Under the pieces are notes generated by a model. That model searched no databases and had not been told where the DNA came from. It worked only from the letters and a program-made list of their open reading frames with translations. From contig JAZPXN010000084.1 in the NCBI GenBank assembly GCA_045543655.1, positions 47,326-111,325 on the forward strand: a DNA stretch of 64,000 nt, in the 5' to 3' direction. Origin of the DNA: Eubacteriales bacterium (GTDB taxonomy: Bacteria; Bacillota; Clostridia; Oscillospirales; UBA644). Positions 1 through 64,000 of the stretch are shown piece by piece. Within the stretch, counting starts at the first letter, position 1; each line of letters begins with the position of its first letter. Both the position numbers and the translations under genes were made by a program.

Positions 1-2352
1 AGCGAGGGCTTTGATCAGGTCCTGCCGATCCATCTGACGGCGGGGGAAGTCCCTGACGCATCCAACGAAATTCTGCTCCCCATGCATCTGGCGGAAAACG
101 GCGGGGTATCCTATAAGATCGGAGACGTAATCACCCTGGCGTTGGGATATCGGATCGACGAGGGCTACCGGCTGTATCAGAACAATCCCCTGTCCTACCT
201 GACGGTTCCGGGGGAAGAGGCGGGAGAAACGGACGTAAAGCGGACCGAAGCTCTGGAAATCCGGGAAGAACGCACCTATCTGGTGGTGGGGTTCTACGAG
301 CGTCCTCAATTTGAAGAATACACAGCCCCGGGCTATACCGCCCTTACCGCCGCGGATAAAACGGCGGGGGACGGAATGGAATACGATATCTATTTCGAAA
401 TGAAGGATCCGGGGGACGTTTATTCCTTCATGGAAGAAGCGGGCATTTCCGGCATCCGAAATACCGACGTGCTGACCCTGATGGGGGCTTTCCGGTACGA
501 CTCCTTTTATCAGGTTCTGTGGAGCCTTGCGGCCATTATTATCGGTCTGATCCTTTTTGGATCGGTGGCTCTGATCTACAACGCCTTTTCCATTTCGGTC
601 TCGGAGCGCACGAAGCAGTTCGGGCTTTTGTCGTCGCTGGGGGCGACGAAAAAGCAGCTGCGAAAAATGGTGTTTTTCGAGGCTCTGGCGGTGAGTGCGG
701 TGGGGATCCCCCTGGGCATTCTTGCAGGAATCGGAGGCATCGGCGTTACGCTGATGGTGATCGGAAACCGGTTCACGATCCTGTACGGATCGGACATCCC
801 CATGCGACTCAGCGTCTCCCCCACGGCGGTGATCGTAGCAATTCTGGTGGCGCTGATCACGGTGCTGATTTCGGCGTGGATCCCGTCGAAGCGGGCCATG
901 AAGGTTTCGGCAGTCGAGGCGATCCGGCAAAACAAAGAGATCAAGGCGCGGAAACGAGACGTAAAAACGCCGAAGATCGTCTATAAAATCTTCGGCCTTC
1001 CGGGGATGCTTGCCAATAAATATTACAAGCGAAACCGCAGGAAATACCGGGCGACGGTGGTCAGCCTTTTCATGAGCATCGTTCTCTTCGTATCGGCCTC
1101 GGCCTTTACGCAATATCTGACCGACGCGGCCACGGGAGGTCTGGAAACGAGGAATTTCGACATCTCCTTCACCCTGACGGAGGAAGGCTTGTACGGCAAC
1201 GATCCGCAGGAGGTTTTGAAGGACGTGCAGACCTGTGAAGGAGTCTCGGCGGGGATGTACAGCGTCTTTAGCCGTACCCGGGGAACGGCGGAGATCGAGG
1301 CCTATTCCGATTGGCTCCGGGGAATGATCGGAGACGCGACGGAATGGGAGGAGGACCTTTACGAGTGCTATCTGCCCGACCAAGAATTTCGCCGGATCCT
1401 AAAGGAAAACGGCTTGAAGGAAAACGACTATTTCGACCGGTCGGCGCCTCTTGCCCTGTTTTGGGACGGGATGCAGGTTTTCAACAAAGACAGCGGACGG
1501 TTTGAAAAAATCTATTATCTTTCCGACGGGAATCTGAATTTTACCGTCAAGGCCGTCCGGCGGATGGAGGGCTACGAATACGACGGCTACGAATACGACG
1601 AAAACGACGAGATCGTCTACCGCTACGTGGGGAAAGACAATACGGAGCTTCGGCTAAAGGAAGACGAGGCGCTGGAGACGATCGTCTTGCGCGGCGGCGC
1701 AAGACTGACGGGAGAACGCCCCTATTATCTTCCGTCGGAGGCTTTTCTTGCGGTGTATCCCCTGTCCATGCGGGACGCGGTACATGAAGAATCGGAGGTT
1801 TCCCGGAACTATCGGTTTTATCTGCAGGCGAAGGATCACGCCGTTGCCTTTGAGAACGTGAAAAAGGCGCTGGTGGCCAAGGGGATGACCACGAATACCG
1901 CTCACGATTACGCGGAAGCGGAGGAGGAAGACCGAAATATTATCACCATCGTAACGGTCTTCTCTTACGGGTTTATCGTCCTGATCTCTTTGATTGCGGC
2001 GGCAAACGTATTCAACACCATCTCTACCAATATTGCCTTACGGCGGCGGGAATTCGCCATGCTGAAATCGGTGGGGATGACGGCGGGAGGACTGAACCGG
2101 ATGATGAATTTCGAATGTATTCTCTACGGAACGAAGGCGCTGTTGCTGGGGCTTCCGGTTTCGGTGGGGATCACCTTCCTGATTTATCTTTCGGTCAATC
2201 AGGGATTTGAGACGGCCTTCCGGCTGCCGTGGGGCGCCATTGGAATTGCGGTGGCAAGCGTGTTTGCGGTGGTCTTCGCAACCATGATGTACGCCATGAG
2301 CAAGATTAAAAAGGACAATCCCATCGACGCATTGAAAAACGAAAATCTGTAA
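1..2352 (+). CDS. ABC transporter permease, FtsX/MacB-like (5' end cut by window edge)
   Basis: Frame 1 is open from base 1 with no stop before the ATG at 82, so the gene probably starts upstream. Two FtsX-type membrane modules (LWSLAAIIIGLILFGSVALIYNAF... and FIVLISLIAAANVFNTIS...REFAMLKSVGMT) flank a ~340-aa extracytoplasmic region. Confidence 0.8.
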   Translation, partial: SEGFDQVLPIHLTAGEVPDASNEILLPMHLAENGGVSYKIGDVITLALGYRIDEGYRLYQNNPLSYLTVPGEEAGETDVKRTEALEIREERTYLVVGFYERPQFEEYTAPGYTALTAADKTAGDGMEYDIYFEMKDPGDVYSFMEEAGISGIRNTDVLTLMGAFRYDSFYQVLWSLAAIIIGLILFGSVALIYNAFSISVSERTKQFGLLSSLGATKKQLRKMVFFEALAVSAVGIPLGILAGIGGIGVTLMVIGNRFTILYGSDIPMRLSVSPTAVIVAILVALITVLISAWIPSKRAMKVSAVEAIRQNKEIKARKRDVKTPKIVYKIFGLPGMLANKYYKRNRRKYRATVVSLFMSIVLFVSASAFTQYLTDAATGGLETRNFDISFTLTEEGLYGNDPQEVLKDVQTCEGVSAGMYSVFSRTRGTAEIEAYSDWLRGMIGDATEWEEDLYECYLPDQEFRRILKENGLKENDYFDRSAPLALFWDGMQVFNKDSGRFEKIYYLSDGNLNFTVKAVRRMEGYEYDGYEYDENDEIVYRYVGKDNTELRLKEDEALETIVLRGGARLTGERPYYLPSEAFLAVYPLSMRDAVHEESEVSRNYRFYLQAKDHAVAFENVKKALVAKGMTTNTAHDYAEAEEEDRNIITIVTVFSYGFIVLISLIAAANVFNTISTNIALRRREFAMLKSVGMTAGGLNRMMNFECILYGTKALLLGLPVSVGITFLIYLSVNQGFETAFRLPWGAIGIAVASVFAVVFATMMYAMSKIKKDNPIDALKNENL

Positions 2353-2363
2353 AAGGAGAACCC

Positions 2364-2456
2364 ATGAAAAAAAAGAACGCGATCGCTTTGCTCGTAACGG
2401 CCGCTTTAGCGGGGTTGGGGCTTTTTCTGTACGTAAACCGGAGGAAAATGCGATGA
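2364..2456 (+). CDS. possible 30-aa single-pass membrane peptide (MKKKNAIALLVTAALAGLGLFLYVNRRKMR)
   Basis: AAGGAG-like SD (aaaaggagaa) lies 5 nt upstream. It has one hydrophobic helix, and its stop overlaps the next ATG (ATGA at 2453-2456). It is too short for the ORF track and is unverified. Confidence 0.3.
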   Translation: MKKKNAIALLVTAALAGLGLFLYVNRRKMR

Positions 2457-3184
2457 AAAAAATCAAATTGCCAAAATTTCAGAAAAAAGAAAAGCCGGCC
2501 CGACGGCAGCGGAAGCCCTTCTCGTGGAAGCGGCTGCTGGGGTGGGGGCTTTGCCTGATTCTGTTGGGCGGGTGCCTGGTCATCGGCGTGAACGAGACCG
2601 TGAAGATCGTGGGCGGGCAAAACATCGTCACCCCCGAAAAAGCCTCCGGAGGATTTGACTGCATTCTGGTTTTGGGCTGCAAGGTCAAGGAAAACGGCCG
2701 CCCCAGCGCCTTATTGCGGGACCGTCTGCAACGGGGCGTGGAGATGTATTTTGCAGGTGCGGCACCGAAAATATTGATGAGCGGAGACCACGAAGGAGAC
2801 GATTATAACGAGGTGGGCGCCATGCGGGACTTTGCCCTGGAGGCAGGCGTTCCCTCGGAGCATATTTTCACCGACCACGCGGGACTTTCCACCTACGACA
2901 GCGTTTACCGAGCGAAGGAGATCTTCGGTGCAAAGAAGATTTTGATCGTGACCCAGGAATACCATCTCTATCGGGCGTTGTACATCGCAAAGGCTCTGGG
3001 GGTGGAGGCCTACGGCGTTGCCGCCGACTACCGGAATTATGCCGATCAATGGATCCGGGACGTGCGGGAGATTCTGGCCCGGGACAAGGATGCAGTCAAA
3101 TGCATCTTCAAGCCCCAGGCTACCTACATGGGAGAACCGATCTCCCTGGCCGGGGACGGGAATCTGACCCACGACGGAAGCTGA
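2453..3184 (+). CDS. SanA/YdcF-like DUF218 family protein with N-terminal membrane anchor
   Basis: N-terminal TM helix followed by a DUF218-like core (GFDCILVLGCKVKENGRPSALLRDRLQRGVEMYFAGAAPKILMSGDH). Confidence 0.75.
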   Translation: MKKIKLPKFQKKEKPARRQRKPFSWKRLLGWGLCLILLGGCLVIGVNETVKIVGGQNIVTPEKASGGFDCILVLGCKVKENGRPSALLRDRLQRGVEMYFAGAAPKILMSGDHEGDDYNEVGAMRDFALEAGVPSEHIFTDHAGLSTYDSVYRAKEIFGAKKILIVTQEYHLYRALYIAKALGVEAYGVAADYRNYADQWIRDVREILARDKDAVKCIFKPQATYMGEPISLAGDGNLTHDGS

Positions 3185-3204
3185 CGCTAAATCAAGACGA
3201 AAAA

Positions 3205-3243
3205 AGGGACGGAGAACGAAGGTTCTCTGTCCCTGATTTTTTT
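3205..3243. terminator. bidirectional intrinsic terminator between convergent genes
   Basis: Stem agggacggagaac / gttctctgtccct with an A-tract on the left and a T-tract (gatttttttt) on the right. Confidence 0.7.
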
Positions 3244-3249
3244 GAAGAT

Positions 3250-4137
3250 TTATTTCTTTTTTCTTTCCACCATATCCCGAAGGGTACGGGTGACGGCGCA
3301 CATATAGGTGGCGGCGGCGAGGTGGACGGCTTCGTTATCCCCGGGGAGACTCCCGTAGAAGGTGTCGGATTCCAGGGTAATATCCCCTTCGTAGCCGATA
3401 TCGGCCAAGGCCTGGGTAACCTCCTCGAAATCCACCTTTGCCTGGAAGGGAAGGGTATGGAGATCGGTGACGGTATCCACGTCGTGAACGTGGAGGGCCT
3501 GGAGGCGATGGCCGAGCTTGTGGATCATTTCGGTCATATCCACGCCAACGAGGGCCACGTGACCGATATCAAGGCAAGCCACGATCCAGGGAGAATCCAG
3601 CATATCCACGTATTCACAGAATTCGTCGGGACGGGAACAGACGCTGTCCACGATGGCAGTCCCGGACTTATCGTAATAACGGCGCCACATATTCTCCACG
3701 GCGACCTTGATGCCGAATTTTTCACAGTAGGGGACCAGACTGCGGTAAAACTCCAGATTGATCTCCTTGAGCTTTTCCACGTTTTTGTGATAATAAAGAT
3801 GCTGTGCGGGGTGAACGACGATAATCCTTGCGCCGAGAATGGAGGCGATCTCCATATGGCGGATCAGGGTATCGTAGCGCTCGGGATCCTTTTCGTCCCC
3901 CTTGACCGGAGGAAAAATGGCGTGCGCCTGGTTGCAGACGATGCCGAGGGAATCGGCGTAGGCGCGAACGTCCCGGGCAATTTCGCGAAAATTCTCGCCG
4001 TTTAAAGGATCGTCGGTCCCGGGCAGAGCGTGGAGCGAAACGTCGTAGGCATCGAAGCCGGCGGAATGAAGAATCCGAACCGATTCTTTCAGACCGAACC
4101 TACGGAAAAGACGGCTGTTCTGAGTAGAAGTAAGCAT
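3250..4137 (-). CDS. sugar phosphate isomerase/epimerase, xylose-isomerase-like TIM barrel
   Basis: Motifs typical of the AP-endonuclease-2/TIM-barrel family: ARIIVVHPAQH, IKVAVENMW, VACLDIGHV. Confidence 0.75.
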   Translation of the reverse strand: MLTSTQNSRLFRRFGLKESVRILHSAGFDAYDVSLHALPGTDDPLNGENFREIARDVRAYADSLGIVCNQAHAIFPPVKGDEKDPERYDTLIRHMEIASILGARIIVVHPAQHLYYHKNVEKLKEINLEFYRSLVPYCEKFGIKVAVENMWRRYYDKSGTAIVDSVCSRPDEFCEYVDMLDSPWIVACLDIGHVALVGVDMTEMIHKLGHRLQALHVHDVDTVTDLHTLPFQAKVDFEEVTQALADIGYEGDITLESDTFYGSLPGDNEAVHLAAATYMCAVTRTLRDMVERKKK

Positions 4138-4175
4138 AATAATAAACCTCCGAATAAATTCGTAAAGAAGCAGGG

Positions 4176-5231
4176 TCAGTTCAACATATTCTGACCGCCG
4201 GTGACGGGAATGGCCTGCCCGGTCTCGTATTCCTGCTCGCAGGCGTAGAAGACGGCACGAACCACGTCAAGGATACGGCAGCCCCGGTTGAGGGGAACGA
4301 GTCCCTCGTAATAGCGGCGGACGTCGTCGATATTTTGGGCGCCGGGGATCTTGCCTGCCCGGAGATACTGAACGAACAGCCCCTCTTCCGGATCGTTCCA
4401 GAGAGGTCCTTCGAGAAAATTGCCGGGGCATACGGCGTTGACCTTAATCCGGTAGGGCGCCAGCTCCATCGCAAAGCTTTTGGTCAGCCCGATGCCACCG
4501 AACTTACTACCGGCGTAGGCAAAATTCTTATTACTGCCCGAAAGACCGGATTTGGAATTGATCTGAACGATATCGAAAAATTTATCGGGCGCAAAGGCGT
4601 GCTGTACCTTCATGACGGAAGAAACGTACTTGGCGCATAAGAAATAGGCGGTATAATTAACCGAAGTAACCAGCTCGAAATCCTTCTGCGTCATTTCTTC
4701 GAGAGGGCCGGAGCGGACGATGCCGGCGTTGTTGATAAAAATATCGATGCCGCCGAAGGCAAGAGCCGTCTCCCGGACCATGCGGATCACGGACTCCTCC
4801 TCGGCAACGTTGACCGAAAGGGGGATGCCCCCAATGGCGTCGGCCACGGCCTTAGCACCGTCGTAATTCAGATCAGCCACGGCAACGAAGGCTCCCTGCT
4901 GAGCGAAAGCCTCGGCGATCCCTTTGCCGAAGCCCTGGGCTCCGCCGGTAATCAGCACGGTCTTCCCTGCCATCCGGCCGGAGCGGCAGGCAGGGCGAAC
5001 GAGGAATTCCGCCACGGGGGTACGAACCGCCCAAGGGGTCTCCCGCAGAGCACAATAGTCGTCAACGGCCTTTTTCAAGGAATCGAAGTCCCCAAGATCG
5101 GCCTCGGAAAGGACCAGAGTCTTCTCCCCTTCCGGAATACGGTCAACGGGACGGAGGGACAGGCTTTCCCCACCCAGAGCACTGCGCAGAGCGGCAGCAA
5201 GAAGCGCAGGATCCTTCAGCGTAAGTTCCAT
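4176..5231 (-). CDS. SDR-family oxidoreductase with ~90-aa N-terminal extension
   Basis: Rossmann motif TGGAQGFGKG, NNAG motif and catalytic YAGSK (YxxxK). Confidence 0.8.
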   Translation of the reverse strand: MELTLKDPALLAAALRSALGGESLSLRPVDRIPEGEKTLVLSEADLGDFDSLKKAVDDYCALRETPWAVRTPVAEFLVRPACRSGRMAGKTVLITGGAQGFGKGIAEAFAQQGAFVAVADLNYDGAKAVADAIGGIPLSVNVAEEESVIRMVRETALAFGGIDIFINNAGIVRSGPLEEMTQKDFELVTSVNYTAYFLCAKYVSSVMKVQHAFAPDKFFDIVQINSKSGLSGSNKNFAYAGSKFGGIGLTKSFAMELAPYRIKVNAVCPGNFLEGPLWNDPEEGLFVQYLRAGKIPGAQNIDDVRRYYEGLVPLNRGCRILDVVRAVFYACEQEYETGQAIPVTGGQNMLN

Positions 5232-5243
5232 AAAAACCTCCTG

Positions 5244-6338
5244 TCATTCGTCGATATCGGGGTCAAGCGTGCCGTAATAATCTTGGAATTCCTGATCCCG
5301 GTCAAAATGAAGGGGAGGAATCTTATCATCGTCGTCGATGGGCTGAAGAAGCGGGTCGGCAGGGTCGGCGTCGGTAGAGAAGGTAAACATCAGCATATTG
5401 AACGCCACGAGACCGACCAAAAGATAGATCCCGAAGGACGTAAAGATCTGCTTGAGAGCGACGGAATTTTTAAATTCCTGCCCGTCGGGATCTCTGCGGG
5501 GGAAGAAGAGAAAGAAGGCGGCGGCAACGCCCAGCACCAGACCCATAAAGATCAGATAATTTGCGTAGGCGAGGAAATTATCGTATTGCGCAAAGATCCA
5601 CCACAGAGAAACGGTAATCTGACTTGCGGCCTGCAGGACGATGCAGGACCAGACCGAGCGCACCCGCAGATAGAAAAAGCCGATGACAAAGCCGATGGCA
5701 AGGCGGACGACGAGAAGATAGGGCTCTCCGTCGCTCAAGGCGTAGGCAACGCCGGAGACCAAAACGGCGGCGATGCGGTTCTCCTCCCGCATACTGCGCA
5801 GAGCAATCCCCCGGTAGGCAATCTCGTAAGCGAAGGAGGAAAAGACGGCGGTGACGGCCACGTAAAAAATCGATTGGGCGGGGGTAGTACCGAAGGCGGG
5901 AACGGTGATGGCGGAATGCAATCCCTTCATTTCGGCAACGGACAGCAGAAGATCCGTCAAGCCCATAGCGCCAAGCGTCAGACCGGACACGGAAACCACG
6001 CCGATCAGCGTGCGAATGACCGGATGCTCCGATCGGGCCTCCTCCCGGAAAACGGGCATCAGAGGCTCCCGACTGACGCGCTGATAAGCAAAAAAGGGCA
6101 GGAACACCGCAAGGGCGTTGGCAAGAGCCGTCAGGGCGGCGGCGGGATAATAGGTCAGAGATCCGGCGGCAATGGAAGCAAGACCGCCCAACGCGAAGCG
6201 AAGAACCCAAACCGCCACGGTCAGGACGAAGATCCAGCAATACCGATCCCGGATCCGGGAACGGCGGGCCTGTTCCTCGATGGTAAGCTCTGTTTTCTGA
6301 CCCCTTTTGAAGAAGCTATTTTTCGGTTTATTTTCCAT
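5244..6338 (-). CDS. multi-pass membrane protein, CPBP/CAAX (Abi)-type intramembrane protease-like
   Basis: About 8 predicted TM helices and an EExxxR-like motif (FAYEIAYRGIALRS). Start placed at the internal ATG 6338 (MENKPKN...); the ORF-track start at 6464 adds an implausible AT-rich leader. Confidence 0.55.
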   Translation of the reverse strand: MENKPKNSFFKRGQKTELTIEEQARRSRIRDRYCWIFVLTVAVWVLRFALGGLASIAAGSLTYYPAAALTALANALAVFLPFFAYQRVSREPLMPVFREEARSEHPVIRTLIGVVSVSGLTLGAMGLTDLLLSVAEMKGLHSAITVPAFGTTPAQSIFYVAVTAVFSSFAYEIAYRGIALRSMREENRIAAVLVSGVAYALSDGEPYLLVVRLAIGFVIGFFYLRVRSVWSCIVLQAASQITVSLWWIFAQYDNFLAYANYLIFMGLVLGVAAAFFLFFPRRDPDGQEFKNSVALKQIFTSFGIYLLVGLVAFNMLMFTFSTDADPADPLLQPIDDDDKIPPLHFDRDQEFQDYYGTLDPDIDE

Positions 6339-6515
6339 AATAATAAAGCACACCTTTCTTATCTGAATACAGTATACCACACTTTGGGGAATTTTGCAAG
6401 AGGAAACGGAAATTTCATACAATTTCCCGGACGAAAAGAGGGAGTTTTCCACAAGATTATCCACTATTTTTCGAACAGATGTTTAAAATCATTCGAACAC
6501 ATGGGAGGAAAAACA

Positions 6516-6524
6516 TGGTATAAT
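6516..6524 (+). promoter_or_regulatory. extended -10 promoter element (TGgTATAAT) upstream of the phage-like cluster
   Basis: tggtataat at 6516-6524. No good -35 is visible. It is the only promoter-like element between the divergent CPBP gene and the terminase small subunit. Confidence 0.45.
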
Positions 6525-6574
6525 AGAACCACGGTAAGGGGAGAAAGCGAAGGCGGACGGGAAATCAGTGGCGT

Positions 6575-6949
6575 TTGCCGGGGACTTTTCCACCTGCCGA
6601 ATCAATGAAAGGAGGGACGGTTCTGAAGGAATACGGGACGCTGCGCGGCGAGATCATCCGACTGGCGCTGGAATATCTGAAGGACGTTCTGGAAGACAAT
6701 TCCGAGGACTACGGCGACTACCGGGTAGAAGACGGGGAGTTTCGCTTCTGTCCGAAGGACGGGACCCACATTCCGGCCGACCGGGTCAGCGAATGGAACG
6801 TATCCAAAAGCGGAGGCGGAAAAATCCGTTTTTTCGACAAGGCCGCGGCCATTGCGCTGGCGCGCTCCATCGGCGTATTTGATCTGCAGGAAAGCGAAGA
6901 AACGGAAGACCTGAGCGACGAGGCGCTCTTTGGCGATCCCGGGCCTTGA
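6575..6949 (+). CDS. terminase small subunit-like protein
   Basis: C-terminal KIRFFDKAAAIALARSIGVFD resembles the conserved Terminase_2 motif (K-I-x-x-x-D-K-x-x-A-L-x-x-L-x-x-x-x-G-x-F). Its stop overlaps the TerL start. The start is uncertain (TTG 6575 or ATG 6605). Confidence 0.6.
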   Translation: MPGTFPPAESMKGGTVLKEYGTLRGEIIRLALEYLKDVLEDNSEDYGDYRVEDGEFRFCPKDGTHIPADRVSEWNVSKSGGGKIRFFDKAAAIALARSIGVFDLQESEETEDLSDEALFGDPGP

Positions 6950-8277
6950 GCATGAAACGGAGAAAAACCATACCATGGAAATTTTCGGACAAGCAGAAGG
7001 AATACCTGACCCGCTGCAGGGACGCTACCTATAATTTTGCGGAAGGGGCGGTGCGGTCGGGGAAAACGGTCTGCAATATTCTGGCCTTTGCCCGGGCGTT
7101 AGAAGAATCGCCGGACAAGCTGCATCTTGCCACGGGGGTAACCATTGCGGCGGCGAAGCTGAATTTGGGAGACTGCAACGGATTCGGATTGGAGCACCTG
7201 TTCCGGGGGCGGTGTCGGTGGCAAAGATATCACGATAATCCGGCCTTATACGTAGAGACGAAGACGGGGCCGAAGCGGATCATTTTTGCAGGCGGAGGGA
7301 AATCCGACAGTTACAAGCGTATCCGCGGAAATTCCTACGGACTCTGGCTTGCCACGGAGGTCAACAAGCACCATATTGCCGACGACGACACCTGCTTTTT
7401 GCAGGAAGCCTTCAACCGGCAGCTGGCGGCAAAAAGACGGCAGGTCTTTTGGGATTTCAACCCCGACTACCCAAAGCATCCGGTCTACGTAAAATACGTA
7501 GACAAATTCCGGCGGGAGGGATTGAACGTAAATTATATGCACTTCACCATTTTTGATAATCCCACCGTAGGAAAAAAGCAATTGGAGAGCATTTTACGGC
7601 AATATCAGGAGGGAAGCGTCTGGTATCGCCGGTGGATTCTAGGCGAGCGCTGTGCGGCGGAGGGGCTGATTTTTCCGGCCTTTACGGAGCATCCGGAACG
7701 GTGGACGGTATCGGCGCCGCCCCGGGATATCGCCTTTCTCTCCGTGGGATGCGACTACGGAGGCACCGCATCCAGGACGGTCTTTACCGCCGTGGGAATC
7801 CGGGAGGACTTCCGGGGCGTATGCGTCGTGGACTGTAAGCGACTCCCCCAGGGAAAGGGGAAAATCACACCCGACGAGCTGGAGCGGGAATTTATTTCCT
7901 TTCTGTTCGGCCTGGAGAAAAAATTTCACCTTCGTCCGCGGTACGCCTTTATGGACTCGGAGGGGCAATACCTGACCAACGGAATCCGGTCGGCCTGCGC
8001 GGCGGCGGGGCTGGCGGTGGCGGTATGCGACTGCAAAAAGGTGACCATATCAGACCGCATTGCCTGCAAGATGCGGCTGATGAACGAAGGGCGCTGGAGC
8101 GTAATGGAGGGCTGTAAGGCCGTTATCGACTCCACTGCAGAGCTGGTCTGGGACACGAACGCTCCCGATCGCCGGCTGGATAACGGAACGACGGACGTGG
8201 ACACGGCGGATGCGGAGGAATACGCCTGGTCGGCCTGGATCAAACAGTTTTCCGCCCCTCCCAAAGAAAAGAGGTAA
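6946..8277 (+). CDS. terminase large subunit (PBSX/Terminase_3-like)
   Basis: Walker-A-like AEGAVRSGKTV near the N-terminus, typical length, and position after TerS. An ATG at 6952 is the likelier start. Confidence 0.85.
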   Translation: MSMKRRKTIPWKFSDKQKEYLTRCRDATYNFAEGAVRSGKTVCNILAFARALEESPDKLHLATGVTIAAAKLNLGDCNGFGLEHLFRGRCRWQRYHDNPALYVETKTGPKRIIFAGGGKSDSYKRIRGNSYGLWLATEVNKHHIADDDTCFLQEAFNRQLAAKRRQVFWDFNPDYPKHPVYVKYVDKFRREGLNVNYMHFTIFDNPTVGKKQLESILRQYQEGSVWYRRWILGERCAAEGLIFPAFTEHPERWTVSAPPRDIAFLSVGCDYGGTASRTVFTAVGIREDFRGVCVVDCKRLPQGKGKITPDELEREFISFLFGLEKKFHLRPRYAFMDSEGQYLTNGIRSACAAAGLAVAVCDCKKVTISDRIACKMRLMNEGRWSVMEGCKAVIDSTAELVWDTNAPDRRLDNGTTDVDTADAEEYAWSAWIKQFSAPPKEKR

Positions 8278-8280
8278 CGA

Positions 8281-9687
8281 ATGGAAACCATACTTTCCTA
8301 TCTGAAAGAGCGTTACGGCTACGACGGATGCGACCGAAGCTTTTACCGGACCGTGGATCTGTGGGATCGCTGGTATACGGGGAGCGAGACGGAATTTCAC
8401 CGCACCCGGGTCAACAACGGCCTTACGGTAACCGAGCGGGATCTTTCAAGAATGAACATGGCTAAAAAGGTAGCCGAAGACTGGGCAAACCTTTTGCTGA
8501 ATGAAAAAACCGGGATCGACGTGGACGATCCAAACGCCGGCATTTTCCTTCAGGGGGAAGACCGGAGGGGCGGCGTTCTGGGGGAAAACGATTTCTGGAC
8601 CCGGATCAATCAATTGACCGAATCCGCCTTTGCGCTGGGGACGGGAGCCGTGGTGATCCGCATGGAAGAAATGCGGGCTGATACCGACGGAAGAATCCTG
8701 CCCTCCCCCGAAGGGAGGATCCGCCTGGAATACGTGACCGCCCCCAACATCATCCCTCTGTCCTGGCAGGGAAGCCGGGTGACCGAGGCGGCCTTTGCGG
8801 GGAATATTACCCTGCTTGGGAAGAGAACTACCTATCTGCAGATCCACCGGAAGGAGGCGGACGGATACGTAATCGACAGCGTTTGCTTCGATCCGGCCAC
8901 GGGGCGAAGAGTACCTCTCCCCTCCTCGGTCTGCGAGCGGGTACGGACGGGAATGCAGACCCCGTGGTTCGTTCTGATCCGACCGAACATCGTCAATAAT
9001 CTGACCGATCTGCCGATGGGAATGTCGGTCTACGGAAATTCTCTGGATATTCTGAAAGGGCTGGATCTCTGCTACGACAGCTTCAACATGGAATTCTATC
9101 TGGGCAAAAAAATGGTATTTTTGCGCAAGGATCTGATGATGCAGGACCGGGACGGTCAGTTGTACGCACCTCAGGACTGCAACCGACAGCTGTTCATGTA
9201 CGTGGGAGACAAGAACGTAGACGGAGATTTGCTGCCCCAGGAATTCAATCCGGCGCTGCGGGTGGAGGACCACGTAAAGGCCATCCAGCAGCAGTTGAAT
9301 TATCTCTCCTGCAAGTGCGGCTTCGGGGATCGGCATTACCGTTTTGACCAGGCAAACCGCCCTGCCACGGCGACGGAGGTGATCTCCTCGGACGCGGCCC
9401 TCTACCGCTCGGTACGCAAGCACGAGATCTTGCTGGAGCAGCCTCTGATCGGGCTGATGCGGGCGATTCTGCAGATCGGACGGGAGATTCTGGGGATCGG
9501 AATGAAGGAAGACCCCAAAATCGGCGTTCGCTTCGAGGACAGTATCATCGAAGATCGCTCCGCAGAGCAAAAGAGAGACGGTGAGCTGGTCTCTCTGGGG
9601 ATTCTGGCCGATTGGGAATTCCGGATGAAATATTTCGGAGAGACCGAAGAGGTCGCCCGGAAGAAATGCAAGGAGAATCAAAAATGA
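8281..9687 (+). CDS. phage portal protein (SPP1 Gp6-like)
   Basis: The N-terminal pattern WDRWYTGSETEFHRTRVNNG...RMNMAKKVAEDWANLLLNEK is typical of SPP1/A118-type portals. Length is 468 aa. Confidence 0.85.
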   Translation: METILSYLKERYGYDGCDRSFYRTVDLWDRWYTGSETEFHRTRVNNGLTVTERDLSRMNMAKKVAEDWANLLLNEKTGIDVDDPNAGIFLQGEDRRGGVLGENDFWTRINQLTESAFALGTGAVVIRMEEMRADTDGRILPSPEGRIRLEYVTAPNIIPLSWQGSRVTEAAFAGNITLLGKRTTYLQIHRKEADGYVIDSVCFDPATGRRVPLPSSVCERVRTGMQTPWFVLIRPNIVNNLTDLPMGMSVYGNSLDILKGLDLCYDSFNMEFYLGKKMVFLRKDLMMQDRDGQLYAPQDCNRQLFMYVGDKNVDGDLLPQEFNPALRVEDHVKAIQQQLNYLSCKCGFGDRHYRFDQANRPATATEVISSDAALYRSVRKHEILLEQPLIGLMRAILQIGREILGIGMKEDPKIGVRFEDSIIEDRSAEQKRDGELVSLGILADWEFRMKYFGETEEVARKKCKENQK

Positions 9688-10088
9688 GCGATGAAACGAT
9701 AAAAAACGAGCCTTTGACCGTGGAAGAGATCACGGCACGTCTCCCCGAGGGATACGCTTTGGTGGAAAAAGACGGCTGGATCCCCCGGGAGGAGGCAGAG
9801 GCCCGGCTTGCGTCGGCGGCCTTTGACCGCACGGTGGATCTGGAGTTGACCCGCCGCGGAGCAAAAAGTCTGACGGCGGCCCGGGCGTTGCTGGATCTGA
9901 ATCAACTGCGCCAATCCCCCGACGGGATCGGAGGCGCGGTGGATCAGATCCGAAAAGAAAACGACTGGCTTTTTCAGAATCAATCCACCTTTTCCAGCGG
10001 AGCGGTTCTGACGCCCCGCCGAACGGTGGACACAGAAAACATGAGTGATGCGGAATATTACGCATACAGAAAACAGATGAAAGGATAA
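9684..10088 (+). CDS. phage scaffolding protein (GP20-like)
   Basis: ATGA overlap with the portal stop. GP20-like motifs GAKSLTAARALLDLNQL and IRKENDWLF. Sits directly before the capsid gene. Confidence 0.7.
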   Translation: MSDETIKNEPLTVEEITARLPEGYALVEKDGWIPREEAEARLASAAFDRTVDLELTRRGAKSLTAARALLDLNQLRQSPDGIGGAVDQIRKENDWLFQNQSTFSSGAVLTPRRTVDTENMSDAEYYAYRKQMKG

Positions 10089-10097
10089 CCAACGACT

Positions 10098-11177
10098 ATG
10101 AATCATTTTTTGACTACTAAGACCATTGCCAGAGAGGCTCTGCCCATTCTGGAAGCAAACCTCGTCTTCCCTGCCCTGATCCACAGTGATTATTCCGGAG
10201 ATTTTTCCAAGCAGGGAGACACCGTTCAGATCCGCAAGCCTCCCGTCTACAACGCCAACGAATTTGACGGTGAGATCGATATTCAGGATATCAACGAAGG
10301 CGAGGTCCTGGTGAAGCTGGACAAAATCGCCGACGTTTCCGTGGAGCTGACCGCCAAGGAAATGGCTCTGAGCGCAGAGGATTTCACCAAGCAGGTCATC
10401 GCCCCCGCCATGGTTGCCATTGCCGAAAAGATCAACGCCGACGGTCTTGCGCTTTACAAGGACGTCGCAAACGTCTACGGGGAATCCGGCAAAACGCCCG
10501 CCTCCCTCGCAGATCTTGCAGGCGGCGCTAAGGTACTGAACGACAACAAGGCTCCTCTCGTGGGCCGGGGCGGCGTGTGGAACACCGACGCTATCGCCAA
10601 TTTCCAAGTCCTTCCCGCCCTGGTAAATGCAGAAAAGTGCGGTTCTACCGACGCTCTGCGGGAGGGCTCCATCGGCCGGGTCTTCGGCGTGGATCATTAT
10701 TTCTCCCAGCAGGTTCCCAACCACGTCAGCGGACAGACCTCCGGGAATGCTACGGTGTCCATCGTTCTCTCCGATCACGAGATCGAGCTGATGGGGATCG
10801 AAGGCGAGATGAACCGCGGGGATCTTCTGGAGATCGGCGGAAAGACCTATACCGTCACCGAAGACTGCAACGGGGACTCCGGTACGATGAACGTAAAAAT
10901 CTACCCCGCCGTGAGCGGTGATATCGTGGGCGCCTCCGTCGTCCTCCTGGGCGATCACGCCGCCAACCTGATGTTTCAGAAGAACGCTTTCGGCTTCGTG
11001 ACCCGTCCCCTGGAGGTGGCAAGAGGTGCGGACAGCTACGTCACCTCTTACAACGGTCTTTCCGTCCGTGTAACCATGGACTACAACATTGCCACCAAGA
11101 AGCAGACCCTGTCCGTTGATACGCTGTACGGCTTCAAGACCCTCTATCCCGAGCTGGCGGTACGCGTCCTCGGCTGA
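10098..11177 (+). CDS. major capsid protein (P22-coat-like family)
   Basis: The N-terminus TKTIAREALPILEANLVFPALIHSDYSGDFSKQGDTVQIRKP matches the P22 coat/XkdG-type capsid signature. Length is 359 aa. Confidence 0.8.
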   Translation: MNHFLTTKTIAREALPILEANLVFPALIHSDYSGDFSKQGDTVQIRKPPVYNANEFDGEIDIQDINEGEVLVKLDKIADVSVELTAKEMALSAEDFTKQVIAPAMVAIAEKINADGLALYKDVANVYGESGKTPASLADLAGGAKVLNDNKAPLVGRGGVWNTDAIANFQVLPALVNAEKCGSTDALREGSIGRVFGVDHYFSQQVPNHVSGQTSGNATVSIVLSDHEIELMGIEGEMNRGDLLEIGGKTYTVTEDCNGDSGTMNVKIYPAVSGDIVGASVVLLGDHAANLMFQKNAFGFVTRPLEVARGADSYVTSYNGLSVRVTMDYNIATKKQTLSVDTLYGFKTLYPELAVRVLG

Positions 11178-11201
11178 TCCGAAGGACGTCAGACCGAAAG
11201 A

Positions 11202-11228
11202 CCCGCATCCTCCTTTTGAGGATGCGGG
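11202..11228 (+). promoter_or_regulatory. GC-rich hairpin immediately after the capsid gene (no U-tract)
   Basis: cccgcatcctc-ctttt-gaggatgcggg. It covers the first two candidate starts of the next ORF. Confidence 0.5.
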
Positions 11229-11611
11229 GGAAGGAGGGAAATGAATTGAAACCGATCACGAAAGAAGAATTTGCCGCCCGCTATCCGTCGGAGGAGCTTA
11301 CGGCCACGTCGGAGGAAGAATTTGCCGGAATGGCGGCGACGGCGGCAGACCTGACCGACGTGCTCTGCTTCGGTCGGGCAAGCCGGGATGAAGCAGCAGC
11401 AGGACGGGCCATGGTCGAAATGATCCGTTATTGGATCGAGCGGGGCGGATATTCCGCGGCGACCCGGGCCTGCGGCATTGAACGGGAGGCGGTAGGAAAC
11501 TATTCGGTCTCTTATACCGATCGGGACACCGTTACGCTCCACGGGCTTGCAGTCGCTCCGGCGGCACTGATCATCCTCGACCGGGCGGGCCTCCGAAACC
11601 GGAACGTATAA
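11216..11611 (+). CDS. phage head-tail connector/adaptor-like protein
   Basis: Position after the capsid gene. GIEREAVGNYSVSY resembles the gp6/YqbG-type connector motif. The likely real start is TTG 11246, 8 nt after GGAGGG. Confidence 0.5.
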   Translation: MRMRGKEGNELKPITKEEFAARYPSEELTATSEEEFAGMAATAADLTDVLCFGRASRDEAAAGRAMVEMIRYWIERGGYSAATRACGIEREAVGNYSVSYTDRDTVTLHGLAVAPAALIILDRAGLRNRNV

Positions 11612-11621
11612 GGAGGTGCCC

Positions 11622-11987
11622 ATGACCGTAACGATTTTTAACCGTCTCGGAGAAGACGAGGAGGGAAACGCACGCTACAAGGCCTGCGTATTCCGCAACG
11701 TTTATATTGAAACGAAGGTGGCGGCAAATCCGGTCTATTCCGGAGAACGAAACAACAACAATTTCCGCCTGTATCTGTTTACAGAACGGGGATATCTGCC
11801 CCGGGAGGATTTTCTGAGAAATCCCGAAGGTCACTGGACGCTGCATCCGGGGGATCTTTTGACAACCGGGATCCACGAGATCCCGCCGGAGAATCCCTAC
11901 CGTATCAATACGATAAACGTTTTTTATGCAAAAGAAAAATTCCACCACTGGGAGGTGAGCGGCCGTGGCCAACTGCTGGAATCGTGA
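11622..11987 (+). CDS. phage head-tail joining/minor capsid-like protein
   Basis: AGGAGG SD 5 nt upstream of ATG 11622. Small ORF in the connector block. No specific motif recognised. Confidence 0.45.
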   Translation: MTVTIFNRLGEDEEGNARYKACVFRNVYIETKVAANPVYSGERNNNNFRLYLFTERGYLPREDFLRNPEGHWTLHPGDLLTTGIHEIPPENPYRINTINVFYAKEKFHHWEVSGRGQLLES

Positions 11988-12393
11988 TTGCCGACAAACG
12001 GTGATCGATTTTTTATCTCCGGTCACGGGGCCCATTGCCACCGAATACCTGAGTAACCAAGACGGGAGCGTCTCCCTCGAGGAGCTGCGGGGAGAGCCGA
12101 ATCTGATCCCCTTCGTGGACGGCGGACGGATTGCCCGTTACGATTTCAATCTCTGCGTTCGAACCCACGGCCGGGATACGGCGGCGCGGAAAAAGGCCAT
12201 TGACACCCTGATGGCCGCGGCGGGGCGATGCGCAGAAATACGCCCCTTTATGGGAGGATATATCGAAATGACCGAATTTCCCTTCCTGTTCAACCGAAAC
12301 ATGTCCGGAAACGAGGAATATAAGGCCGGATTTTCCATGTTTTTTCGGGTGGACAGCGCCGGAAATCCTCTTTATCCCCCGGTGGCGGAATAA
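11965..12393 (+). CDS. phage structural protein (connector/tail-completion position)
   Basis: GTG start with a GGGAGG SD. Overlaps the previous ORF by 23 nt. The call rests on synteny only. Confidence 0.4.
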   Translation: MANCWNRDCRQTVIDFLSPVTGPIATEYLSNQDGSVSLEELRGEPNLIPFVDGGRIARYDFNLCVRTHGRDTAARKKAIDTLMAAAGRCAEIRPFMGGYIEMTEFPFLFNRNMSGNEEYKAGFSMFFRVDSAGNPLYPPVAE

Positions 12394-12405
12394 AGGAGGA
12401 ATCGC

Positions 12406-12867
12406 ATGATTGAAAAAAGCAGTCTCCGGGTCTGGATCTCCGACGGAGAATCGGAGAAATATTCCCTGATAGGGCCGGGCATTACCAGCATTACGGAGAC
12501 CTACAAGGCCGCCATTTTAGAGACGCCGAACATCAATTCTGCCGTCAGCGGACAGGAAATTCTGTACCACGTGGGGCAGATTGAATTTTCGGGCATCTGG
12601 GTGGATGACGACGCCCTTGACATTCTGACAAGGAAAAGGGGGAAACGGGGCAAGGACGCCCTGGTCACGCTGATACTCATCTACTCCCACGAAAACTACG
12701 GACCGGACAGTACCTTTGCCGTAGCCCGGAAGGTAAGGGGGTACGTCTGCCTTGAAAATCCGGGGTCGAGAGAAAGTCCCTTCGGAGCAAGGATCAAAGG
12801 AAAAATTATTTTTGCGGGAGAACCGCAGCAAGGAGTATTCGATGAAGCAAGAGGCATTTTCGGATGA
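12406..12867 (+). CDS. candidate major tail (tube) protein
   Basis: 153-aa ORF immediately before the tail-chaperone-like gene. Assigned by position only. Confidence 0.35.
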   Translation: MIEKSSLRVWISDGESEKYSLIGPGITSITETYKAAILETPNINSAVSGQEILYHVGQIEFSGIWVDDDALDILTRKRGKRGKDALVTLILIYSHENYGPDSTFAVARKVRGYVCLENPGSRESPFGARIKGKIIFAGEPQQGVFDEARGIFG

Positions 12868-13234
12868 GGTTAAGGTGGATATCCACGGAACGCCGACCCC
12901 GATCCGCTGGAATTTTACGGCGGCGCTCCGATTTATGGATTACGTAGACCGCTCGACGGACGACGACGAAACCTTTCTGGATACGGTGTTGAACATCTGG
13001 TATCCCGAGATTCCGGAGGACCGGGACCTTGCCCTGACCCGCGCCATTGAATTCTATTGCGGCGGAACCGCCCCGGGGGAAGGATATTACAGTCCCGTTT
13101 TCACCCCCGGCAGCGAAGAAACGATCCGGGAAGCCTTTTTGGAGCGGTACGGCATTGATCTGTATCGGGACGACGTTCATTGGTGGACCTTTCGCCGGCT
13201 TCTTCGACAGATCAGAAGGGAGGCAACGACGTGA
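12842..13234 (+). CDS. phage Gp15-like tail assembly chaperone-position protein
   Basis: AAGGAG SD. C-terminal DDVHWWTFRRLL resembles the Phage_Gp15 family signature. In siphophages this gene normally precedes the tape measure gene. Confidence 0.55.
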   Translation: MKQEAFSDEVKVDIHGTPTPIRWNFTAALRFMDYVDRSTDDDETFLDTVLNIWYPEIPEDRDLALTRAIEFYCGGTAPGEGYYSPVFTPGSEETIREAFLERYGIDLYRDDVHWWTFRRLLRQIRREATT

Positions 13235-13374
13235 ACGAAACCAAAACGACCCATGAGAATAACGGCGATAACGGCACGGTAATCGTTTTTCGCCCCGAAC
13301 CGGAGGACGAAACCGACCGCATCGGCCGGGAGATCGTGCGGAGAATGATCGAAGCGGGGGTGATTGAGGGATGA
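13231..13374 (+). CDS. 47-aa acidic ORF in the -1 frame of the chaperone gene (gpT-like extension or tape-measure relic)
   Basis: GTG start overlapping the upstream stop (GTGA), with an AAGGGAGG SD 7 nt upstream. Its stop overlaps the next ATG (ATGA). Confidence 0.4.
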   Translation: MNETKTTHENNGDNGTVIVFRPEPEDETDRIGREIVRRMIEAGVIEG

Positions 13375-14423
13375 TCAATCTGGCCATCAACGGGACGGAC
13401 TACGGAATCTATCTGGAGAACGGCTCCATGACCGTCCGGCAGTACGGAGCCCTGCGATCCTCCTTCCGCGCGACCCTGCATATTACGGACACCATCTATC
13501 CCGTTCCCGAGGCGGGGCAGGAGGTACAGGTTTTTGAGGACGGAAATTACGTCTGGGGCGGGATTCTGGTGGAGACGGAGCAGATCTGTCACAGCACGAA
13601 ATGTGCAACCATTCATCTGAGGGGACAGGGTTACGAGCATCTGCTGCAGCGGTACTGTCTGCCGGGATTCACCCTGGCGACCCAGACCCCATCCGACGCA
13701 ATGGATACCATTTTCCACAACTATATCAGCCCGGAAGATCATATTCTTCTGGGCACTCGGGCACCGGGGATCCCGATCGCAAAGGCCTATTCCTTCCCGC
13801 CCATGAAGGCGTCCGCCGTCTACGACCAGCTGGCGGCGGAAAACGGATTCGTCTGGTGGATTGACGGATGGAAGACCCTGTATATTCAACCGAACATCCC
13901 CCAAAGCACCCCGCCCTTCTGCATTGATCTTACGCAGAATGCGGAAAACCGCCTGAAGGATCTGCAATCCCTGGAATACCGGACGTCCACGGCAAACTAC
14001 AAAAACATGGTCTACGTATACAATCCCGGAAACGGCGTGGAGGCGCCGGTCTATTCTAACGAACTGCAGAAACAGATGATGGGCAGATACGGCAGTGCCT
14101 GGTACGGCGTTGGAATCAAAAATTCCACCGTGCAATCCTGGAACGACGCGGTGACCGTAGGAAATCAGATCCTGGCCACCTCTCCGGGCTTCGGGGAAAT
14201 CCGATTTTCCACCGATGAAAAGGGCTTCAAGCTGGGACAGATCCTGGACGTAAGAGCCCCTATCTGCGGAATGATCACGAAAAAAACCTACTGTATCACG
14301 GAAATACGGTCGGTCTATTTTTCCGACCGCTTCCGTTATACGGTCACCGCCCGGGAATCCTTTGACGGAACGCTGGCCATCAAATCCTGGGAAGCCCTGC
14401 TGGCGGCAGGAAAAAGCAATTGA
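13371..14423 (+). CDS. phage tail protein (distal-tail/Dit- or XkdQ-like by position and size)
   Basis: 350-aa ORF translationally coupled to the chaperone module. The N-terminal beta-rich pattern MINLAINGTDYGIYLENGSMTV is reminiscent of Sipho_tail/XkdQ proteins. Weak call. Confidence 0.4.
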   Translation: MINLAINGTDYGIYLENGSMTVRQYGALRSSFRATLHITDTIYPVPEAGQEVQVFEDGNYVWGGILVETEQICHSTKCATIHLRGQGYEHLLQRYCLPGFTLATQTPSDAMDTIFHNYISPEDHILLGTRAPGIPIAKAYSFPPMKASAVYDQLAAENGFVWWIDGWKTLYIQPNIPQSTPPFCIDLTQNAENRLKDLQSLEYRTSTANYKNMVYVYNPGNGVEAPVYSNELQKQMMGRYGSAWYGVGIKNSTVQSWNDAVTVGNQILATSPGFGEIRFSTDEKGFKLGQILDVRAPICGMITKKTYCITEIRSVYFSDRFRYTVTARESFDGTLAIKSWEALLAAGKSN

Positions 14424-14439
14424 AACGAGGTGAATACCT

Positions 14440-15024
14440 ATGATCGTCAAACGACGTCTTCCCTTCCGGCATTCCCGGGAGGGCTACGCGCCGGATCGGA
14501 TCCATCTCCGGTTTTGCCAGACTTCGGCAGATGAAACCGAAAGGGAACTGATCCGCACGCAAAAAACGGCCCATTATCATCTGTCATCCAACGGTACGGT
14601 GACGGACTTTGCGCCCCTTTCCGCGGCGGCGAACCGTTTGAGCCCCTTGTTTCCGGAGGGGATGGCGGAGGTCTCTCCCGCCCGACGGGGGATCCTGATC
14701 CTGATTGAGGGCAAAGAACTGAACCGGGAGCAGAAACAGCCCCTGATCCGGTTGCTGAAGGGGATCCAGAAAGAGGTCTTCCGGATCTACGGATTCCCCT
14801 TTCCCTTCCGGCGGGACGCGTTTTTCGCCGAAGGAGGCCTTCCCGTGGAAGAATTGCTGGAGGAAGGCTATCTGCCCCGGGAGGACCGAAAGCTATACCG
14901 GGTGCAGACCGGGTGCTACCGATCCCGAAGAGAAGCGGAAGAGCGGATCGAGGGATTGAGCACCGCCGGGATTGCCGCATATATCACGGAGATCAACTAC
15001 GGCAGCGTACCGTTAGGAGAATAA
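14440..15024 (+). CDS. amidase_2-like (apparently degenerate) domain + C-terminal SPOR domain protein
   Basis: SPOR-like KLYRVQTGCYRSRREAEERIEGLSTAGIAAYITEI. The N-terminal half aligns by eye with PGRP/T7-lysozyme-type amidases (AHYHLSSNGTVTDF), but the expected His/Cys zinc ligands are not present. Confidence 0.5.
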   Translation: MIVKRRLPFRHSREGYAPDRIHLRFCQTSADETERELIRTQKTAHYHLSSNGTVTDFAPLSAAANRLSPLFPEGMAEVSPARRGILILIEGKELNREQKQPLIRLLKGIQKEVFRIYGFPFPFRRDAFFAEGGLPVEELLEEGYLPREDRKLYRVQTGCYRSRREAEERIEGLSTAGIAAYITEINYGSVPLGE

Positions 15025-15037
15025 AGGCGGTGAAACT

Positions 15038-15298
15038 ATGTGGGAATCGGTCATAGCCGCGGCGGCGGTGGTCAGCGGGATCACGGTGCTTGGAACTGCG
15101 GCGGTAAAGATCGTAAAATTCTGGCTGGATCAGAAGAATCAGGACAGGGAGATCGAGCACGTCAAAACCGAAATGGGCGTGATCTGCTACGGCGTTCTCG
15201 CCTGTCTGGACGGACTGAAGCAAATGGGCTGCGACGGAAACGTGACCCAGGCGAAAAACGATCTGGAAAAATATCTGAACAAATCGGCTCACAAATAA
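15038..15298 (+). CDS. small single-TM protein of the lysis cassette (holin-associated)
   Basis: N-terminal TM helix (VIAAAAVVSGITVLGTAAV) followed by a charged coiled region. Sits directly upstream of the holin and endolysin. Confidence 0.5.
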   Translation: MWESVIAAAAVVSGITVLGTAAVKIVKFWLDQKNQDREIEHVKTEMGVICYGVLACLDGLKQMGCDGNVTQAKNDLEKYLNKSAHK

Positions 15299-15313
15299 GA
15301 AAGGAGCGATCCT

Positions 15314-15526
15314 ATGAAAGAATGGCTTTACCGAGCCTTGCGGACCTTCGGCCAGGCGATGCTCGGTTATCTGGCGGCCAATCTGCTGGCGACGGTGACC
15401 CAGGCTGACGTCAGCGATCCGACGGGCTTTGCCAATACGCTGCTGGCGCTGTTTGCGGCGGCGGTGGCGGCAGGCCTTGCGGCGGTCATGAACTGGAACA
15501 AAGGAGGAGAACACGGTGAAGAATAA
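15314..15526 (+). CDS. holin (r1t/phi-LC3-like)
   Basis: The RALRTFGQAMLGYLAANL opening and two TM helices are typical of r1t-type holins. Overlaps the endolysin start. Confidence 0.65.
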   Translation: MKEWLYRALRTFGQAMLGYLAANLLATVTQADVSDPTGFANTLLALFAAAVAAGLAAVMNWNKGGEHGEE

Positions 15527-16274
15527 AGAATTCGTTGAAAAACTCAGGGAAATCGCCCAAAATTACAAGACCGTCTATATGAGAGGAACCTTCGGCGCAC
15601 CGCTGACCCAGAGTCTGATCACCCAGAAGGTGAAGCAGTATCCGAAAAACTATTCGGCGGGACGGCAGAGCTTGCTGAAGGGTAAGATCGGAGACGGGCT
15701 CTGGGCCTTTGACTGCGTAGGGCTGATCAAGGGGATTCTGTGGGGCTGGAGGGGCGACCGGAGCGTCTCCTTCGGCGGCGCGAAATACCGCGCAAACGGC
15801 GTTCCCGACATCAACGCAGATTCCATGGGCAAAAAATGCCTGGAGCAGAGCGACGATATGGCTCACATCCTGCCCGGAGAGGCGGTCTGTATGAAGGGGC
15901 ATATCGGCGTATACGTGGGAGACGGCAAGGTGGTGGAATCTACTCTGACGGGAAAATACGACGGGGTTGCGATCACCGATCTTTCCTACCGAAACTGGCT
16001 TTTCCACGGCAAGCTGCCCTGGATCGAATACGAAGAAGCACCGGTCGAAGCGCCGGAAGAAGCGCCCCGTACCCCGCAGGTGGGGGATATCGTCCGGTTT
16101 TCCGGCGGGAAGCATTACATTTCGTCCACGGGAAATCTGGGGTACAAGGCAAAGGCAGGCCCCGCAAAAGTGACCCGTTATCTGCCGGGACGAAAGCATC
16201 CCTATCACCTGGTGCATATCGACAAAACCTCCAACGTATACGGCTGGGTGGACGAAAATACGGTCTCTTTTTGA
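15516..16274 (+). CDS. endolysin: NlpC/P60-type cysteine peptidase + C-terminal SH3-like binding domain
   Basis: Catalytic-type motifs FDCVGLIKG (Cys) and GHIGVYVGDG (His), an EAP-rich linker, then an SH3-like tail (GDIVRFSGGKHY...YGWVDENTV). Confidence 0.75.
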   Translation: MKNKEFVEKLREIAQNYKTVYMRGTFGAPLTQSLITQKVKQYPKNYSAGRQSLLKGKIGDGLWAFDCVGLIKGILWGWRGDRSVSFGGAKYRANGVPDINADSMGKKCLEQSDDMAHILPGEAVCMKGHIGVYVGDGKVVESTLTGKYDGVAITDLSYRNWLFHGKLPWIEYEEAPVEAPEEAPRTPQVGDIVRFSGGKHYISSTGNLGYKAKAGPAKVTRYLPGRKHPYHLVHIDKTSNVYGWVDENTVSF

Positions 16275-16305
16275 GGGAATCTGCGAAAAAAGTGGTTCCG
16301 TCGGG

Positions 16306-16334
16306 TTGACATTATAAAGAAAAGCGTGTATAAT
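16306..16334 (+). promoter_or_regulatory. sigma-70-type promoter (TTGACA-17-TATAAT)
   Basis: Perfect hexamers with a 17-nt spacer, 25 nt upstream of the ATG at 16360. Confidence 0.65.
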
Positions 16335-16359
16335 AACCTTATACCAAGGAGGATTTTCG

Positions 16360-16869
16360 ATGGAATATACTGTCATCCGCTCCCGGCGGAAAACCATATC
16401 CATGGAAGTGCGGCCCGATCTGACCGTAGTGGTACGGGCGCCCCTGCACATGACGAAAGACAAGATCGAAGCCTTCGTCCGGAATAACCGGGAATGGCTG
16501 AAGGGGGCTGTGGCCCGGACGGCGGCCCGCTCCGGCAAGGAAGCCGCCATCGACACCCGGGAACGGGAATTACGGGCGGCGGCGAAGGCATATCTGCCCG
16601 GTCGCACGGCCTATTGGGCGAAGATCATGGGGGTAACGCCTACCGGAGTAAAGATCACCTCGGCCCGGGGGCGCTTTGGCTCCTGCAGCGGAAAGAACAG
16701 CATTTGCTATTCCTGGCGGCTGATGGCCTATCCTCAGGAGGCGGTGGACTACGTGGTGGTTCACGAGCTGGCCCATATTCTGCAAAAGAATCATTCCGCC
16801 CGGTTTTACGCCGTGGTGGAGCGGTACCTGCCCGACTGGCGGGAGCGTCAGCGGATGCTGAAAAAATAA
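16360..16869 (+). CDS. DUF45/YgjP-like (M48-type) zinc metallopeptidase
   Basis: HExxH motif in VVHELAHILQKNHSARF. Size and layout are typical of YgjP. Confidence 0.8.
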   Translation: MEYTVIRSRRKTISMEVRPDLTVVVRAPLHMTKDKIEAFVRNNREWLKGAVARTAARSGKEAAIDTRERELRAAAKAYLPGRTAYWAKIMGVTPTGVKITSARGRFGSCSGKNSICYSWRLMAYPQEAVDYVVVHELAHILQKNHSARFYAVVERYLPDWRERQRMLKK

Positions 16870-16877
16870 AAAAATCA

Positions 16878-16918
16878 CCGGCAGATCTGCAAGATACGAC
16901 AGATCTGCCGGTTTTTTT
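16878..16918. terminator. bidirectional intrinsic terminator
   Basis: ccggcagatctg / cagatctgccgg stem flanked by A7 and T7 tracts, between convergent genes. Confidence 0.8.
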
Positions 16919-16924
16919 GCGGCT

Positions 16925-18688
16925 TTAGCGGGTTTTGGCGGCGATGGAATCGGCCAATTCCCGGAGTTTCCTCTTGGTTTCCGGAGGGATCGCCCGACGG
17001 ACGTCCTGCCGGACGAGATAATACCACATAGACTTCTTTTCGGGGAGATTGAACTCCTCCACCATAACGGGATAGATCATCTTTTCCGCATCGAAGGCGA
17101 TGGCGACCTCGTTGAGCACGTGCTTGGACTCGGCGGCACGGGGCGTTAAGACCACGATAAAGATCTCCGTCTTCCCAAGGGCGTCCATGATGGCGTCGGC
17201 ATAGGCGCAGGAGCCACGGTATTCCTTCACGTCAGCCTCGCAATACCAAGGCTTCAGCCCCCGTTTTTCCAATTCCTTGGCCAGATACCGGACGATCAGC
17301 CCGTCGCCGGTATTATAGCTGATAAAGACCCGATCGGACTCCGGAGAAGTCTGCACGGTCTCCCGGTGATAAAGGGAAATATCTTCAAAGAGACTTTCGT
17401 CGCTGATCTTATTTTCCGCAAATAAGGCACGGTCTTCCTCCAGCTTGACCAGGCGCTGGCGGTAGACCGGCTGATCCGGATCCTCGTCCCTTTTCGCCCG
17501 ATATTTATCCATAAAATACTGCAGGGCGTTGCCGGTGAAATCGTAGTCCACGTCCAGCTGAGCGCCGTAGGTGATCTTTTTCCGCTGGGCGTACAGAAGG
17601 GAGGCGATGCCCAGCAAGATCCCTTCGATCATCTGGGAAGAGCCTCTGCCGAGGAAGGGCAGGGAGAAGGACGCGCCAAGGCCGGAAAATTCCCCCATCA
17701 GAGCAAAGAAGGTGGTGAGGGCAAAATAGACGGCGATGCTGAAGATGACGTAGCGGGCGTAGGTATTCTTCACCTTTGACGACATCCGGAAGAGGCGGTA
17801 AATCAAAAAGATCTCCGCGGCCAAAAGGAGCAGGAAAAAGATCCAGCCGTAGTTCATAATTCCGGTAACCGTGGGATAGTAACCGGAATTGGCCAGCCAT
17901 TCCACGGCGGAGGAGCCGTTGACGGTGGCGTCGGAAGCACCGATAACTCGGCTTTCGCCCAGCGCCGCCCGTACCACCCGGGGGAAGAAGCCCATGCCGT
18001 TGGGGTCGTCCATCCCACCGGACAGAAGCATCTGCAGACGATCCTGCATCCGGTCGGAAAACAGGAACGATCCGAAATATCCCAGAACGAACAAACCCGA
18101 AAGCCCCACGGGGAACAGCCAGGAAATATGAAGGCGCTTTTCGATCTTTCCCTTATAAAGAAGGGCAAGAAACACGAAGAAGACGACCACCACGATCCGG
18201 TAGTTGGAGATCATGGCGGCGGCACCTAACTCCACGAGAAGCATCAGACTGATAAGAAATACCGTACCGATGCGAATCTCCTGCTTTCGGCTGATGAGAT
18301 AAGACACGGGAAGCACCGAAAACATCAGAAGCTTGGCGGGCTCCAGTACCATGCTGCCAAGGCGGACGTAGTAGCCGTAGGTAGGAAGAAAATTGCAAAG
18401 GACGAGGAACAGCACGGTAACCACGTAAATGGGGATGGAGACCTTGATGAGAAGATCCGCCGAAAGACGGTTGATCACGAGCCAGCAGAGCAGAGCCAAA
18501 AGCAGAAACAACACGCCCCGGGCAAGGTAGGATTGCCGCAATTCCGGCACCGTCTCCTGCACGACGGCAAGGAAAACGGAATAGACCGCCAGCAGGATGA
18601 TGGGGGCGATCTCTTTTTTCTTCCGGAGCATTCCGTAAGCAAGAACGGCCAAAACGAAAAGGCCGAGGCAGATAAAGGTTGGGATCAT
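16925..18688 (-). CDS. SEDS (FtsW/RodA/SpoVE)-like polytopic membrane domain fused to a C-terminal TIR domain
   Basis: The first ~375 aa have ~10 TM helices with SEDS-like motifs (VLEPAKLLMF; DPNGMGFFPRVVRAALGESRVIG; SLPFLGRGSSQMIEGILLGI). The C-terminal ~135 aa are TIR_2-like (RVFISYNTGDG...IFIVVLTPRAAESKHVLNEVAIAF). Confidence 0.7.
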   Translation of the reverse strand: MIPTFICLGLFVLAVLAYGMLRKKKEIAPIILLAVYSVFLAVVQETVPELRQSYLARGVLFLLLALLCWLVINRLSADLLIKVSIPIYVVTVLFLVLCNFLPTYGYYVRLGSMVLEPAKLLMFSVLPVSYLISRKQEIRIGTVFLISLMLLVELGAAAMISNYRIVVVVFFVFLALLYKGKIEKRLHISWLFPVGLSGLFVLGYFGSFLFSDRMQDRLQMLLSGGMDDPNGMGFFPRVVRAALGESRVIGASDATVNGSSAVEWLANSGYYPTVTGIMNYGWIFFLLLLAAEIFLIYRLFRMSSKVKNTYARYVIFSIAVYFALTTFFALMGEFSGLGASFSLPFLGRGSSQMIEGILLGIASLLYAQRKKITYGAQLDVDYDFTGNALQYFMDKYRAKRDEDPDQPVYRQRLVKLEEDRALFAENKISDESLFEDISLYHRETVQTSPESDRVFISYNTGDGLIVRYLAKELEKRGLKPWYCEADVKEYRGSCAYADAIMDALGKTEIFIVVLTPRAAESKHVLNEVAIAFDAEKMIYPVMVEEFNLPEKKSMWYYLVRQDVRRAIPPETKRKLRELADSIAAKTR

Positions 18689-18708
18689 AAAGAAAAACTC
18701 CCGTCAGA

Positions 18709-18747
18709 CAGAATAGAAACCGAGGCACCCGTGGGAGAGTGCCTCGC
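18709..18747 (-). terminator. intrinsic terminator after the SBP gene
   Basis: On the minus strand: cgaggcac-tctcccacgg-gtgcctcg followed by gtttctatt. It ends ~20 nt before the SEDS-TIR ATG. Confidence 0.55.
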
Positions 18748-18762
18748 AAAAGCTTCAGAGGA

Positions 18763-20283
18763 TCAATCGAAATAGCCGGCGGCCTGCCATTGATTCAAGG
18801 TAACCTTATTGGGAAGCACGTGCTCCTCGATCAGATCGTCCACGGTGACGGCACCGCGGTCAATGAGGGCGGAGACGGAAGAGGCCGTCATAAGCCGGGA
18901 GTTGATCATGGAATAGATCTCATCCACGCCGTTGGGCCAATAAGAATACTGAAGGGAGGCGCCGTCGCGAATGAGGTATTCCACGTCCAGATCGGTCTCG
19001 AAATAATTCTCACGGTAGTACTTCATGACGTCCTCGTAGGATTCGATGCCGTCAAGTCCTTCAAAGAGATCGTACATCAAAAATGCGGAATGCTCCACGT
19101 TCTGAGCAAAGACGGGGATGGCAACGGAGCAAACGTCCTCGTAGAAGCCGGTGACCATGTTGGGATCGGAGCCGGCCCACAGAGTCACGCCGAAGGAGAA
19201 GGGTGCGCCGGTAACGATCTCGTCAAACAATCCCTTGGGACGGGTAGAGCACATGGCGCACAGACCGTCCAGGAAAGGCTCGTGACCGAACCAGGGACCC
19301 CAGGGGCTTTCGGGCTGGCCGTTGTTGAAATAACGCTGATTGGTCTTGATGCTGTTGACCAACCACTGAAGGGCTTCTTTGGCCTCCGGGGTGAGCAGGC
19401 CGTTGGTCCATTCCACGCTTCCGTCGGCGTTGACCTTATCCACGGTCACCAGATCGATACCGGTGGCAAGGAAGCTGGCGCGGGTCATATGCTGGACCCG
19501 GGCGGTCAGCCCCCAGACCGTCTCGGAGCCGGAATCGTCGTAGCAGGAGGTAATGACGTCCAGCATGGCGTCCCGGTCCCAGGCCTCGTTTTCCCAGTAT
19601 TCCTGGGGATCGGTGGCGTCGAACTGAACGAGCATATCCTTGTTATAGGCAAAAAGATAATAGGGCAGGGGGGTATAATCCAACCACAGAGCGGGGGTGA
19701 CGCCGTAGAAGGTACCGCCGGCCATCATGGCCTCCCGGGCGGTGATGTTGCCCCATTTCTCCATATCCCAGAAGTTGATGATATGATCCACCTGCAGAAG
19801 ATCCTGCATCAGCGACTCGGAGCCGCCGGTGCCGCAGGTGCGGCGCAGCTTATCGTTGATATCGGCGAAGATCAGGTCCCCGGCATTGTCGGAATAAATG
19901 CGGGACTGCATGGCGTTGACGAATTTATCCTCCGCCACCTGCTCAAATTCCAAAAGGCAGCCGTACAGCTCCTGCACCTCCAGAATCCGCTCGGCAACCT
20001 TTTCGCCCATACGGGAATCCTGGGAATATTTAAAGGGGTTGTCCACTTCCTGGAACTGAATGACGACGTACGTATTTCCCTCAGTATCGCCGGTAGGGCG
20101 GTCGGGAAGAACGAAGGATTCCACCTTATCCTGAATGCCGCCGTCGTTGCCTCCCTCGGGATTCGAAGCATCCCCCTTCCCCTCAGAATCGGTGATGGGT
20201 TCGGAACCGGGGGTACAAGCCGCAAGGGCAAGCACCATCAGCAACGCAAGGATCAAAGAAAGACTTCTGCGCAAGAGTTTCAT
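18763..20283 (-). CDS. extracellular solute-binding lipoprotein (ABC-type sugar-binding-like), no adjacent permeases
   Basis: Lipoprotein signal and lipobox (LILALLMVLALAAC), a Ser/Asp/Gly linker, then a ~450-aa SBP-like body. Confidence 0.75.
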   Translation of the reverse strand: MKLLRRSLSLILALLMVLALAACTPGSEPITDSEGKGDASNPEGGNDGGIQDKVESFVLPDRPTGDTEGNTYVVIQFQEVDNPFKYSQDSRMGEKVAERILEVQELYGCLLEFEQVAEDKFVNAMQSRIYSDNAGDLIFADINDKLRRTCGTGGSESLMQDLLQVDHIINFWDMEKWGNITAREAMMAGGTFYGVTPALWLDYTPLPYYLFAYNKDMLVQFDATDPQEYWENEAWDRDAMLDVITSCYDDSGSETVWGLTARVQHMTRASFLATGIDLVTVDKVNADGSVEWTNGLLTPEAKEALQWLVNSIKTNQRYFNNGQPESPWGPWFGHEPFLDGLCAMCSTRPKGLFDEIVTGAPFSFGVTLWAGSDPNMVTGFYEDVCSVAIPVFAQNVEHSAFLMYDLFEGLDGIESYEDVMKYYRENYFETDLDVEYLIRDGASLQYSYWPNGVDEIYSMINSRLMTASSVSALIDRGAVTVDDLIEEHVLPNKVTLNQWQAAGYFD

Positions 20284-20317
20284 GACGATTCTCCTTATCG
20301 GTTGGTTTTATGGACTC

Positions 20318-20346
20318 ATTATAACACATCTGACAGGAAAAGTCAA
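20318..20346 (-). promoter_or_regulatory. sigma-70-type promoter (TTGACT-17-TATAAT) for the SBP gene
   Basis: Read on the minus strand: cTTGACTtttcctgtcagatgtgtTATAATg, ~35 nt upstream of the ATG at 20283. Confidence 0.6.
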
Positions 20347-20405
20347 GGGAGCCGAGAACTTTTATGCGTCAACCCCCAGTTGACAACCGTGGGTTGAAAT
20401 CGGGC

Positions 20406-21089
20406 TCAGGGAAGGGGAATTTCCTGGTAAAAGGCGGGGATCACCCGATTGGGGGCCCGGAAGATATCGCCGGTAAAATCGTCGAACAACCCGAAATGGA
20501 GGGGCACCGCATATTTTGCGCCGGTGCGGGCAGCAAAGGCTGCGGCGTCAGTAGCGTTCATATTATTGCCGAAGCCGTTGACGGGCAGAAACACCGCTTC
20601 CAGGGGCAGGTCGGGCAGGGATTCGAAGACCTTTTCGTGATAAAGGGTATCCCCGGTGATATAATAATGCTTTCCCTCGGCGGAGAGAATGTAGCCCACG
20701 GCGTCGGGGTCGGAATGGGAGGCGTAGACCGTCCGGAGAACGATCTCCCCTTCGGTCCACGTAAGTCCGGGGGTGGCGCAGACCATCCGGTTCGGTTCGC
20801 TTCCGAACTGAGCGCGAAGCTTCCGGCACCCGCCCACGGAAGCCAGCACCAGCACCCGGGAATCGGGCAGATAATGGGCGACGGATTCGGGGTCGATATG
20901 ATCGAGATGATCGTGGGTGAAGAGCAGAATATCCGGTTTTACCGCCCAGAAGCGCTCGTCCACGGGGACTCTGCGGGCGTTGACGGGGTTAATCTTCGCA
21001 ACGCTGTCGGACAGATAGGGATCGACGATCACGGTCTTGCCTGAAGTCTCGAACATGAGGCCGGCCTGACCGAGCCAGGTAATTTTCAT
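20406..21089 (-). CDS. MBL-fold metallo-hydrolase
   Basis: HxHxDH motif (LLFTHDHLDHID). Start moved to ATG 21089 (MKITWLGQAG) with a GAAAGGAG SD. Confidence 0.8.
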   Translation of the reverse strand: MKITWLGQAGLMFETSGKTVIVDPYLSDSVAKINPVNARRVPVDERFWAVKPDILLFTHDHLDHIDPESVAHYLPDSRVLVLASVGGCRKLRAQFGSEPNRMVCATPGLTWTEGEIVLRTVYASHSDPDAVGYILSAEGKHYYITGDTLYHEKVFESLPDLPLEAVFLPVNGFGNNMNATDAAAFAARTGAKYAVPLHFGLFDDFTGDIFRAPNRVIPAFYQEIPLP

Positions 21090-21093
21090 CTTA

Positions 21094-21921
21094 TCATTTC
21101 TCCTTTCGGTCAAAGACCCGGACGTAATCCACGAGGAAGGTATCCCCCGCGTCCATGGCGGCGTAGGCCTCCGGGGTGGGGGTATGATCCTCAAAACGGT
21201 ATCCCCGCATTTCGGTGGAAATCAGGATAAATTCGGGGCGGTGGGAGACGAAATCGGTAATTTTTCCGTCTTCCTTCCCGTCTACGTAGAAGGTATAGCC
21301 GGTCTCGTCCCAAAGCATCCCGAAGCGGTGGAATTCCGTGGGATCCACGTCCATGCCGCCAATCTGGTTGCGCTTCATATCCAGACCGTAGCCACCGGTA
21401 AAAACGTTGTGATGATGAACGTGTCCGGGACGGAAGCATTCCATAATATCAATTTCGGAGCCGGATTCGGCGGGATCGAGAGAGGCCCCGATGATGGGGG
21501 ACTGCATCCAGAAGGCCGACCACCAGCCCAGCATCTGCTGAAAGCGGCAGCGGCATTCGTAATAGCCGTATTTGTGCTGGAATTTGGGCTCCTTCAGCTT
21601 GCCGATATTCCATTGCAGATAATCCTTTTCGAAGGTGGTTTTTTCGACGGACTGATCCATGAAATTATAGCCGGTCTGCAGCTGGGAGGAGGTGGGGCGG
21701 CCGTCTTCCCCGGGAAGGATGGAAAAGACCGCGTTGCTCTTGCCGTCCAGGGTGACGCCCTTGTCGGTCCAGGCGGGATGGGGGCGGTTCATCATGGACA
21801 TCCGGTAGTCCCATTTGGTGGTATCCAGCTCGGTGCCGTCGAATTCGTCGCTCCAGACCAGCTCCCATTCCCCGTCGGGAAGAAGGCTGGGCTCGTGATT
21901 TTTCACTTCGTACTTTTTCAT
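21094..21921 (-). CDS. glycoside hydrolase family 16 (beta-glucanase/laminarinase-like), no signal peptide
   Basis: GH16 catalytic motif ExDxxE (GSEIDIMECF), and WSAFWMQSP. Confidence 0.8.
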   Translation of the reverse strand: MKKYEVKNHEPSLLPDGEWELVWSDEFDGTELDTTKWDYRMSMMNRPHPAWTDKGVTLDGKSNAVFSILPGEDGRPTSSQLQTGYNFMDQSVEKTTFEKDYLQWNIGKLKEPKFQHKYGYYECRCRFQQMLGWWSAFWMQSPIIGASLDPAESGSEIDIMECFRPGHVHHHNVFTGGYGLDMKRNQIGGMDVDPTEFHRFGMLWDETGYTFYVDGKEDGKITDFVSHRPEFILISTEMRGYRFEDHTPTPEAYAAMDAGDTFLVDYVRVFDRKEK

Positions 21922-21922
21922 A

Positions 21923-22705
21923 TCATTTCTCCTCCGGAAGAATGGGATAAAGTTGAATCGTATTTCCCCCGTCCACGGTCAGCTCCGCACCGGTGGTATT
22001 CCGGGCGTGGGCGGCGAAATACCAGACGGCGTCGGCAATATCGGAAAATTCCGCAATATCGCCGAGGGGCGTGAAATTGGAGGGAGCGTTGCGGCAATCG
22101 TTGTAATTATTCTGCCAGCGGTCGGTTTTGATCATGCCGGGAAGGACGGCGTTGACCCGGATATTGTATTTTCCCAAATCCAGCGCCAGCGCCCGCATCA
22201 TCCCCAATTGCGCCGATTTTGAGGTGGAATAGGCGATGCGGTCGGGGATGGCACGGTAAGCGGTGTTGGAATTGATAAAGACCACCGATCCGTCGTTTTT
22301 CTCCTTCATCCGCAGGGCGGCCTGCTGGATCATAGCGTAGTTGGCCACCACGTTGGTGTTGATGACGTTGACGAAATCCGACAGGGGATTTTCGAAGATC
22401 TTCTGACGGATGCCCAGATTGGCGGCGTTGAGCACCAGGCAATCCACGGGGGTTTTCCATTCGTCAAGGGTGGCGAAGAGGTCGGCAATGCCGGTCTCGT
22501 TGACGGAGTTATCGTCGTTGACCAGCTCCAGGCAGAATCCTTCGATGCGGACGGAGGGGAATCTCCGACGGAGATCCTCCAGAGCCTCCCCCAGGGGTTG
22601 GGCCCGGCGGGAGGTGACGATCACGTTCCAGCCTTCGGAGGCAAATTTTTCCGCAACGGCAAAGCCCGTATTGACCACGGCGCCGGTGATAAGTGCGGTT
22701 TTCAC
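21923..22705 (-). CDS. SDR-family oxidoreductase
   Basis: ITGAVVNTGFAVAEKF cofactor motif and catalytic YSTSK. Confidence 0.8.
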   Translation of the reverse strand: MKTALITGAVVNTGFAVAEKFASEGWNVIVTSRRAQPLGEALEDLRRRFPSVRIEGFCLELVNDDNSVNETGIADLFATLDEWKTPVDCLVLNAANLGIRQKIFENPLSDFVNVINTNVVANYAMIQQAALRMKEKNDGSVVFINSNTAYRAIPDRIAYSTSKSAQLGMMRALALDLGKYNIRVNAVLPGMIKTDRWQNNYNDCRNAPSNFTPLGDIAEFSDIADAVWYFAAHARNTTGAELTVDGGNTIQLYPILPEEK

Positions 22706-22721
22706 GGTCTTCTCCCCTTTC

Positions 22722-23882
22722 TTAAAAATAAAATTCAGTCTTGGGGGGCCGGATATCGGTCAAGGCCCCGGTATAATGGCGGAGATTGTGCTCCACGTAG
22801 GGATGCTCAAGGCAGGCCTCCTCGTTCAATTCGATGCCGAGGCCGAGACGGTCGCCGATTTTAAGAAAGCCGTTTTCGTAGATCAGTTTTTCGTCGGTGA
22901 CGTTTTTGCGGTAGTCCACGTCGGAATACATGATCTCCAGAATACAGAAATTGGGGCAGCAGGCGGCAATCTGCAGCGTGGCGGCGTTAGCCACGGGCCC
23001 CGAGGGATTGTGGGGTGCGAAGGGAACGTAATTTGCCTCTGCAACGGCGGCAATCTTCTTCAGCTCCATGATCCCGCCGGCGTGGGAGATATCGGGCTGA
23101 ATATAATCGGCGGCACGGAGGCGGAACAGCTCGTTATAATCGAACCGGGTATACAGCCGTTCCCCGGCGGAGATGGCCACGGGGGATTTGGCACGAACGG
23201 CCTGAAGAGCCTCGATATTGTTGGGGGGCACCGGCTCCTCCAGGAACATGGGCTTGAACTGCGCCACCTCCTGAGCGATCTTGATGCCGGTGGGCACGTC
23301 GAAGCGACCGTGGGCCTCGATGAGAAGATCGACCTCCGGCCCAACGGCGTCCCGAACGGCGGCAATACAGCGCAAAGCCTTGTCCAGATCCTTATTGGAG
23401 ATCTGCAGATAGCTCTTGCCGAAGCGATCCCATTTCATGGCGGTGACGCCCCGCTGAACGGCGATGCGGGCTTTTTCGGCAAATTCCTCCGGCTCCTTGG
23501 CGCCGGCAAACCAGCCGTTGACGTAGATGCGGCATTCGTCGTTGACCTTCCCGCCCAGCAGCTGATAGACGGGGACGCCCAAAGATTTACCCAAAATATC
23601 CCACAGCGCCATTTCCACGGCGGAAAGAGCACTCATCAATACCGCCCCGCCCCGCCAATAGGCGTCCCGGTAGGTATCGTGATAGATCTTTTCGATCTGC
23701 CGGGGATCCTTGCCCACGAGAGACTGCTTCAGATGCTCCACGGCACCCTCCAGCGCCTTTTCCTTGTATTCCAGGGTGCCCTCCCCCACGCCGTCGATCC
23801 CCTCGTCGGTATAGACCTTAACGAAGACCCAGTTGGTGCGGTAACAATCCACGGTGAAGGTTTTGATATCGGTAATCTTCAT
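22722..23882 (-). CDS. enolase-superfamily (mandelate racemase/muconate lactonizing) sugar-acid dehydratase-like enzyme
   Basis: The N-terminal capping domain MKITDIKTFTVDCYRTNWVFVKVYTDEGIDGVGEGT is typical of galactonate/mannonate dehydratase-like members. Start placed at ATG 23882 with an AAAGGAG SD. Confidence 0.8.
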   Translation of the reverse strand: MKITDIKTFTVDCYRTNWVFVKVYTDEGIDGVGEGTLEYKEKALEGAVEHLKQSLVGKDPRQIEKIYHDTYRDAYWRGGAVLMSALSAVEMALWDILGKSLGVPVYQLLGGKVNDECRIYVNGWFAGAKEPEEFAEKARIAVQRGVTAMKWDRFGKSYLQISNKDLDKALRCIAAVRDAVGPEVDLLIEAHGRFDVPTGIKIAQEVAQFKPMFLEEPVPPNNIEALQAVRAKSPVAISAGERLYTRFDYNELFRLRAADYIQPDISHAGGIMELKKIAAVAEANYVPFAPHNPSGPVANAATLQIAACCPNFCILEIMYSDVDYRKNVTDEKLIYENGFLKIGDRLGLGIELNEEACLEHPYVEHNLRHYTGALTDIRPPKTEFYF

Positions 23883-24036
23883 GACCCAAAAACTCCTTTG
23901 CGGCCTTTTTCTTTCATTATAAAGCAACGGGTCGGGAATGTATATCAGAATATACCCCGTTTTTTTGCAATATCTTCCGAAAATACTTGATTTTCACCAA
24001 AATATATGATACAATATACTTATTGGAGGGATGAGA

Positions 24037-24846
24037 ATGAAGCTTTGCAACGTCACGGAATACGGCATCTTCAACACGGATTTCGCTTTTCCCGGCAAGA
24101 AACGGTCGGAGGGGCGGGTGCTTTATGATTTTCAGATCGAATATTTTATCTCCTGCACCGGGAAGGCCTATATCAACGACGACGTCTATCCCCTGGAGCC
24201 GGGGAATCTTCTTTGCTCCAAGCCGGGGCAGGTGCGCCGGAGCGAATTCGGATTCCGGTGTTATTACGTTCATTTCACCCTGCCGGAAGATTCCCCTTAC
24301 CGGGAACGGCTGATGAATACGCCGGACTTTTACCGCATCGTGGATCCCCATATCTACGGCCGCATTTTCGAGGATCTGATCAGCCATCTGATCCTGGACG
24401 GATACGATCCGGAATCGGATCTGCTGAATGCCAAATTGCTGGAGCTGTTCTATTATCTCGACCGGGATGCGGAGCGGAACCGGAATTATCTGGAGCTGTC
24501 CGAGCCCAAGCAGAACCCGGTGATCCCCAAGGTGTTGGAATATCTGAAAGACAATATCGCCACACCCGTCACCCTGACGGATATGGCGAAGCGCACGGGG
24601 TATTCTCCCCATTATTTTCACGGAATTTTTACTTCGGTCATGGGACAGACGCCCCAGCAATATCTGCTGCAGCTGCGCATCCGCCGGGCAAAGGATCTGC
24701 TGGTGCGCACCGACCGGTCTCTGGCGCAGATTGCTTACGAATGCGGGTTTTCCTCCCAATCCTACTTCAATCTCCAGTTCCGCAACCAGACCGGAACCAC
24801 GCCGGGCCAGTACCGGAAGGCTCATATGGAGCGGTACAATCCATAA
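24037..24846 (+). CDS. AraC-family transcriptional regulator (divergent from the sugar-acid operon)
   Basis: Cupin-like N-terminus and a C-terminal double HTH (LTDMAKRTGYSPHYFHGIFTSVMGQTPQQYLLQLRIRRAKDLL). Confidence 0.85.
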   Translation: MKLCNVTEYGIFNTDFAFPGKKRSEGRVLYDFQIEYFISCTGKAYINDDVYPLEPGNLLCSKPGQVRRSEFGFRCYYVHFTLPEDSPYRERLMNTPDFYRIVDPHIYGRIFEDLISHLILDGYDPESDLLNAKLLELFYYLDRDAERNRNYLELSEPKQNPVIPKVLEYLKDNIATPVTLTDMAKRTGYSPHYFHGIFTSVMGQTPQQYLLQLRIRRAKDLLVRTDRSLAQIAYECGFSSQSYFNLQFRNQTGTTPGQYRKAHMERYNP

Positions 24847-24913
24847 GCGATTCAAATCGACACAAATTCCGTCGGAGCTATGGCAGCGGAATAGGCCGAT
24901 CTTTTCGCTGAAC

Positions 24914-25096
24914 TTAATTCTGCTTCTGGACGCTTTTATATTCGTCGTACCAGCGGAAATAGGGGCAGGTAGAGCCGGGGCGGGAGTAATGCAGCGCCTC
25001 GTCCTCGTCCAACGTCAGACTGCAGGCCATGCAGCCGAAGCCTTCGTCGAATTCGTAATACAGGCAGCATTCACAGCGGCTTTTCTTTTCTGCCAT
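24914..25096 (-). CDS. small cysteine-rich protein (zinc-ribbon-like, function unknown)
   Basis: 60 aa with CxCC...CxxC...C spacing (RCECCLYYEFDEGFGCMACS...STCPYFRWYDEY). Confidence 0.5.
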   Translation of the reverse strand: MAEKKSRCECCLYYEFDEGFGCMACSLTLDEDEALHYSRPGSTCPYFRWYDEYKSVQKQN

Positions 25097-25155
25097 AAAA
25101 TCACCTCGTCAGTCTTACATAAATTCCCTCCGAAGATCTCGGAGGGAATTTTCGT

Positions 25156-26655
25156 TTACATATTTTCCAGAACGAACTTCTCAAATGCGGCGGCGCCTTC
25201 TGCCGTTTCCGGGAATACGGCGGTGTTCTTCAGAATCTCGAAGCAGACCTCGTTGATCCGCTGACGAATCGCTTCCTTCGCCTCCTCCTCGGTCAGGGCG
25301 TTGCCGTGACGGGACAGAAGCAGAGCGATCATATCGGCGTGTACCTTCATATCCTCCGCAAGGGCGGCGGGATCGTAGGGTTTGCCGCAGAGGTATTGCA
25401 CCGCTTCGGAGAACAACTGACGGTTCAGGCGGGCAGGCAGAATAAACCGACCCATAGCCTCAATCAGACCGATGCTCTCTTTTTTGATATTGTGATATTC
25501 GGGGTGGGCGTGGAAGATACCGTCGGGATATTCGTCGTTCGCCCGGTTGTTCCGAAGGATCAGATCCACGGCGTAGCCGGTTTCGGTCTTGCGGACGATG
25601 GGAGAACTGGAATTGTGGATCTCCCCGTCGGTCTCGGACAGAATTCCAAGATCCCCGTTATTATAGCCCTTCCAGGCCTCGATGACCCGGGAGGCGGATT
25701 CGATCAGCGCGGCACGGTCGGCCGATTCGAAGCGGACGGTGGAGTTCAGCCATTCCACGATGCTGACCGTAACGGCGGCGCCGGGAGCGGAAAGAACCTT
25801 CCGGACACCGGCAGACTGCATGGGCATCTTTTCCAGACCGCCCTGATAATGATCGTGCACCAAAAGGGATCCGCCGATGCGGGGCAGGGCCGCGTTGGAG
25901 CCGATGAAATAATGAGGATACTGATCGACGAAATCCACCAGCCGGCGAAGGGCGGTAGCGTTTACGATCATGGGCGTATGTTCGGTATTGATGATAATAG
26001 CGTGCTGATAATAATAAGCGTAGGGAGAGAACTGCCAGAAGCAGGGCTGACCGTCGAGCGTCACGTCGATGGTGCGCAGAGTATCCCGGACGGTACCGTG
26101 ACCGGAAAACCCTTCGTTAGAACGGCAGATGGCGCAGGAGGGATAGCCGGATGCCTTCTTCTTCAGGGAAGCGGCGGTTTTTTTGTTATCGACTTCCGGC
26201 TTGGAAAGGTTGACGGTGATCACAAGCTCCCGCTTGCCGTCGTTGGCATCCCAACGGAGATTTTTCTCAATGGCAGAGCGCTTGACGTAATCGTTCTTTT
26301 CGCAATAATCGTGGAACCAATCGGTGGCGGCCACGGGGTCCTCGGCCTTTTTGGCTTCGAAGATTTTTTGCAATTCCGAGGGACGCAGAGAGACGGTATC
26401 CATCAGCCGGGCGGAAAACGCTTCGGTCTGATGAGCTTCGATCACGCCGTTTTCAAGGGCGTATTCAAGAATGGGGGCAAGAATAGCGTCGGGTCCGGTC
26501 ATGCCCTCCACGGAGGGGATCTCTTCTTCGGGGCCGCAATCCTCCAGATTCAACAGAAAAAGCAGGCGGTTGAAGGCGTAAAGTTCGTCCCGGGGATCAA
26601 GCATCAGATAGGCTTTGGCGTAATTTACTAATTGTCTAAGGATAGTCTGGATCAT
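25156..26655 (-). CDS. galT: UDP-glucose--hexose-1-phosphate uridylyltransferase (type 2, Firmicutes-type)
   Basis: ~500-aa GalT type-2 architecture with a characteristic N-terminus (LVNYAKAYLMLDPRDELYAFNRLL). Confidence 0.85.
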   Translation of the reverse strand: MIQTILRQLVNYAKAYLMLDPRDELYAFNRLLFLLNLEDCGPEEEIPSVEGMTGPDAILAPILEYALENGVIEAHQTEAFSARLMDTVSLRPSELQKIFEAKKAEDPVAATDWFHDYCEKNDYVKRSAIEKNLRWDANDGKRELVITVNLSKPEVDNKKTAASLKKKASGYPSCAICRSNEGFSGHGTVRDTLRTIDVTLDGQPCFWQFSPYAYYYQHAIIINTEHTPMIVNATALRRLVDFVDQYPHYFIGSNAALPRIGGSLLVHDHYQGGLEKMPMQSAGVRKVLSAPGAAVTVSIVEWLNSTVRFESADRAALIESASRVIEAWKGYNNGDLGILSETDGEIHNSSSPIVRKTETGYAVDLILRNNRANDEYPDGIFHAHPEYHNIKKESIGLIEAMGRFILPARLNRQLFSEAVQYLCGKPYDPAALAEDMKVHADMIALLLSRHGNALTEEEAKEAIRQRINEVCFEILKNTAVFPETAEGAAAFEKFVLENM

Positions 26656-26735
26656 TGGCGGTCTTCCTTTCGTTTATACCTTATTATTATACCGCACTTT
26701 TTTCCATTTGTCAACGGAAAAGATAGAAAATTCTG

Positions 26736-28577
26736 TTACTTTTTTGATAAAGTACGCATGGCGTTGAGAATTGCGATGACCGAAACTCCCACGTCGGCAA
26801 ACACGGCGTGCCACATGTTTGCAATCCCTAAGGCACACAGAATCATCACCAACACCTTGACGCCGATGGAGAAGATCATATTCTGCAATACGATCCGGTG
26901 GGTCTTCCGGGCAAGGGACACGGCTTTGGGGAGGGCGGAAAGGTCGTCGTGCATCAAAACCACGTCGGCGGCTTCGATGGCGGCGTCGGATCCGATGCCT
27001 CCCATAGCGATCCCTACGTCGGCGGCGGCCAGGACGGGAGCGTCGTTCATACCGTCTCCCACGAAGGCAACGTGCCCCTTTCCTCCGGCGGCCAGAGCGG
27101 TGAGGGCGTTGACCTTATCCTGGGGCAAGAGCCGGGCGCGGTAATCGCCCACGCCGGCCTTCTCAGCCACTTCCGCAGCGGCAGAGGGTTCGTCCCCCGT
27201 CAGCATCACGGTGCGGCGAATCCCCAATTTTTTCAGTTCGGCCAAAGCGGCGGGGGCGTTTTCCTTTAACCGGTCGGAAATGGTGATGACGCCGAGGCAT
27301 TTTTCCCCGTCGGCCAAATACACGTGAGTGCCTGAGCGAGAGGGAGAAGGTACGGCGTATTCCATGCGAATCATCCAGGCTTCGTTGCCTACGAAATACC
27401 CGACGCCGTCCACCGTTGCGGAGACGCCGGAGCCGGGGATCTCCTCAAAAGCGGAGATCCGCGCCTCCTCCAGAGGTCTCCCCCATCCTTCCCGCAAAGA
27501 ACGGGCGATGGGATGATTGGAAAACTGCTCGCACAAGGCGGCAATCTCAAGGATCTTTTCGGGATCGTCCCCTTCGACGACAGAGACCTCGAAGACGCCT
27601 TCGGTCAGAGTCCCGGTCTTATCGAAGATTACCGTATCGACTTTCGCCAGCATTTCCAGCCGGTCGGAGCCCTTGACCAGGATTCCCCGCCGGGAGGCGC
27701 CGCCGATGCCGCCGAAATAGGTCAGAGGAACGGAAATGACCAAAGCGCAGGGGCAGGAGACCACCAGAAATTCCAGGGCGCGGTAGATCCAGGTCGACCA
27801 GGCGCCCCCGAATAAGGGCGGCAACAGAGCCACCAGAACCGCCGCACCCAACACCGCCGGAGTATACCAGCGGGCAAAGGAGGTGACGAAGGACTCGGTC
27901 TTCGCCCGGTGAGCGGTGGCATCCTCCACCAAAGAAAGGATCCGGGAAGCGGTGCTTTCGCCAAATTCTTTTTCGACACGAAGGACGAGAACGCCGGTGA
28001 GATTGACGCATCCGCTCAAAATTTCGTCTCCCACGCCTACGTCCCGGGGGATCGATTCTCCGGTCAGAGAGCGGGTGTCGAGAGAAGACGCCCCTTCGGT
28101 GACGGTGCCGTCGAGGGGGATCTTTTCCCCCGGCAAAACCCGGACGAGATCTCCGATCTGCACCTCGTCGGGAAAGACGGTGACCCATTCGCCGCTTCGG
28201 AAAACGGTGGCCTCGTCGGGACAGAGGGTCATCAATTCCGCCACGGATTCCCGGCTTTTGCCCACGGCGTAGGATTCAAACAATTCCCCCACCCGGTAAA
28301 AGAGCATGACGGCGATGCCTTCGGGGAATTCGCCCAAAACGAAGGCACCCACGGAGGCGATGGCCATGAGGAAATTTTCGTCCATCATCTGCCCCCGGAG
28401 GACCGAAAGAACCGCCTGCTTCAGCACCGGAAAGCCCACGAACAGATAGGGAATTACAAAAACGGCGGCCTTGAAATACCACGCGTCCGGCAAAAAGAAG
28501 GATGCCGTCAGCGCCGCAACGAAAAGTCCTGCGGAGATCAGAATCTCCCGCAGCATTCGTTTCTGCTTCTTGTTCAT
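26736..28577 (-). CDS. cadA: heavy-metal (Cd/Zn/Co-type) translocating P1B-type ATPase
   Basis: CPC motif (VSCPCALVISVP), phosphorylation site FDKTGTLTEG, and hinge GDGMNDAPVLAAADVGIAMG. Confidence 0.9.
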   Translation of the reverse strand: MNKKQKRMLREILISAGLFVAALTASFFLPDAWYFKAAVFVIPYLFVGFPVLKQAVLSVLRGQMMDENFLMAIASVGAFVLGEFPEGIAVMLFYRVGELFESYAVGKSRESVAELMTLCPDEATVFRSGEWVTVFPDEVQIGDLVRVLPGEKIPLDGTVTEGASSLDTRSLTGESIPRDVGVGDEILSGCVNLTGVLVLRVEKEFGESTASRILSLVEDATAHRAKTESFVTSFARWYTPAVLGAAVLVALLPPLFGGAWSTWIYRALEFLVVSCPCALVISVPLTYFGGIGGASRRGILVKGSDRLEMLAKVDTVIFDKTGTLTEGVFEVSVVEGDDPEKILEIAALCEQFSNHPIARSLREGWGRPLEEARISAFEEIPGSGVSATVDGVGYFVGNEAWMIRMEYAVPSPSRSGTHVYLADGEKCLGVITISDRLKENAPAALAELKKLGIRRTVMLTGDEPSAAAEVAEKAGVGDYRARLLPQDKVNALTALAAGGKGHVAFVGDGMNDAPVLAAADVGIAMGGIGSDAAIEAADVVLMHDDLSALPKAVSLARKTHRIVLQNMIFSIGVKVLVMILCALGIANMWHAVFADVGVSVIAILNAMRTLSKK

Positions 28578-28792
28578 CCCACGATCTCACAATCCGGCTC
28601 AACCTTCCGGGCGATCCTGCGAGCATCGGAAAGCACCTCGTCCAGGCGACCGTCTTCCACTTCCAGATTCAGCTTCTGCACCATAAAAAGGATCTTGGCG
28701 TCGATGACGCCGGGGATTTTTTTAATATTGTCTTCGATCTTGCGGGCGCAGTTGGCGCAGCAAAGGTTCTGAATGCGATAGGATTTTTTCAT
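28574..28792 (-). CDS. heavy-metal-associated (HMA) domain protein, translationally coupled to the ATPase
   Basis: YRIQNLCCANCARKIE metal-binding loop. Its stop overlaps the ATPase ATG (ATGA). Confidence 0.8.
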   Translation of the reverse strand: MKKSYRIQNLCCANCARKIEDNIKKIPGVIDAKILFMVQKLNLEVEDGRLDEVLSDARRIARKVEPDCEIVG

Positions 28793-28816
28793 GACGTTTT
28801 ACTCCTTATTTCTCTC

Positions 28817-29191
28817 TTATTCTTCAATGTGATTCATGCCCTGACCGATGATGGTGCGGACGTGATCGTCGGCGAGGGAATAAAAGACGGTCTTCCCTTC
28901 CCGGCGAGATTTGACGAGGCGGGCCTGCTTCAGCACCCGAAGCTGATGAGAAATGGCCGAGGTGGTCATATTCAGGCATTGGGCGATGTCGCAGACGCAA
29001 ACTTCGGCTTCAAACAGCACGTACAAAATCTTGATCCGGGTGGAATCCCCGAAGGTTTTGTACAGCTCCGCCAGGTCGTAAAGGGTCTCGTCGGGGGGCA
29101 TATTGCCCCGCACCTTCTCCACCAGATCGGGGTGAACGTGGAGATAATCGCAGGTTTCGTTTTCGGCACAGAAGTGATCATGCTCTGCCAT
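28817..29191 (-). CDS. ArsR/SmtB-family metalloregulator (CadC-like)
   Basis: Metal-sensing and HTH region EVCVCDIAQCLNMTTSAISHQLRVLKQARLV. Start at ATG 29191 with a GAAAGGAG SD. Confidence 0.85.
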   Translation of the reverse strand: MAEHDHFCAENETCDYLHVHPDLVEKVRGNMPPDETLYDLAELYKTFGDSTRIKILYVLFEAEVCVCDIAQCLNMTTSAISHQLRVLKQARLVKSRREGKTVFYSLADDHVRTIIGQGMNHIEE

Positions 29192-29260
29192 AAAAAGGCT
29201 CCTTTCGAAAAGCGTGGGGCGGCTTCGGGGCTCCGCAATTGCCGCTCCCACAAAAAAACA

Positions 29261-29331
29261 TTTGAATAACTGTTCAACTGTATTATACTCCCCCGCCCCG
29301 CAAATGTCAATACGTTTGAGCAACTGTTCAA
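29261..29331 (-). promoter_or_regulatory. cad-operon promoter (TTGACA-17-TATAAT) bracketed by two inverted-repeat operators
   Basis: The minus strand reads TTGACA (29310-29305), a 17-nt spacer, then TATAAT (29287-29282). Palindromes tttgaataactgttcaa (29261-29277) and tttgagcaactgttcaaa (29314-29331) flank it, as expected for ArsR-type operators. Confidence 0.7.
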
Positions 29332-29391
29332 ATGATTGTCACAAAAAACAGCACAGTTGGCAATTCATTCATTTTATGCTATAATTTTGTT

Positions 29392-29486
29392 AAATGGCAG
29401 GTGGGAATACACTTATGAGTTGTCTTAGAATCTAACGGTTTTTATACAAAAGGAGATCCCCTTTTTCGAGGGGATCTCCGTTTTTT
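29392..29486 (+). ncRNA. candidate ~95-nt small RNA (orphan promoter to terminator)
   Basis: TTGGCA (29357-29362), a 17-nt spacer and TATAAT (29380-29385) on the plus strand. No plausible CDS follows (only a 6-codon ORF). Transcription would end at the hairpin/T-tract at 29452-29486. Confidence 0.35.
29452..29486. terminator. bidirectional intrinsic terminator (end of the pur-fhs-rdgB unit)
   Basis: ggagatcccc-tttttcga-ggggatctcc with T-runs on both strands. Confidence 0.8.
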
Positions 29487-29504
29487 ATGATTGCGGTTGA
29501 GGGG

Positions 29505-30098
29505 TCAGGCGTCTTTTTCGCCGCGGTTGAGTTTTTCGACCAAGGCGTTCAAGGCTTTGGCCCGGTGGCTGATGCGGTTTTTCTCCTCGGGGGAGATTTC
29601 CGCGGAGGTTTTGCCGTATTCGGGCAGGAAGAAGATGGGGTCGTAGCCGAAGCCGTTTTCGCCCCGGGGGGTGTCGATGACCTGGCCGTGCATCTCCCCT
29701 TCCGCCGAGACGGTGGTGCCGTCGGGGTAGGCTAAAACGATGGCGCAGGCGTAGTGGGCGGATTTGTCCGCTTTGTCCCGGAGATTTTTGATGAGCAACT
29801 GATTGTTGGCCTCATCGTTTCCGTGGCCGCCGGAATAGCGGGCGGAATAGACCCCCGGTTCCCCGTTCAGGGCGTGGGCGCAGATGCCGCTGTCGTCGGC
29901 GATGGCACAGCAACCGGAGATTTCGGCGATCTCTACCGCTTTTTTCCGGGCGTTCTGCAGGAAGGTGACGCCGTCCTCGACGGTATCGTGATCGATGCCG
30001 GCTTCCCGGAGGGAAAGGATCTCTTCGAAGCGATCACCCAGAATCTGCTTGATCTCCCGGATCTTGTGGGCGTTATTGGATGCAATGATCAATTTCAT
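29505..30098 (-). CDS. rdgB: XTP/dITP diphosphatase (non-canonical purine NTP pyrophosphatase)
   Basis: MKLIIASNNAHKIREIKQIL and FGYDPIFF motifs of the Ham1/RdgB family. Confidence 0.9.
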   Translation of the reverse strand: MKLIIASNNAHKIREIKQILGDRFEEILSLREAGIDHDTVEDGVTFLQNARKKAVEIAEISGCCAIADDSGICAHALNGEPGVYSARYSGGHGNDEANNQLLIKNLRDKADKSAHYACAIVLAYPDGTTVSAEGEMHGQVIDTPRGENGFGYDPIFFLPEYGKTSAEISPEEKNRISHRAKALNALVEKLNRGEKDA

Positions 30099-30101
30099 AG
30101 C

Positions 30102-31778
30102 TTAGAACAACCCCGTAATCAGCCCGTCCTCGTTGACGTCGATGCGTTCTGCGGCGGGAACCTTGGGAAGACCGGGCATGGTCATAATATCCCCGGTCAG
30201 CACAACGATAAAGCCGGCGCCGGCGGAAACCTTGACGTTGCGGACGGTGACGGTAAATCCTTCGGGAGCGCCCAGCTTGGTGGGATCGTCGGAGAAGGAA
30301 TACTGGGTCTTGGCCACGCAGATGGGCAGATTGCCGAAGCCCAGCTCGGTCAGCTTGGCGATCTGAGCCTTGGCCGCAGGAACGATAGAAACGCCGTCGC
30401 CGCCGTAAACCTTGCGGACGACCGCTTCGATACGGTCTTCAATGGTACCGTCAAGATCGTAGGCGAAGGTGAAATTGCCCTTCTCCTCGTCGCAGAGCCG
30501 AACCACTTCCTTGGCCAGCTCCACGCCGCCGTTGCCGCCGTTGGCCCAGACGGTGGACAGGACGGTATTGACGCCCAGCTCCCGGCACTTGGCAACGATG
30601 AAATCGATTTCCGCATCGGTATCGGTGGGGAACCGGTTGACGGCAACTACGCAGGGCAGTTGATAGACGTATTTGATATTGGAAACGTGGCGCAGGAGGT
30701 TGGGAATCCCCTTTTCAAGGGCTTCCAGATCCTCGTTATTCAGTTCGGTTTTGGCTCTGCCGCCGTGCATCTTCAGAGCGCGGACGGTGGCAACCACCAC
30801 CACGGCGTCGGGGGTAAGACCGGCGGTGCGGCACTTAATATCCAGGAATTTTTCCGCACCCAGATCTCCGCCGAAGCCGGCCTCGGTGACGGCGTAATCG
30901 CCCAGCTTCATAGCAAGCTTGGTGGCGGTGACGGAGTTACAGCCGTGGGCGATATTGGCGAAGGGGCCGCCGTGAACGAGAGCGGGCGTGCCTTCGAGGG
31001 TCTGCACCAGATTGGGCTTGAGAGCGTCCTTCAGAAGGGCCGCCATCGCCCCCTGAGCCTTCAGATCAGCGCAGGTAACGGGCTTATCGTCATAGGTATA
31101 GCCTACGATAATGCGGGAGAGGCGCTCCTTCAGCTCGGTAATGGAGCCGGAGAGGCAGAGGACGGCCATAATCTCGGAGGCGACGGTGATATCGAAGCCG
31201 TCTTCCCGGGGAACGCCGTTGACCTTGCCGCCCAGACCGTCGGTGACGAAGCGAAGCTGGCGGTCGTTCATATCCACGCAACGCTTCCAAGTGATGCGGC
31301 GGGGATCGATATTCAGGGAATTGCCCTGATGAATATGGTTATCCAGCATGGCGGCCAGCAGATTGTTGGCAGCCCCGATCGCGTGGAAATCCCCGGTGAA
31401 GTGGAGGTTAATATCCTCCATGGGAACTACCTGAGCGTAACCGCCGCCGGCGGCGCCGCCCTTGACCCCGAACACGGGCCCGAGGGAAGGCTCACGAAGA
31501 GCGACCATAACGTTTTTGCCGATCTTGCGAAGGCCGTCCGCAAGGCCGATCGTAGTGGTGGTCTTCCCTTCTCCGGCGGGGGTGGGAGTCATGGCGGTGA
31601 CCAGGATCAGTTTGCCGTTTTTGCGGTCGCTTTCCTTCATGATGGAAAGGTCGATCTTGGCCTTATATTTGCCGTACTGCTCCAGATATTGATCGTCCAC
31701 ACCGGCAGTTTTGGCAATTTCGGTGATGGGGCGCAGCTTACACTGCTGAGCAATTTCGATATCGGAAAGATAAGCCAT
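30102..31778 (-). CDS. fhs: formate--tetrahydrofolate ligase
   Basis: P-loop [15 protein letters not shown], 558 aa, FTHFS family layout. Confidence 0.95.
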
Positions 31779-31791
31779 AGCAAAAATCTCC

Positions 31792-34700
31792 TTATTTCTT
31801 GAAATATTCCACCGCGGAGCGGAAGAGGTTCATATCGTATTCGCCGGGAACGTTGCGGTACAGGCCCTTGCCGATACGTTCGGAGTGACCCATCTTACCC
31901 AGTACGCGACCGTCGGGAGAGGTAATGCCCTCGATGGCGAAGACGGAACCGTTGGGGTTGAAGGAGGTATCGAGGGTGGGATTGCCGGCCAGGTCCACGT
32001 ACTGCGTGGCAATCTGTCCGTTTTCCGCCAGCTTTTTGACCAATTCGTCGGAGGCCAGGAAGCGGCCTTCCCCGTGGGAGATGGGAACGGTATAGATCTC
32101 TCCCACCTTGGTACCGGCAAGCCAGGGAGACTTGTTGGTGCAGACCCGGGTACGAACCAGCTTGGACTGGTGACGGCTGATGGTGTTATAGGTCAAGGTA
32201 GGACAATTTTCATCGGTATCGATGATCTTGCCGTAGGGCACGAGCCCCAGCTTGATCAGGGCCTGGAAGCCGTTGCAGATGCCAAGCATCAGACCGTCCC
32301 GGTCGTCGAGAAGACGGCCGACCTGCTCCTTGACCGCAGGATTGCGGAAGAAGGCGGTGATGAATTTTGCGGACCCGTCGGGTTCGTCGCCGCCGGAGAA
32401 TCCGCCGGGAAGGAAGACTATCTGGCTTTCGGCCAGTTTTCCGGAAACGATCTCAACGCTGCGGGCAACGTCGTCGGCGGTCAGATTGCGGATGACCACG
32501 ATCTCGGCCTCGGCGCCGGCAGCCTCCATGGCCTTGGCAGAATCGTATTCGCAGTTGGTGCCGGGGAATACGGGGATCAGCACCTTGGGACGGGCGCATT
32601 TGACGGCGGGGGCAGCGGTGCAGCCGTCGGTATAGGAGAAGGTTTTCAGTTCACTTTCCGCGGGAGCCTTGGTGGGATATACTCCTTCGAGAACCCCTTC
32701 GTTGACGGCAAGAAGCTCCGCTACGGAGACGGCTTCGTTGCCCAGATCAACGACGGCTTCTTCGGTGGTGGAACCGATCTTCAGAGCGTAAGAGCAATCG
32801 GTATCCTCGGTCAGCTCGGCCACGATGAAATCGTACATCATGACGTTATACCATTCCGTGACGGCGCCGTTGGACTTAAATCCGATCTCGTTGCCGAAGG
32901 ACATCTTCATAACCGCTTCGGCAAGGCCGTTTTCCACGGCCCAGGCGGCTTTCACCTTCCCCGCCTTGCAGAGATCGTGGAAGCATTCCCAGGCGGCCTT
33001 GGTAGAATCGGCGGTTTTATCCTTGGGCGCAAAGAGGTAGACGGGATGACCGGCTTCTTTAAATTCCGGAGAGATCACGTCACCGGCCTTGATGGGAGCG
33101 ATGGCGAAGGAGATGAGGGTGGGGGGAACGTCCTTATCCAGGAAGGTCCCGGACATGGAATCCTTTCCGCCGATGGCGGCGGCGTTCAACTCCAGCTGAG
33201 CGTCCATGGCACCCAGAAGGGCGGCCAGAGGCTTGCCCCAGCGGGCAGGCTCGGTGCGGAGCTTTTCAAAAAATTCCTGCAGGGTCAGATAGGCGGCCTT
33301 GTAATCGGCGCCGGCGGCGACGATCTTGGCCACGGAATTATAAACGGCGGCACGGGCTCCGGTATAAGGATCCACGCACATGGTATCGGGATCCAGCCCC
33401 CAGGCCATCACGCTGGCAGAGTCGGTGGTCTGCCCGGGAAGCGTGGGCAACAGGGCGGCCATCGCCTGAGCGGGGGTGCGCTGGGTCTTTCCGCCGAAGG
33501 GCATCAAAACGGAACCGGCGCCGATAGAACCGTCAAACCGTTCCACAAGGCCGCGGCGGCTTGCCGTCTTCAGATCGCCCGCCATATGACGGAGATCGGT
33601 ATAAAGGGCCTTGGAGAAAACCGAAAGATCCTTCGCGGTGACCTCGGCCACGGTATGCTTGTCCGCCCCGTTGGTATTCAAAAATGCGCGGGAGAGATCG
33701 GCGATGGTCTGCCCCTTCCAGGTCATGACCATACGGGCCTGCTCGGTGACGGTAGCCACCAGATAAGCCTCCAGATTTTCCGCTTCGGCATAGGAGATAA
33801 AGGTATCGGCGTCCTTTGCGTCCACCACGACGGCCATACGCTCCTGGGATTCGGAAATGGCAAGCTCCGTTCCGTCCAGCCCGTCGTACTTCTTGCGGAC
33901 GGCGTCAAGATCGATGCGAAGACCGTCGGCCAATTCGCCGATGGCAACCGAAACGCCGCCGGCACCGAAGTCGTTGCAGCGCTTGATCAGACGGGTAACC
34001 TTGGGGTCCCGGAAAAGACGCTGAATCTTCCGTTCCTCGGGGGCGTTCCCCTTCTGAACCTCGGAGGCCATGGTGGTGAGAGATTTCATATTATGGCTCT
34101 TGGAAGAACCGGTAGCACCGCCGATTCCGTCCCGGCCGGTGCGTCCGCCGAGCAGGATCACCACGTCCCCGGCTTCGGGGCATTCCCGACGCACGTTATA
34201 CGCAGGAGCGGCGGCAACCACGGCACCGCACTCCAGGCGCTTGGCCACGTAGCCGTCGTGATAAACCTCCGCCACGTGTCCGGTGGCAAGGCCGATCTGA
34301 TTGCCGTAGGAGGAATAACCTGCGGCGGCGGTCTGACACAGCTTCCGCTGGGGAAGCTTGCCGGGAAGCGTATCGGCAAGAGAGGCTCTGGGATCGGCAG
34401 CCCCGGTGACCCGCATGGCCTGATGGACGTAAGCACGGCCGGACAGAGGATCCCGGATACAACCGCCGATACAGGTGGCAGCCCCGCCGAAGGGCTCAAT
34501 CTCGGTGGGATGGTTATGGGTTTCATTTTTGAACATCAGAAGCCAGTGCTGATCCTCACCGTTGATATTGGCGGTAACGTGGATGGAGCAGGCGTTGATT
34601 TCTTCGCTTTCGTCCAGTTCGGGAAGGACGCCCCGTTTTTTCAGGGTCTTGACGGCAATGGTAGCCACGTCCATCAGGGTCTGAGGACGCTTTGCGGCCT

Positions 34701-35481
34701 TCTCTTCCCCGTAAACCTCCACGCGGGCGGCCAGATAGCGCTCGTAGGCTTCGGCGACGGCAGGATCGTCAATCTTCACGCTGTCGATGTGGGTAGAGAA
34801 GGTGGTGTGGCGGCAATGGTCGGACCAATAGGTATCCACCACCCGGATCTCGGTGATGGTGGGATCCCGCTTTTCTTCGTTTTTGAAATAATTCTGCAAA
34901 AATTTCAGGTCGTCCAGATCCATGGCAAGGCCGAGGGTATCCAGAAGCTCGGAAAGCCCCTGTTCGTTCAGACCGATAAAGCCGTCCACGGTAGCGACGG
35001 TGGAGGGAATGGTATACTCCACGGCCAGGGTTTCGGGCTTATCCAGATCGGCCTCCCGGCTTTCCACGGCGTTGATGACGTAATTCTTAACGGCCCGGAT
35101 ATCCTCTTCGGTCAGGTCCCCGTCGAGAATATAAAGCTTCGCGGAGCGAACGGTGGGGCGGTCGCCCTGGCTCTGCAGCTGAATGCACTGGGCCGCGGAG
35201 TCCGCCCGCTGATCGAACTGGCCGGGGAGGGGTTCTACCGCAAAAACGGTCTCGCCCCGGGTCACGACGGTATCGGTGACGATATCCAGCTGAGGCTCGG
35301 AAAAGATGGTGCGGACGGCCTTTTCGAACAAGGCTTCGTCGATATTTTCCACGTCGTAACGGTTGACGATCCGAACGTTTTTCAAGGCCTTGATGCCGAC
35401 GGATTTTCTCAGCTCGGAGCAAAGCCCCTTTGCTTCGTGGGCCAGCTCCGGCCGCTTTTCAACGTAAACACGATAAACCAT
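31792..35481 (-). CDS. purL: phosphoribosylformylglycinamidine synthase, single-chain large form
   Basis: 1229 aa with the PurS-like, FGAM synthetase and C-terminal glutaminase (ICNGFQAL) domains all fused. Confidence 0.95.
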
Positions 35482-35491
35482 AGTTGTCTCC

Positions 35492-36757
35492 TTATTTTCC
35501 GGCTTTCAAGGCACGGGCGCCGATGTCCTTGCGCCAGAAAGCGTTTTCAAACGATATCTGTTCCACTGCAGCGTAAGCGGCAGACAGTGCTTCGGGAAGG
35601 GTATCTCCCGTTCCGGTAACGCCGAGCACCCGTCCTCCGGAGGTGAGAAGCTTTCCGTCGGACAGCTTCGCGCCGGCAACGTAGACCCGGTCGGCCACGG
35701 CGTCGGGCAACGCAATCTCGAAGCCGGTCTCGTATTTCTGAGGATACCCGGCGGAGGCCATGACCACGCAGGCGCAGGAGCCTTCCCGGAATTTGACCAT
35801 ATCGGGGGTCAGCGTCCCGTCGGTGGTGGCCTTCATAACGGTAAGAAGATCGCTTTCCAGCAGAGGAAGCACGACCTGGGTTTCGGGATCGCCGAACCGG
35901 CAGTTATATTCAATGACCTTCGGCCCCTTGGGCGTAAGCATCAGACCGAAATAAAGACATCCTTTAAAGGTACGCCCTTCGGCATTCATGGCGTCGACGG
36001 TGGGCTTGAAGATGGTCTTCATGCACTCTTCGGCAAGGTCGGCGGTATAATAGGGATTGGGAGCAACGGTGCCCATACCGCCGGTATTCAGCCCCTCGTC
36101 GTTGTCCAGAGCCCGCTTGTGATCCATGGAGGAAACCATCGGGACCACGGTCTTTCCGTCGGTAAAGGACAGAACGGAGACCTCGGGGCCGGTCAGGAAT
36201 TCTTCGATGACGACCCGGCTTCCGCTTTCGCCGAAGATCTTATCCTCCATCATGGAACGAACGGCGTCAACGGCCTCTTCCCGGGTCATGGCAATGACGA
36301 CGCCCTTCCCGAGAGCAAGCCCGTCGGCTTTGATGACGGTGGGGACGGGGGCGGTTTTCAGATACTCCAGCGCCTTGTCCATTTCGGTAAAAACTTCGTA
36401 TTCTGCGGTGGGAATCCCGTATTTCTTCATCAGATCCTTGGAAAAGACCTTGCTCCCCTCGATGATGGCCGCGTTGGCCTTGGGACCGAAGCAGGGGATG
36501 CCGACTTCGTTCAGAGCGTCCACGCATCCGAGAACCAGGGGGTCGTCGGGAGCGACTACGGCATAATCGATCTTCTGCTCCAGGGCAAACTTCACGATGC
36601 CGTCCAAGTCCTTTGCGCCGATATTGACGCAGGTGGCGTCCCGGGCAATGCCGCCGTTTCCGGGCAGGGCAAAAATTTCGGTCACCTCGGGGTTTTCCCG
36701 AAGCTTTTTGATGATGGCGTGTTCTCTGCCGCCGCCACCAACAACGAGCAATTTCAT
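35492..36757 (-). CDS. purD: phosphoribosylamine--glycine ligase
   Basis: MKLLVVGGGGREHAI N-terminus and ATP-grasp body, 421 aa. Confidence 0.95.
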   Translation of the reverse strand: MKLLVVGGGGREHAIIKKLRENPEVTEIFALPGNGGIARDATCVNIGAKDLDGIVKFALEQKIDYAVVAPDDPLVLGCVDALNEVGIPCFGPKANAAIIEGSKVFSKDLMKKYGIPTAEYEVFTEMDKALEYLKTAPVPTVIKADGLALGKGVVIAMTREEAVDAVRSMMEDKIFGESGSRVVIEEFLTGPEVSVLSFTDGKTVVPMVSSMDHKRALDNDEGLNTGGMGTVAPNPYYTADLAEECMKTIFKPTVDAMNAEGRTFKGCLYFGLMLTPKGPKVIEYNCRFGDPETQVVLPLLESDLLTVMKATTDGTLTPDMVKFREGSCACVVMASAGYPQKYETGFEIALPDAVADRVYVAGAKLSDGKLLTSGGRVLGVTGTGDTLPEALSAAYAAVEQISFENAFWRKDIGARALKAGK

Positions 36758-36814
36758 AAAAAACTCCGTTCTGCCGTCCTCCGACGGCCTGAATATTATT
36801 GTACTAAAATATTT

Positions 36815-37930
36815 TTACTGATAAGAACCGACGAAAGCGCGCATTTTGTAAAAAGCGCCGGTCTCGGAAATATATTCCGCCGTCTGTACGTAGTTATCCC
36901 GCAGCCAGGTACCGTAAATGATGCGATCGGTGCACCAGGAGGCGTAGTTCTCCCCTTCCCAGGAGGTCCCTTTGCCGTAATTGACCTTGGTGACGAAGAA
37001 GTTTCCGTTCAGGTTATTCGAAAAACCCTTCACGTTTTTATCGCTGAGCTTTTTATACTGGGGGAAGGTGAGAATCAGCTTGTTGTTCTCTTTGTCGAAC
37101 CTCTGAACCGCCGCGCCCTCCGTGAGATAAAGATAACGGGAATCGGTATAATCGGCAGACAGATCGTGGCCCCATTCATGGCCCTCCTGCAGTTTGGCGC
37201 CCATGCCGCCGATCTTGCTCAGATATTTATCCTCGCTGTCGGGACGGACGCTGTAAGCAGCAAGCTCGTAATTCCCCAAGGCCCAGAGCACGTCGTATTC
37301 CGGATCCCACAAAACCCCGTGGGCGCCATTGAACTCAAAATCCTTCCACTTGACGTCGGCTTCGTCCCCGCCCTCCGCAAGCACGGAGGTGGTGAAATAG
37401 CGAAGGGTGCATCCGGTGGAATTGGCAACGACGATATCACCGTTGGGCAGAATCTCCACGGAATGGGGATTATTACCGGGATTCTTGTGATACCAGATCT
37501 GCTTCCCTTCGGGATAGGAGATAATGCCAAGGCCGTAACCGCCTCCAAACCGGGCACCGCCGGTGGTGACGATTACGTCACCGAAGACCGTATCCTCCCG
37601 GTATTTCATATCGGCGCCAAGACCGTATTCCGTGGACCAGACGATGGCGTCGTCCAGGGTCCGTCCGGGTTCAACGGAATCCAGATCGTAAACCGACAAA
37701 TCCCCCATATGAGGGCAAGCCATAACAAGATTGGGGGCATCGGGCTTCGATTCCTCTTCCACGTCTTCGTCTTTCGTTTCTTCTTTATCGGAAGATTGGT
37801 CGGAAGCATCAACGGAAGAATCGGAGCCCGGCGCCGCAGAATCGGAGGGCGCCGCTTCGCCTCCGCAGGCGGAAAGGGCAAAGGTCATAACTCCGCAAAG
37901 GAGAAGGGCAAAAATCCGTTTCAGATTCAT
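36815..37930 (-). CDS. secreted lipoprotein, uncharacterised beta-propeller-like family (paralog 1)
   Basis: Signal peptide and lipobox MNLKRIFALLLCGVMTFALSAC, then an acidic Ser/Asp/Glu linker. Family motifs: KYREDTVFGDVIVTTGG, NPHSVEILPNGDIVVANSTG, AHGVLWDPEYDVLWALG, GHDLSADYTDSRYLY, C-terminal FYKMRAFVGSYQ. Confidence 0.85.
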   Translation of the reverse strand: MNLKRIFALLLCGVMTFALSACGGEAAPSDSAAPGSDSSVDASDQSSDKEETKDEDVEEESKPDAPNLVMACPHMGDLSVYDLDSVEPGRTLDDAIVWSTEYGLGADMKYREDTVFGDVIVTTGGARFGGGYGLGIISYPEGKQIWYHKNPGNNPHSVEILPNGDIVVANSTGCTLRYFTTSVLAEGGDEADVKWKDFEFNGAHGVLWDPEYDVLWALGNYELAAYSVRPDSEDKYLSKIGGMGAKLQEGHEWGHDLSADYTDSRYLYLTEGAAVQRFDKENNKLILTFPQYKKLSDKNVKGFSNNLNGNFFVTKVNYGKGTSWEGENYASWCTDRIIYGTWLRDNYVQTAEYISETGAFYKMRAFVGSYQ

Positions 37931-37988
37931 ATTATAAATACCTCCCGCAAAATGCACGGCTCTTGTAGATTATTGTACTAAAATATTT

Positions 37989-39095
37989 TTACTGATAAGA
38001 GCCGACGAAGGCGCGCACCTTATAAAACGCACCGGTCTCGGAAATATATTCCGCCGTCTTCACATAGTTATCCCGCAGCCAGGTGCCGTAAATCACCCGG
38101 TCGGTACACCAGGAGGCATAGTTCTCATCCGCCCAGTCGGTGCCTATTCCGAAATTAACCTTGGAAATGAAGAAATGTCCGTTCCGGTTATTGGAAAAGC
38201 CCTTGACGTTTTTGTCACTGAGCCTATTACTCTGGGGGAAAGAGCGGGCCAGCATGTTCTTCTCCTTGTCAAACCGCTGAACCGCCGCATTCACGGTAAT
38301 ATAGAGATACCGGGTGTCGGTAAAATCGGCAGACAGATCGTGTCCCCCGTCGTAGCCCTTCGCAAGGGAGGCTCCCATGCCGCCGATCTTGTTGAGATAG
38401 GCGCCGGCACTATCGGGACGGACGCGGAAAGCCGCAAGCTCGTAATCGCCCAAGGCCCAGAGCACGTCGTATTCCGGATCCCACAGAACACCGTGGGCAC
38501 CGGTAAACTCGAAATCCTTCCACTTGACGTCGTTCGCCACTCCGCCGTCCGCAAGCACGGAGGTGGTGAAATAGCGCAGAGTACAGCCGGTGGAATTGGC
38601 AATAACGATATCACCGTTGGGCAGAATCTCCACGGAATGGGGATTATCGCCGGCATTCGAGGTTTCCCACAGCAATTTTCCCTCGGGATAGGAGATCATA
38701 GCGGCCTTACCGCCGCCGGTGGTGACGATCACGTCGCCGAAGACGGAATCCTCCCGGTATTTCATATCGCCGCCGTGGCCGTGTTCCGTCGACCAGATAA
38801 TGGCGTCATCCAACGTCCGACCGGGTTCGACGGAATCCAGGTCGTAGATCGAAAGAGGACCGCCTTCGGGACAACCCATGACAAGGTTCGGCTCCGGCTC
38901 TTTGAGATCCGGCGAGGGATCCTCGGAATCCGAAGCGGAATCCACGTTCCCGGATTGAGAAGCATCACTTTCGTCGGAGGTATGGGTTGCGGCCGCAGAA
39001 TCCGTCTCGGCGGGAGCGGGGGTCTCCCCGCAGGCGGAAAGGGCAAGGGTCATAACTCCGCAAAGGAGAAGGGCAAAAATCCGTTTCAGATTCAT
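37989..39095 (-). CDS. secreted lipoprotein, same family (paralog 2)
   Basis: Signal peptide MNLKRIFALLLCGVMTLALSAC and the same motif set. Start at ATG 39095; the longer ORF-track start at 39362 reads through the paralog-3 coding region in another frame. Confidence 0.85.
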   Translation of the reverse strand: MNLKRIFALLLCGVMTLALSACGETPAPAETDSAAATHTSDESDASQSGNVDSASDSEDPSPDLKEPEPNLVMGCPEGGPLSIYDLDSVEPGRTLDDAIIWSTEHGHGGDMKYREDSVFGDVIVTTGGGKAAMISYPEGKLLWETSNAGDNPHSVEILPNGDIVIANSTGCTLRYFTTSVLADGGVANDVKWKDFEFTGAHGVLWDPEYDVLWALGDYELAAFRVRPDSAGAYLNKIGGMGASLAKGYDGGHDLSADFTDTRYLYITVNAAVQRFDKEKNMLARSFPQSNRLSDKNVKGFSNNRNGHFFISKVNFGIGTDWADENYASWCTDRVIYGTWLRDNYVKTAEYISETGAFYKVRAFVGSYQ

Positions 39096-39096
39096 A

Positions 39097-40014
39097 TTAT
39101 AAATACCTCCCGCAAAATGCGCGGCTCTTGTAGTAAGCAGAATGATCGGCGAAATATCGTTTTTCTTCAAAACCTCCGTCGGGAAGACGGCGCACCGTTC
39201 CGATGAAATCAGTACACCAGGGAGCCTTCCACCAGCCCTCGTAGAGCTTCCGCCGCCCCTCGCAGGGGGGAGCGGTGAAAACGAAGGTCCCGTCGGACGT
39301 CTGAGTGAAGGACTTAAAGGAATAGGACTGCAGCGACGTACCGTCGGAAAAGGATCGGTCAAAGGTCCCCGTTTCCTTATCGAAGCGGAGCACGCCCCTG
39401 GCGGGGGTGCAGAACAAATACCGGCTGTCGGTCAGATCGGGAGAGAGATCGTGTCCCGAATTGCCGTATTCCGCCAGAGACCATTTCTTTCCTTCGATGG
39501 GCTCCAGAGTCTGGGAAACGCCTTCGCCGACGATGCGGTAGGCGGCAAGATCCCATTCCCCGATGACCCAAAGGCATTCGTATACGGGATCGTACAGAAC
39601 GCCGTGAGTGCATCCGAAGGGATAAACGTCGAAGGTTGCGGCGGTTTCCCGATCCCCCTGCAGCAACGCAGAGGTGTGGAAGAGCCGGATATCGTTGCCG
39701 GTGGAATTGGCAAGCACGATATTCCCGCCGGGAAGAAGCTCCACGGAATGGGTGTTGCTCCCCGGCTGATCGGTGGACCAAAGAACCTCTCCGGAGGGAT
39801 AAGATATCATGGAAGAGATGCTGCCGGCGGTGAGAAAAACGTCACCGAAAACGGTATTTTCCCGATATTTCATGCCGGCGGCGTGGCCAGAGGGGAAGGA
39901 CTGCACCTCTCCCTGCTCCAGCATTCCCCCTTCGGGGATGCGGGAAAGATCATAGATCACCATCCGCTCCTGCAGCTGATCGTTCCCTACGACGAGCATA
40001 CCAGCGTTTTTCAT
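39097..40014 (-). CDS. same family, signal-peptide-less paralog 3
   Basis: AAGGAG SD upstream. It starts at MKNAGMLVVGNDQLQERMVIYDL, which aligns with the first conserved strand of the mature lipoproteins. Motifs are retained (NTHSVELLPGGNIVLANSTG, THGVLYDPVYECLWVIG, GHDLSPDLTDSRYLF, YYKSRAFCGRYL). Confidence 0.8.
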   Translation of the reverse strand: MKNAGMLVVGNDQLQERMVIYDLSRIPEGGMLEQGEVQSFPSGHAAGMKYRENTVFGDVFLTAGSISSMISYPSGEVLWSTDQPGSNTHSVELLPGGNIVLANSTGNDIRLFHTSALLQGDRETAATFDVYPFGCTHGVLYDPVYECLWVIGEWDLAAYRIVGEGVSQTLEPIEGKKWSLAEYGNSGHDLSPDLTDSRYLFCTPARGVLRFDKETGTFDRSFSDGTSLQSYSFKSFTQTSDGTFVFTAPPCEGRRKLYEGWWKAPWCTDFIGTVRRLPDGGFEEKRYFADHSAYYKSRAFCGRYL

Positions 40015-40045
40015 AGCCTTATCTCCTTGTTATGCCGTGAATACT

Positions 40046-41131
40046 TTATTGATAGCGTCCGCAGAAGGAGCGAATCTTGTAGAAGGCGCTTTCCGTCGCC
40101 ACGTATTCCTTGGTTTCCAGCAGGGTCTTCCCCTTCCGCTCCACGATTTCAAAGTGAACGATGGTGTCGGTCAGCCAGCTTTCCTTCCGGCTATCGGCAA
40201 AGAACTTGCCTTCGCCGCCCAGATCCCCGGTGCGGAAGAAATGATTGGAGGGATTGTTGGAGAAGCCTTTGATCTCTTCGATCTGCATCTTCGTGGAATG
40301 AGCAAAGCCGCCGGCCTTGTTTTCATCCTTATCAAAGCGGAAGACGTTCCCGGCCGTAAAGTAGAGATAACGGGAATCGGTATAGTCGGGCTGGAGATCG
40401 TGACCATAACCGAGGCCCTTGAGACTGCAGCCCATACCGCCCACCTTGGCAAGCTTTTCGGAGGTGCCGGAGCCGGTCACGGCATAAGCAACCAGCTCGT
40501 AGCCGCCAAGCCCCCAAAGCACGTCGTATTCAGGATCCCACAGAACGCCGTGGGCCCCCTCCAATTCGTAATCCTTAAACTTCTGCGCACCGGCGGCATC
40601 CCCCTTCAACAGAGCAGAGGTATAGAAAAACCGCAGGCTGTTGCCGGTGGAGTTGGCAAGCACGATATTGCCGGAGGGCAGGATTTCCACGGAGTGGGTG
40701 TTGTTGCCCGGCTTATCGGTGGACCAGATCTCCCGTCCGGAGGGATATTCGTAGATGGCGGATTTGCTTCCGCCGATGATGACCACGTCACCGAAGACCG
40801 TATCCTCCCGGTATTTCAGACCGGCGGCGTGGCCGGTTTTCACAGACCAGACCTCCACGTCCTCCAGGCTGTCGCCCTCCTCGAACACATCCAGGTCGTA
40901 AACCACGGCCCGCTCCTTGATCTGATCGATGGCGAGCACCAGATTGGGAAAATCTTCCTCGACCTTGCTATCCTCTTCGGAGTCGGAGCTGCCGGAAGAA
41001 GCGGTATCGGACACCTTATCGGAGGTAGCGTTCACGGAAGCGTCGGTATCGGTGGAGGCACCGTTCCCGCCGCAGGCCACAAGACCGAAAACCAGAGCAA
41101 GCGCCAGAAGAAGAACGAGAATCTTTTTCAT
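40046..41131 (-). CDS. secreted lipoprotein, same family (paralog 4)
   Basis: Signal peptide MKKILVLLLALALVFGLVAC, an acidic linker and the same motif set (NTHSVEILPSGNIVLANSTG, AHGVLWDPEYDVLWGLG, GHDLQPDYTDSRYLY, FYKIRSFCGRYQ). Confidence 0.85.
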   Translation of the reverse strand: MKKILVLLLALALVFGLVACGGNGASTDTDASVNATSDKVSDTASSGSSDSEEDSKVEEDFPNLVLAIDQIKERAVVYDLDVFEEGDSLEDVEVWSVKTGHAAGLKYREDTVFGDVVIIGGSKSAIYEYPSGREIWSTDKPGNNTHSVEILPSGNIVLANSTGNSLRFFYTSALLKGDAAGAQKFKDYELEGAHGVLWDPEYDVLWGLGGYELVAYAVTGSGTSEKLAKVGGMGCSLKGLGYGHDLQPDYTDSRYLYFTAGNVFRFDKDENKAGGFAHSTKMQIEEIKGFSNNPSNHFFRTGDLGGEGKFFADSRKESWLTDTIVHFEIVERKGKTLLETKEYVATESAFYKIRSFCGRYQ

Positions 41132-41166
41132 ATTATATATCCCCTCTTTTTTGATAAGCACGCGGA

Positions 41167-42351
41167 TTAGTGGTGGAACAGGCGCATCCCGGTGAAGGCC
41201 ATGGTGATGCCAAGCTCGTCACAACGCTTGATAACCACCGCGTCCCGGATAGAACCGCCGGGTTCTGGGATATAATCGGCGCCGCTGGCGTAGGCGCGCT
41301 GAATATTATCGTCGAAGGGGAAGAAAGCGTCGGAGCCGAGCGAAACGCCCCGGACGGTGGCAAGATGGGCCTTCATCTCTTCCGCGGTGAAGGGCTCGGG
41401 ACGGGAGGTGAAATAGTTCTGCCAGATTCCTTCCGCGCAGACGTCCTCTTCATTCTTGTTGATATAACCGTCGATAACGTTATCCCGGGTGGGACGGGGC
41501 AGATCTTCGATAAAGGGCAGGTTCAGCACCTTATCGGCCTGACGCAGATGCCAGGTATCCGCCTTGCCGCCGGCGAGACGGGTGCAGTGAATTCTCGACT
41601 GCTGGCCGGCGCCTACGCCGATGGCCTGGCCGTCTACGGCGTAGCAGACCGAGTTGGACTGCGTATACTTCAAGGTAATCAGCGCCACGATCAGATCCCG
41701 TTTTGCAGATTCGGGCAGATCCTTCTTGGCGGTAACGATATTGTTCAGCTGGGAGGCGTCGATGCGGTAATCGTTGCGGCCCTGCTCGAAGGTAATGCCG
41801 TAAACCTGCTTATGCTCCACGGCGGCGGGGACGGAATCGGGGTCGATCTTGACCACGTTGTAATTCCCCTTCCGCTTGGTCTTGAGCAATTCCAGAGCCT
41901 CGTCGGTATAACCGGGGGCAATGACGCCGTCGGAAACCTCCCGGAAAATCATCTGAGCGGTCATCAGGTCGCAAACGTCGGAGAGGGCGACCCAGTCCCC
42001 GTAGGAGCACATCCGGTCGGTACCCCGGGCGCGGGCGTAGGCACAGGCCAGAGGATTCTCATCCAGCCCTTCGATATCGTCCACGAAGCAGGCCTTCTTC
42101 AGCTTTTCGGGAAGAGGCGTGCCCACGGCGGCAGAGGTAGGAGAAACGTGCTTAAAAGAAGCGGCGGCGGGAAGCCCCAATGCTTCCTTCAGCTCCTTAA
42201 CCAGCTGCCAGGAGTTGAAGGCGTCGAGGAAATTGATGTAGCCGGGACGGCCGGACAGGATCTCAATGGGAAGGTCACTGCCGTCGTGCATAAAGATCTT
42301 GGCAGGCTTCTGATTGGGGTTACAACCGTATTTCAGTTCAAATTCTTTCAT
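41167..42351 (-). CDS. purH: AICAR formyltransferase (stand-alone AICARFT domain)
   Basis: MKEFELKYGCNPNQ opening and a ~390-aa AICARFT-only form, as seen in Clostridia. Confidence 0.9.
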   Translation of the reverse strand: MKEFELKYGCNPNQKPAKIFMHDGSDLPIEILSGRPGYINFLDAFNSWQLVKELKEALGLPAAASFKHVSPTSAAVGTPLPEKLKKACFVDDIEGLDENPLACAYARARGTDRMCSYGDWVALSDVCDLMTAQMIFREVSDGVIAPGYTDEALELLKTKRKGNYNVVKIDPDSVPAAVEHKQVYGITFEQGRNDYRIDASQLNNIVTAKKDLPESAKRDLIVALITLKYTQSNSVCYAVDGQAIGVGAGQQSRIHCTRLAGGKADTWHLRQADKVLNLPFIEDLPRPTRDNVIDGYINKNEEDVCAEGIWQNYFTSRPEPFTAEEMKAHLATVRGVSLGSDAFFPFDDNIQRAYASGADYIPEPGGSIRDAVVIKRCDELGITMAFTGMRLFHH

Positions 42352-42365
42352 TTCCGTAATCTCCC

Positions 42366-43076
42366 TTACTTATTCTTATTGACGATACGGGTCTCGTTTG
42401 CGCCGGTATCGAGATCGATATAACGGACGAAGAGAGAGACCTTATTGTCTTCGTTCAGATTGTTCCAGATCAGGTCGGTGAGGAAATCGATATCGGTATC
42501 GGGCAGCTCCAGCGTCTTGGGCTCTCCCTCGTAGGAGGGCAGAGGATTGCCGTCGCCGTTGTAGGTATGGATAAACTTGGCCCGACCGTCGATGGGGTTA
42601 TTGTAGGCGTAGGTGAAGCGCTCGCAGGAGGAGTCGTCCCCTTCGGCAGACTTCAGGATGGACATGGCAAAGTTCATCTCCCCCTTTTCGTGATGGATGA
42701 TGCCGGAAATGCGGGGGGTGAAGTTGGGGGCGTCGTCTTCGAATTCCCGGGTGCGCAGAGCCTGCTCAAAGGTCATCTGCTTATCCATCAGATCGTAGAT
42801 CGTATCGGTCTGATCCCCGTTGGTAACGATGGTCTTATTGCCGAGGACCCGGACGGGGTAATAAATGATCAGATGGGGATCGGTCATTTTGGATTCGTCG
42901 AAGGCCTTGGTGCGCATGGCGTCCCCTTCGGCGACGAAAACGCGGTTGCGGCTGTTTTCACTGCGTCCCATAATAAAATAGGCGGTGACGGCCTTGTTAC
43001 CGGACTTTCCGATCATAATACCGCGGCCGTGATAGGCAAGAGAATTGAGTTCGTTTGCTATGGTGGAAATTTTCAT
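42366..43076 (-). CDS. IMP cyclohydrolase (PurO-type)
   Basis: ~236 aa with the NELNSLAYHGRGIMIGKS opening typical of the archaeal-type IMP cyclohydrolase family. Adjacent to the AICARFT gene. Confidence 0.8.
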   Translation of the reverse strand: MKISTIANELNSLAYHGRGIMIGKSGNKAVTAYFIMGRSENSRNRVFVAEGDAMRTKAFDESKMTDPHLIIYYPVRVLGNKTIVTNGDQTDTIYDLMDKQMTFEQALRTREFEDDAPNFTPRISGIIHHEKGEMNFAMSILKSAEGDDSSCERFTYAYNNPIDGRAKFIHTYNGDGNPLPSYEGEPKTLELPDTDIDFLTDLIWNNLNEDNKVSLFVRYIDLDTGANETRIVNKNK

Positions 43077-43097
43077 AACGAGATCTCCTTTCGGACT

Positions 43098-43730
43098 TCA
43101 GTCAATATAAACTTTGTTGTCAGCCACGCGGATCCTTCCTTCACAGAAAAGCTTGACCGCTTCGGGCAAAATCTTCCATTCCGCTTCTTCCATAATGCGC
43201 TGCTGCAGGGATTCGGGGGTATCGTCGGGATAGACGGAAACCGCCTTCTGCAGGATGATGGGGCCGGCGTCACATTCGGGGGTAACGATATGAACCGTAG
43301 CCCCGGAGACCTTGACGCCCTTGGCCAGGGCCGCCTCGTGAACGCGAAGCCCGTAATACCCCTTTCCGCAGAAGGAGGGGATCAGAGCGGGATGAACGTT
43401 GATAATGCGGTTGGGGAAGGCTTCGTAGACCTGCTCGTCGATGATGGTCAAAAACCCTGCAAGGACTACGAGATCGATCTTCTCTTCGGTCAGAGTATCG
43501 GCGAGGGCCTTGGAATAGTCGGCGATGGTCTCGAAGGCCTTACGGGGCAGGACTTTCGCGGGGATTCCGTGGTCCGCCGCCCGCTGAAGGGCGTATACGC
43601 CGGCCTTGGAGGCCACCACGAGGGCAATTTCCCCTCCGCCGAACGTTCCCGCTTCCTGTGCGTCGATCAGGGCCTGAAGATTGGTGCCGCCGCCGGAAAC
43701 CAGGACGGCGATGCGGGTCTTTTTCAGCAT
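43098..43730 (-). CDS. purN: phosphoribosylglycinamide formyltransferase
   Basis: [18 protein letters not shown] and [11 protein letters not shown] motifs. Confidence 0.9.
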
Positions 43731-44773
43731 ATAGTCACCTTATCGTCGGACTTGACGATCTCGCCGATGACGTAAGCGTCTTCCCCGTTAGCCTTGGGAA
43801 TCTCAAGGGCGGTATCCACCTCTGCGGCGGGGACGACGATGCTCATGCCGACGCCCATGTTATACGTATTGAACATATCCCGTTCGGGGATGTTGCCGGT
43901 CTTTGCAATCAGATCGAAGATCGGAAGGACCTTGACGGCGCTCTTGTTGATCTTCGCCCCCAGCCCGTCGGGAATGGAGCGGGGAATATTCTCGTAAAAG
44001 CCGCCGCCGGTGATATGGGAGATTCCCTTTACGTCCACCTTTTCCAGCAGAGCGAGCACCGACTTGACGTAGATCTTCGTAGGAACCAGAAGAGCCTCGG
44101 CCACGGTCTTGCCGCCCAGTTCCTCCCGGGGAACGTAAAGATCGGGATTGTTGTTATCGATATCGAAAACCTTCCGGCAAAGGCTGAACCCGTTGGAGTG
44201 AATCCCGGTGGAGGCCAGAGCAATCACCACGTCTCCCTCGGCCATACGGGTATTGTCGAGGATCTTCTTCTTATCCACGATGCCCACCGCAAAGCCGGCA
44301 AGATCGTAATCCTCCACGGGCATCATACCGGGGTGCTCCGCCGTTTCCCCGCCGATGAGGGCGGCGCCGGACTGAACGCAGCCCTCGGCGACCCCGCTGA
44401 CGATAGCGGCAATCTTCTCGGGAACGTTCTTCCCGCAGGCGATATAGTCCAGGAAAAACAGGGGTTTTGCGCCCACGCAAATAATATCGTTCACGCACAT
44501 AGCCACGGCGTCGATCCCGATCGTATCGTGCTTGTCCATAAGAATGGCCAGCTTGACCTTCGTGCCGCAACCGTCGGTCCCGGAGACCAGAACCGGCTCT
44601 TCCATGCCGGCCACGGGCAGCCCGAAGCAGCCCCCGAAGCCACCCACGTCGTCGAGACAGCCCTCGTTTTTGGTGCGGGCCACGTGTTTTTTCATCAGTT
44701 CCACGGCCTTGTAGCCGGCGGTAATATCAACACCGGCGGCGGCGTAACTGTCGGATTTGGATTGAGGATGCAT
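43724..44773 (-). CDS. purM: phosphoribosylformylglycinamidine cyclo-ligase (AIR synthetase)
   Basis: [13 protein letters not shown] motif, 349 aa. Confidence 0.95.
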
Positions 44774-44818
44774 AAGAGATTCTCCTTCCGTCTTTATATC
44801 GGTTAATAGTTTTCTGAA

Positions 44819-46243
44819 TTATTCTTTCCCGTTCCAGCAATAGGTGCAGAGCTTGCACTCGTCGATCCCGATCGCCTTGATGATGCCTTCCAGCGACTGG
44901 AATTCCAACGACGAGAAGCCGAAGCGATCGCTGATGGCCCGGCGGAGATTCCGTCCCCGCTCGGTGGAGGCGTCGGAATACTCCTCCAGATAGTCAAAGC
45001 CGGCTTCCCCTTCCAGGTCTACGATGACCCGGCGGGCAAGCAACTCCATCTCACTGTTGGCCCGGGAGAAATTAAGGTATTTGCAGCTATACATAATGGG
45101 CGGGCAACCGGAGCGCATATGAACGCTTCGGGCACCGTTCTCGTAGAGAAAATCCACCGTCTCTTTCAATTGAGTCCCCCGGACGATGGAATCGTCCACG
45201 AAGAGCAGATTTTTATCCTGAATGAATTCCCGAATGGGAATCTGCTTCATCTTGGCCACCCGCTCCCGCTCTGCCTGACGGCTGGGAGTAAAACTTCTGG
45301 CCCAGGTGGGGGTATATTTGATATACGGACGGGCAAAGGGCACGTGACACCGGTTCGCGTAACCGATGGCCAGCGGGGTACCGGAATCGGGAAGTCCGCT
45401 GACGTAATCCAGATCGGCGTGAACGCCGTCTTCCCCGTCCTGCTCTGCAAGAAGGGCGCCGTCCCGATTGCGCATGGCCTCCACGTTGACCCCCTCGTAG
45501 GTAGAGGCAGGATAACCGTAATAGGTCCAGAGGAAAGCGCACATCCGCATCTTTTCACCGGGAGCGACGAGCTGGGTGATCCCTTCGGGAGACAGCTCCA
45601 CCACTTCCCCGGGGCCAAGCTCCTTCACGACGGAATAGCCTAATTTTTCACAGGCAAAGGATTCGAAGGAGGCGCAATAATCCCCTTCCCTCTCTCCGAT
45701 CTCCACGGGGGTGCGGCCCAAAAGGTCACGGGCGACGATCAGATTGCCACCCTCCTTCAAAAGCATAATCGAAGCGGAGCCGTCAATGCATTGCTGGGCA
45801 AAGCGAATCCCTTCGGCCAGACTGTCCCGCTGGCTGATAAGGGCCGCCAAAAGCTCCAGAGAATTGACCCGCCCCCCGGTCATGGCGGAATAATAGCCGC
45901 CGCCGTCGGCAAAATATCGGTCGATCAGATCCTGGGAGTTATTGATCACCCCAACCATGCAGATGGCGTAGGTGCCCAGCTTCGACCGGAAGAGCAGGGG
46001 CTGAGGATCCGCGTCGCTGATACAGCCGATGGCGGAAGTGCCCTGCATCTCGTCAAAAATACGTTCAAACTTGGTTCGGAAGGGGGAATTCTGAATATTG
46101 TGAATTTCTCTCTGCAATCCCCGCTCCGGGCAATAAGCCGCCATCCCTCCCCGGTAAGTGCCAAGATGAGAATGGTAATCCGTGCCGAAAAAGACGTCGG
46201 CGATGGCGTCGGACTTACAGACAGCCCCGAAAAAGCCTCCCAT
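44819..46243 (-). CDS. purF: amidophosphoribosyltransferase-like protein (divergent N-terminus MGGFFG, no Cys after Met)
   Basis: PRTase motif LLFVDDSIVRGTQLK, a C-terminal Cys cluster (CKLCTYCWNGKE) and its position in the pur operon. The N-terminal nucleophile Cys of canonical PurF (MCGI...) is absent. Confidence 0.75.
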   Translation of the reverse strand: MGGFFGAVCKSDAIADVFFGTDYHSHLGTYRGGMAAYCPERGLQREIHNIQNSPFRTKFERIFDEMQGTSAIGCISDADPQPLLFRSKLGTYAICMVGVINNSQDLIDRYFADGGGYYSAMTGGRVNSLELLAALISQRDSLAEGIRFAQQCIDGSASIMLLKEGGNLIVARDLLGRTPVEIGEREGDYCASFESFACEKLGYSVVKELGPGEVVELSPEGITQLVAPGEKMRMCAFLWTYYGYPASTYEGVNVEAMRNRDGALLAEQDGEDGVHADLDYVSGLPDSGTPLAIGYANRCHVPFARPYIKYTPTWARSFTPSRQAERERVAKMKQIPIREFIQDKNLLFVDDSIVRGTQLKETVDFLYENGARSVHMRSGCPPIMYSCKYLNFSRANSEMELLARRVIVDLEGEAGFDYLEEYSDASTERGRNLRRAISDRFGFSSLEFQSLEGIIKAIGIDECKLCTYCWNGKE

Positions 46244-46288
46244 ATATCGATAGATCCTCCATGGAAAATAGTAAGCGAAAGTAAGACC

Positions 46289-46317
46289 CGGACCGCACCT
46301 GTAGGGAGTGCGGTCCG
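46289..46317 (-). promoter_or_regulatory. GC-rich hairpin between purC and purF (possible attenuator or processing site)
   Basis: cggaccgcac-tccctacag-gtgcggtccg on the minus strand, followed by only a weak U-rich stretch. Confidence 0.35.
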
Positions 46318-46330
46318 AGACAAGTCAAAA

Positions 46331-47020
46331 TCAGGCAAAGAAGAGTTTGTTCAGAGTCATAGGATCGACGTATTCGCCGTCCTTATAGACTCGCATATTC
46401 CCGGAAGCGATCTCGTCAATGAGCATAACTTCCCCGTTTTCGTCGTAGCCGAATTCAAACTTGATATCGTACATATCAAGGCCCTTTTCCTTCAGGTCGT
46501 CGGCAACGATCTTGGTGATGGCCTGGGTCATATTCTTCAGGGAATCGTACTGCTCGGCAGTCATAACGCCCAGATCCACCAGACCGTCCTTGGTAACGAG
46601 GGGATCGCCCTTGGCGTCGTTCTTGAAGGTGGTCTCCACGTAAGCGGGGAGATCGGCGCCTTCTTCAATATAGTCGGAGTAGCGGCGATAGAAGGAACCG
46701 ACGGCCTTGTAGCGGCAGATTACCTCCAGCCCCTTACCGAAAGCCTTTGCGGGAAGAACCTCCATGGTGGTATCGGCCAGGTTTGCGCTGACGTAATGGG
46801 TTTTGATCCCTGCGGCGTTGATTTTCTCAAAGAAATAGATGGACATGCGCAGATTGACGTCGCCAACTCCTTCGATGGTGAGGCCGACGGAGTTTTCGCC
46901 GGGATCGAAGACGCCGTCCTTGCCGGTGCAGTCGTCCTTGAACTTCAGCAGATAATTGCCGTTGTCCAGAGCGTAGACGTTCTTGGTTTTGCCGGTGTAG
47001 ACCAGTTTGAGATTTTCCAT
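46331..47020 (-). CDS. purC: phosphoribosylaminoimidazole-succinocarboxamide synthase
   Basis: [16 protein letters not shown] opening, 229 aa. The 452-aa ORF-track version is an upstream read-through across purE in another frame. Confidence 0.9.
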
Positions 47021-47070
47021 AGTTTTACCTCTTTCGTAAAATGAATATAACAGGGTGAATGATAAAAAAC

Positions 47071-47565
47071 TCAGTGATTGAACTCTGCCTCCACGGCAGC
47101 GTTCTTGCCCCGGACGGCGTCGGCGTCGGCGGCGCGCTTCGCATCCAGCTTCGCAGCCAGATCGGCGTCGGAAACCGCCAGGATCTGCAACGCCAACAAA
47201 GCGGCGTTCCCTCCTCCGTTGACAGCAACGGTCGCCACGGGAATCCCGGTAGGCATCTGCACGGTGGAGAGAAGAGCGTCCACACCGCTCAAGGGACCCG
47301 ACTCTGCAGGAATCCCGATCACGGGCAGGGTGGTATTGGCGGCGAGGGCGCCGGCCAGATGGGCGGCCATCCCGGCCACGGCAATGATAGCGCCGAACCC
47401 GTTGGCGCGGGCGTTGAGCGCAAAATCCCGGGCCTCCACGGGAGTACGGTGGGCGGAATAAACGTGAACCTCGTAGGGCACCTCGAAAGAATCGAGGATC
47501 GCGGTCGCTTTCCGGATGACGGGAAGGTCGCTGTCGCTCCCCATGACGATACCGATCTTTTTCAT
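47071..47565 (-). CDS. purE: N5-carboxyaminoimidazole ribonucleotide mutase
   Basis: [16 protein letters not shown] opening and PVIGIP motif, 164 aa. Confidence 0.95.
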
Positions 47566-47608
47566 AAAAACCTCCTGAACGGGTGAAATAGCGTAAAAAA
47601 AGGGGCCA

Positions 47609-47715
47609 TAAAAACAAAAGAGGGCACACTCCCCTTCGGAAGCGTGCCCAGACGGTCGGCGATACAGATTCTTTGTTCCACGTGGTCAATCCACTTCCGT
47701 CAGTAGCAAAGAACC
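47609..47715 (-). promoter_or_regulatory. ZTP riboswitch (pfl motif) with an overlapping intrinsic terminator
   Basis: The minus strand reads ggUUCUUUGcuACUGACGGAAGUGGAUUGACCACGUGGAACAAAGAAuc...CGCCGACCGUCUGGGCAC. P1 is UUCUUUG/CAAAGAA, P2 is GUGG/CCAC, and the pseudoknot is GACGG/CCGUC, followed by the conserved CUGGGCA. The terminator GGGCACGCUUCC-GAA-GGGGAGUGUGCCC + UCUUUUGUUUUU shares the GGGCAC with the aptamer 3' end. Confidence 0.8.
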
Positions 47716-47747
47716 GAAGAAGACGGTCAAAAAAACCATCTGCCTAT

Positions 47748-47776
47748 ATTATATCATAGCATTATAAAATTGTCAA
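47748..47776 (-). promoter_or_regulatory. sigma-70-type promoter (TTGACA-17-TATAAT) of the pur unit
   Basis: Perfect hexamers with a 17-nt spacer on the minus strand, just upstream of the riboswitch. Confidence 0.7.
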
Positions 47777-47833
47777 TCCGGGAAATTGCAAAAAATTTGG
47801 AACAATTTACGCCGATTTCCGGCAGTTTTCCCA

Positions 47834-48307
47834 TTATTCCGGATCGGTGACGCCGTACCCCCGCTTGTTCAGGATATTCCTCAACTCTTCCATGAAGGAT
47901 TCGGTATCCTTGAACTGACGGTAGACCGAAGCGTAACGGACGTAAGCAACGTCGTCGATCTCCCGGAGCTTGTCCATGACCAGCTCCCCGATGCGGGAGG
48001 ACGAAACCTCTTTATCCAGATCGCTTACCAGGGAGTTTTCGATATCGGAGGCGCACTGCTCCAGCACGGGATAAGGAATCGGGCGCTTTCCGCAGGCCTT
48101 CAGCATACTGGAAAGAACCTTTTCCCGATCGAAGATCTCCCGGGATTTGTCTTTTTTGACCACCACGAGGGGGGAGTGCTCCACGGCTTCGAAGGTGGTG
48201 AACCGGCGTCCGCAGGATTCGCACTCCCGGCGCCGTTTGATACGGTCGTCGGCGTGGCGGGAATCGAGAACTTTACTGTCCATACATCCGCAAAAAGGGC
48301 ATTTCAT
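47834..48307 (-). CDS. nrdR: transcriptional repressor NrdR
   Basis: MKCPFCGCMDSKVLDSR zinc ribbon followed by an ATP-cone, 157 aa. Confidence 0.95.
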   Translation of the reverse strand: MKCPFCGCMDSKVLDSRHADDRIKRRRECESCGRRFTTFEAVEHSPLVVVKKDKSREIFDREKVLSSMLKACGKRPIPYPVLEQCASDIENSLVSDLDKEVSSSRIGELVMDKLREIDDVAYVRYASVYRQFKDTESFMEELRNILNKRGYGVTDPE

Positions 48308-48367
48308 AGGGTTTTCTCCTTATCTCCGGCATAAAGCCGGCGAGGGCGACGTATTTATGATATCGAC

Positions 48368-48396
48368 ATTATACATTATTTTTGCAATTTTGTCAA
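48368..48396 (-). promoter_or_regulatory. sigma-70-type promoter (TTGACA-17-TATAAT) of nrdR
   Basis: Minus strand: TTGACAaaattgcaaaaataatgTATAAT. Confidence 0.65.
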
Positions 48397-48415
48397 GTGC
48401 GAGGGAGGCTTTTCC

Positions 48416-48994
48416 GTGAAAAAAGCGTGGAGGATGGCGGGCGCGATCCCGGTTTACCCGGCAATACTGCTGGCGGGAGGTTGGATTCTGGGGTACGGAG
48501 CGGTGCGGGTACTGCTGCTCGGCCTGCTTGCGGCGGGAGCAACCGCCCTTGCGGCAATCTTACTCCGCCCCCGAAAGGAAAACGCACTCCCGGCAGGCTT
48601 CCGCAGGGATCTTGGGGCGCTGAAAAAAGCCGTGGAACGGATCGAAAACCGGGCGGTCTTCCGAGCGGGCAACGAGATCGTCACGGAGCTGAAGCAATGC
48701 GAGACGAATCTCCCCTATCTGTCGGCGTCGGCCCGGGGAGAAATCACGGATTATTACCTGCCGGCCTTTCTGAAATATTTTTCTGCGTATGCAACTTTTG
48801 AAAAATGCAACGAGGGGAACGAAACGGTATTGTCCACCATGGAGCATATGGAGCACTCCATCGGGCGCATCGCCGAAAATTTCCGCCGCGCCTGCGACCG
48901 GAATCACCAAACTGCAAGCTTGAATCTCCGGGCGGAAACGGCGGTATTGTCCAAAAAACTGAATTCGGGAGGAATCGACGATGCAAGAGCGTAA
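48416..48994 (+). CDS. XpaC-like (5-bromo-4-chloroindolyl phosphate hydrolysis family) membrane protein
   Basis: GTG start with a GGGAGG SD and two N-terminal TM helices. It overlaps and precedes telA, as in the xpaC-yaaN pairing of Bacillus. Confidence 0.55.
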   Translation: MKKAWRMAGAIPVYPAILLAGGWILGYGAVRVLLLGLLAAGATALAAILLRPRKENALPAGFRRDLGALKKAVERIENRAVFRAGNEIVTELKQCETNLPYLSASARGEITDYYLPAFLKYFSAYATFEKCNEGNETVLSTMEHMEHSIGRIAENFRRACDRNHQTASLNLRAETAVLSKKLNSGGIDDARA

Positions 48995-50030
48995 CGCCGT
49001 GGTATTGCCCCGGCTTGACGACGTGAACGCGGTGCTGAATTACGGCGCCGACGCCCAGGCGAGAGTAGCGGAGTTTTCGGAGATCGCCCTGCAGGAGCTG
49101 AACGGAACGGATCCCGATCAAATCGGCGAAAAGATGCGGGAGCTGATCGTAAGGCTGCGGGAGGAGGACCCCGGAGAAAAGTCTGGATTCATGCGGCTTT
49201 TTCACAAATATTCCACGACGGGAGAAGGGCTGAAAAGTCGCTATCGGAGGGCCTTGGGGGCGGTGGATAAGATCGCGCTTTCCCTGCAGGGACACCGGGA
49301 TCTTTTGATGAAAGACATCGAGATGCTGGAGCAATTATACGCCATGAACCGGGAGCAGTACGGCCGGCTTTCCGAGTACGTGACGAAGGGCAGGGCTCAT
49401 CTGGAGATCTTCCGGGAAACGGTGCTTCTTCCCCTGCGGAAGCAGGCGGAGGGAAGCGAGGATCCCGTAATTGCCCAGAGCCTGCGAGACGGAGAAGAGC
49501 AGGCGCTGCGATTTGAGAAAAAGCTCCACGATCTGGAGCTGACCGGCGCAGTATCCCTCCAGATGGCGCCTCAAATAAGAATACTACAAAACAACAATAC
49601 GATGATGGCCGAAAAAATTCAATCCTCTCTTCGCAACGCCATTCCCCTGTGGAAGAGCCAGATGGTGCTGACCTTGGGGACGGAAAACACCCGGGCGGCG
49701 CTGAAAATGCAGGAGCAGGTGGCAGGGATCACCGATGAATTGCTGAAGCGGAATGCGGAGCTTTTGCGGGATACGACGGTAGCGGTAGCGCGGCAGGCAG
49801 AGGGCGGATGCATTTCCCTTGAAACCCTTCGGGAGACCAACCGGATCCTGATCGAAACCTTCGACGAGGTTCTGAAGCTGCGGGAGGAAGGTCGTCAAGC
49901 CCGGAGAGACGCCCGTCAAGAGCTGGGAAGGCTGGATCAGCAGATCCGTCTGCGGCTGATCGGATCCCCCTCCGCACCCCCTTTGCCGGGGACTCCGGAG
50001 CAGGCGCAAAAAACACCTCCCCTTGGGTAA
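48981..50030 (+). CDS. telA: toxic anion resistance protein TelA family
   Basis: Helical ~350-aa protein whose N-terminal region (LDDVNAVLNYGADAQARVAEFSE) is typical of TelA/YaaN. Confidence 0.85.
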   Translation: MQERNAVVLPRLDDVNAVLNYGADAQARVAEFSEIALQELNGTDPDQIGEKMRELIVRLREEDPGEKSGFMRLFHKYSTTGEGLKSRYRRALGAVDKIALSLQGHRDLLMKDIEMLEQLYAMNREQYGRLSEYVTKGRAHLEIFRETVLLPLRKQAEGSEDPVIAQSLRDGEEQALRFEKKLHDLELTGAVSLQMAPQIRILQNNNTMMAEKIQSSLRNAIPLWKSQMVLTLGTENTRAALKMQEQVAGITDELLKRNAELLRDTTVAVARQAEGGCISLETLRETNRILIETFDEVLKLREEGRQARRDARQELGRLDQQIRLRLIGSPSAPPLPGTPEQAQKTPPLG

Positions 50031-50047
50031 GGGGAGGTGCAATTTTT
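50014..50047. terminator. intrinsic terminator overlapping the telA 3' end
   Basis: cacctcccc-ttgggtaa-ggggaggtg followed by caattttt. Confidence 0.7.
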
Positions 50048-50050
50048 GGC

Positions 50051-51418
50051 TTACGCCGCGGCTTTATACCGTTGGATCCAGCGGCCGGTGAAATAACGGA
50101 TCCCGAAAAGGACCGCCCGGAAGACCCAGTCGACGTACATGGCCATCCACACGCCGGAAACGCCGAAGCCGAGGCCGGGGATTTCAAGACCGAAGAGGGC
50201 GACCGATTCCAGGGAAAGAACGTATCCCAGCGCCACCCGGAAAACCCACATCGAAGAGACCGAAACGATCATGGAGAAGCGGACGTCCGACGCCGACCGG
50301 AAAATATGGGGCGTGGTAAAGGCGACGGGCCAGATCAGCGATCCCACCGCGCTGTGGGTCAGAAGCAAAAACCGGATCAATCCCTCCGTTTCCGCCGAGG
50401 TATGATAAATGCCGATAATAGGATCGGCCAGCAGAACCATCGTAAGATTCACGAACCAAAGACAGGCGTAGGTGGAAAAGAGCAGAATACGGGAATATTT
50501 CTTCGCCTGCCCCAATTCTCCGGCACCGATGCACCGTCCCACCACCGTGACGATGGCAAGGCCGATGGCGGTCCCGGGCATATACTGGAAATTGACCAGA
50601 CTCATGGCTACGGCGTTGCCGGCAATGGCGGTGGTCCCCATAGACGAGATCAGACTTTGGGTCATCAGCTTGCCGAACTGGAACATACAGCTTTCCACGC
50701 CGCTGGGAACGCCGATCCGCAAAATCCGCTTGATCACACCGAAATCCGGCCGATAATGGAAAAGCTTTTCCACGTAGACGGGATTCTTTTTATTGTGAAG
50801 AAGCGCCATAGCGATCACGGCGCCGACGATCCGGGCAAACAGCGTGGCAACGGCGGCCCCCATCGCTTCCAGATGAAAAACGTAGATCATCAGAGCGTTT
50901 CCGGCCACGTTCAGAAGATTCATGAATACGGAAATCCCCATAGACGCGCCGGTCTTTCCCATCGACCGAAGCAGCGCCGCCCCGGCGTTTTCTACCGCAA
51001 GGAAGGGAAAGGACAACGCCATGAAGAAGAAATATTTCCGGGCGTGCCCCATAACGTCGGCGTCCGCGTCGCCAAAGAGAAGATTCAAAAGCGGAACCCG
51101 GAAGATCAGCACCGTCACGGACACGAAAAGCGCCATGGCCGTAGCCACGTAGATCAACTGCTTGGAGGAATTGAGAACAAGCTCCCGTTTTCCCTTCCCC
51201 AGCGCCTGGGAAACCACGACGGATCCGCCGGCAACAAGGGAGGAAAAGAGCAAAATCAGCACCATATCCAACGACCCGACCAGCGAAACGCCGGAGACCG
51301 CCGCCTCACTGACCGAGGAGACCATGACCGAGTCGATCATGCCGATCAAAACGGCCAGAATCTGCTGAATAATCAGCGGAACGGTGATTTTCAGAAGGTC
51401 CTTACGACTGAACAGCAT
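50051..51418 (-). CDS. MATE-family efflux transporter
   Basis: 12-TM protein with the typical opening LLKITVPLIIQQILAVLIGMIDSVMV. Start placed at ATG 51418. Confidence 0.9.
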   Translation of the reverse strand: MLFSRKDLLKITVPLIIQQILAVLIGMIDSVMVSSVSEAAVSGVSLVGSLDMVLILLFSSLVAGGSVVVSQALGKGKRELVLNSSKQLIYVATAMALFVSVTVLIFRVPLLNLLFGDADADVMGHARKYFFFMALSFPFLAVENAGAALLRSMGKTGASMGISVFMNLLNVAGNALMIYVFHLEAMGAAVATLFARIVGAVIAMALLHNKKNPVYVEKLFHYRPDFGVIKRILRIGVPSGVESCMFQFGKLMTQSLISSMGTTAIAGNAVAMSLVNFQYMPGTAIGLAIVTVVGRCIGAGELGQAKKYSRILLFSTYACLWFVNLTMVLLADPIIGIYHTSAETEGLIRFLLLTHSAVGSLIWPVAFTTPHIFRSASDVRFSMIVSVSSMWVFRVALGYVLSLESVALFGLEIPGLGFGVSGVWMAMYVDWVFRAVLFGIRYFTGRWIQRYKAAA

Positions 51419-51540
51419 CGGCATTCCCCCTTTCGTACTTCGCCAGTATAGCACGGAACTATGACTTTTTCTTGCCAAAAGAGAAACTTATTTCGTGCAT
51501 TGCAAGGCCGGACGGAAATCCCCGTCCGGCTTCCTTTTTT

Positions 51541-54681
<3,141 letters not shown>

Positions 54682-54683
54682 TT

Positions 54684-55469
54684 ATGTATCACGTTGCACC
54701 CTCCGACGAACGGGCCCTCCGGAATTTGCCCTTCTGCCTCATCACGGCGGGACACGGGCACGCCCAGGAAATGAGGGACCGTCCCAACGGAATGGAAAGT
54801 CATCATATCTTCGTGGTGGAAAAGGGCGTTGGAATCTTCGAAAGCGCGCAGGGCCGGCAACGGATCGAAGCGGGGACGGCGATCTTTCTGCCGAAACGGT
54901 ATCCCCATAAGTATTACGGAACCGACGACACCCTGCGGACGGGGTGGGTGACCTTCGACGGATGCGGAGCGGAGGGGCTTTTGAATTATTTTCGGGCGGA
55001 GCCTATGGCGCGCTGTCCGGCAGAGGAGCTGAATCCGGGGACGGCGGAATTTTGCCGGATGATCCAGCGAAAAGAATCTCCGGAACGAATCTCTGCCGAG
55101 CTGTATCGCCTTTTGGTATCCTTTTTCACCGCCACGAAGCGAAAAGCGGAGCCCCGGCTGGAGCAAGCAAAGCAGTTCATCGAAAAAAACTACGCAAAGG
55201 ATCTTCCCGTAGACGATATCGCCGCCGCTGCGGGGATCTCCCCGTCGCTTCTTTACCGGCTGTTCCGGGAAAACGGACAGACGCCGGTGGAATATCTGCG
55301 CCGCGTCCGCATTGAGAAGGCAAAGGAATTCTTATTAAACGACCCCCGAAGAAACGTTCTTTCGGTGTCTGAGGGGTGCGGATTTTCCGATTTCTCCTAT
55401 TTCTGCAAGGTATTCCGGGAGGAAACCGGAGTAACACCGGGCGGCTTCCGCAAAAAATATCTTCCGTAA
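54684..55469 (+). CDS. AraC-family transcriptional regulator (divergent from the GH2 gene)
   Basis: Cupin N-terminus and a C-terminal AraC HTH (VDDIAAAAGISPSLLYRLFRENGQTPVEYLRRVRIEKAKEFL). Confidence 0.85.
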   Translation: MYHVAPSDERALRNLPFCLITAGHGHAQEMRDRPNGMESHHIFVVEKGVGIFESAQGRQRIEAGTAIFLPKRYPHKYYGTDDTLRTGWVTFDGCGAEGLLNYFRAEPMARCPAEELNPGTAEFCRMIQRKESPERISAELYRLLVSFFTATKRKAEPRLEQAKQFIEKNYAKDLPVDDIAAAAGISPSLLYRLFRENGQTPVEYLRRVRIEKAKEFLLNDPRRNVLSVSEGCGFSDFSYFCKVFREETGVTPGGFRKKYLP

Positions 55470-55475
55470 CGAAAC

Positions 55476-55517
55476 GCGTCCCCGATCCGGTCTTTCGGAT
55501 CAGGGACGCGCTTTTTT
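55476..55517. terminator. bidirectional intrinsic terminator
   Basis: gcgtccccgatcc-ggtctttc-ggatcagggacgc followed by cttttttatt. Confidence 0.75.
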
Positions 55518-56193
55518 ATTCTTCCCGGCGGCGCAGCAGACTGTGCTGGGCGCGGAAAGCGTCTTCCTTCGTGGTAATCTTGAAGTTTTCCCCCTGGCAG
55601 AGGATCATCCGGACCCGTCCACCGGCGGCACGTACCATTCCGGCGTCGTCGGTATAGCTTTCTCCGGCGGCCTCGGCGCAGGCCCTCCGAAAGAGAGAGA
55701 TTTCGAAAATCTGCGGGGTAGCGGCAGCCATGAGAAAAGACCGGTCGGGAGTACGGAGAATAAAGCCTTCCTCATCGATCTGCTGGATCGTGTCCACCAC
55801 GGGGGTCCCGGCACAGACGGCCCCGTATTTCAAAGTATTGCGATGAAGGCGGTCGATCTCGTCGGGGAGAATCAGGGGGCGGGCGGCGTCGTGAACCGAC
55901 ACATAGTCAACCTCCGGAAGAGCGTTCAAGCCGCAGATCACCGAATCCTGCCGGGTCTTTCCGCCCTCCACAACCGCCGTAACCTTGGGAAAGTCTGCCG
56001 CCAACTCCCGGACGAAGCAAAGGCTTTCCCTCCGGGTGGGGATCACGATGGCAGACACGGTCTTTGCCTGCTCGAAGGCGTTAAGGGTGTGCCACAGCAC
56101 CGGCTTTCCGCAAAGATCGAACATCAATTTATCTTCCCCGAACCGACTCCCGGAGCCGGCCGCAGGAATGATCACACCGAAGGTCTTGGCCAT
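55516..56193 (-). CDS. ispD: 2-C-methyl-D-erythritol 4-phosphate cytidylyltransferase
   Basis: GVIIPAAGSGSRFG motif. Start at ATG 56193 with a GGGAGG SD. Confidence 0.9.
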   Translation of the reverse strand: MAKTFGVIIPAAGSGSRFGEDKLMFDLCGKPVLWHTLNAFEQAKTVSAIVIPTRRESLCFVRELAADFPKVTAVVEGGKTRQDSVICGLNALPEVDYVSVHDAARPLILPDEIDRLHRNTLKYGAVCAGTPVVDTIQQIDEEGFILRTPDRSFLMAAATPQIFEISLFRRACAEAAGESYTDDAGMVRAAGGRVRMILCQGENFKITTKEDAFRAQHSLLRRREE

Positions 56194-56239
56194 AACTACC
56201 TCCCAGATAGCAAAGTATGATTTCAAAGTTAATTTTCTT

Positions 56240-56443
56240 CCGAAGCATGAATTACAATGCACCTGCCCCGGCCCGTCAGGGTTGGGGAAGGGGGACCGCC
56301 CGAAGGGTGGTGGAAGGGGGCAAACGATACGCTTGCACCCAAAGCAGAATCACTACCGAAGCATGAATTACAATGCACCTGCCCCGGCCCGTCAGGGTTG
56401 GGGAAGGGGGACCGCCCGAAGGGTGGTGGAAGGGGGGCAAACG
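56240..56443. repeat. two direct copies of an ~87-nt GC-rich, hairpin-forming element (period 116 nt)
   Basis: Copy 1 at 56240-56326 and copy 2 at 56356-56443 are identical apart from one extra G. Sequence: ccgaagcatgaattacaatgcacctgccccggcccgtcagggttggggaagggggaccgcccgaagggtggtggaagggggcaaacg. Confidence 0.9.
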
Positions 56444-56592
56444 CGACGATTGCGTCCCGTATTTTATTATACCACCTGAGAGCATTTTTGTCAAGGGAAT
56501 GCGGACTTTTCAGAAATGTCACGATTCCGTGGCAAAATCTTAATAATATCATAGTATTATAAAATATATACGCTTCGAAAGGATTGTTTGAA

Positions 56593-57234
56593 ATGATCAA
56601 AATCGCCCCTTCGCTGTTGGCTTCGGATTTTTCCGACCTGAGAAATGAAATTAAAAGTATTTCGTCTGCGGATTATCTGCACGTAGACGTGATGGACGGG
56701 CTGTTCGTGCCCAATATCGGCATCGGTCTTCCCACGGTGGAGTCCATTGCCAAGGTTTCCGAAATTCCCATGGACGTGCATCTGATGATCACCCGTCCTC
56801 AGAATTACGTGGAAGCCTTTGCAAAGGCGGGGGCGAAGATTCTCTCCTTCCACGTGGAAAGCGATTGCGATATCGACGAATGCATTGCAAAAATCAAGGC
56901 GGCCGGCGTAAAACCCGCGCTGGTGATCAATCCCGGCACGGGGCTGGAGGAAGTACTTCCCCGGCTGAAGGATCTGTATATGGTTCTGGTCATGACGGTT
57001 CAGCCGGGCTTCGGCGGACAGAAATGCCGGGAAGAATGCTTCGAAAAGGTCCGCATCTTGCGGGAAGAGATCGAAAAACGCGGGCTTTCGGTTCATATCG
57101 AGGTAGACGGCGGGATCACCCCAGAGAACGCCCCCAAAGCAATCGCCGCCGGCGCAGACATCCTCGTGGCCGGCTCTTCGGTCTTCAAGGCCACCGACCG
57201 TAACGCCGCCATCGCGGAGCTGAAAGGAAACTGA
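56593..57234 (+). CDS. rpe: ribulose-phosphate 3-epimerase
   Basis: IAPSLLASDF and HVDVMDGLFVPN motifs. Confidence 0.95.
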   Translation: MIKIAPSLLASDFSDLRNEIKSISSADYLHVDVMDGLFVPNIGIGLPTVESIAKVSEIPMDVHLMITRPQNYVEAFAKAGAKILSFHVESDCDIDECIAKIKAAGVKPALVINPGTGLEEVLPRLKDLYMVLVMTVQPGFGGQKCREECFEKVRILREEIEKRGLSVHIEVDGGITPENAPKAIAAGADILVAGSSVFKATDRNAAIAELKGN

Positions 57235-57236
57235 CT

Positions 57237-57860
57237 ATGCTTTTCTCTGCCCCTTACGAAAAAACCATCCGGGAGATCACCGTCAACATCCGCTCCCTCG
57301 TCACCGACCCCGAAACGACGCTGGTGGTGAATATGGACACGATCAACGGATTTTTCAAAAAAGGAAAGCTGGCCTCAAAGCGGCTGAAGGGAATTATTCC
57401 CCAGATCCTGCAGGTCAACGAATATTATCTGGACAGCCCTAAGATCTTCTTCGTAGATACCCACACGAAGGATTCCGAGGAGCTGGAAACCTATCCCGAG
57501 CATTGCGTGGATAAATACGAGCAGGAGATCATCACCGAGCTGGAATCCTTTGCGGCGGTGGGAGACGTGATCCCCAAAAACTCCACCAACGGGTTTTTCT
57601 CCAAGGATTATTTGGCGTGGCTTGCAAAGCACAAGGAGATCGAAAACATCGTCATCGTAGGAGGATGCACCGATCTTTGCGTGATGCAATTTGCTCTGGC
57701 CATGCGGGCGTATTGGAACGAGCAGAACAACAATAACCGCATCGTGGTCATCGAAAACGCCGTGCAGACCTATCACGACGAGATCCACAACGGCGATACG
57801 ATGCACAATTTCGCCATTCTCAATATGTACCTGAACGGCATCAAGATCGCCCGGTTGTAA
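57237..57860 (+). CDS. isochorismatase-family cysteine hydrolase (nicotinamidase-like)
   Basis: VVNMDTINGF (Asp region) and GGCTDLCVMQFALAMRA (catalytic Cys region). Confidence 0.75.
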   Translation: MLFSAPYEKTIREITVNIRSLVTDPETTLVVNMDTINGFFKKGKLASKRLKGIIPQILQVNEYYLDSPKIFFVDTHTKDSEELETYPEHCVDKYEQEIITELESFAAVGDVIPKNSTNGFFSKDYLAWLAKHKEIENIVIVGGCTDLCVMQFALAMRAYWNEQNNNNRIVVIENAVQTYHDEIHNGDTMHNFAILNMYLNGIKIARL

Positions 57861-57861
57861 T

Positions 57862-58215
57862 ATGGGAAAGACGCCGATTCAGAAGCTTTACGATAAAATT
57901 CCCACCTTCCGATGCAAGGAAGGGTGCACGAAATGCTGTGATAACTGGATTCAATTCGCCCCGGAGGAGGAAGCCCGGTGCGGCGGCTTTGAATTTTGCG
58001 GCGAAAAATGCCCGAAGCTGACCGATACCGGATGCTCGGTCTATGAAAACCGCCCCTTTATCTGCCGGCTTTTCGCCTCGGGAACGCCCCTCCCCTGTCC
58101 CTACGGATACGGACCGGAGAATCCCTTGAGCGAAGAAGAAACCCGAGCCCTTCTGCGGGAATATCTGAAATTAAAACGAGAACAGGAAGAAGCCTATGGC
58201 AAAAGCGACGAATAA
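57862..58215 (+). CDS. YkgJ-family cysteine-cluster protein
   Basis: CKEGCTKCCDNW and a second Cys cluster (CPKLTDTGCSVYENRPFICRLF). Confidence 0.7.
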   Translation: MGKTPIQKLYDKIPTFRCKEGCTKCCDNWIQFAPEEEARCGGFEFCGEKCPKLTDTGCSVYENRPFICRLFASGTPLPCPYGYGPENPLSEEETRALLREYLKLKREQEEAYGKSDE

Positions 58216-59560
58216 AACCAAAACCGTCTACGTCTGCTCCGAATGCGGCAACGATACGCCGAAATGGCAGGGGCAATGCCCCGCCTGCGGAGCCTGGAAT
58301 TCCCTTTTTGAGCAGATCGTAGAGCCGGAAAAAACCGTAACCCTTGCCGCAGCAAAGGATCCGCTGAAGCGGTCTCAACCCAAAAGACTGAAGGAGATTA
58401 CTGCGGAAAGCGAGCTGCGCACCTCTACCGGAATTTCGGAGCTGGACCGGGTGCTGGGGGGCGGCATCGTCAAGGGATCGCTGATTCTGGTCAGCGGGGA
58501 GCCGGGCATCGGAAAATCCACCATTCTTCTGCAGATGTGCATGAAGATGAAGGATTTCCGCATTCTGTACGTCTCCGGGGAAGAATCGCCCCGACAGATC
58601 AAATTACGGGCCGACCGGGTGGGCGAATACCCGGAAAACCTCTTTATCCTTTCCGAAACCGACATTGCAGAGGTGGTCAGCCGCACCGAAGAAGCGACGC
58701 CGGACCTTCTGGTGGTAGACTCCATCCAGACCATGTACCGGCAGGATATGACCTCCGCTCCCGGCTCCGTGCCCCAGGTACGGGAATGCACGTCGGAGCT
58801 GATGCGGCTGGCAAAATCCCTCGAAATTCCCACCTTCGTGGTCAGCCACGTCAACAAGGAGGGTGCCATCGCCGGACCGAAGGTCATGGAGCATATGGTG
58901 GACGCGGTGCTGTATTTCGAAGGAGAGCGCTCGTCGGATCATCGGATCCTGCGGGCCATCAAAAACCGTTTCGGCTCCACCAACGAGATTGGCGTATTTG
59001 AAATGACCGAAAGCGGTCTTCGGGAAATCCCGAACCCCTCGGAGCTGTTTCTTTTGGACAAGCCCGAAAACGTATCGGGCATCGCCACCCTCTGCGTCAC
59101 CGAGGGCACCCGCCCCATCATTGCAGAGGTGCAGACCCTGGTGGCGAAAACCCCCTTCCCCTCTCCCCGGCGCACGGCGGTGGGCTTTGATTATCAGCGA
59201 CTGAACCTGATTCTGGCGGTGCTGGAACGGCGGTGCGGCCTCTTTTTCGGCGCAAGCGACGTTTACGTCAACGTCATCGGCGGACTGCGGCTGGACGAAC
59301 CGGCGGCAGATCTCGGGGTGGCGGTGGCCATGGTATCGGCGGCGAAGGATTTCGTTCTGCCGGACAAGACCGTATTTATCGGCGAAATCGGCCTTGCGGG
59401 CGAGCTGCGGGCGGTATCGGGAATCGAAAAACGGCTTCACGAGGCAGCCTCTCTGGGCTTCACACGGGCGGTAATTCCTGCGCGAAACCGGCCGAAGGGA
59501 AGCTTCAATCTGGAAATTCTGCCCGCATACTCCATCAAAGACGTATTAAACAAGATTTAA
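58196..59560 (+). CDS. radA: DNA repair protein RadA/Sms
   Basis: Zinc finger YVCSECGNDTPKWQGQCPACGAWNS, Walker A GEPGIGKST, KNRFG motif and a Lon-like C-terminus. Confidence 0.95.
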   Translation: MAKATNKTKTVYVCSECGNDTPKWQGQCPACGAWNSLFEQIVEPEKTVTLAAAKDPLKRSQPKRLKEITAESELRTSTGISELDRVLGGGIVKGSLILVSGEPGIGKSTILLQMCMKMKDFRILYVSGEESPRQIKLRADRVGEYPENLFILSETDIAEVVSRTEEATPDLLVVDSIQTMYRQDMTSAPGSVPQVRECTSELMRLAKSLEIPTFVVSHVNKEGAIAGPKVMEHMVDAVLYFEGERSSDHRILRAIKNRFGSTNEIGVFEMTESGLREIPNPSELFLLDKPENVSGIATLCVTEGTRPIIAEVQTLVAKTPFPSPRRTAVGFDYQRLNLILAVLERRCGLFFGASDVYVNVIGGLRLDEPAADLGVAVAMVSAAKDFVLPDKTVFIGEIGLAGELRAVSGIEKRLHEAASLGFTRAVIPARNRPKGSFNLEILPAYSIKDVLNKI

Positions 59561-59569
59561 GAGGTACCC

Positions 59570-60337
59570 ATGTCCTATTCTGTATTTTTGGATTTCGACG
59601 GAACCCTGGTCGCCCCGGGGCAAAAGAAGATCTCAGACCGAACCCTGAACGCCCTGCAGGAGGCAAGAAAGGCGGGATTTCAGCTTTTTCTGAACACCGG
59701 AAGAGCCATTTCCTACGTAGATTTCGACGCGCTGCGGGGATTTAAATTCGACGGCTATCTCTGCGGCGGGACCTACGTAAACGTAGGTGGAAAGCTGCTC
59801 ATGGCCGACGGGCTTACGGCAGACGAAACCCAGCCCATTACCGCCCATTTTTACGGTCGGGGCATCGTGGTTCTGTTGGAGGGGGAAGTGGCCATGTACG
59901 CCGCTTACGACGAAGCCGGCGAATACGCCGCCGACGGAATGATCCCCGTCACCGATATGCGGGAGATTTTTCGCATCTGCGAGTTGGAGCCCATTTGCAA
60001 AATGAACGTCATGGCCCTGCTGGAAGGGGAGGATCTGGATTTCGTGCGGCAATTTGCCGATCCCATTCCCCGGGACGATGCGAACTGCACCGAGCTTCTG
60101 CCGAAGGGACATAACAAAGCAACGGTCATGGAAACGGTCATTACCTATCTGGATCTGGATCGCGCTACCGTAGCGGCGGTGGGTGACACCCGCAACGATA
60201 TTCCCATGCTGGACTTTGCCCCCATCTCCGCGGCCATGGGCAACGCCTCCGACGAGGTAAAGGCTCACGCAAAGCAGATTCTTCCTTCTGCGGCAGAAGA
60301 CGGCGTTGCCGTATTTCTGGAAGGATTATTAAAATGA
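59570..60337 (+). CDS. Cof-type HAD-IIB family hydrolase
   Basis: DxDGT motif (VFLDFDGTLV) and C-terminal GDTRNDIPML. Confidence 0.8.
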   Translation: MSYSVFLDFDGTLVAPGQKKISDRTLNALQEARKAGFQLFLNTGRAISYVDFDALRGFKFDGYLCGGTYVNVGGKLLMADGLTADETQPITAHFYGRGIVVLLEGEVAMYAAYDEAGEYAADGMIPVTDMREIFRICELEPICKMNVMALLEGEDLDFVRQFADPIPRDDANCTELLPKGHNKATVMETVITYLDLDRATVAAVGDTRNDIPMLDFAPISAAMGNASDEVKAHAKQILPSAAEDGVAVFLEGLLK

Positions 60338-61149
60338 CGCCTTACGTATTTTTTCTGGATATTGACGACACCATCCTCTATAAGAAAGATCCCGCGTCCC
60401 CTTCCGTCATTTCCGACCGGGTCGTCGACACCATGAAAGCCGCCCGGGAGAAGGGACATTACGTCTTTATCAACACGGGCAGAGCCCCCTCTTATTTCGA
60501 CGACCTCATCCGGTCTCTTCCGGTGGACGGCTACGTCTGCGGATGCGGTGCCTACGTGCTCATCGGGGAAGAAACGGTCTATCGGGCAAAGTACCCGAGT
60601 GAAGCAATTTATCGGTGGATGAAACGCCTTTCCAAGCCCGGAGATCCGGGAATCGTGGCCGAGGGAGAACAACGGATTTTCCGCTATCGCAATTCCTATT
60701 GGACGCCCAAGGAGGGCTGGATTTTAAGTGACGATCCCGAAGATTACCGGGCGTATCAGCAGGACGATCCGACCGTCAAGGCCAGCATCTGCAACGACCT
60801 GCCGGAGGACCGAAAAAAAGAGATCTTAGAGGAACTGAAAAAGGATTTCAACGTCATTCACCATCCTACGGAGCATTATACGGAATGTTGCGCCAAGGGT
60901 TGCTCCAAGGCCACGGGCATGGAACTGGTGATGAAGCATTACGGGCTGGATCTTTCCCGGAGCGTAGCCATCGGCGACAGCGAAAACGATCTGGACATGA
61001 TCACCGCCGCCGGCATCGGCATCGTCATGGGGCAGGCCAGAGACGAGATCAAGCGGTACGCAGACCGGATTACCGACGACATCCTCCACGACGGGGCCGC
61101 GACCGCCATGGAAGCGCTGATGAAAGAAGCGGAAGGGAGCGAAGCATGA
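60334..61149 (+). CDS. Cof-type HAD-IIB family hydrolase (paralogous neighbour)
   Basis: FFLDIDDTIL and GDSENDLDMI motifs. Overlaps both neighbours by 4 nt. Confidence 0.8.
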   Translation: MTPYVFFLDIDDTILYKKDPASPSVISDRVVDTMKAAREKGHYVFINTGRAPSYFDDLIRSLPVDGYVCGCGAYVLIGEETVYRAKYPSEAIYRWMKRLSKPGDPGIVAEGEQRIFRYRNSYWTPKEGWILSDDPEDYRAYQQDDPTVKASICNDLPEDRKKEILEELKKDFNVIHHPTEHYTECCAKGCSKATGMELVMKHYGLDLSRSVAIGDSENDLDMITAAGIGIVMGQARDEIKRYADRITDDILHDGAATAMEALMKEAEGSEA

Positions 61150-61754
61150 AAATATTGGTCACCGGATTCAACCCCTTTGGCGGGGACGCCGTCAATCCCT
61201 CCCGGGATGCGGTTTTTGCCCTGCCCGACGAGATGGCGGGGCACCGGATTTTGAAATACGAATTGCCCACGGAATTCGACGGCGCCGGAAAGCGGCTGGC
61301 GGAATTGGTGGAGTTCCACCGCCCCCACCGGGTTCTCTGCGTAGGAGTTTCGGGACGGGATAAGATCACGCCGGAGCGGGTGGCGATCAACCTGCGGGAC
61401 GCCTCTATCCCGGATAACGCCGGACGTAAGCCTGCCGACGAACCGGTCTTTGCCGACGGGCCTGCGGCCTATTTCGCAACGATCAACGTCAAGAAGGCCT
61501 TGGAATCCCTGAAAAACGAAGGCATCCCGGCGGCGATTTCCGACACGGCGGGCACCTTCGTCTGCAACAATACCATGTATACCGCTCTGCACCTGCAGCA
61601 CACCCGGTTTCCGGAAATGAAATGCGGATTTCTCCACGTTCCCCAAACGCCGGAGCAGAACGCCGGGAAAGCCTCTCCCCTGCCCACCATGGAGCCGGAG
61701 ATCATCCTGAAAGGTCTTACCGCCGTCCTTCACTCGATGATTGACGGCGAATAA
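61146..61754 (+). CDS. pcp: pyroglutamyl-peptidase I
   Basis: MKILVTGFNPFGGDAVNPS opening and catalytic Cys region AGTFVCNNTMY. ATGA overlap with the upstream stop. Confidence 0.9.
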   Translation: MKILVTGFNPFGGDAVNPSRDAVFALPDEMAGHRILKYELPTEFDGAGKRLAELVEFHRPHRVLCVGVSGRDKITPERVAINLRDASIPDNAGRKPADEPVFADGPAAYFATINVKKALESLKNEGIPAAISDTAGTFVCNNTMYTALHLQHTRFPEMKCGFLHVPQTPEQNAGKASPLPTMEPEIILKGLTAVLHSMIDGE

Positions 61755-61760
61755 AGCAAT

Positions 61761-61797
61761 AAAAAGCAAGACGCCCCTTCCGTATTGGAAGGGGCGT
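61761..61797 (-). terminator. intrinsic terminator with its U-tract oriented for the minus strand
   Basis: acgccccttcc-gtatt-ggaaggggcgt. The T-run (cttgcttttt) is present only when read on the minus strand. Confidence 0.65.
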
Positions 61798-61980
61798 TGC
61801 TCGTCCGATCATCTGTCCCTGCGGCCGAACGCAGGTCCTTTAGGAGTAAAGAACACGCACTCCGGTTTTCCGGCAGAGAAAGAGCGCCTTCATACCACGC
61901 TCTTTGCCTGCCGCCCATCCCCCTCCGCAGAGAGGGATGGGACGGAGAAAGCTTACGATTTAAGATAAACCGTATTTCAA

Positions 61981-63930
61981 TCAATAAACGTCAACGCCGT
62001 CGATTACAATGTTAAGATATCCGTTGGTCATGGAATTCTTATTGCCAACGATATTCTTGTAACCAACACACTTATCGTTTTCGGCAAAGCCGTTGAACGT
62101 AGAATTGTTAATGTAGATGTTATATTTAGGACCAACACCATCTACGCCGGTTTCGAGAGCGGATTTGGTGAATCCGGTTCCGTTCGTGCTGTCATTGAAA
62201 ACGCAGTCGTTTACGTAAACATCGCAGGTCTGGTTGTAGACGAGGATGGATTTGCCATCGGTATTAAACGTACAACCGTTGAATTCTACCTTCTTAGCGC
62301 CCCAAGTCCAGATGTTGTAAGTATCACCCGTAACGTTGAGGGTGCAGTTGTTGAATACGCTTTCGCCATACAAGGTGTATGCGCCGTTGATGGTGCAGTT
62401 ATTGTAGGTAGCGTTGCAACGGGCATAACCGGTGTATGTGGTGCTGTCGGTGTTAATGGTGATGTTCTCAAAGGTAACGGTAGCGCCGTCGAGGCTGTAG
62501 TCGCAGCCTTCGTAAGAGCCGTCGTCCTGAGTGGCAACGACGGTATCACCGCTGCCGACGATGGTCAAGGTCTTGCCCTGAGCAGAGTCAGGAATAATGT
62601 AATTGCCGGAAGAAAGGACGAGCGTGGTGGCCCCTTCCTTGATGGCATCGTCGAGACCGTCGTCATTCGTAGCAACCAGATAGTCTGTGAAGAAATACTT
62701 GGCACCGCCGAAGCTAGTGGCTGCGGTGGTGTAGTTGTAGCCATCCGCAATGTTCACAACGCCGTTTTCAGCAGGGATGCTGGCGCTGGGAATCTGATTC
62801 CAGATGTCTCTGTTTTCACCTTCAATGAAGCCTTCGTTGAAGTTGACGGTAGCGGCCTGCGTCTTATTATTGGCAAAAAGACGAACACCGGTGTAGGTGC
62901 TGTAAATTGTCGCGCCGTTTACGTTAAGGGTGGTTGCCCCGAGGGTGGAGTTTACGTCCACGCCGTAAGCCATGTCGGTGCCGCCGTTATTGACAACGCT
63001 TACACCTTCGCCGAGGGTGAGGGTACCTCCTTCAACAGAGAAGGCTGCCGTGAGGTTGCCCCAACCCATGTTGGCGCCGGTATGAACGTGGGATACGGTG
63101 CCAGTGCCCACTACGGTCAAATCGCCTTTAACGACGATAGAGGACTGGTTGCCGCTGTCCTTTGTAGAAGTGCCGCTGATGTTGTTGCCGTTAAGGTTGA
63201 TAGTAGTGGCAACGCCCTTGGGAACGCTAATCGTAGAAACTTCAATATCGTTCATAAGAGCAATGGTGCCGCCTTCTGCGATAGCGGCAATTAACTCAGC
63301 AGCATCGGTTACGTAAGCGTCTGCATAAACGGCGTCCTTATCGTACTGATTGTCGAAGGAGTCGGATTCCTTGGTGTACTGGGTAGCGTAAACGGTGATG
63401 GAGATGCCGTCGATCGTCTTGTTCTGATAATCGTTGCCGGCTTCTTCTCTCATCTCACCGTAAAGGGTGATAGCAGCGGTTTCGGTATTAGCCAGAAGAT
63501 AATTGTCCAGGCCTTCACCGTAGAGGGCGTTAAATTCCGCAAGGGGAATTTCGGTGCCGTTCCCGACTTTCACAGTGAAGTCAATGACTTCCAGAAGCTT
63601 TGCATCGCCTTCCAGGCCATTGATCAGAACCTGATACTTCAGCGCCAGATTGCCCTTGTTGACGATCTTGAAAGCGTCCAGAGCGAATTTTGCGCCGGGT
63701 TCCCAAAGGATGTCGGAACTGCCCTGGGCATTGCGGAAATACAGCTTTTCGCCGATGGCAGAACCGTCGGGCTTGACCATGTCAACGTCCAAAGTGCCGG
63801 ACTGGATGGTGTTGACACCGGTGGTTACGGAGTCGGTGAACCACGCAAAAGTGGTGCCGACCAGCATAGACACGCAAAGCAGAAGCGAAAGAACGCTTGC
63901 GAGCAATGCTTTTTTGGTGTGTTTTTGCAT
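61981..63930 (-). CDS. secreted protein: SipW-type signal peptide + TasA/camelysin-like N-domain + parallel beta-helix repeats
   Basis: The N-terminus KKALLASVLSLLLCVSMLVGTTFAWFTDSVTTGVNTIQSGTLDV matches the SipW-dependent signal and TasA-family signature. The C-terminal ~400 aa carry N/T/G-rich repeats with NNCT, NGCTF and NDCVF turns. The codons look more AT-rich than in neighbouring genes. Confidence 0.7.
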   Translation of the reverse strand: MQKHTKKALLASVLSLLLCVSMLVGTTFAWFTDSVTTGVNTIQSGTLDVDMVKPDGSAIGEKLYFRNAQGSSDILWEPGAKFALDAFKIVNKGNLALKYQVLINGLEGDAKLLEVIDFTVKVGNGTEIPLAEFNALYGEGLDNYLLANTETAAITLYGEMREEAGNDYQNKTIDGISITVYATQYTKESDSFDNQYDKDAVYADAYVTDAAELIAAIAEGGTIALMNDIEVSTISVPKGVATTINLNGNNISGTSTKDSGNQSSIVVKGDLTVVGTGTVSHVHTGANMGWGNLTAAFSVEGGTLTLGEGVSVVNNGGTDMAYGVDVNSTLGATTLNVNGATIYSTYTGVRLFANNKTQAATVNFNEGFIEGENRDIWNQIPSASIPAENGVVNIADGYNYTTAATSFGGAKYFFTDYLVATNDDGLDDAIKEGATTLVLSSGNYIIPDSAQGKTLTIVGSGDTVVATQDDGSYEGCDYSLDGATVTFENITINTDSTTYTGYARCNATYNNCTINGAYTLYGESVFNNCTLNVTGDTYNIWTWGAKKVEFNGCTFNTDGKSILVYNQTCDVYVNDCVFNDSTNGTGFTKSALETGVDGVGPKYNIYINNSTFNGFAENDKCVGYKNIVGNKNSMTNGYLNIVIDGVDVY

Positions 63931-64000
63931 TTGCTTTTTCCTCCTAATAAAATGAATAGAAATTTTTCGCAGAGGTATGAACTCTGCGATTTTTATTTTA

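What the first reader, a model, noticed from the sequence alone, without database searches (positions are those of the whole stretch)
16925..18688. Degenerate SEDS (FtsW/RodA-like) membrane domain fused to a TIR domain: candidate envelope-sensing NADase/defence protein
Seen in the sequence: a single 587-aa ORF. Its first ~375 aa have the helix layout and several signature stretches of SEDS glycosyltransferases (VLEPAKLLMF; DPNGMGFFPRVVRAALGESRVIG; SLPFLGRGSSQMI). Its last ~135 aa are a TIR_2-type domain (VFISYNTGDG..., IFIVVLTPRAAESKHVLNEVAIAF, which includes a Glu at the usual catalytic position).

The region that in RodA/FtsW reads LP..HTDFIF, carrying the essential Asp, reads LANSGYYPTVTG here. 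The SEDS part therefore looks enzymatically dead.

Established knowledge: bacterial TIR domains are NAD+-consuming or signal-producing effectors in several anti-phage systems (Thoeris, TIR-STING, TIR-APAZ and others).

Inference: a lipid-II/cell-wall-machinery-like domain could serve as a membrane sensor or decoy coupled to a TIR effector. I do not recognise this as a described architecture. The gene sits directly beside the phage-like cluster and has no ThsA-like partner.
Basis: partly seen in the sequence, partly recalled or inferred. Interest (0 to 1): 0.72.

Follow-up and report, generated by a model that had tools for sequence, protein, structure and literature searches.

The report
Dead cell-wall polymerase fused to TIR
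This gene encodes a rare, undescribed membrane protein in which a catalytically disabled copy of the RodA/FtsW cell-wall polymerase fold is fused to an intact cytoplasmic TIR (NAD-cleaving immune-type) domain, making it a candidate receptor that links the cell envelope to a cell-death or defence enzyme.

Summary
Window 16925-18688 (-) is one 587-aa ORF. Residues ~27-367 are a true SEDS (RodA/FtsW) homologue: a family profile scores 79-83 bits against E. coli RodA/FtsW, and the top seven structural matches are all RodA/FtsW (TM-score 0.71-0.80). Residues 451-587 are a TIR_2 domain (E=3e-14). An 80-residue helical linker joins them.

The protein belongs to a small family: at least 27 clusters among 1.84 billion representatives, all from Clostridia/Eubacteriales MAGs, unnamed in any source and absent from the searched literature.

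Across the family, the SEDS catalytic Asp (RodA D262) and the QPSE..K and QPD motifs are lost. The TIR catalytic Glu (E527) is invariant. Conservation has moved from the extracellular loops, where canonical SEDS are most conserved, to the cytoplasmic loops, the juxtamembrane LDVDYD motif and the TIR.

No partner gene is conserved. Genomic contexts vary, and adjacency to phage genes is specific to this lineage.

Best reading: a self-contained transmembrane TIR NADase, with the pseudo-SEDS domain acting as envelope-facing sensor or anchor, probably in abortive infection or another conflict role. The architecture is shown; the trigger and the defence role are inferred. I rate it a new variant of a known kind.

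The parts
16925..18688 (-). Complete 587-aa ORF encoding the pseudo-SEDS-linker-TIR protein (stop codon included)
   Evidence: ORF and translation; the start is conserved with the 38%-identical homologue P0002
18698..18702 (-). GGGAG ribosome-binding site, 9 nt upstream of the ATG
   Evidence: read directly from the sequence
18721..18746 (-). Weak terminator-like hairpin between the upstream lipoprotein gene and this gene. No sigma-70-like promoter was found in the 74-bp gap, so the gene may be read through from the promoter-like site at 20318-20346
   Evidence: consensus scan only
18629..18685 (-). Extra N-terminal TM helix (TM0, aa 2-20), absent from RodA/FtsW. It is followed by the cytoplasmic RKKK loop
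   Evidence: model helices; the RodA alignment starts at aa ~27-30; positive-inside analysis
17588..18610 (-). SEDS-fold (RodA/FtsW-like) 10-TM domain, aa 27-367, catalytically degenerate
17876..18058 (-). Large extracellular loop ECL4 (aa 211-271). It keeps the DPxGxGF/Y motif but lacks the HTDFIF catalytic motif
17879..17881 (-). Tyr270 codon, the position aligned with the catalytic Asp262 of E. coli RodA
   Evidence: hmmalign column; D262A abolishes RodA polymerase activity (PMC6207328)
17753..17773 (-). Cytoplasmic loop ICL4 (aa 306-312, VKNTYAR), the most conserved segment of the membrane domain; Asn308 is nearly invariant
17534..17587 (-). Juxtamembrane segment (aa 368-385) with the family-specific LDVDYD motif; Asp379 is nearly invariant
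17339..17533 (-). Charged, three-helix cytoplasmic linker (aa 386-450), variable in length and sequence across the family
16928..17338 (-). TIR_2 domain with a family-specific C-terminal extension (aa 451-587)
17108..17110 (-). Glu527 codon, the putative catalytic glutamate of the TIR domain (H-x-x-x-E in place of the usual W-x-x-x-E)
   Evidence: invariant in 25 of 25 members; aligns with the Glu of Cat1 WCWDE, TIR-STING WSKFE and AbTIR WTNYE
16877..16912 (-). Strong intrinsic terminator (14-bp stem, T-run) directly after the stop codon, shared with the convergent YgjP-like gene

Best explanation
The gene encodes a self-contained, polytopic inner-membrane TIR protein.

Shown:
- Residues 27-367 descend from a SEDS peptidoglycan polymerase and keep its 10-helix fold.
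- Across the whole family this domain has lost the residues needed for glycan polymerisation.
- Purifying selection now acts mainly on its cytoplasmic loops, on a juxtamembrane LDVDYD motif, and on a C-terminal TIR domain that keeps every hallmark of NAD+-cleaving TIRs, including an invariant catalytic Glu.
- SEDS topology and the positive-inside rule place the TIR in the cytoplasm.

Inferred:
- The dead polymerase domain works as an envelope-facing sensor and/or a module that docks on the cell-wall synthesis machinery or binds lipid-linked precursors.
- A perturbation there, such as phage attack on the envelope or a block in wall synthesis, changes its conformation or clustering in the membrane.
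- That change passes through ICL4 and the juxtamembrane linker and brings TIR domains together. Known TIR NADases need self-association for activity.
- NAD+ is then depleted, and growth stops or the cell dies (abortive infection or a similar conflict outcome).
- No partner gene is needed.
For: Domain identities:
-.

Loss of SEDS catalysis:
- RodA D262 corresponds to Tyr270 here, and only 2 of 25 members are acidic at that column.
- The E114, K117 and D159 equivalents are not conserved.
- D262A abolishes RodA activity (PMC6207328).

Shift of constraint (mean BLOSUM sum-of-pairs score):
- Extracellular loops 0.39 and cytoplasmic loops 1.28 in the fusions, against 2.25 and 0.58 in three canonical SEDS.
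- ICL4 2.46, juxtamembrane segment 1.26, TIR core 1.77.

TIR competence:
- F455, S457, W481, S521 and E527 are invariant across members sharing 19-39% identity.
- E527 aligns with the catalytic Glu of proven NADases.

Topology:
- K+R density is 22% in predicted cytoplasmic loops and 6% in predicted extracellular loops, family-wide.

Stand-alone module:
- All-vs-all BLAST of 10 loci finds only the fusion proteins themselves in common.

Accessory-gene behaviour:
- At least 27 clusters (50% identity) among 1.84e9 representatives, mostly singletons.
- Only 2 of 185,579 species-representative genomes carry it.
- Contexts vary. There is a soluble 2xTIR protein next door in L017, a same-subfamily TIR protein in L020, kinase/PP2C/VWA/FtsK-like/tubulin-like genes in L007 and L017, and a phage-like cluster here.

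Precedent:
- Single-protein TIR systems, some with TM segments, protect E. coli from phages and need the TIR active site (PMC11350192).
Against: - There is no experimental data of any kind.
- PADLOC gives only weak, domain-level TIR hits, and PHROGs gives none.
- No member was found on IMG/VR viral contigs.
- Most neighbourhoods hold housekeeping or carbohydrate-metabolism genes, not defence islands.
- The same pseudo-SEDS module exists without a TIR: alone, or fused to TPR or DUF1292. The membrane domain may therefore have a physiological role unrelated to immunity.
- The Trp of the usual WxxxE motif is His in most members, and some TIR domains are scaffolds rather than enzymes.
- Nothing identifies the signal that would be sensed.
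Confidence: 0.45

Rival explanations
1. A physiological cell-envelope protein rather than an immune one. In this reading the pseudo-SEDS clade is a regulatory or scaffolding subunit of the cell-wall or sporulation machinery in Clostridia, for example by binding a class B PBP or lipid II. The TIR, like the TPR or DUF1292 domains of sister proteins, would be a cytoplasmic interaction or signalling module, possibly regulating NAD-derived signals or developmental cell death.
For: - TIR-less relatives with the same degenerate motifs form one clade with the fusions. They carry TPR, DUF1292 or acidic tails instead of a TIR.
- There is a gene-fusion (Rosetta-stone) link: a DUF1292 gene is a neighbour in L024, and DUF1292 is fused to the module in P0043.
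- Many loci hold housekeeping or glycan-metabolism genes: GH20, GH123-like, capsule Wzz/CpsD/CpsB and ArgRS.
Against: - Distribution is extremely sparse and patchy: 2 of 185,579 species representatives. That is atypical for core envelope machinery.
- No PBP or cell-wall synthesis gene is a conserved neighbour.
- The invariant catalytic Glu argues for enzymatic rather than scaffold use of the TIR.
- Extra TIR proteins sit next door in L017 and L020.
Confidence: 0.22
2. The membrane domain is only an anchor. Here the SEDS fold is a decayed relic that tethers and pre-concentrates the TIR at the membrane, and activation comes from a cytoplasmic cue sensed by the linker or the TIR itself, such as a phage protein, as with SpbK-YonE.
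For: - The extracellular loops are the least conserved parts of the protein.
- The linker is long, helical and variable, which would fit a diversifying recognition surface.
- TIR proteins of the same subfamily occur with quite different N-terminal modules.
Against: - A simple anchor does not need 10-11 helices kept in a recognisable SEDS fold across members sharing 19-39% identity.
- It also does not need retained DPxGxG, GW and LPF..G motifs, or strongly conserved cytoplasmic loops ICL3 and ICL4.
Confidence: 0.15
3. Still an active glycosyltransferase. The domain would polymerise lipid II or another undecaprenyl-linked glycan using non-canonical residues, with the TIR regulating or reporting that activity.
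For: - The overall fold and the DPxGxGY motif are retained.
- A few clade members keep an Asp at the D262 column, for example P0039, which passes the Pfam PF01098 threshold.
- One homologue lies near capsule and glycan genes.
Against: - No acidic residue is conserved at or around the D262 column.
- The E114, K117 and D159 equivalents are lost.
- The extracellular face is poorly conserved, whereas canonical SEDS are most conserved there.
- D262A alone abolishes RodA activity.
Confidence: 0.05
4. A cargo gene ('moron') of the adjacent phage-like element that provides superinfection exclusion for that element.
For: The gene lies 650 bp beyond the lysis cassette of a phage-like cluster, separated only by a YgjP-like gene. 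The same arrangement recurs in L002/L003.
Against: - L002/L003 are 98% identical, so they represent the same lineage and are not independent evidence.
- No other member is next to phage genes, and none is on IMG/VR contigs.
- No attachment-site repeats bracket the region.
- GC content is uniform across the region.
Confidence: 0.08

Closest known systems
SEDS peptidoglycan polymerases (RodA, FtsW, SpoVE; Pfam PF01098)
   Same: Homologous 10-TM fold: Foldseek TM-score 0.71-0.80 to six RodA/FtsW entries (seven chains), and a family profile scoring 79-83 bits against E. coli RodA/FtsW. It retains the DPxGxGY motif, the Gly after ECL4, the LP...G motif before TM10, and N-in/C-in core topology.
   Different: The catalytic Asp (RodA D262) and the QPSE..K and QPD motifs are lost. 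The extracellular loops are no longer conserved. There is an extra N-terminal TM helix and a cytoplasmic TIR fusion. No class B PBP gene is adjacent. The window protein falls below the Pfam and NCBIfam family thresholds.
Single-protein bacterial TIR NADase defence proteins (AbTIR-type TIRs; E. coli single-gene TIR systems, some with TM segments, PMC11350192; B. subtilis SpbK, PMC12847820)
   Same: It has a TIR_2-type domain with FISx, WY and catalytic Glu motifs and needs no partner gene. The expected output is NAD+ cleavage leading to abortive infection.
   Different: None of those proteins carries a SEDS-fold or any enzyme-derived polytopic membrane domain. Activity here is untested.
Sensor-TIR fusions activated by oligomerisation (TIR-STING, CRISPR-associated Cat1, TIR-SAVED, SARM1)
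   Same: A sensor domain is fused in cis to a TIR whose NADase switches on when the sensor drives assembly. Cat1 and TIR-STING are the best sequence matches to this TIR among solved structures.
   Different: Those sensors are soluble and bind cyclic nucleotides made by a partner enzyme. Here the putative sensor is an integral membrane pseudo-enzyme, and no signal-producing partner is encoded nearby.
Metazoan Toll-like and IL-1 receptors
   Same: The overall logic is the same: an extracytoplasmic-facing module, a membrane span, and a cytoplasmic TIR.
   Different: This is analogy only. TLRs have a single TM helix and LRR or Ig ectodomains, and their TIRs are scaffolds that lack the catalytic Glu.
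Thoeris (ThsB TIR + ThsA effector)
   Same: A TIR domain of bacterial type, with weak sub-threshold similarity to ThsB models.
   Different: No ThsA (SIR2/SLOG/Macro/TM) gene is nearby in any locus, and ThsB_TIR scores below its cutoff. This is not a Thoeris system.

Membership tests
SEDS (FtsW/RodA/SpoVE, PF01098) | Significant sequence-profile similarity over the whole 10-TM domain | tested here: met
   The window protein alone is sub-threshold: no PF01098 hit, and NCBIfam ftsW/rodA at E~2e-7, 30 bits against a cutoff of ~337. Family profiles are decisive: 8tj3_B at E=3.9e-5, E. coli FtsW 82.8 bits and RodA 79.3 bits, and canonical SEDS P0163 at E=7e-21. Members P0003 and P0006 carry precomputed PF01098 hits. 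This shows homology, not curated family membership.
SEDS (FtsW/RodA/SpoVE, PF01098) | SEDS three-dimensional fold | tested here: met
   The AF2 model has pLDDT 84.5. The seven best PDB matches are RodA/FtsW chains, with probability 1.00 and TM-score (target) 0.71-0.80. WaaL scores only 0.51.
SEDS (FtsW/RodA/SpoVE, PF01098) | Catalytic Asp in ECL4 (E. coli RodA D262; the D262A mutant is inactive) | tested here: not met
   The column holds Tyr270 here and is acidic in only 2 of 25 fusion members. Essentiality is taken from PMC6207328.
SEDS (FtsW/RodA/SpoVE, PF01098) | Conserved extracellular-face motifs QPSE..K (E114, K117) and QPD(L)G (D159) | tested here: not met
   The E114 and K117 columns are unconserved in all members. 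D159 is mostly Asn or variable. Extracellular loops score 0.39, against 2.25 in canonical SEDS.
SEDS (FtsW/RodA/SpoVE, PF01098) | Cognate class B PBP encoded nearby or acting as partner | tested here: inconclusive
   No transpeptidase or PBP gene was found among the neighbours examined in the window, L001, L006, L007 and L017-L021. Partners can be encoded elsewhere.
SEDS (FtsW/RodA/SpoVE, PF01098) | Lipid II glycosyltransferase activity | not testable with these tools
   This needs a biochemical assay.
TIR domain (TIR_2, PF13676), NADase class | Pfam TIR_2 match above the gathering threshold | tested here: met
   E=3e-14, 54 bits against a cutoff of 28, residues 454-557. The same holds in relatives.
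TIR domain (TIR_2, PF13676), NADase class | TIR fold | tested here: met
   Foldseek matches to the SNC1, RUN1, SARM1, SPARTA, MyD88 and B. cereus TIR domains, with probability 1.00.
TIR domain (TIR_2, PF13676), NADase class | Catalytic glutamate of the (W)xxxE motif | tested here: met
   E527 is invariant in 25 of 25 members. It aligns with the Glu of Cat1, TIR-STING and AbTIR. The preceding Trp is His in most members.
TIR domain (TIR_2, PF13676), NADase class | NAD+ hydrolase or cyclase activity | not testable with these tools
   This needs an enzymatic assay.
Thoeris | ThsB-type TIR together with an adjacent ThsA effector | tested here: not met
   ThsB_TIR scores 13.8 bits, below its cutoff of 21.2. 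PADLOC ThsB gives E=1e-3. No SIR2, SLOG or Macro gene is among the neighbours.
Any PADLOC-catalogued defence system | Full-length match to a system protein model | tested here: not met
   There are only TIR-domain-level hits at 16-23 bits.

The most novel reading that the evidence does not exclude
This would be a bacterial transmembrane TIR receptor built from a decommissioned peptidoglycan polymerase. The pseudo-SEDS domain would still bind lipid II or dock on the PBP machinery. It would report loss or perturbation of wall synthesis (from phage lysis proteins, injection machinery or antibiotics) across the membrane, through ICL4 and the LDVDYD juxtamembrane motif, and switch on a cytoplasmic TIR NADase. 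It would be the first example of an enzyme-derived polytopic envelope sensor coupled directly to a TIR effector, a prokaryotic functional analogue of Toll-like receptor signalling.
Probability: 0.3. Interest if true: 0.85.

Novelty: new variant of a known kind. Interest (0 to 1): 0.66.

Why it matters
TIR effectors fused to sensors are a recurring design in immunity. The known bacterial sensors, however, are soluble nucleotide- or protein-binding modules. A TIR wired to a dead cell-wall polymerase would show that bacteria can watch the envelope or the wall-synthesis machinery itself and turn that information into NAD+ depletion.

It would also be, as far as the searches here show, the first documented SEDS pseudo-enzyme. 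That opens the question of what non-catalytic SEDS folds bind, such as lipid II or PBPs. The clade as a whole (TIR, TPR, DUF1292 and stand-alone forms) is unannotated in public sources. It gives a compact, single-gene, testable system.

Tried and rejected
- The first AF2 model, built from a 3-sequence alignment, was unusable (pLDDT 43). It was replaced by the 25-sequence model.
- The afdb50 fold library was not available.
- The BFVD viral fold library gave no significant match to the membrane domain.
- The search for related loci with the 25-sequence alignment failed because no stretch was conserved enough.
- With the 8-sequence alignment, the search pattern was mostly the TIR motif. Genome and metagenome scans therefore returned mainly TIR-only proteins and just two full-length fusions. 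The viral scan returned none.
- The second word-indexed homology search, with the family profile, added only one canonical SEDS.
- The exact window protein is not on record in the contig index, so the source organism was not identified.
- Megablast of window 1-20000 against phage genomes found no match.
- The search for attachment-site direct repeats around the phage-like cluster found only short, chance-level repeats.
- The search for a conserved neighbour by all-vs-all BLAST across 10 loci found none.
- The kinase, FtsK-like and Metallophos neighbours give only generic domain-level PADLOC hits.
- WaaL/O-antigen-ligase-type GT-C identity for the membrane domain was considered and rejected: TM-score 0.51 against 0.71-0.80 for SEDS, and the sequence profiles hit SEDS only.
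- Thoeris membership was rejected because there is no ThsA and ThsB is sub-threshold.
Full report
**1. The observation**

A GGGAG ribosome-binding site lies 9 nt before the ATG. A 14-bp-stem intrinsic terminator follows the stop codon directly and faces the convergent YgjP-like gene. GC content is uniform across the region.

**2. The C-terminal domain**

Pfam TIR_2 matches residues 454-557 at E=3e-14, 54 bits against a gathering cutoff of 28. A TIR-only profile built from 19 family members finds proven NAD+-cleaving TIRs as its best solved-structure matches. These are CRISPR-associated Cat1 (9e-12), TIR-STING (7e-10) and AbTIR (4e-9). In those alignments the family's invariant Glu (E527 here) sits on the catalytic Glu of the WxxxE motif. 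In most members the Trp is His.

**3. The N-terminal domain**

On its own the window protein is a marginal SEDS hit. Pfam PF01098 gives no match at E<10. NCBIfam ftsW and rodA give E~2e-7 over the full model length, far below the curated cutoff. The evidence becomes decisive once relatives are added:

- A 3-sequence profile hits E. coli RodA (8tj3_B) end to end at E=3.9e-5.
- A 25-sequence profile of the membrane domain scores E. coli FtsW at 82.8 bits and RodA at 79.3 bits.
- The family profile retrieves a canonical SEDS (P0163) at E=7e-21 from 5.8 billion sequences.
- Some members (P0003, P0006) carry precomputed PF01098 hits.

An AlphaFold2 model built with 25 sequences has pLDDT 84.5 and pTM 0.76. 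Its seven best PDB matches are all RodA or FtsW (TM-score 0.71-0.80, probability 1.00). TIR domains come next, and the GT-C ligase WaaL is far behind at 0.51. The membrane domain is therefore a genuine SEDS homologue and not a generic polytopic domain.

**4. The polymerase looks dead**

I used hmmalign to place E. coli RodA and FtsW on the family model.

- RodA D262, in the HTDFIF motif, falls on Tyr270 here. D262A abolishes RodA polymerase activity (PMC6207328), and D262 is the residue modelled as catalytic in the RodA-PBP2 structure paper (PMC10449877).
- Only 2 of 25 fusion proteins have any acidic residue in that column.
- The E114 and K117 positions of QPSEIAK are unconserved in every member.
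- D159 of QPDLG is Asn or variable.
- Fold-related motifs remain: DPxGxGY at the start of ECL4, the Gly(-Trp) after it, and LPF..G before the last helix.

**5. Where selection acts**

I computed region-wise conservation on the 25-member alignment. The extracellular loops are the least conserved parts (ECL2 0.26, ECL3 0.15, ECL4 0.52). The cytoplasmic loop ICL4 (2.46), the juxtamembrane LDVDYD segment (1.26), ICL3 (1.12) and the TIR core (1.77) are the most conserved.

On the same columns, three canonical SEDS show the reverse pattern. Their extracellular loops score 2.25 and their cytoplasmic loops 0.58, against 0.39 and 1.28 in the fusions. The control has only three sequences, but the contrast is large.

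Invariant residues across members sharing 19-39% identity are G281 in the membrane domain and F455, S457, W481, S521 and E527 in the TIR.

**6. Topology**

The alignment to RodA starts at residue ~27-30, so the helix at residues 2-20 is an extra TM segment. Family-wide, K+R density is 22% in the loops predicted to be cytoplasmic and 6% in those predicted to be extracellular. This agrees with SEDS topology and puts the linker and TIR in the cytoplasm, where NAD+ is.

**7. The family**

An exhaustive HMMER scan of 1.84 billion cluster representatives finds 25 hits at E<=1e-30. Inspection of the list gives at least 27 representatives with the full membrane-plus-TIR architecture. Two of these carry an additional ~230-residue N-terminal domain.

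All come from metagenomes or MAGs, and clusters are mostly singletons. No source gives any of them a name. Among 185,579 species-representative genomes only two carry a full-length fusion, both Eubacteriales MAGs. No paper in the searched library combines the queried terms: SEDS with 'TIR domain', FtsW with TIR and anti-phage, or FTSW_RODA_SPOVE with TIR.

**8. Relatives without a TIR**

The same scan recovers proteins that match only the membrane domain. They include ~395-aa stand-alone forms with acidic tails, two TPR fusions (P0039, P0052) and a DUF1292 fusion (P0043). They share the degenerate motifs, and only 3 of 18 keep an Asp at the D262 column.

A crude neighbour-joining tree puts all of them with the TIR fusions in one clade, on a long branch from canonical SEDS. 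The TIR forms are basal or paraphyletic. The tree has no support values and should be treated as a hint only. One stand-alone member is followed by Metallophos and DUF1292 genes, and that DUF1292 is 41% identical to the one fused in P0043.

**9. Genomic context**

In the window, the gene lies 650 bp beyond the lysis cassette of a compact phage-like cluster, separated from it by a YgjP-like metallopeptidase gene. The cluster holds large terminase, portal, scaffold, major capsid, connectors, holin-like genes and an endolysin. Upstream of the gene are a lipoprotein gene and ordinary metabolic genes. The same arrangement occurs in L002/L003, but those copies are 98% identical and so represent the same lineage.

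Other members sit in varied places:

- between glycoside hydrolase and capsule-regulation genes (L001);
- next to a GH20 gene and ArgRS (L019);
- next to an ECF transporter and a bile-salt-hydrolase-type gene (L006);
- beside a TetR regulator (L021);
- beside a soluble two-TIR protein, a Ser/Thr kinase and a PP2C phosphatase (L017);
- among FtsK-like ATPases, VWA, kinase and tubulin-like genes (L007);
- after a TIR protein of the same subfamily and before three Metallophos genes (L020).

All-vs-all BLAST across ten loci finds nothing shared except the fusion proteins themselves. PADLOC gives only domain-level hits on the protein and its neighbours. No member was found on IMG/VR viral contigs. 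The gene therefore behaves as a stand-alone accessory module. Two or three loci look conflict-related, most do not, and phage adjacency is not a family trait.

**10. Interpretation**

What is shown is the architecture: a SEDS-derived pseudo-enzyme, a conserved cytoplasmic coupling region, and a TIR that looks catalytically competent.

What is inferred is the mechanism. An envelope- or wall-machinery-related cue would be sensed or localised by the pseudo-SEDS domain. It would change the domain's conformation or clustering and bring TIR domains together. NAD+ would then be cleaved, leading to growth arrest or death.

This follows the oligomerisation-gated logic established for TIR-STING, Cat1, SARM1 and AbTIR, which I take from established knowledge; their solved filament and assembly structures appear. 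It also fits the experimental finding that single-protein TIR systems, some with TM segments, defend E. coli and require the TIR active site (PMC11350192).

Four rivals remain open:

- a physiological envelope or sporulation role for the whole pseudo-SEDS clade;
- an anchor-only role for the membrane domain;
- residual glycosyltransferase activity;
- a prophage cargo role.

I give the composite best explanation about 0.45. The architectural part (dead SEDS plus a competent cytoplasmic TIR) I would put near 0.85. The specific anti-phage or abortive-infection role I would put near 0.45-0.5.

**11. Novelty and score**

Sensor-TIR fusions are a known kind, but a SEDS-fold pseudo-enzyme as the membrane module has not been described in anything I could search. 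I rate this a new variant of a known kind, with interest 0.66.

The most novel reading still open is a true trans-membrane envelope-to-TIR signalling receptor. I give it a probability of about 0.3, and it would deserve about 0.85 if true.

Noticed in passing
window 6575-16274: A compact ~9.7-kb 'head-only' phage-like cluster. It holds a small ORF, large terminase, portal, scaffold, major capsid, connectors including a Gp15-like protein, a 350-aa unknown, a SPOR-domain protein, two holin-like ORFs and an NlpC/P60-type endolysin. It has no integrase, replication, tail-tube or tape-measure genes. Ordinary host genes (FtsX permease, DUF218, SDR, CAAX protease) lie directly to its left. It could be a GTA-like element, a capsid-forming satellite or a decayed prophage. 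It has no nucleotide match in the phage genome collection.
   Followed up: partly
P0039, P0052, P0043, P0056, P0067 and others; loci L022-L024: A wider, unnamed clade of catalytically degenerate SEDS-like proteins exists without a TIR. Forms include ~395-aa stand-alone proteins with acidic tails, TPR fusions and a DUF1292 fusion. In L024 the stand-alone gene is followed by Metallophos and DUF1292 genes, and that DUF1292 is 41% identical to the one fused in P0043.
   Followed up: partly
L017:6187-7947 and L020:3149-4240: Extra TIR proteins sit immediately upstream of the fusion gene in two loci. One is a soluble 586-aa protein with TIR domains at both ends. The other is a 363-aa protein whose C-terminal TIR belongs to the same subfamily (155.8 bits for that domain, 156.3 for the whole protein, against the family model).
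   Followed up: partly
P0015, P0025, P0026 and similar hits: The TIR subfamily of this protein (with the YYLxRQ...PP C-terminal extension) also occurs as tandem arrays. P0015 (780 aa) has five matched stretches, and proteins over 2000 aa have up to seven.
   Followed up: no
L007:2689-19956 and L017:513-6033: Two family loci lie beside gene sets typical of poorly characterised conflict or regulatory islands. L007 has two FtsK/HerA-type ATPases, VWA, a Ser/Thr kinase and a 1203-aa Tubulin_2 protein. L017 has a kinase, PP2C and several unknown genes. They give only generic PADLOC domain hits (mad6, mad8, PD-T4-6).
   Followed up: partly
window 18763-20283 (-): A 506-aa predicted lipoprotein (signal peptide plus a Cys lipobox) lies directly upstream in the same orientation. 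It has no Pfam match at E<0.01. It may be co-transcribed with the fusion gene, since the only promoter-like site is at 20318-20346.
   Followed up: no
window 16360-16869 (+): A YgjP-like (PF01863) metallopeptidase gene lies between the endolysin and the fusion gene and converges on the same terminator. It is also conserved in L002.
   Followed up: no
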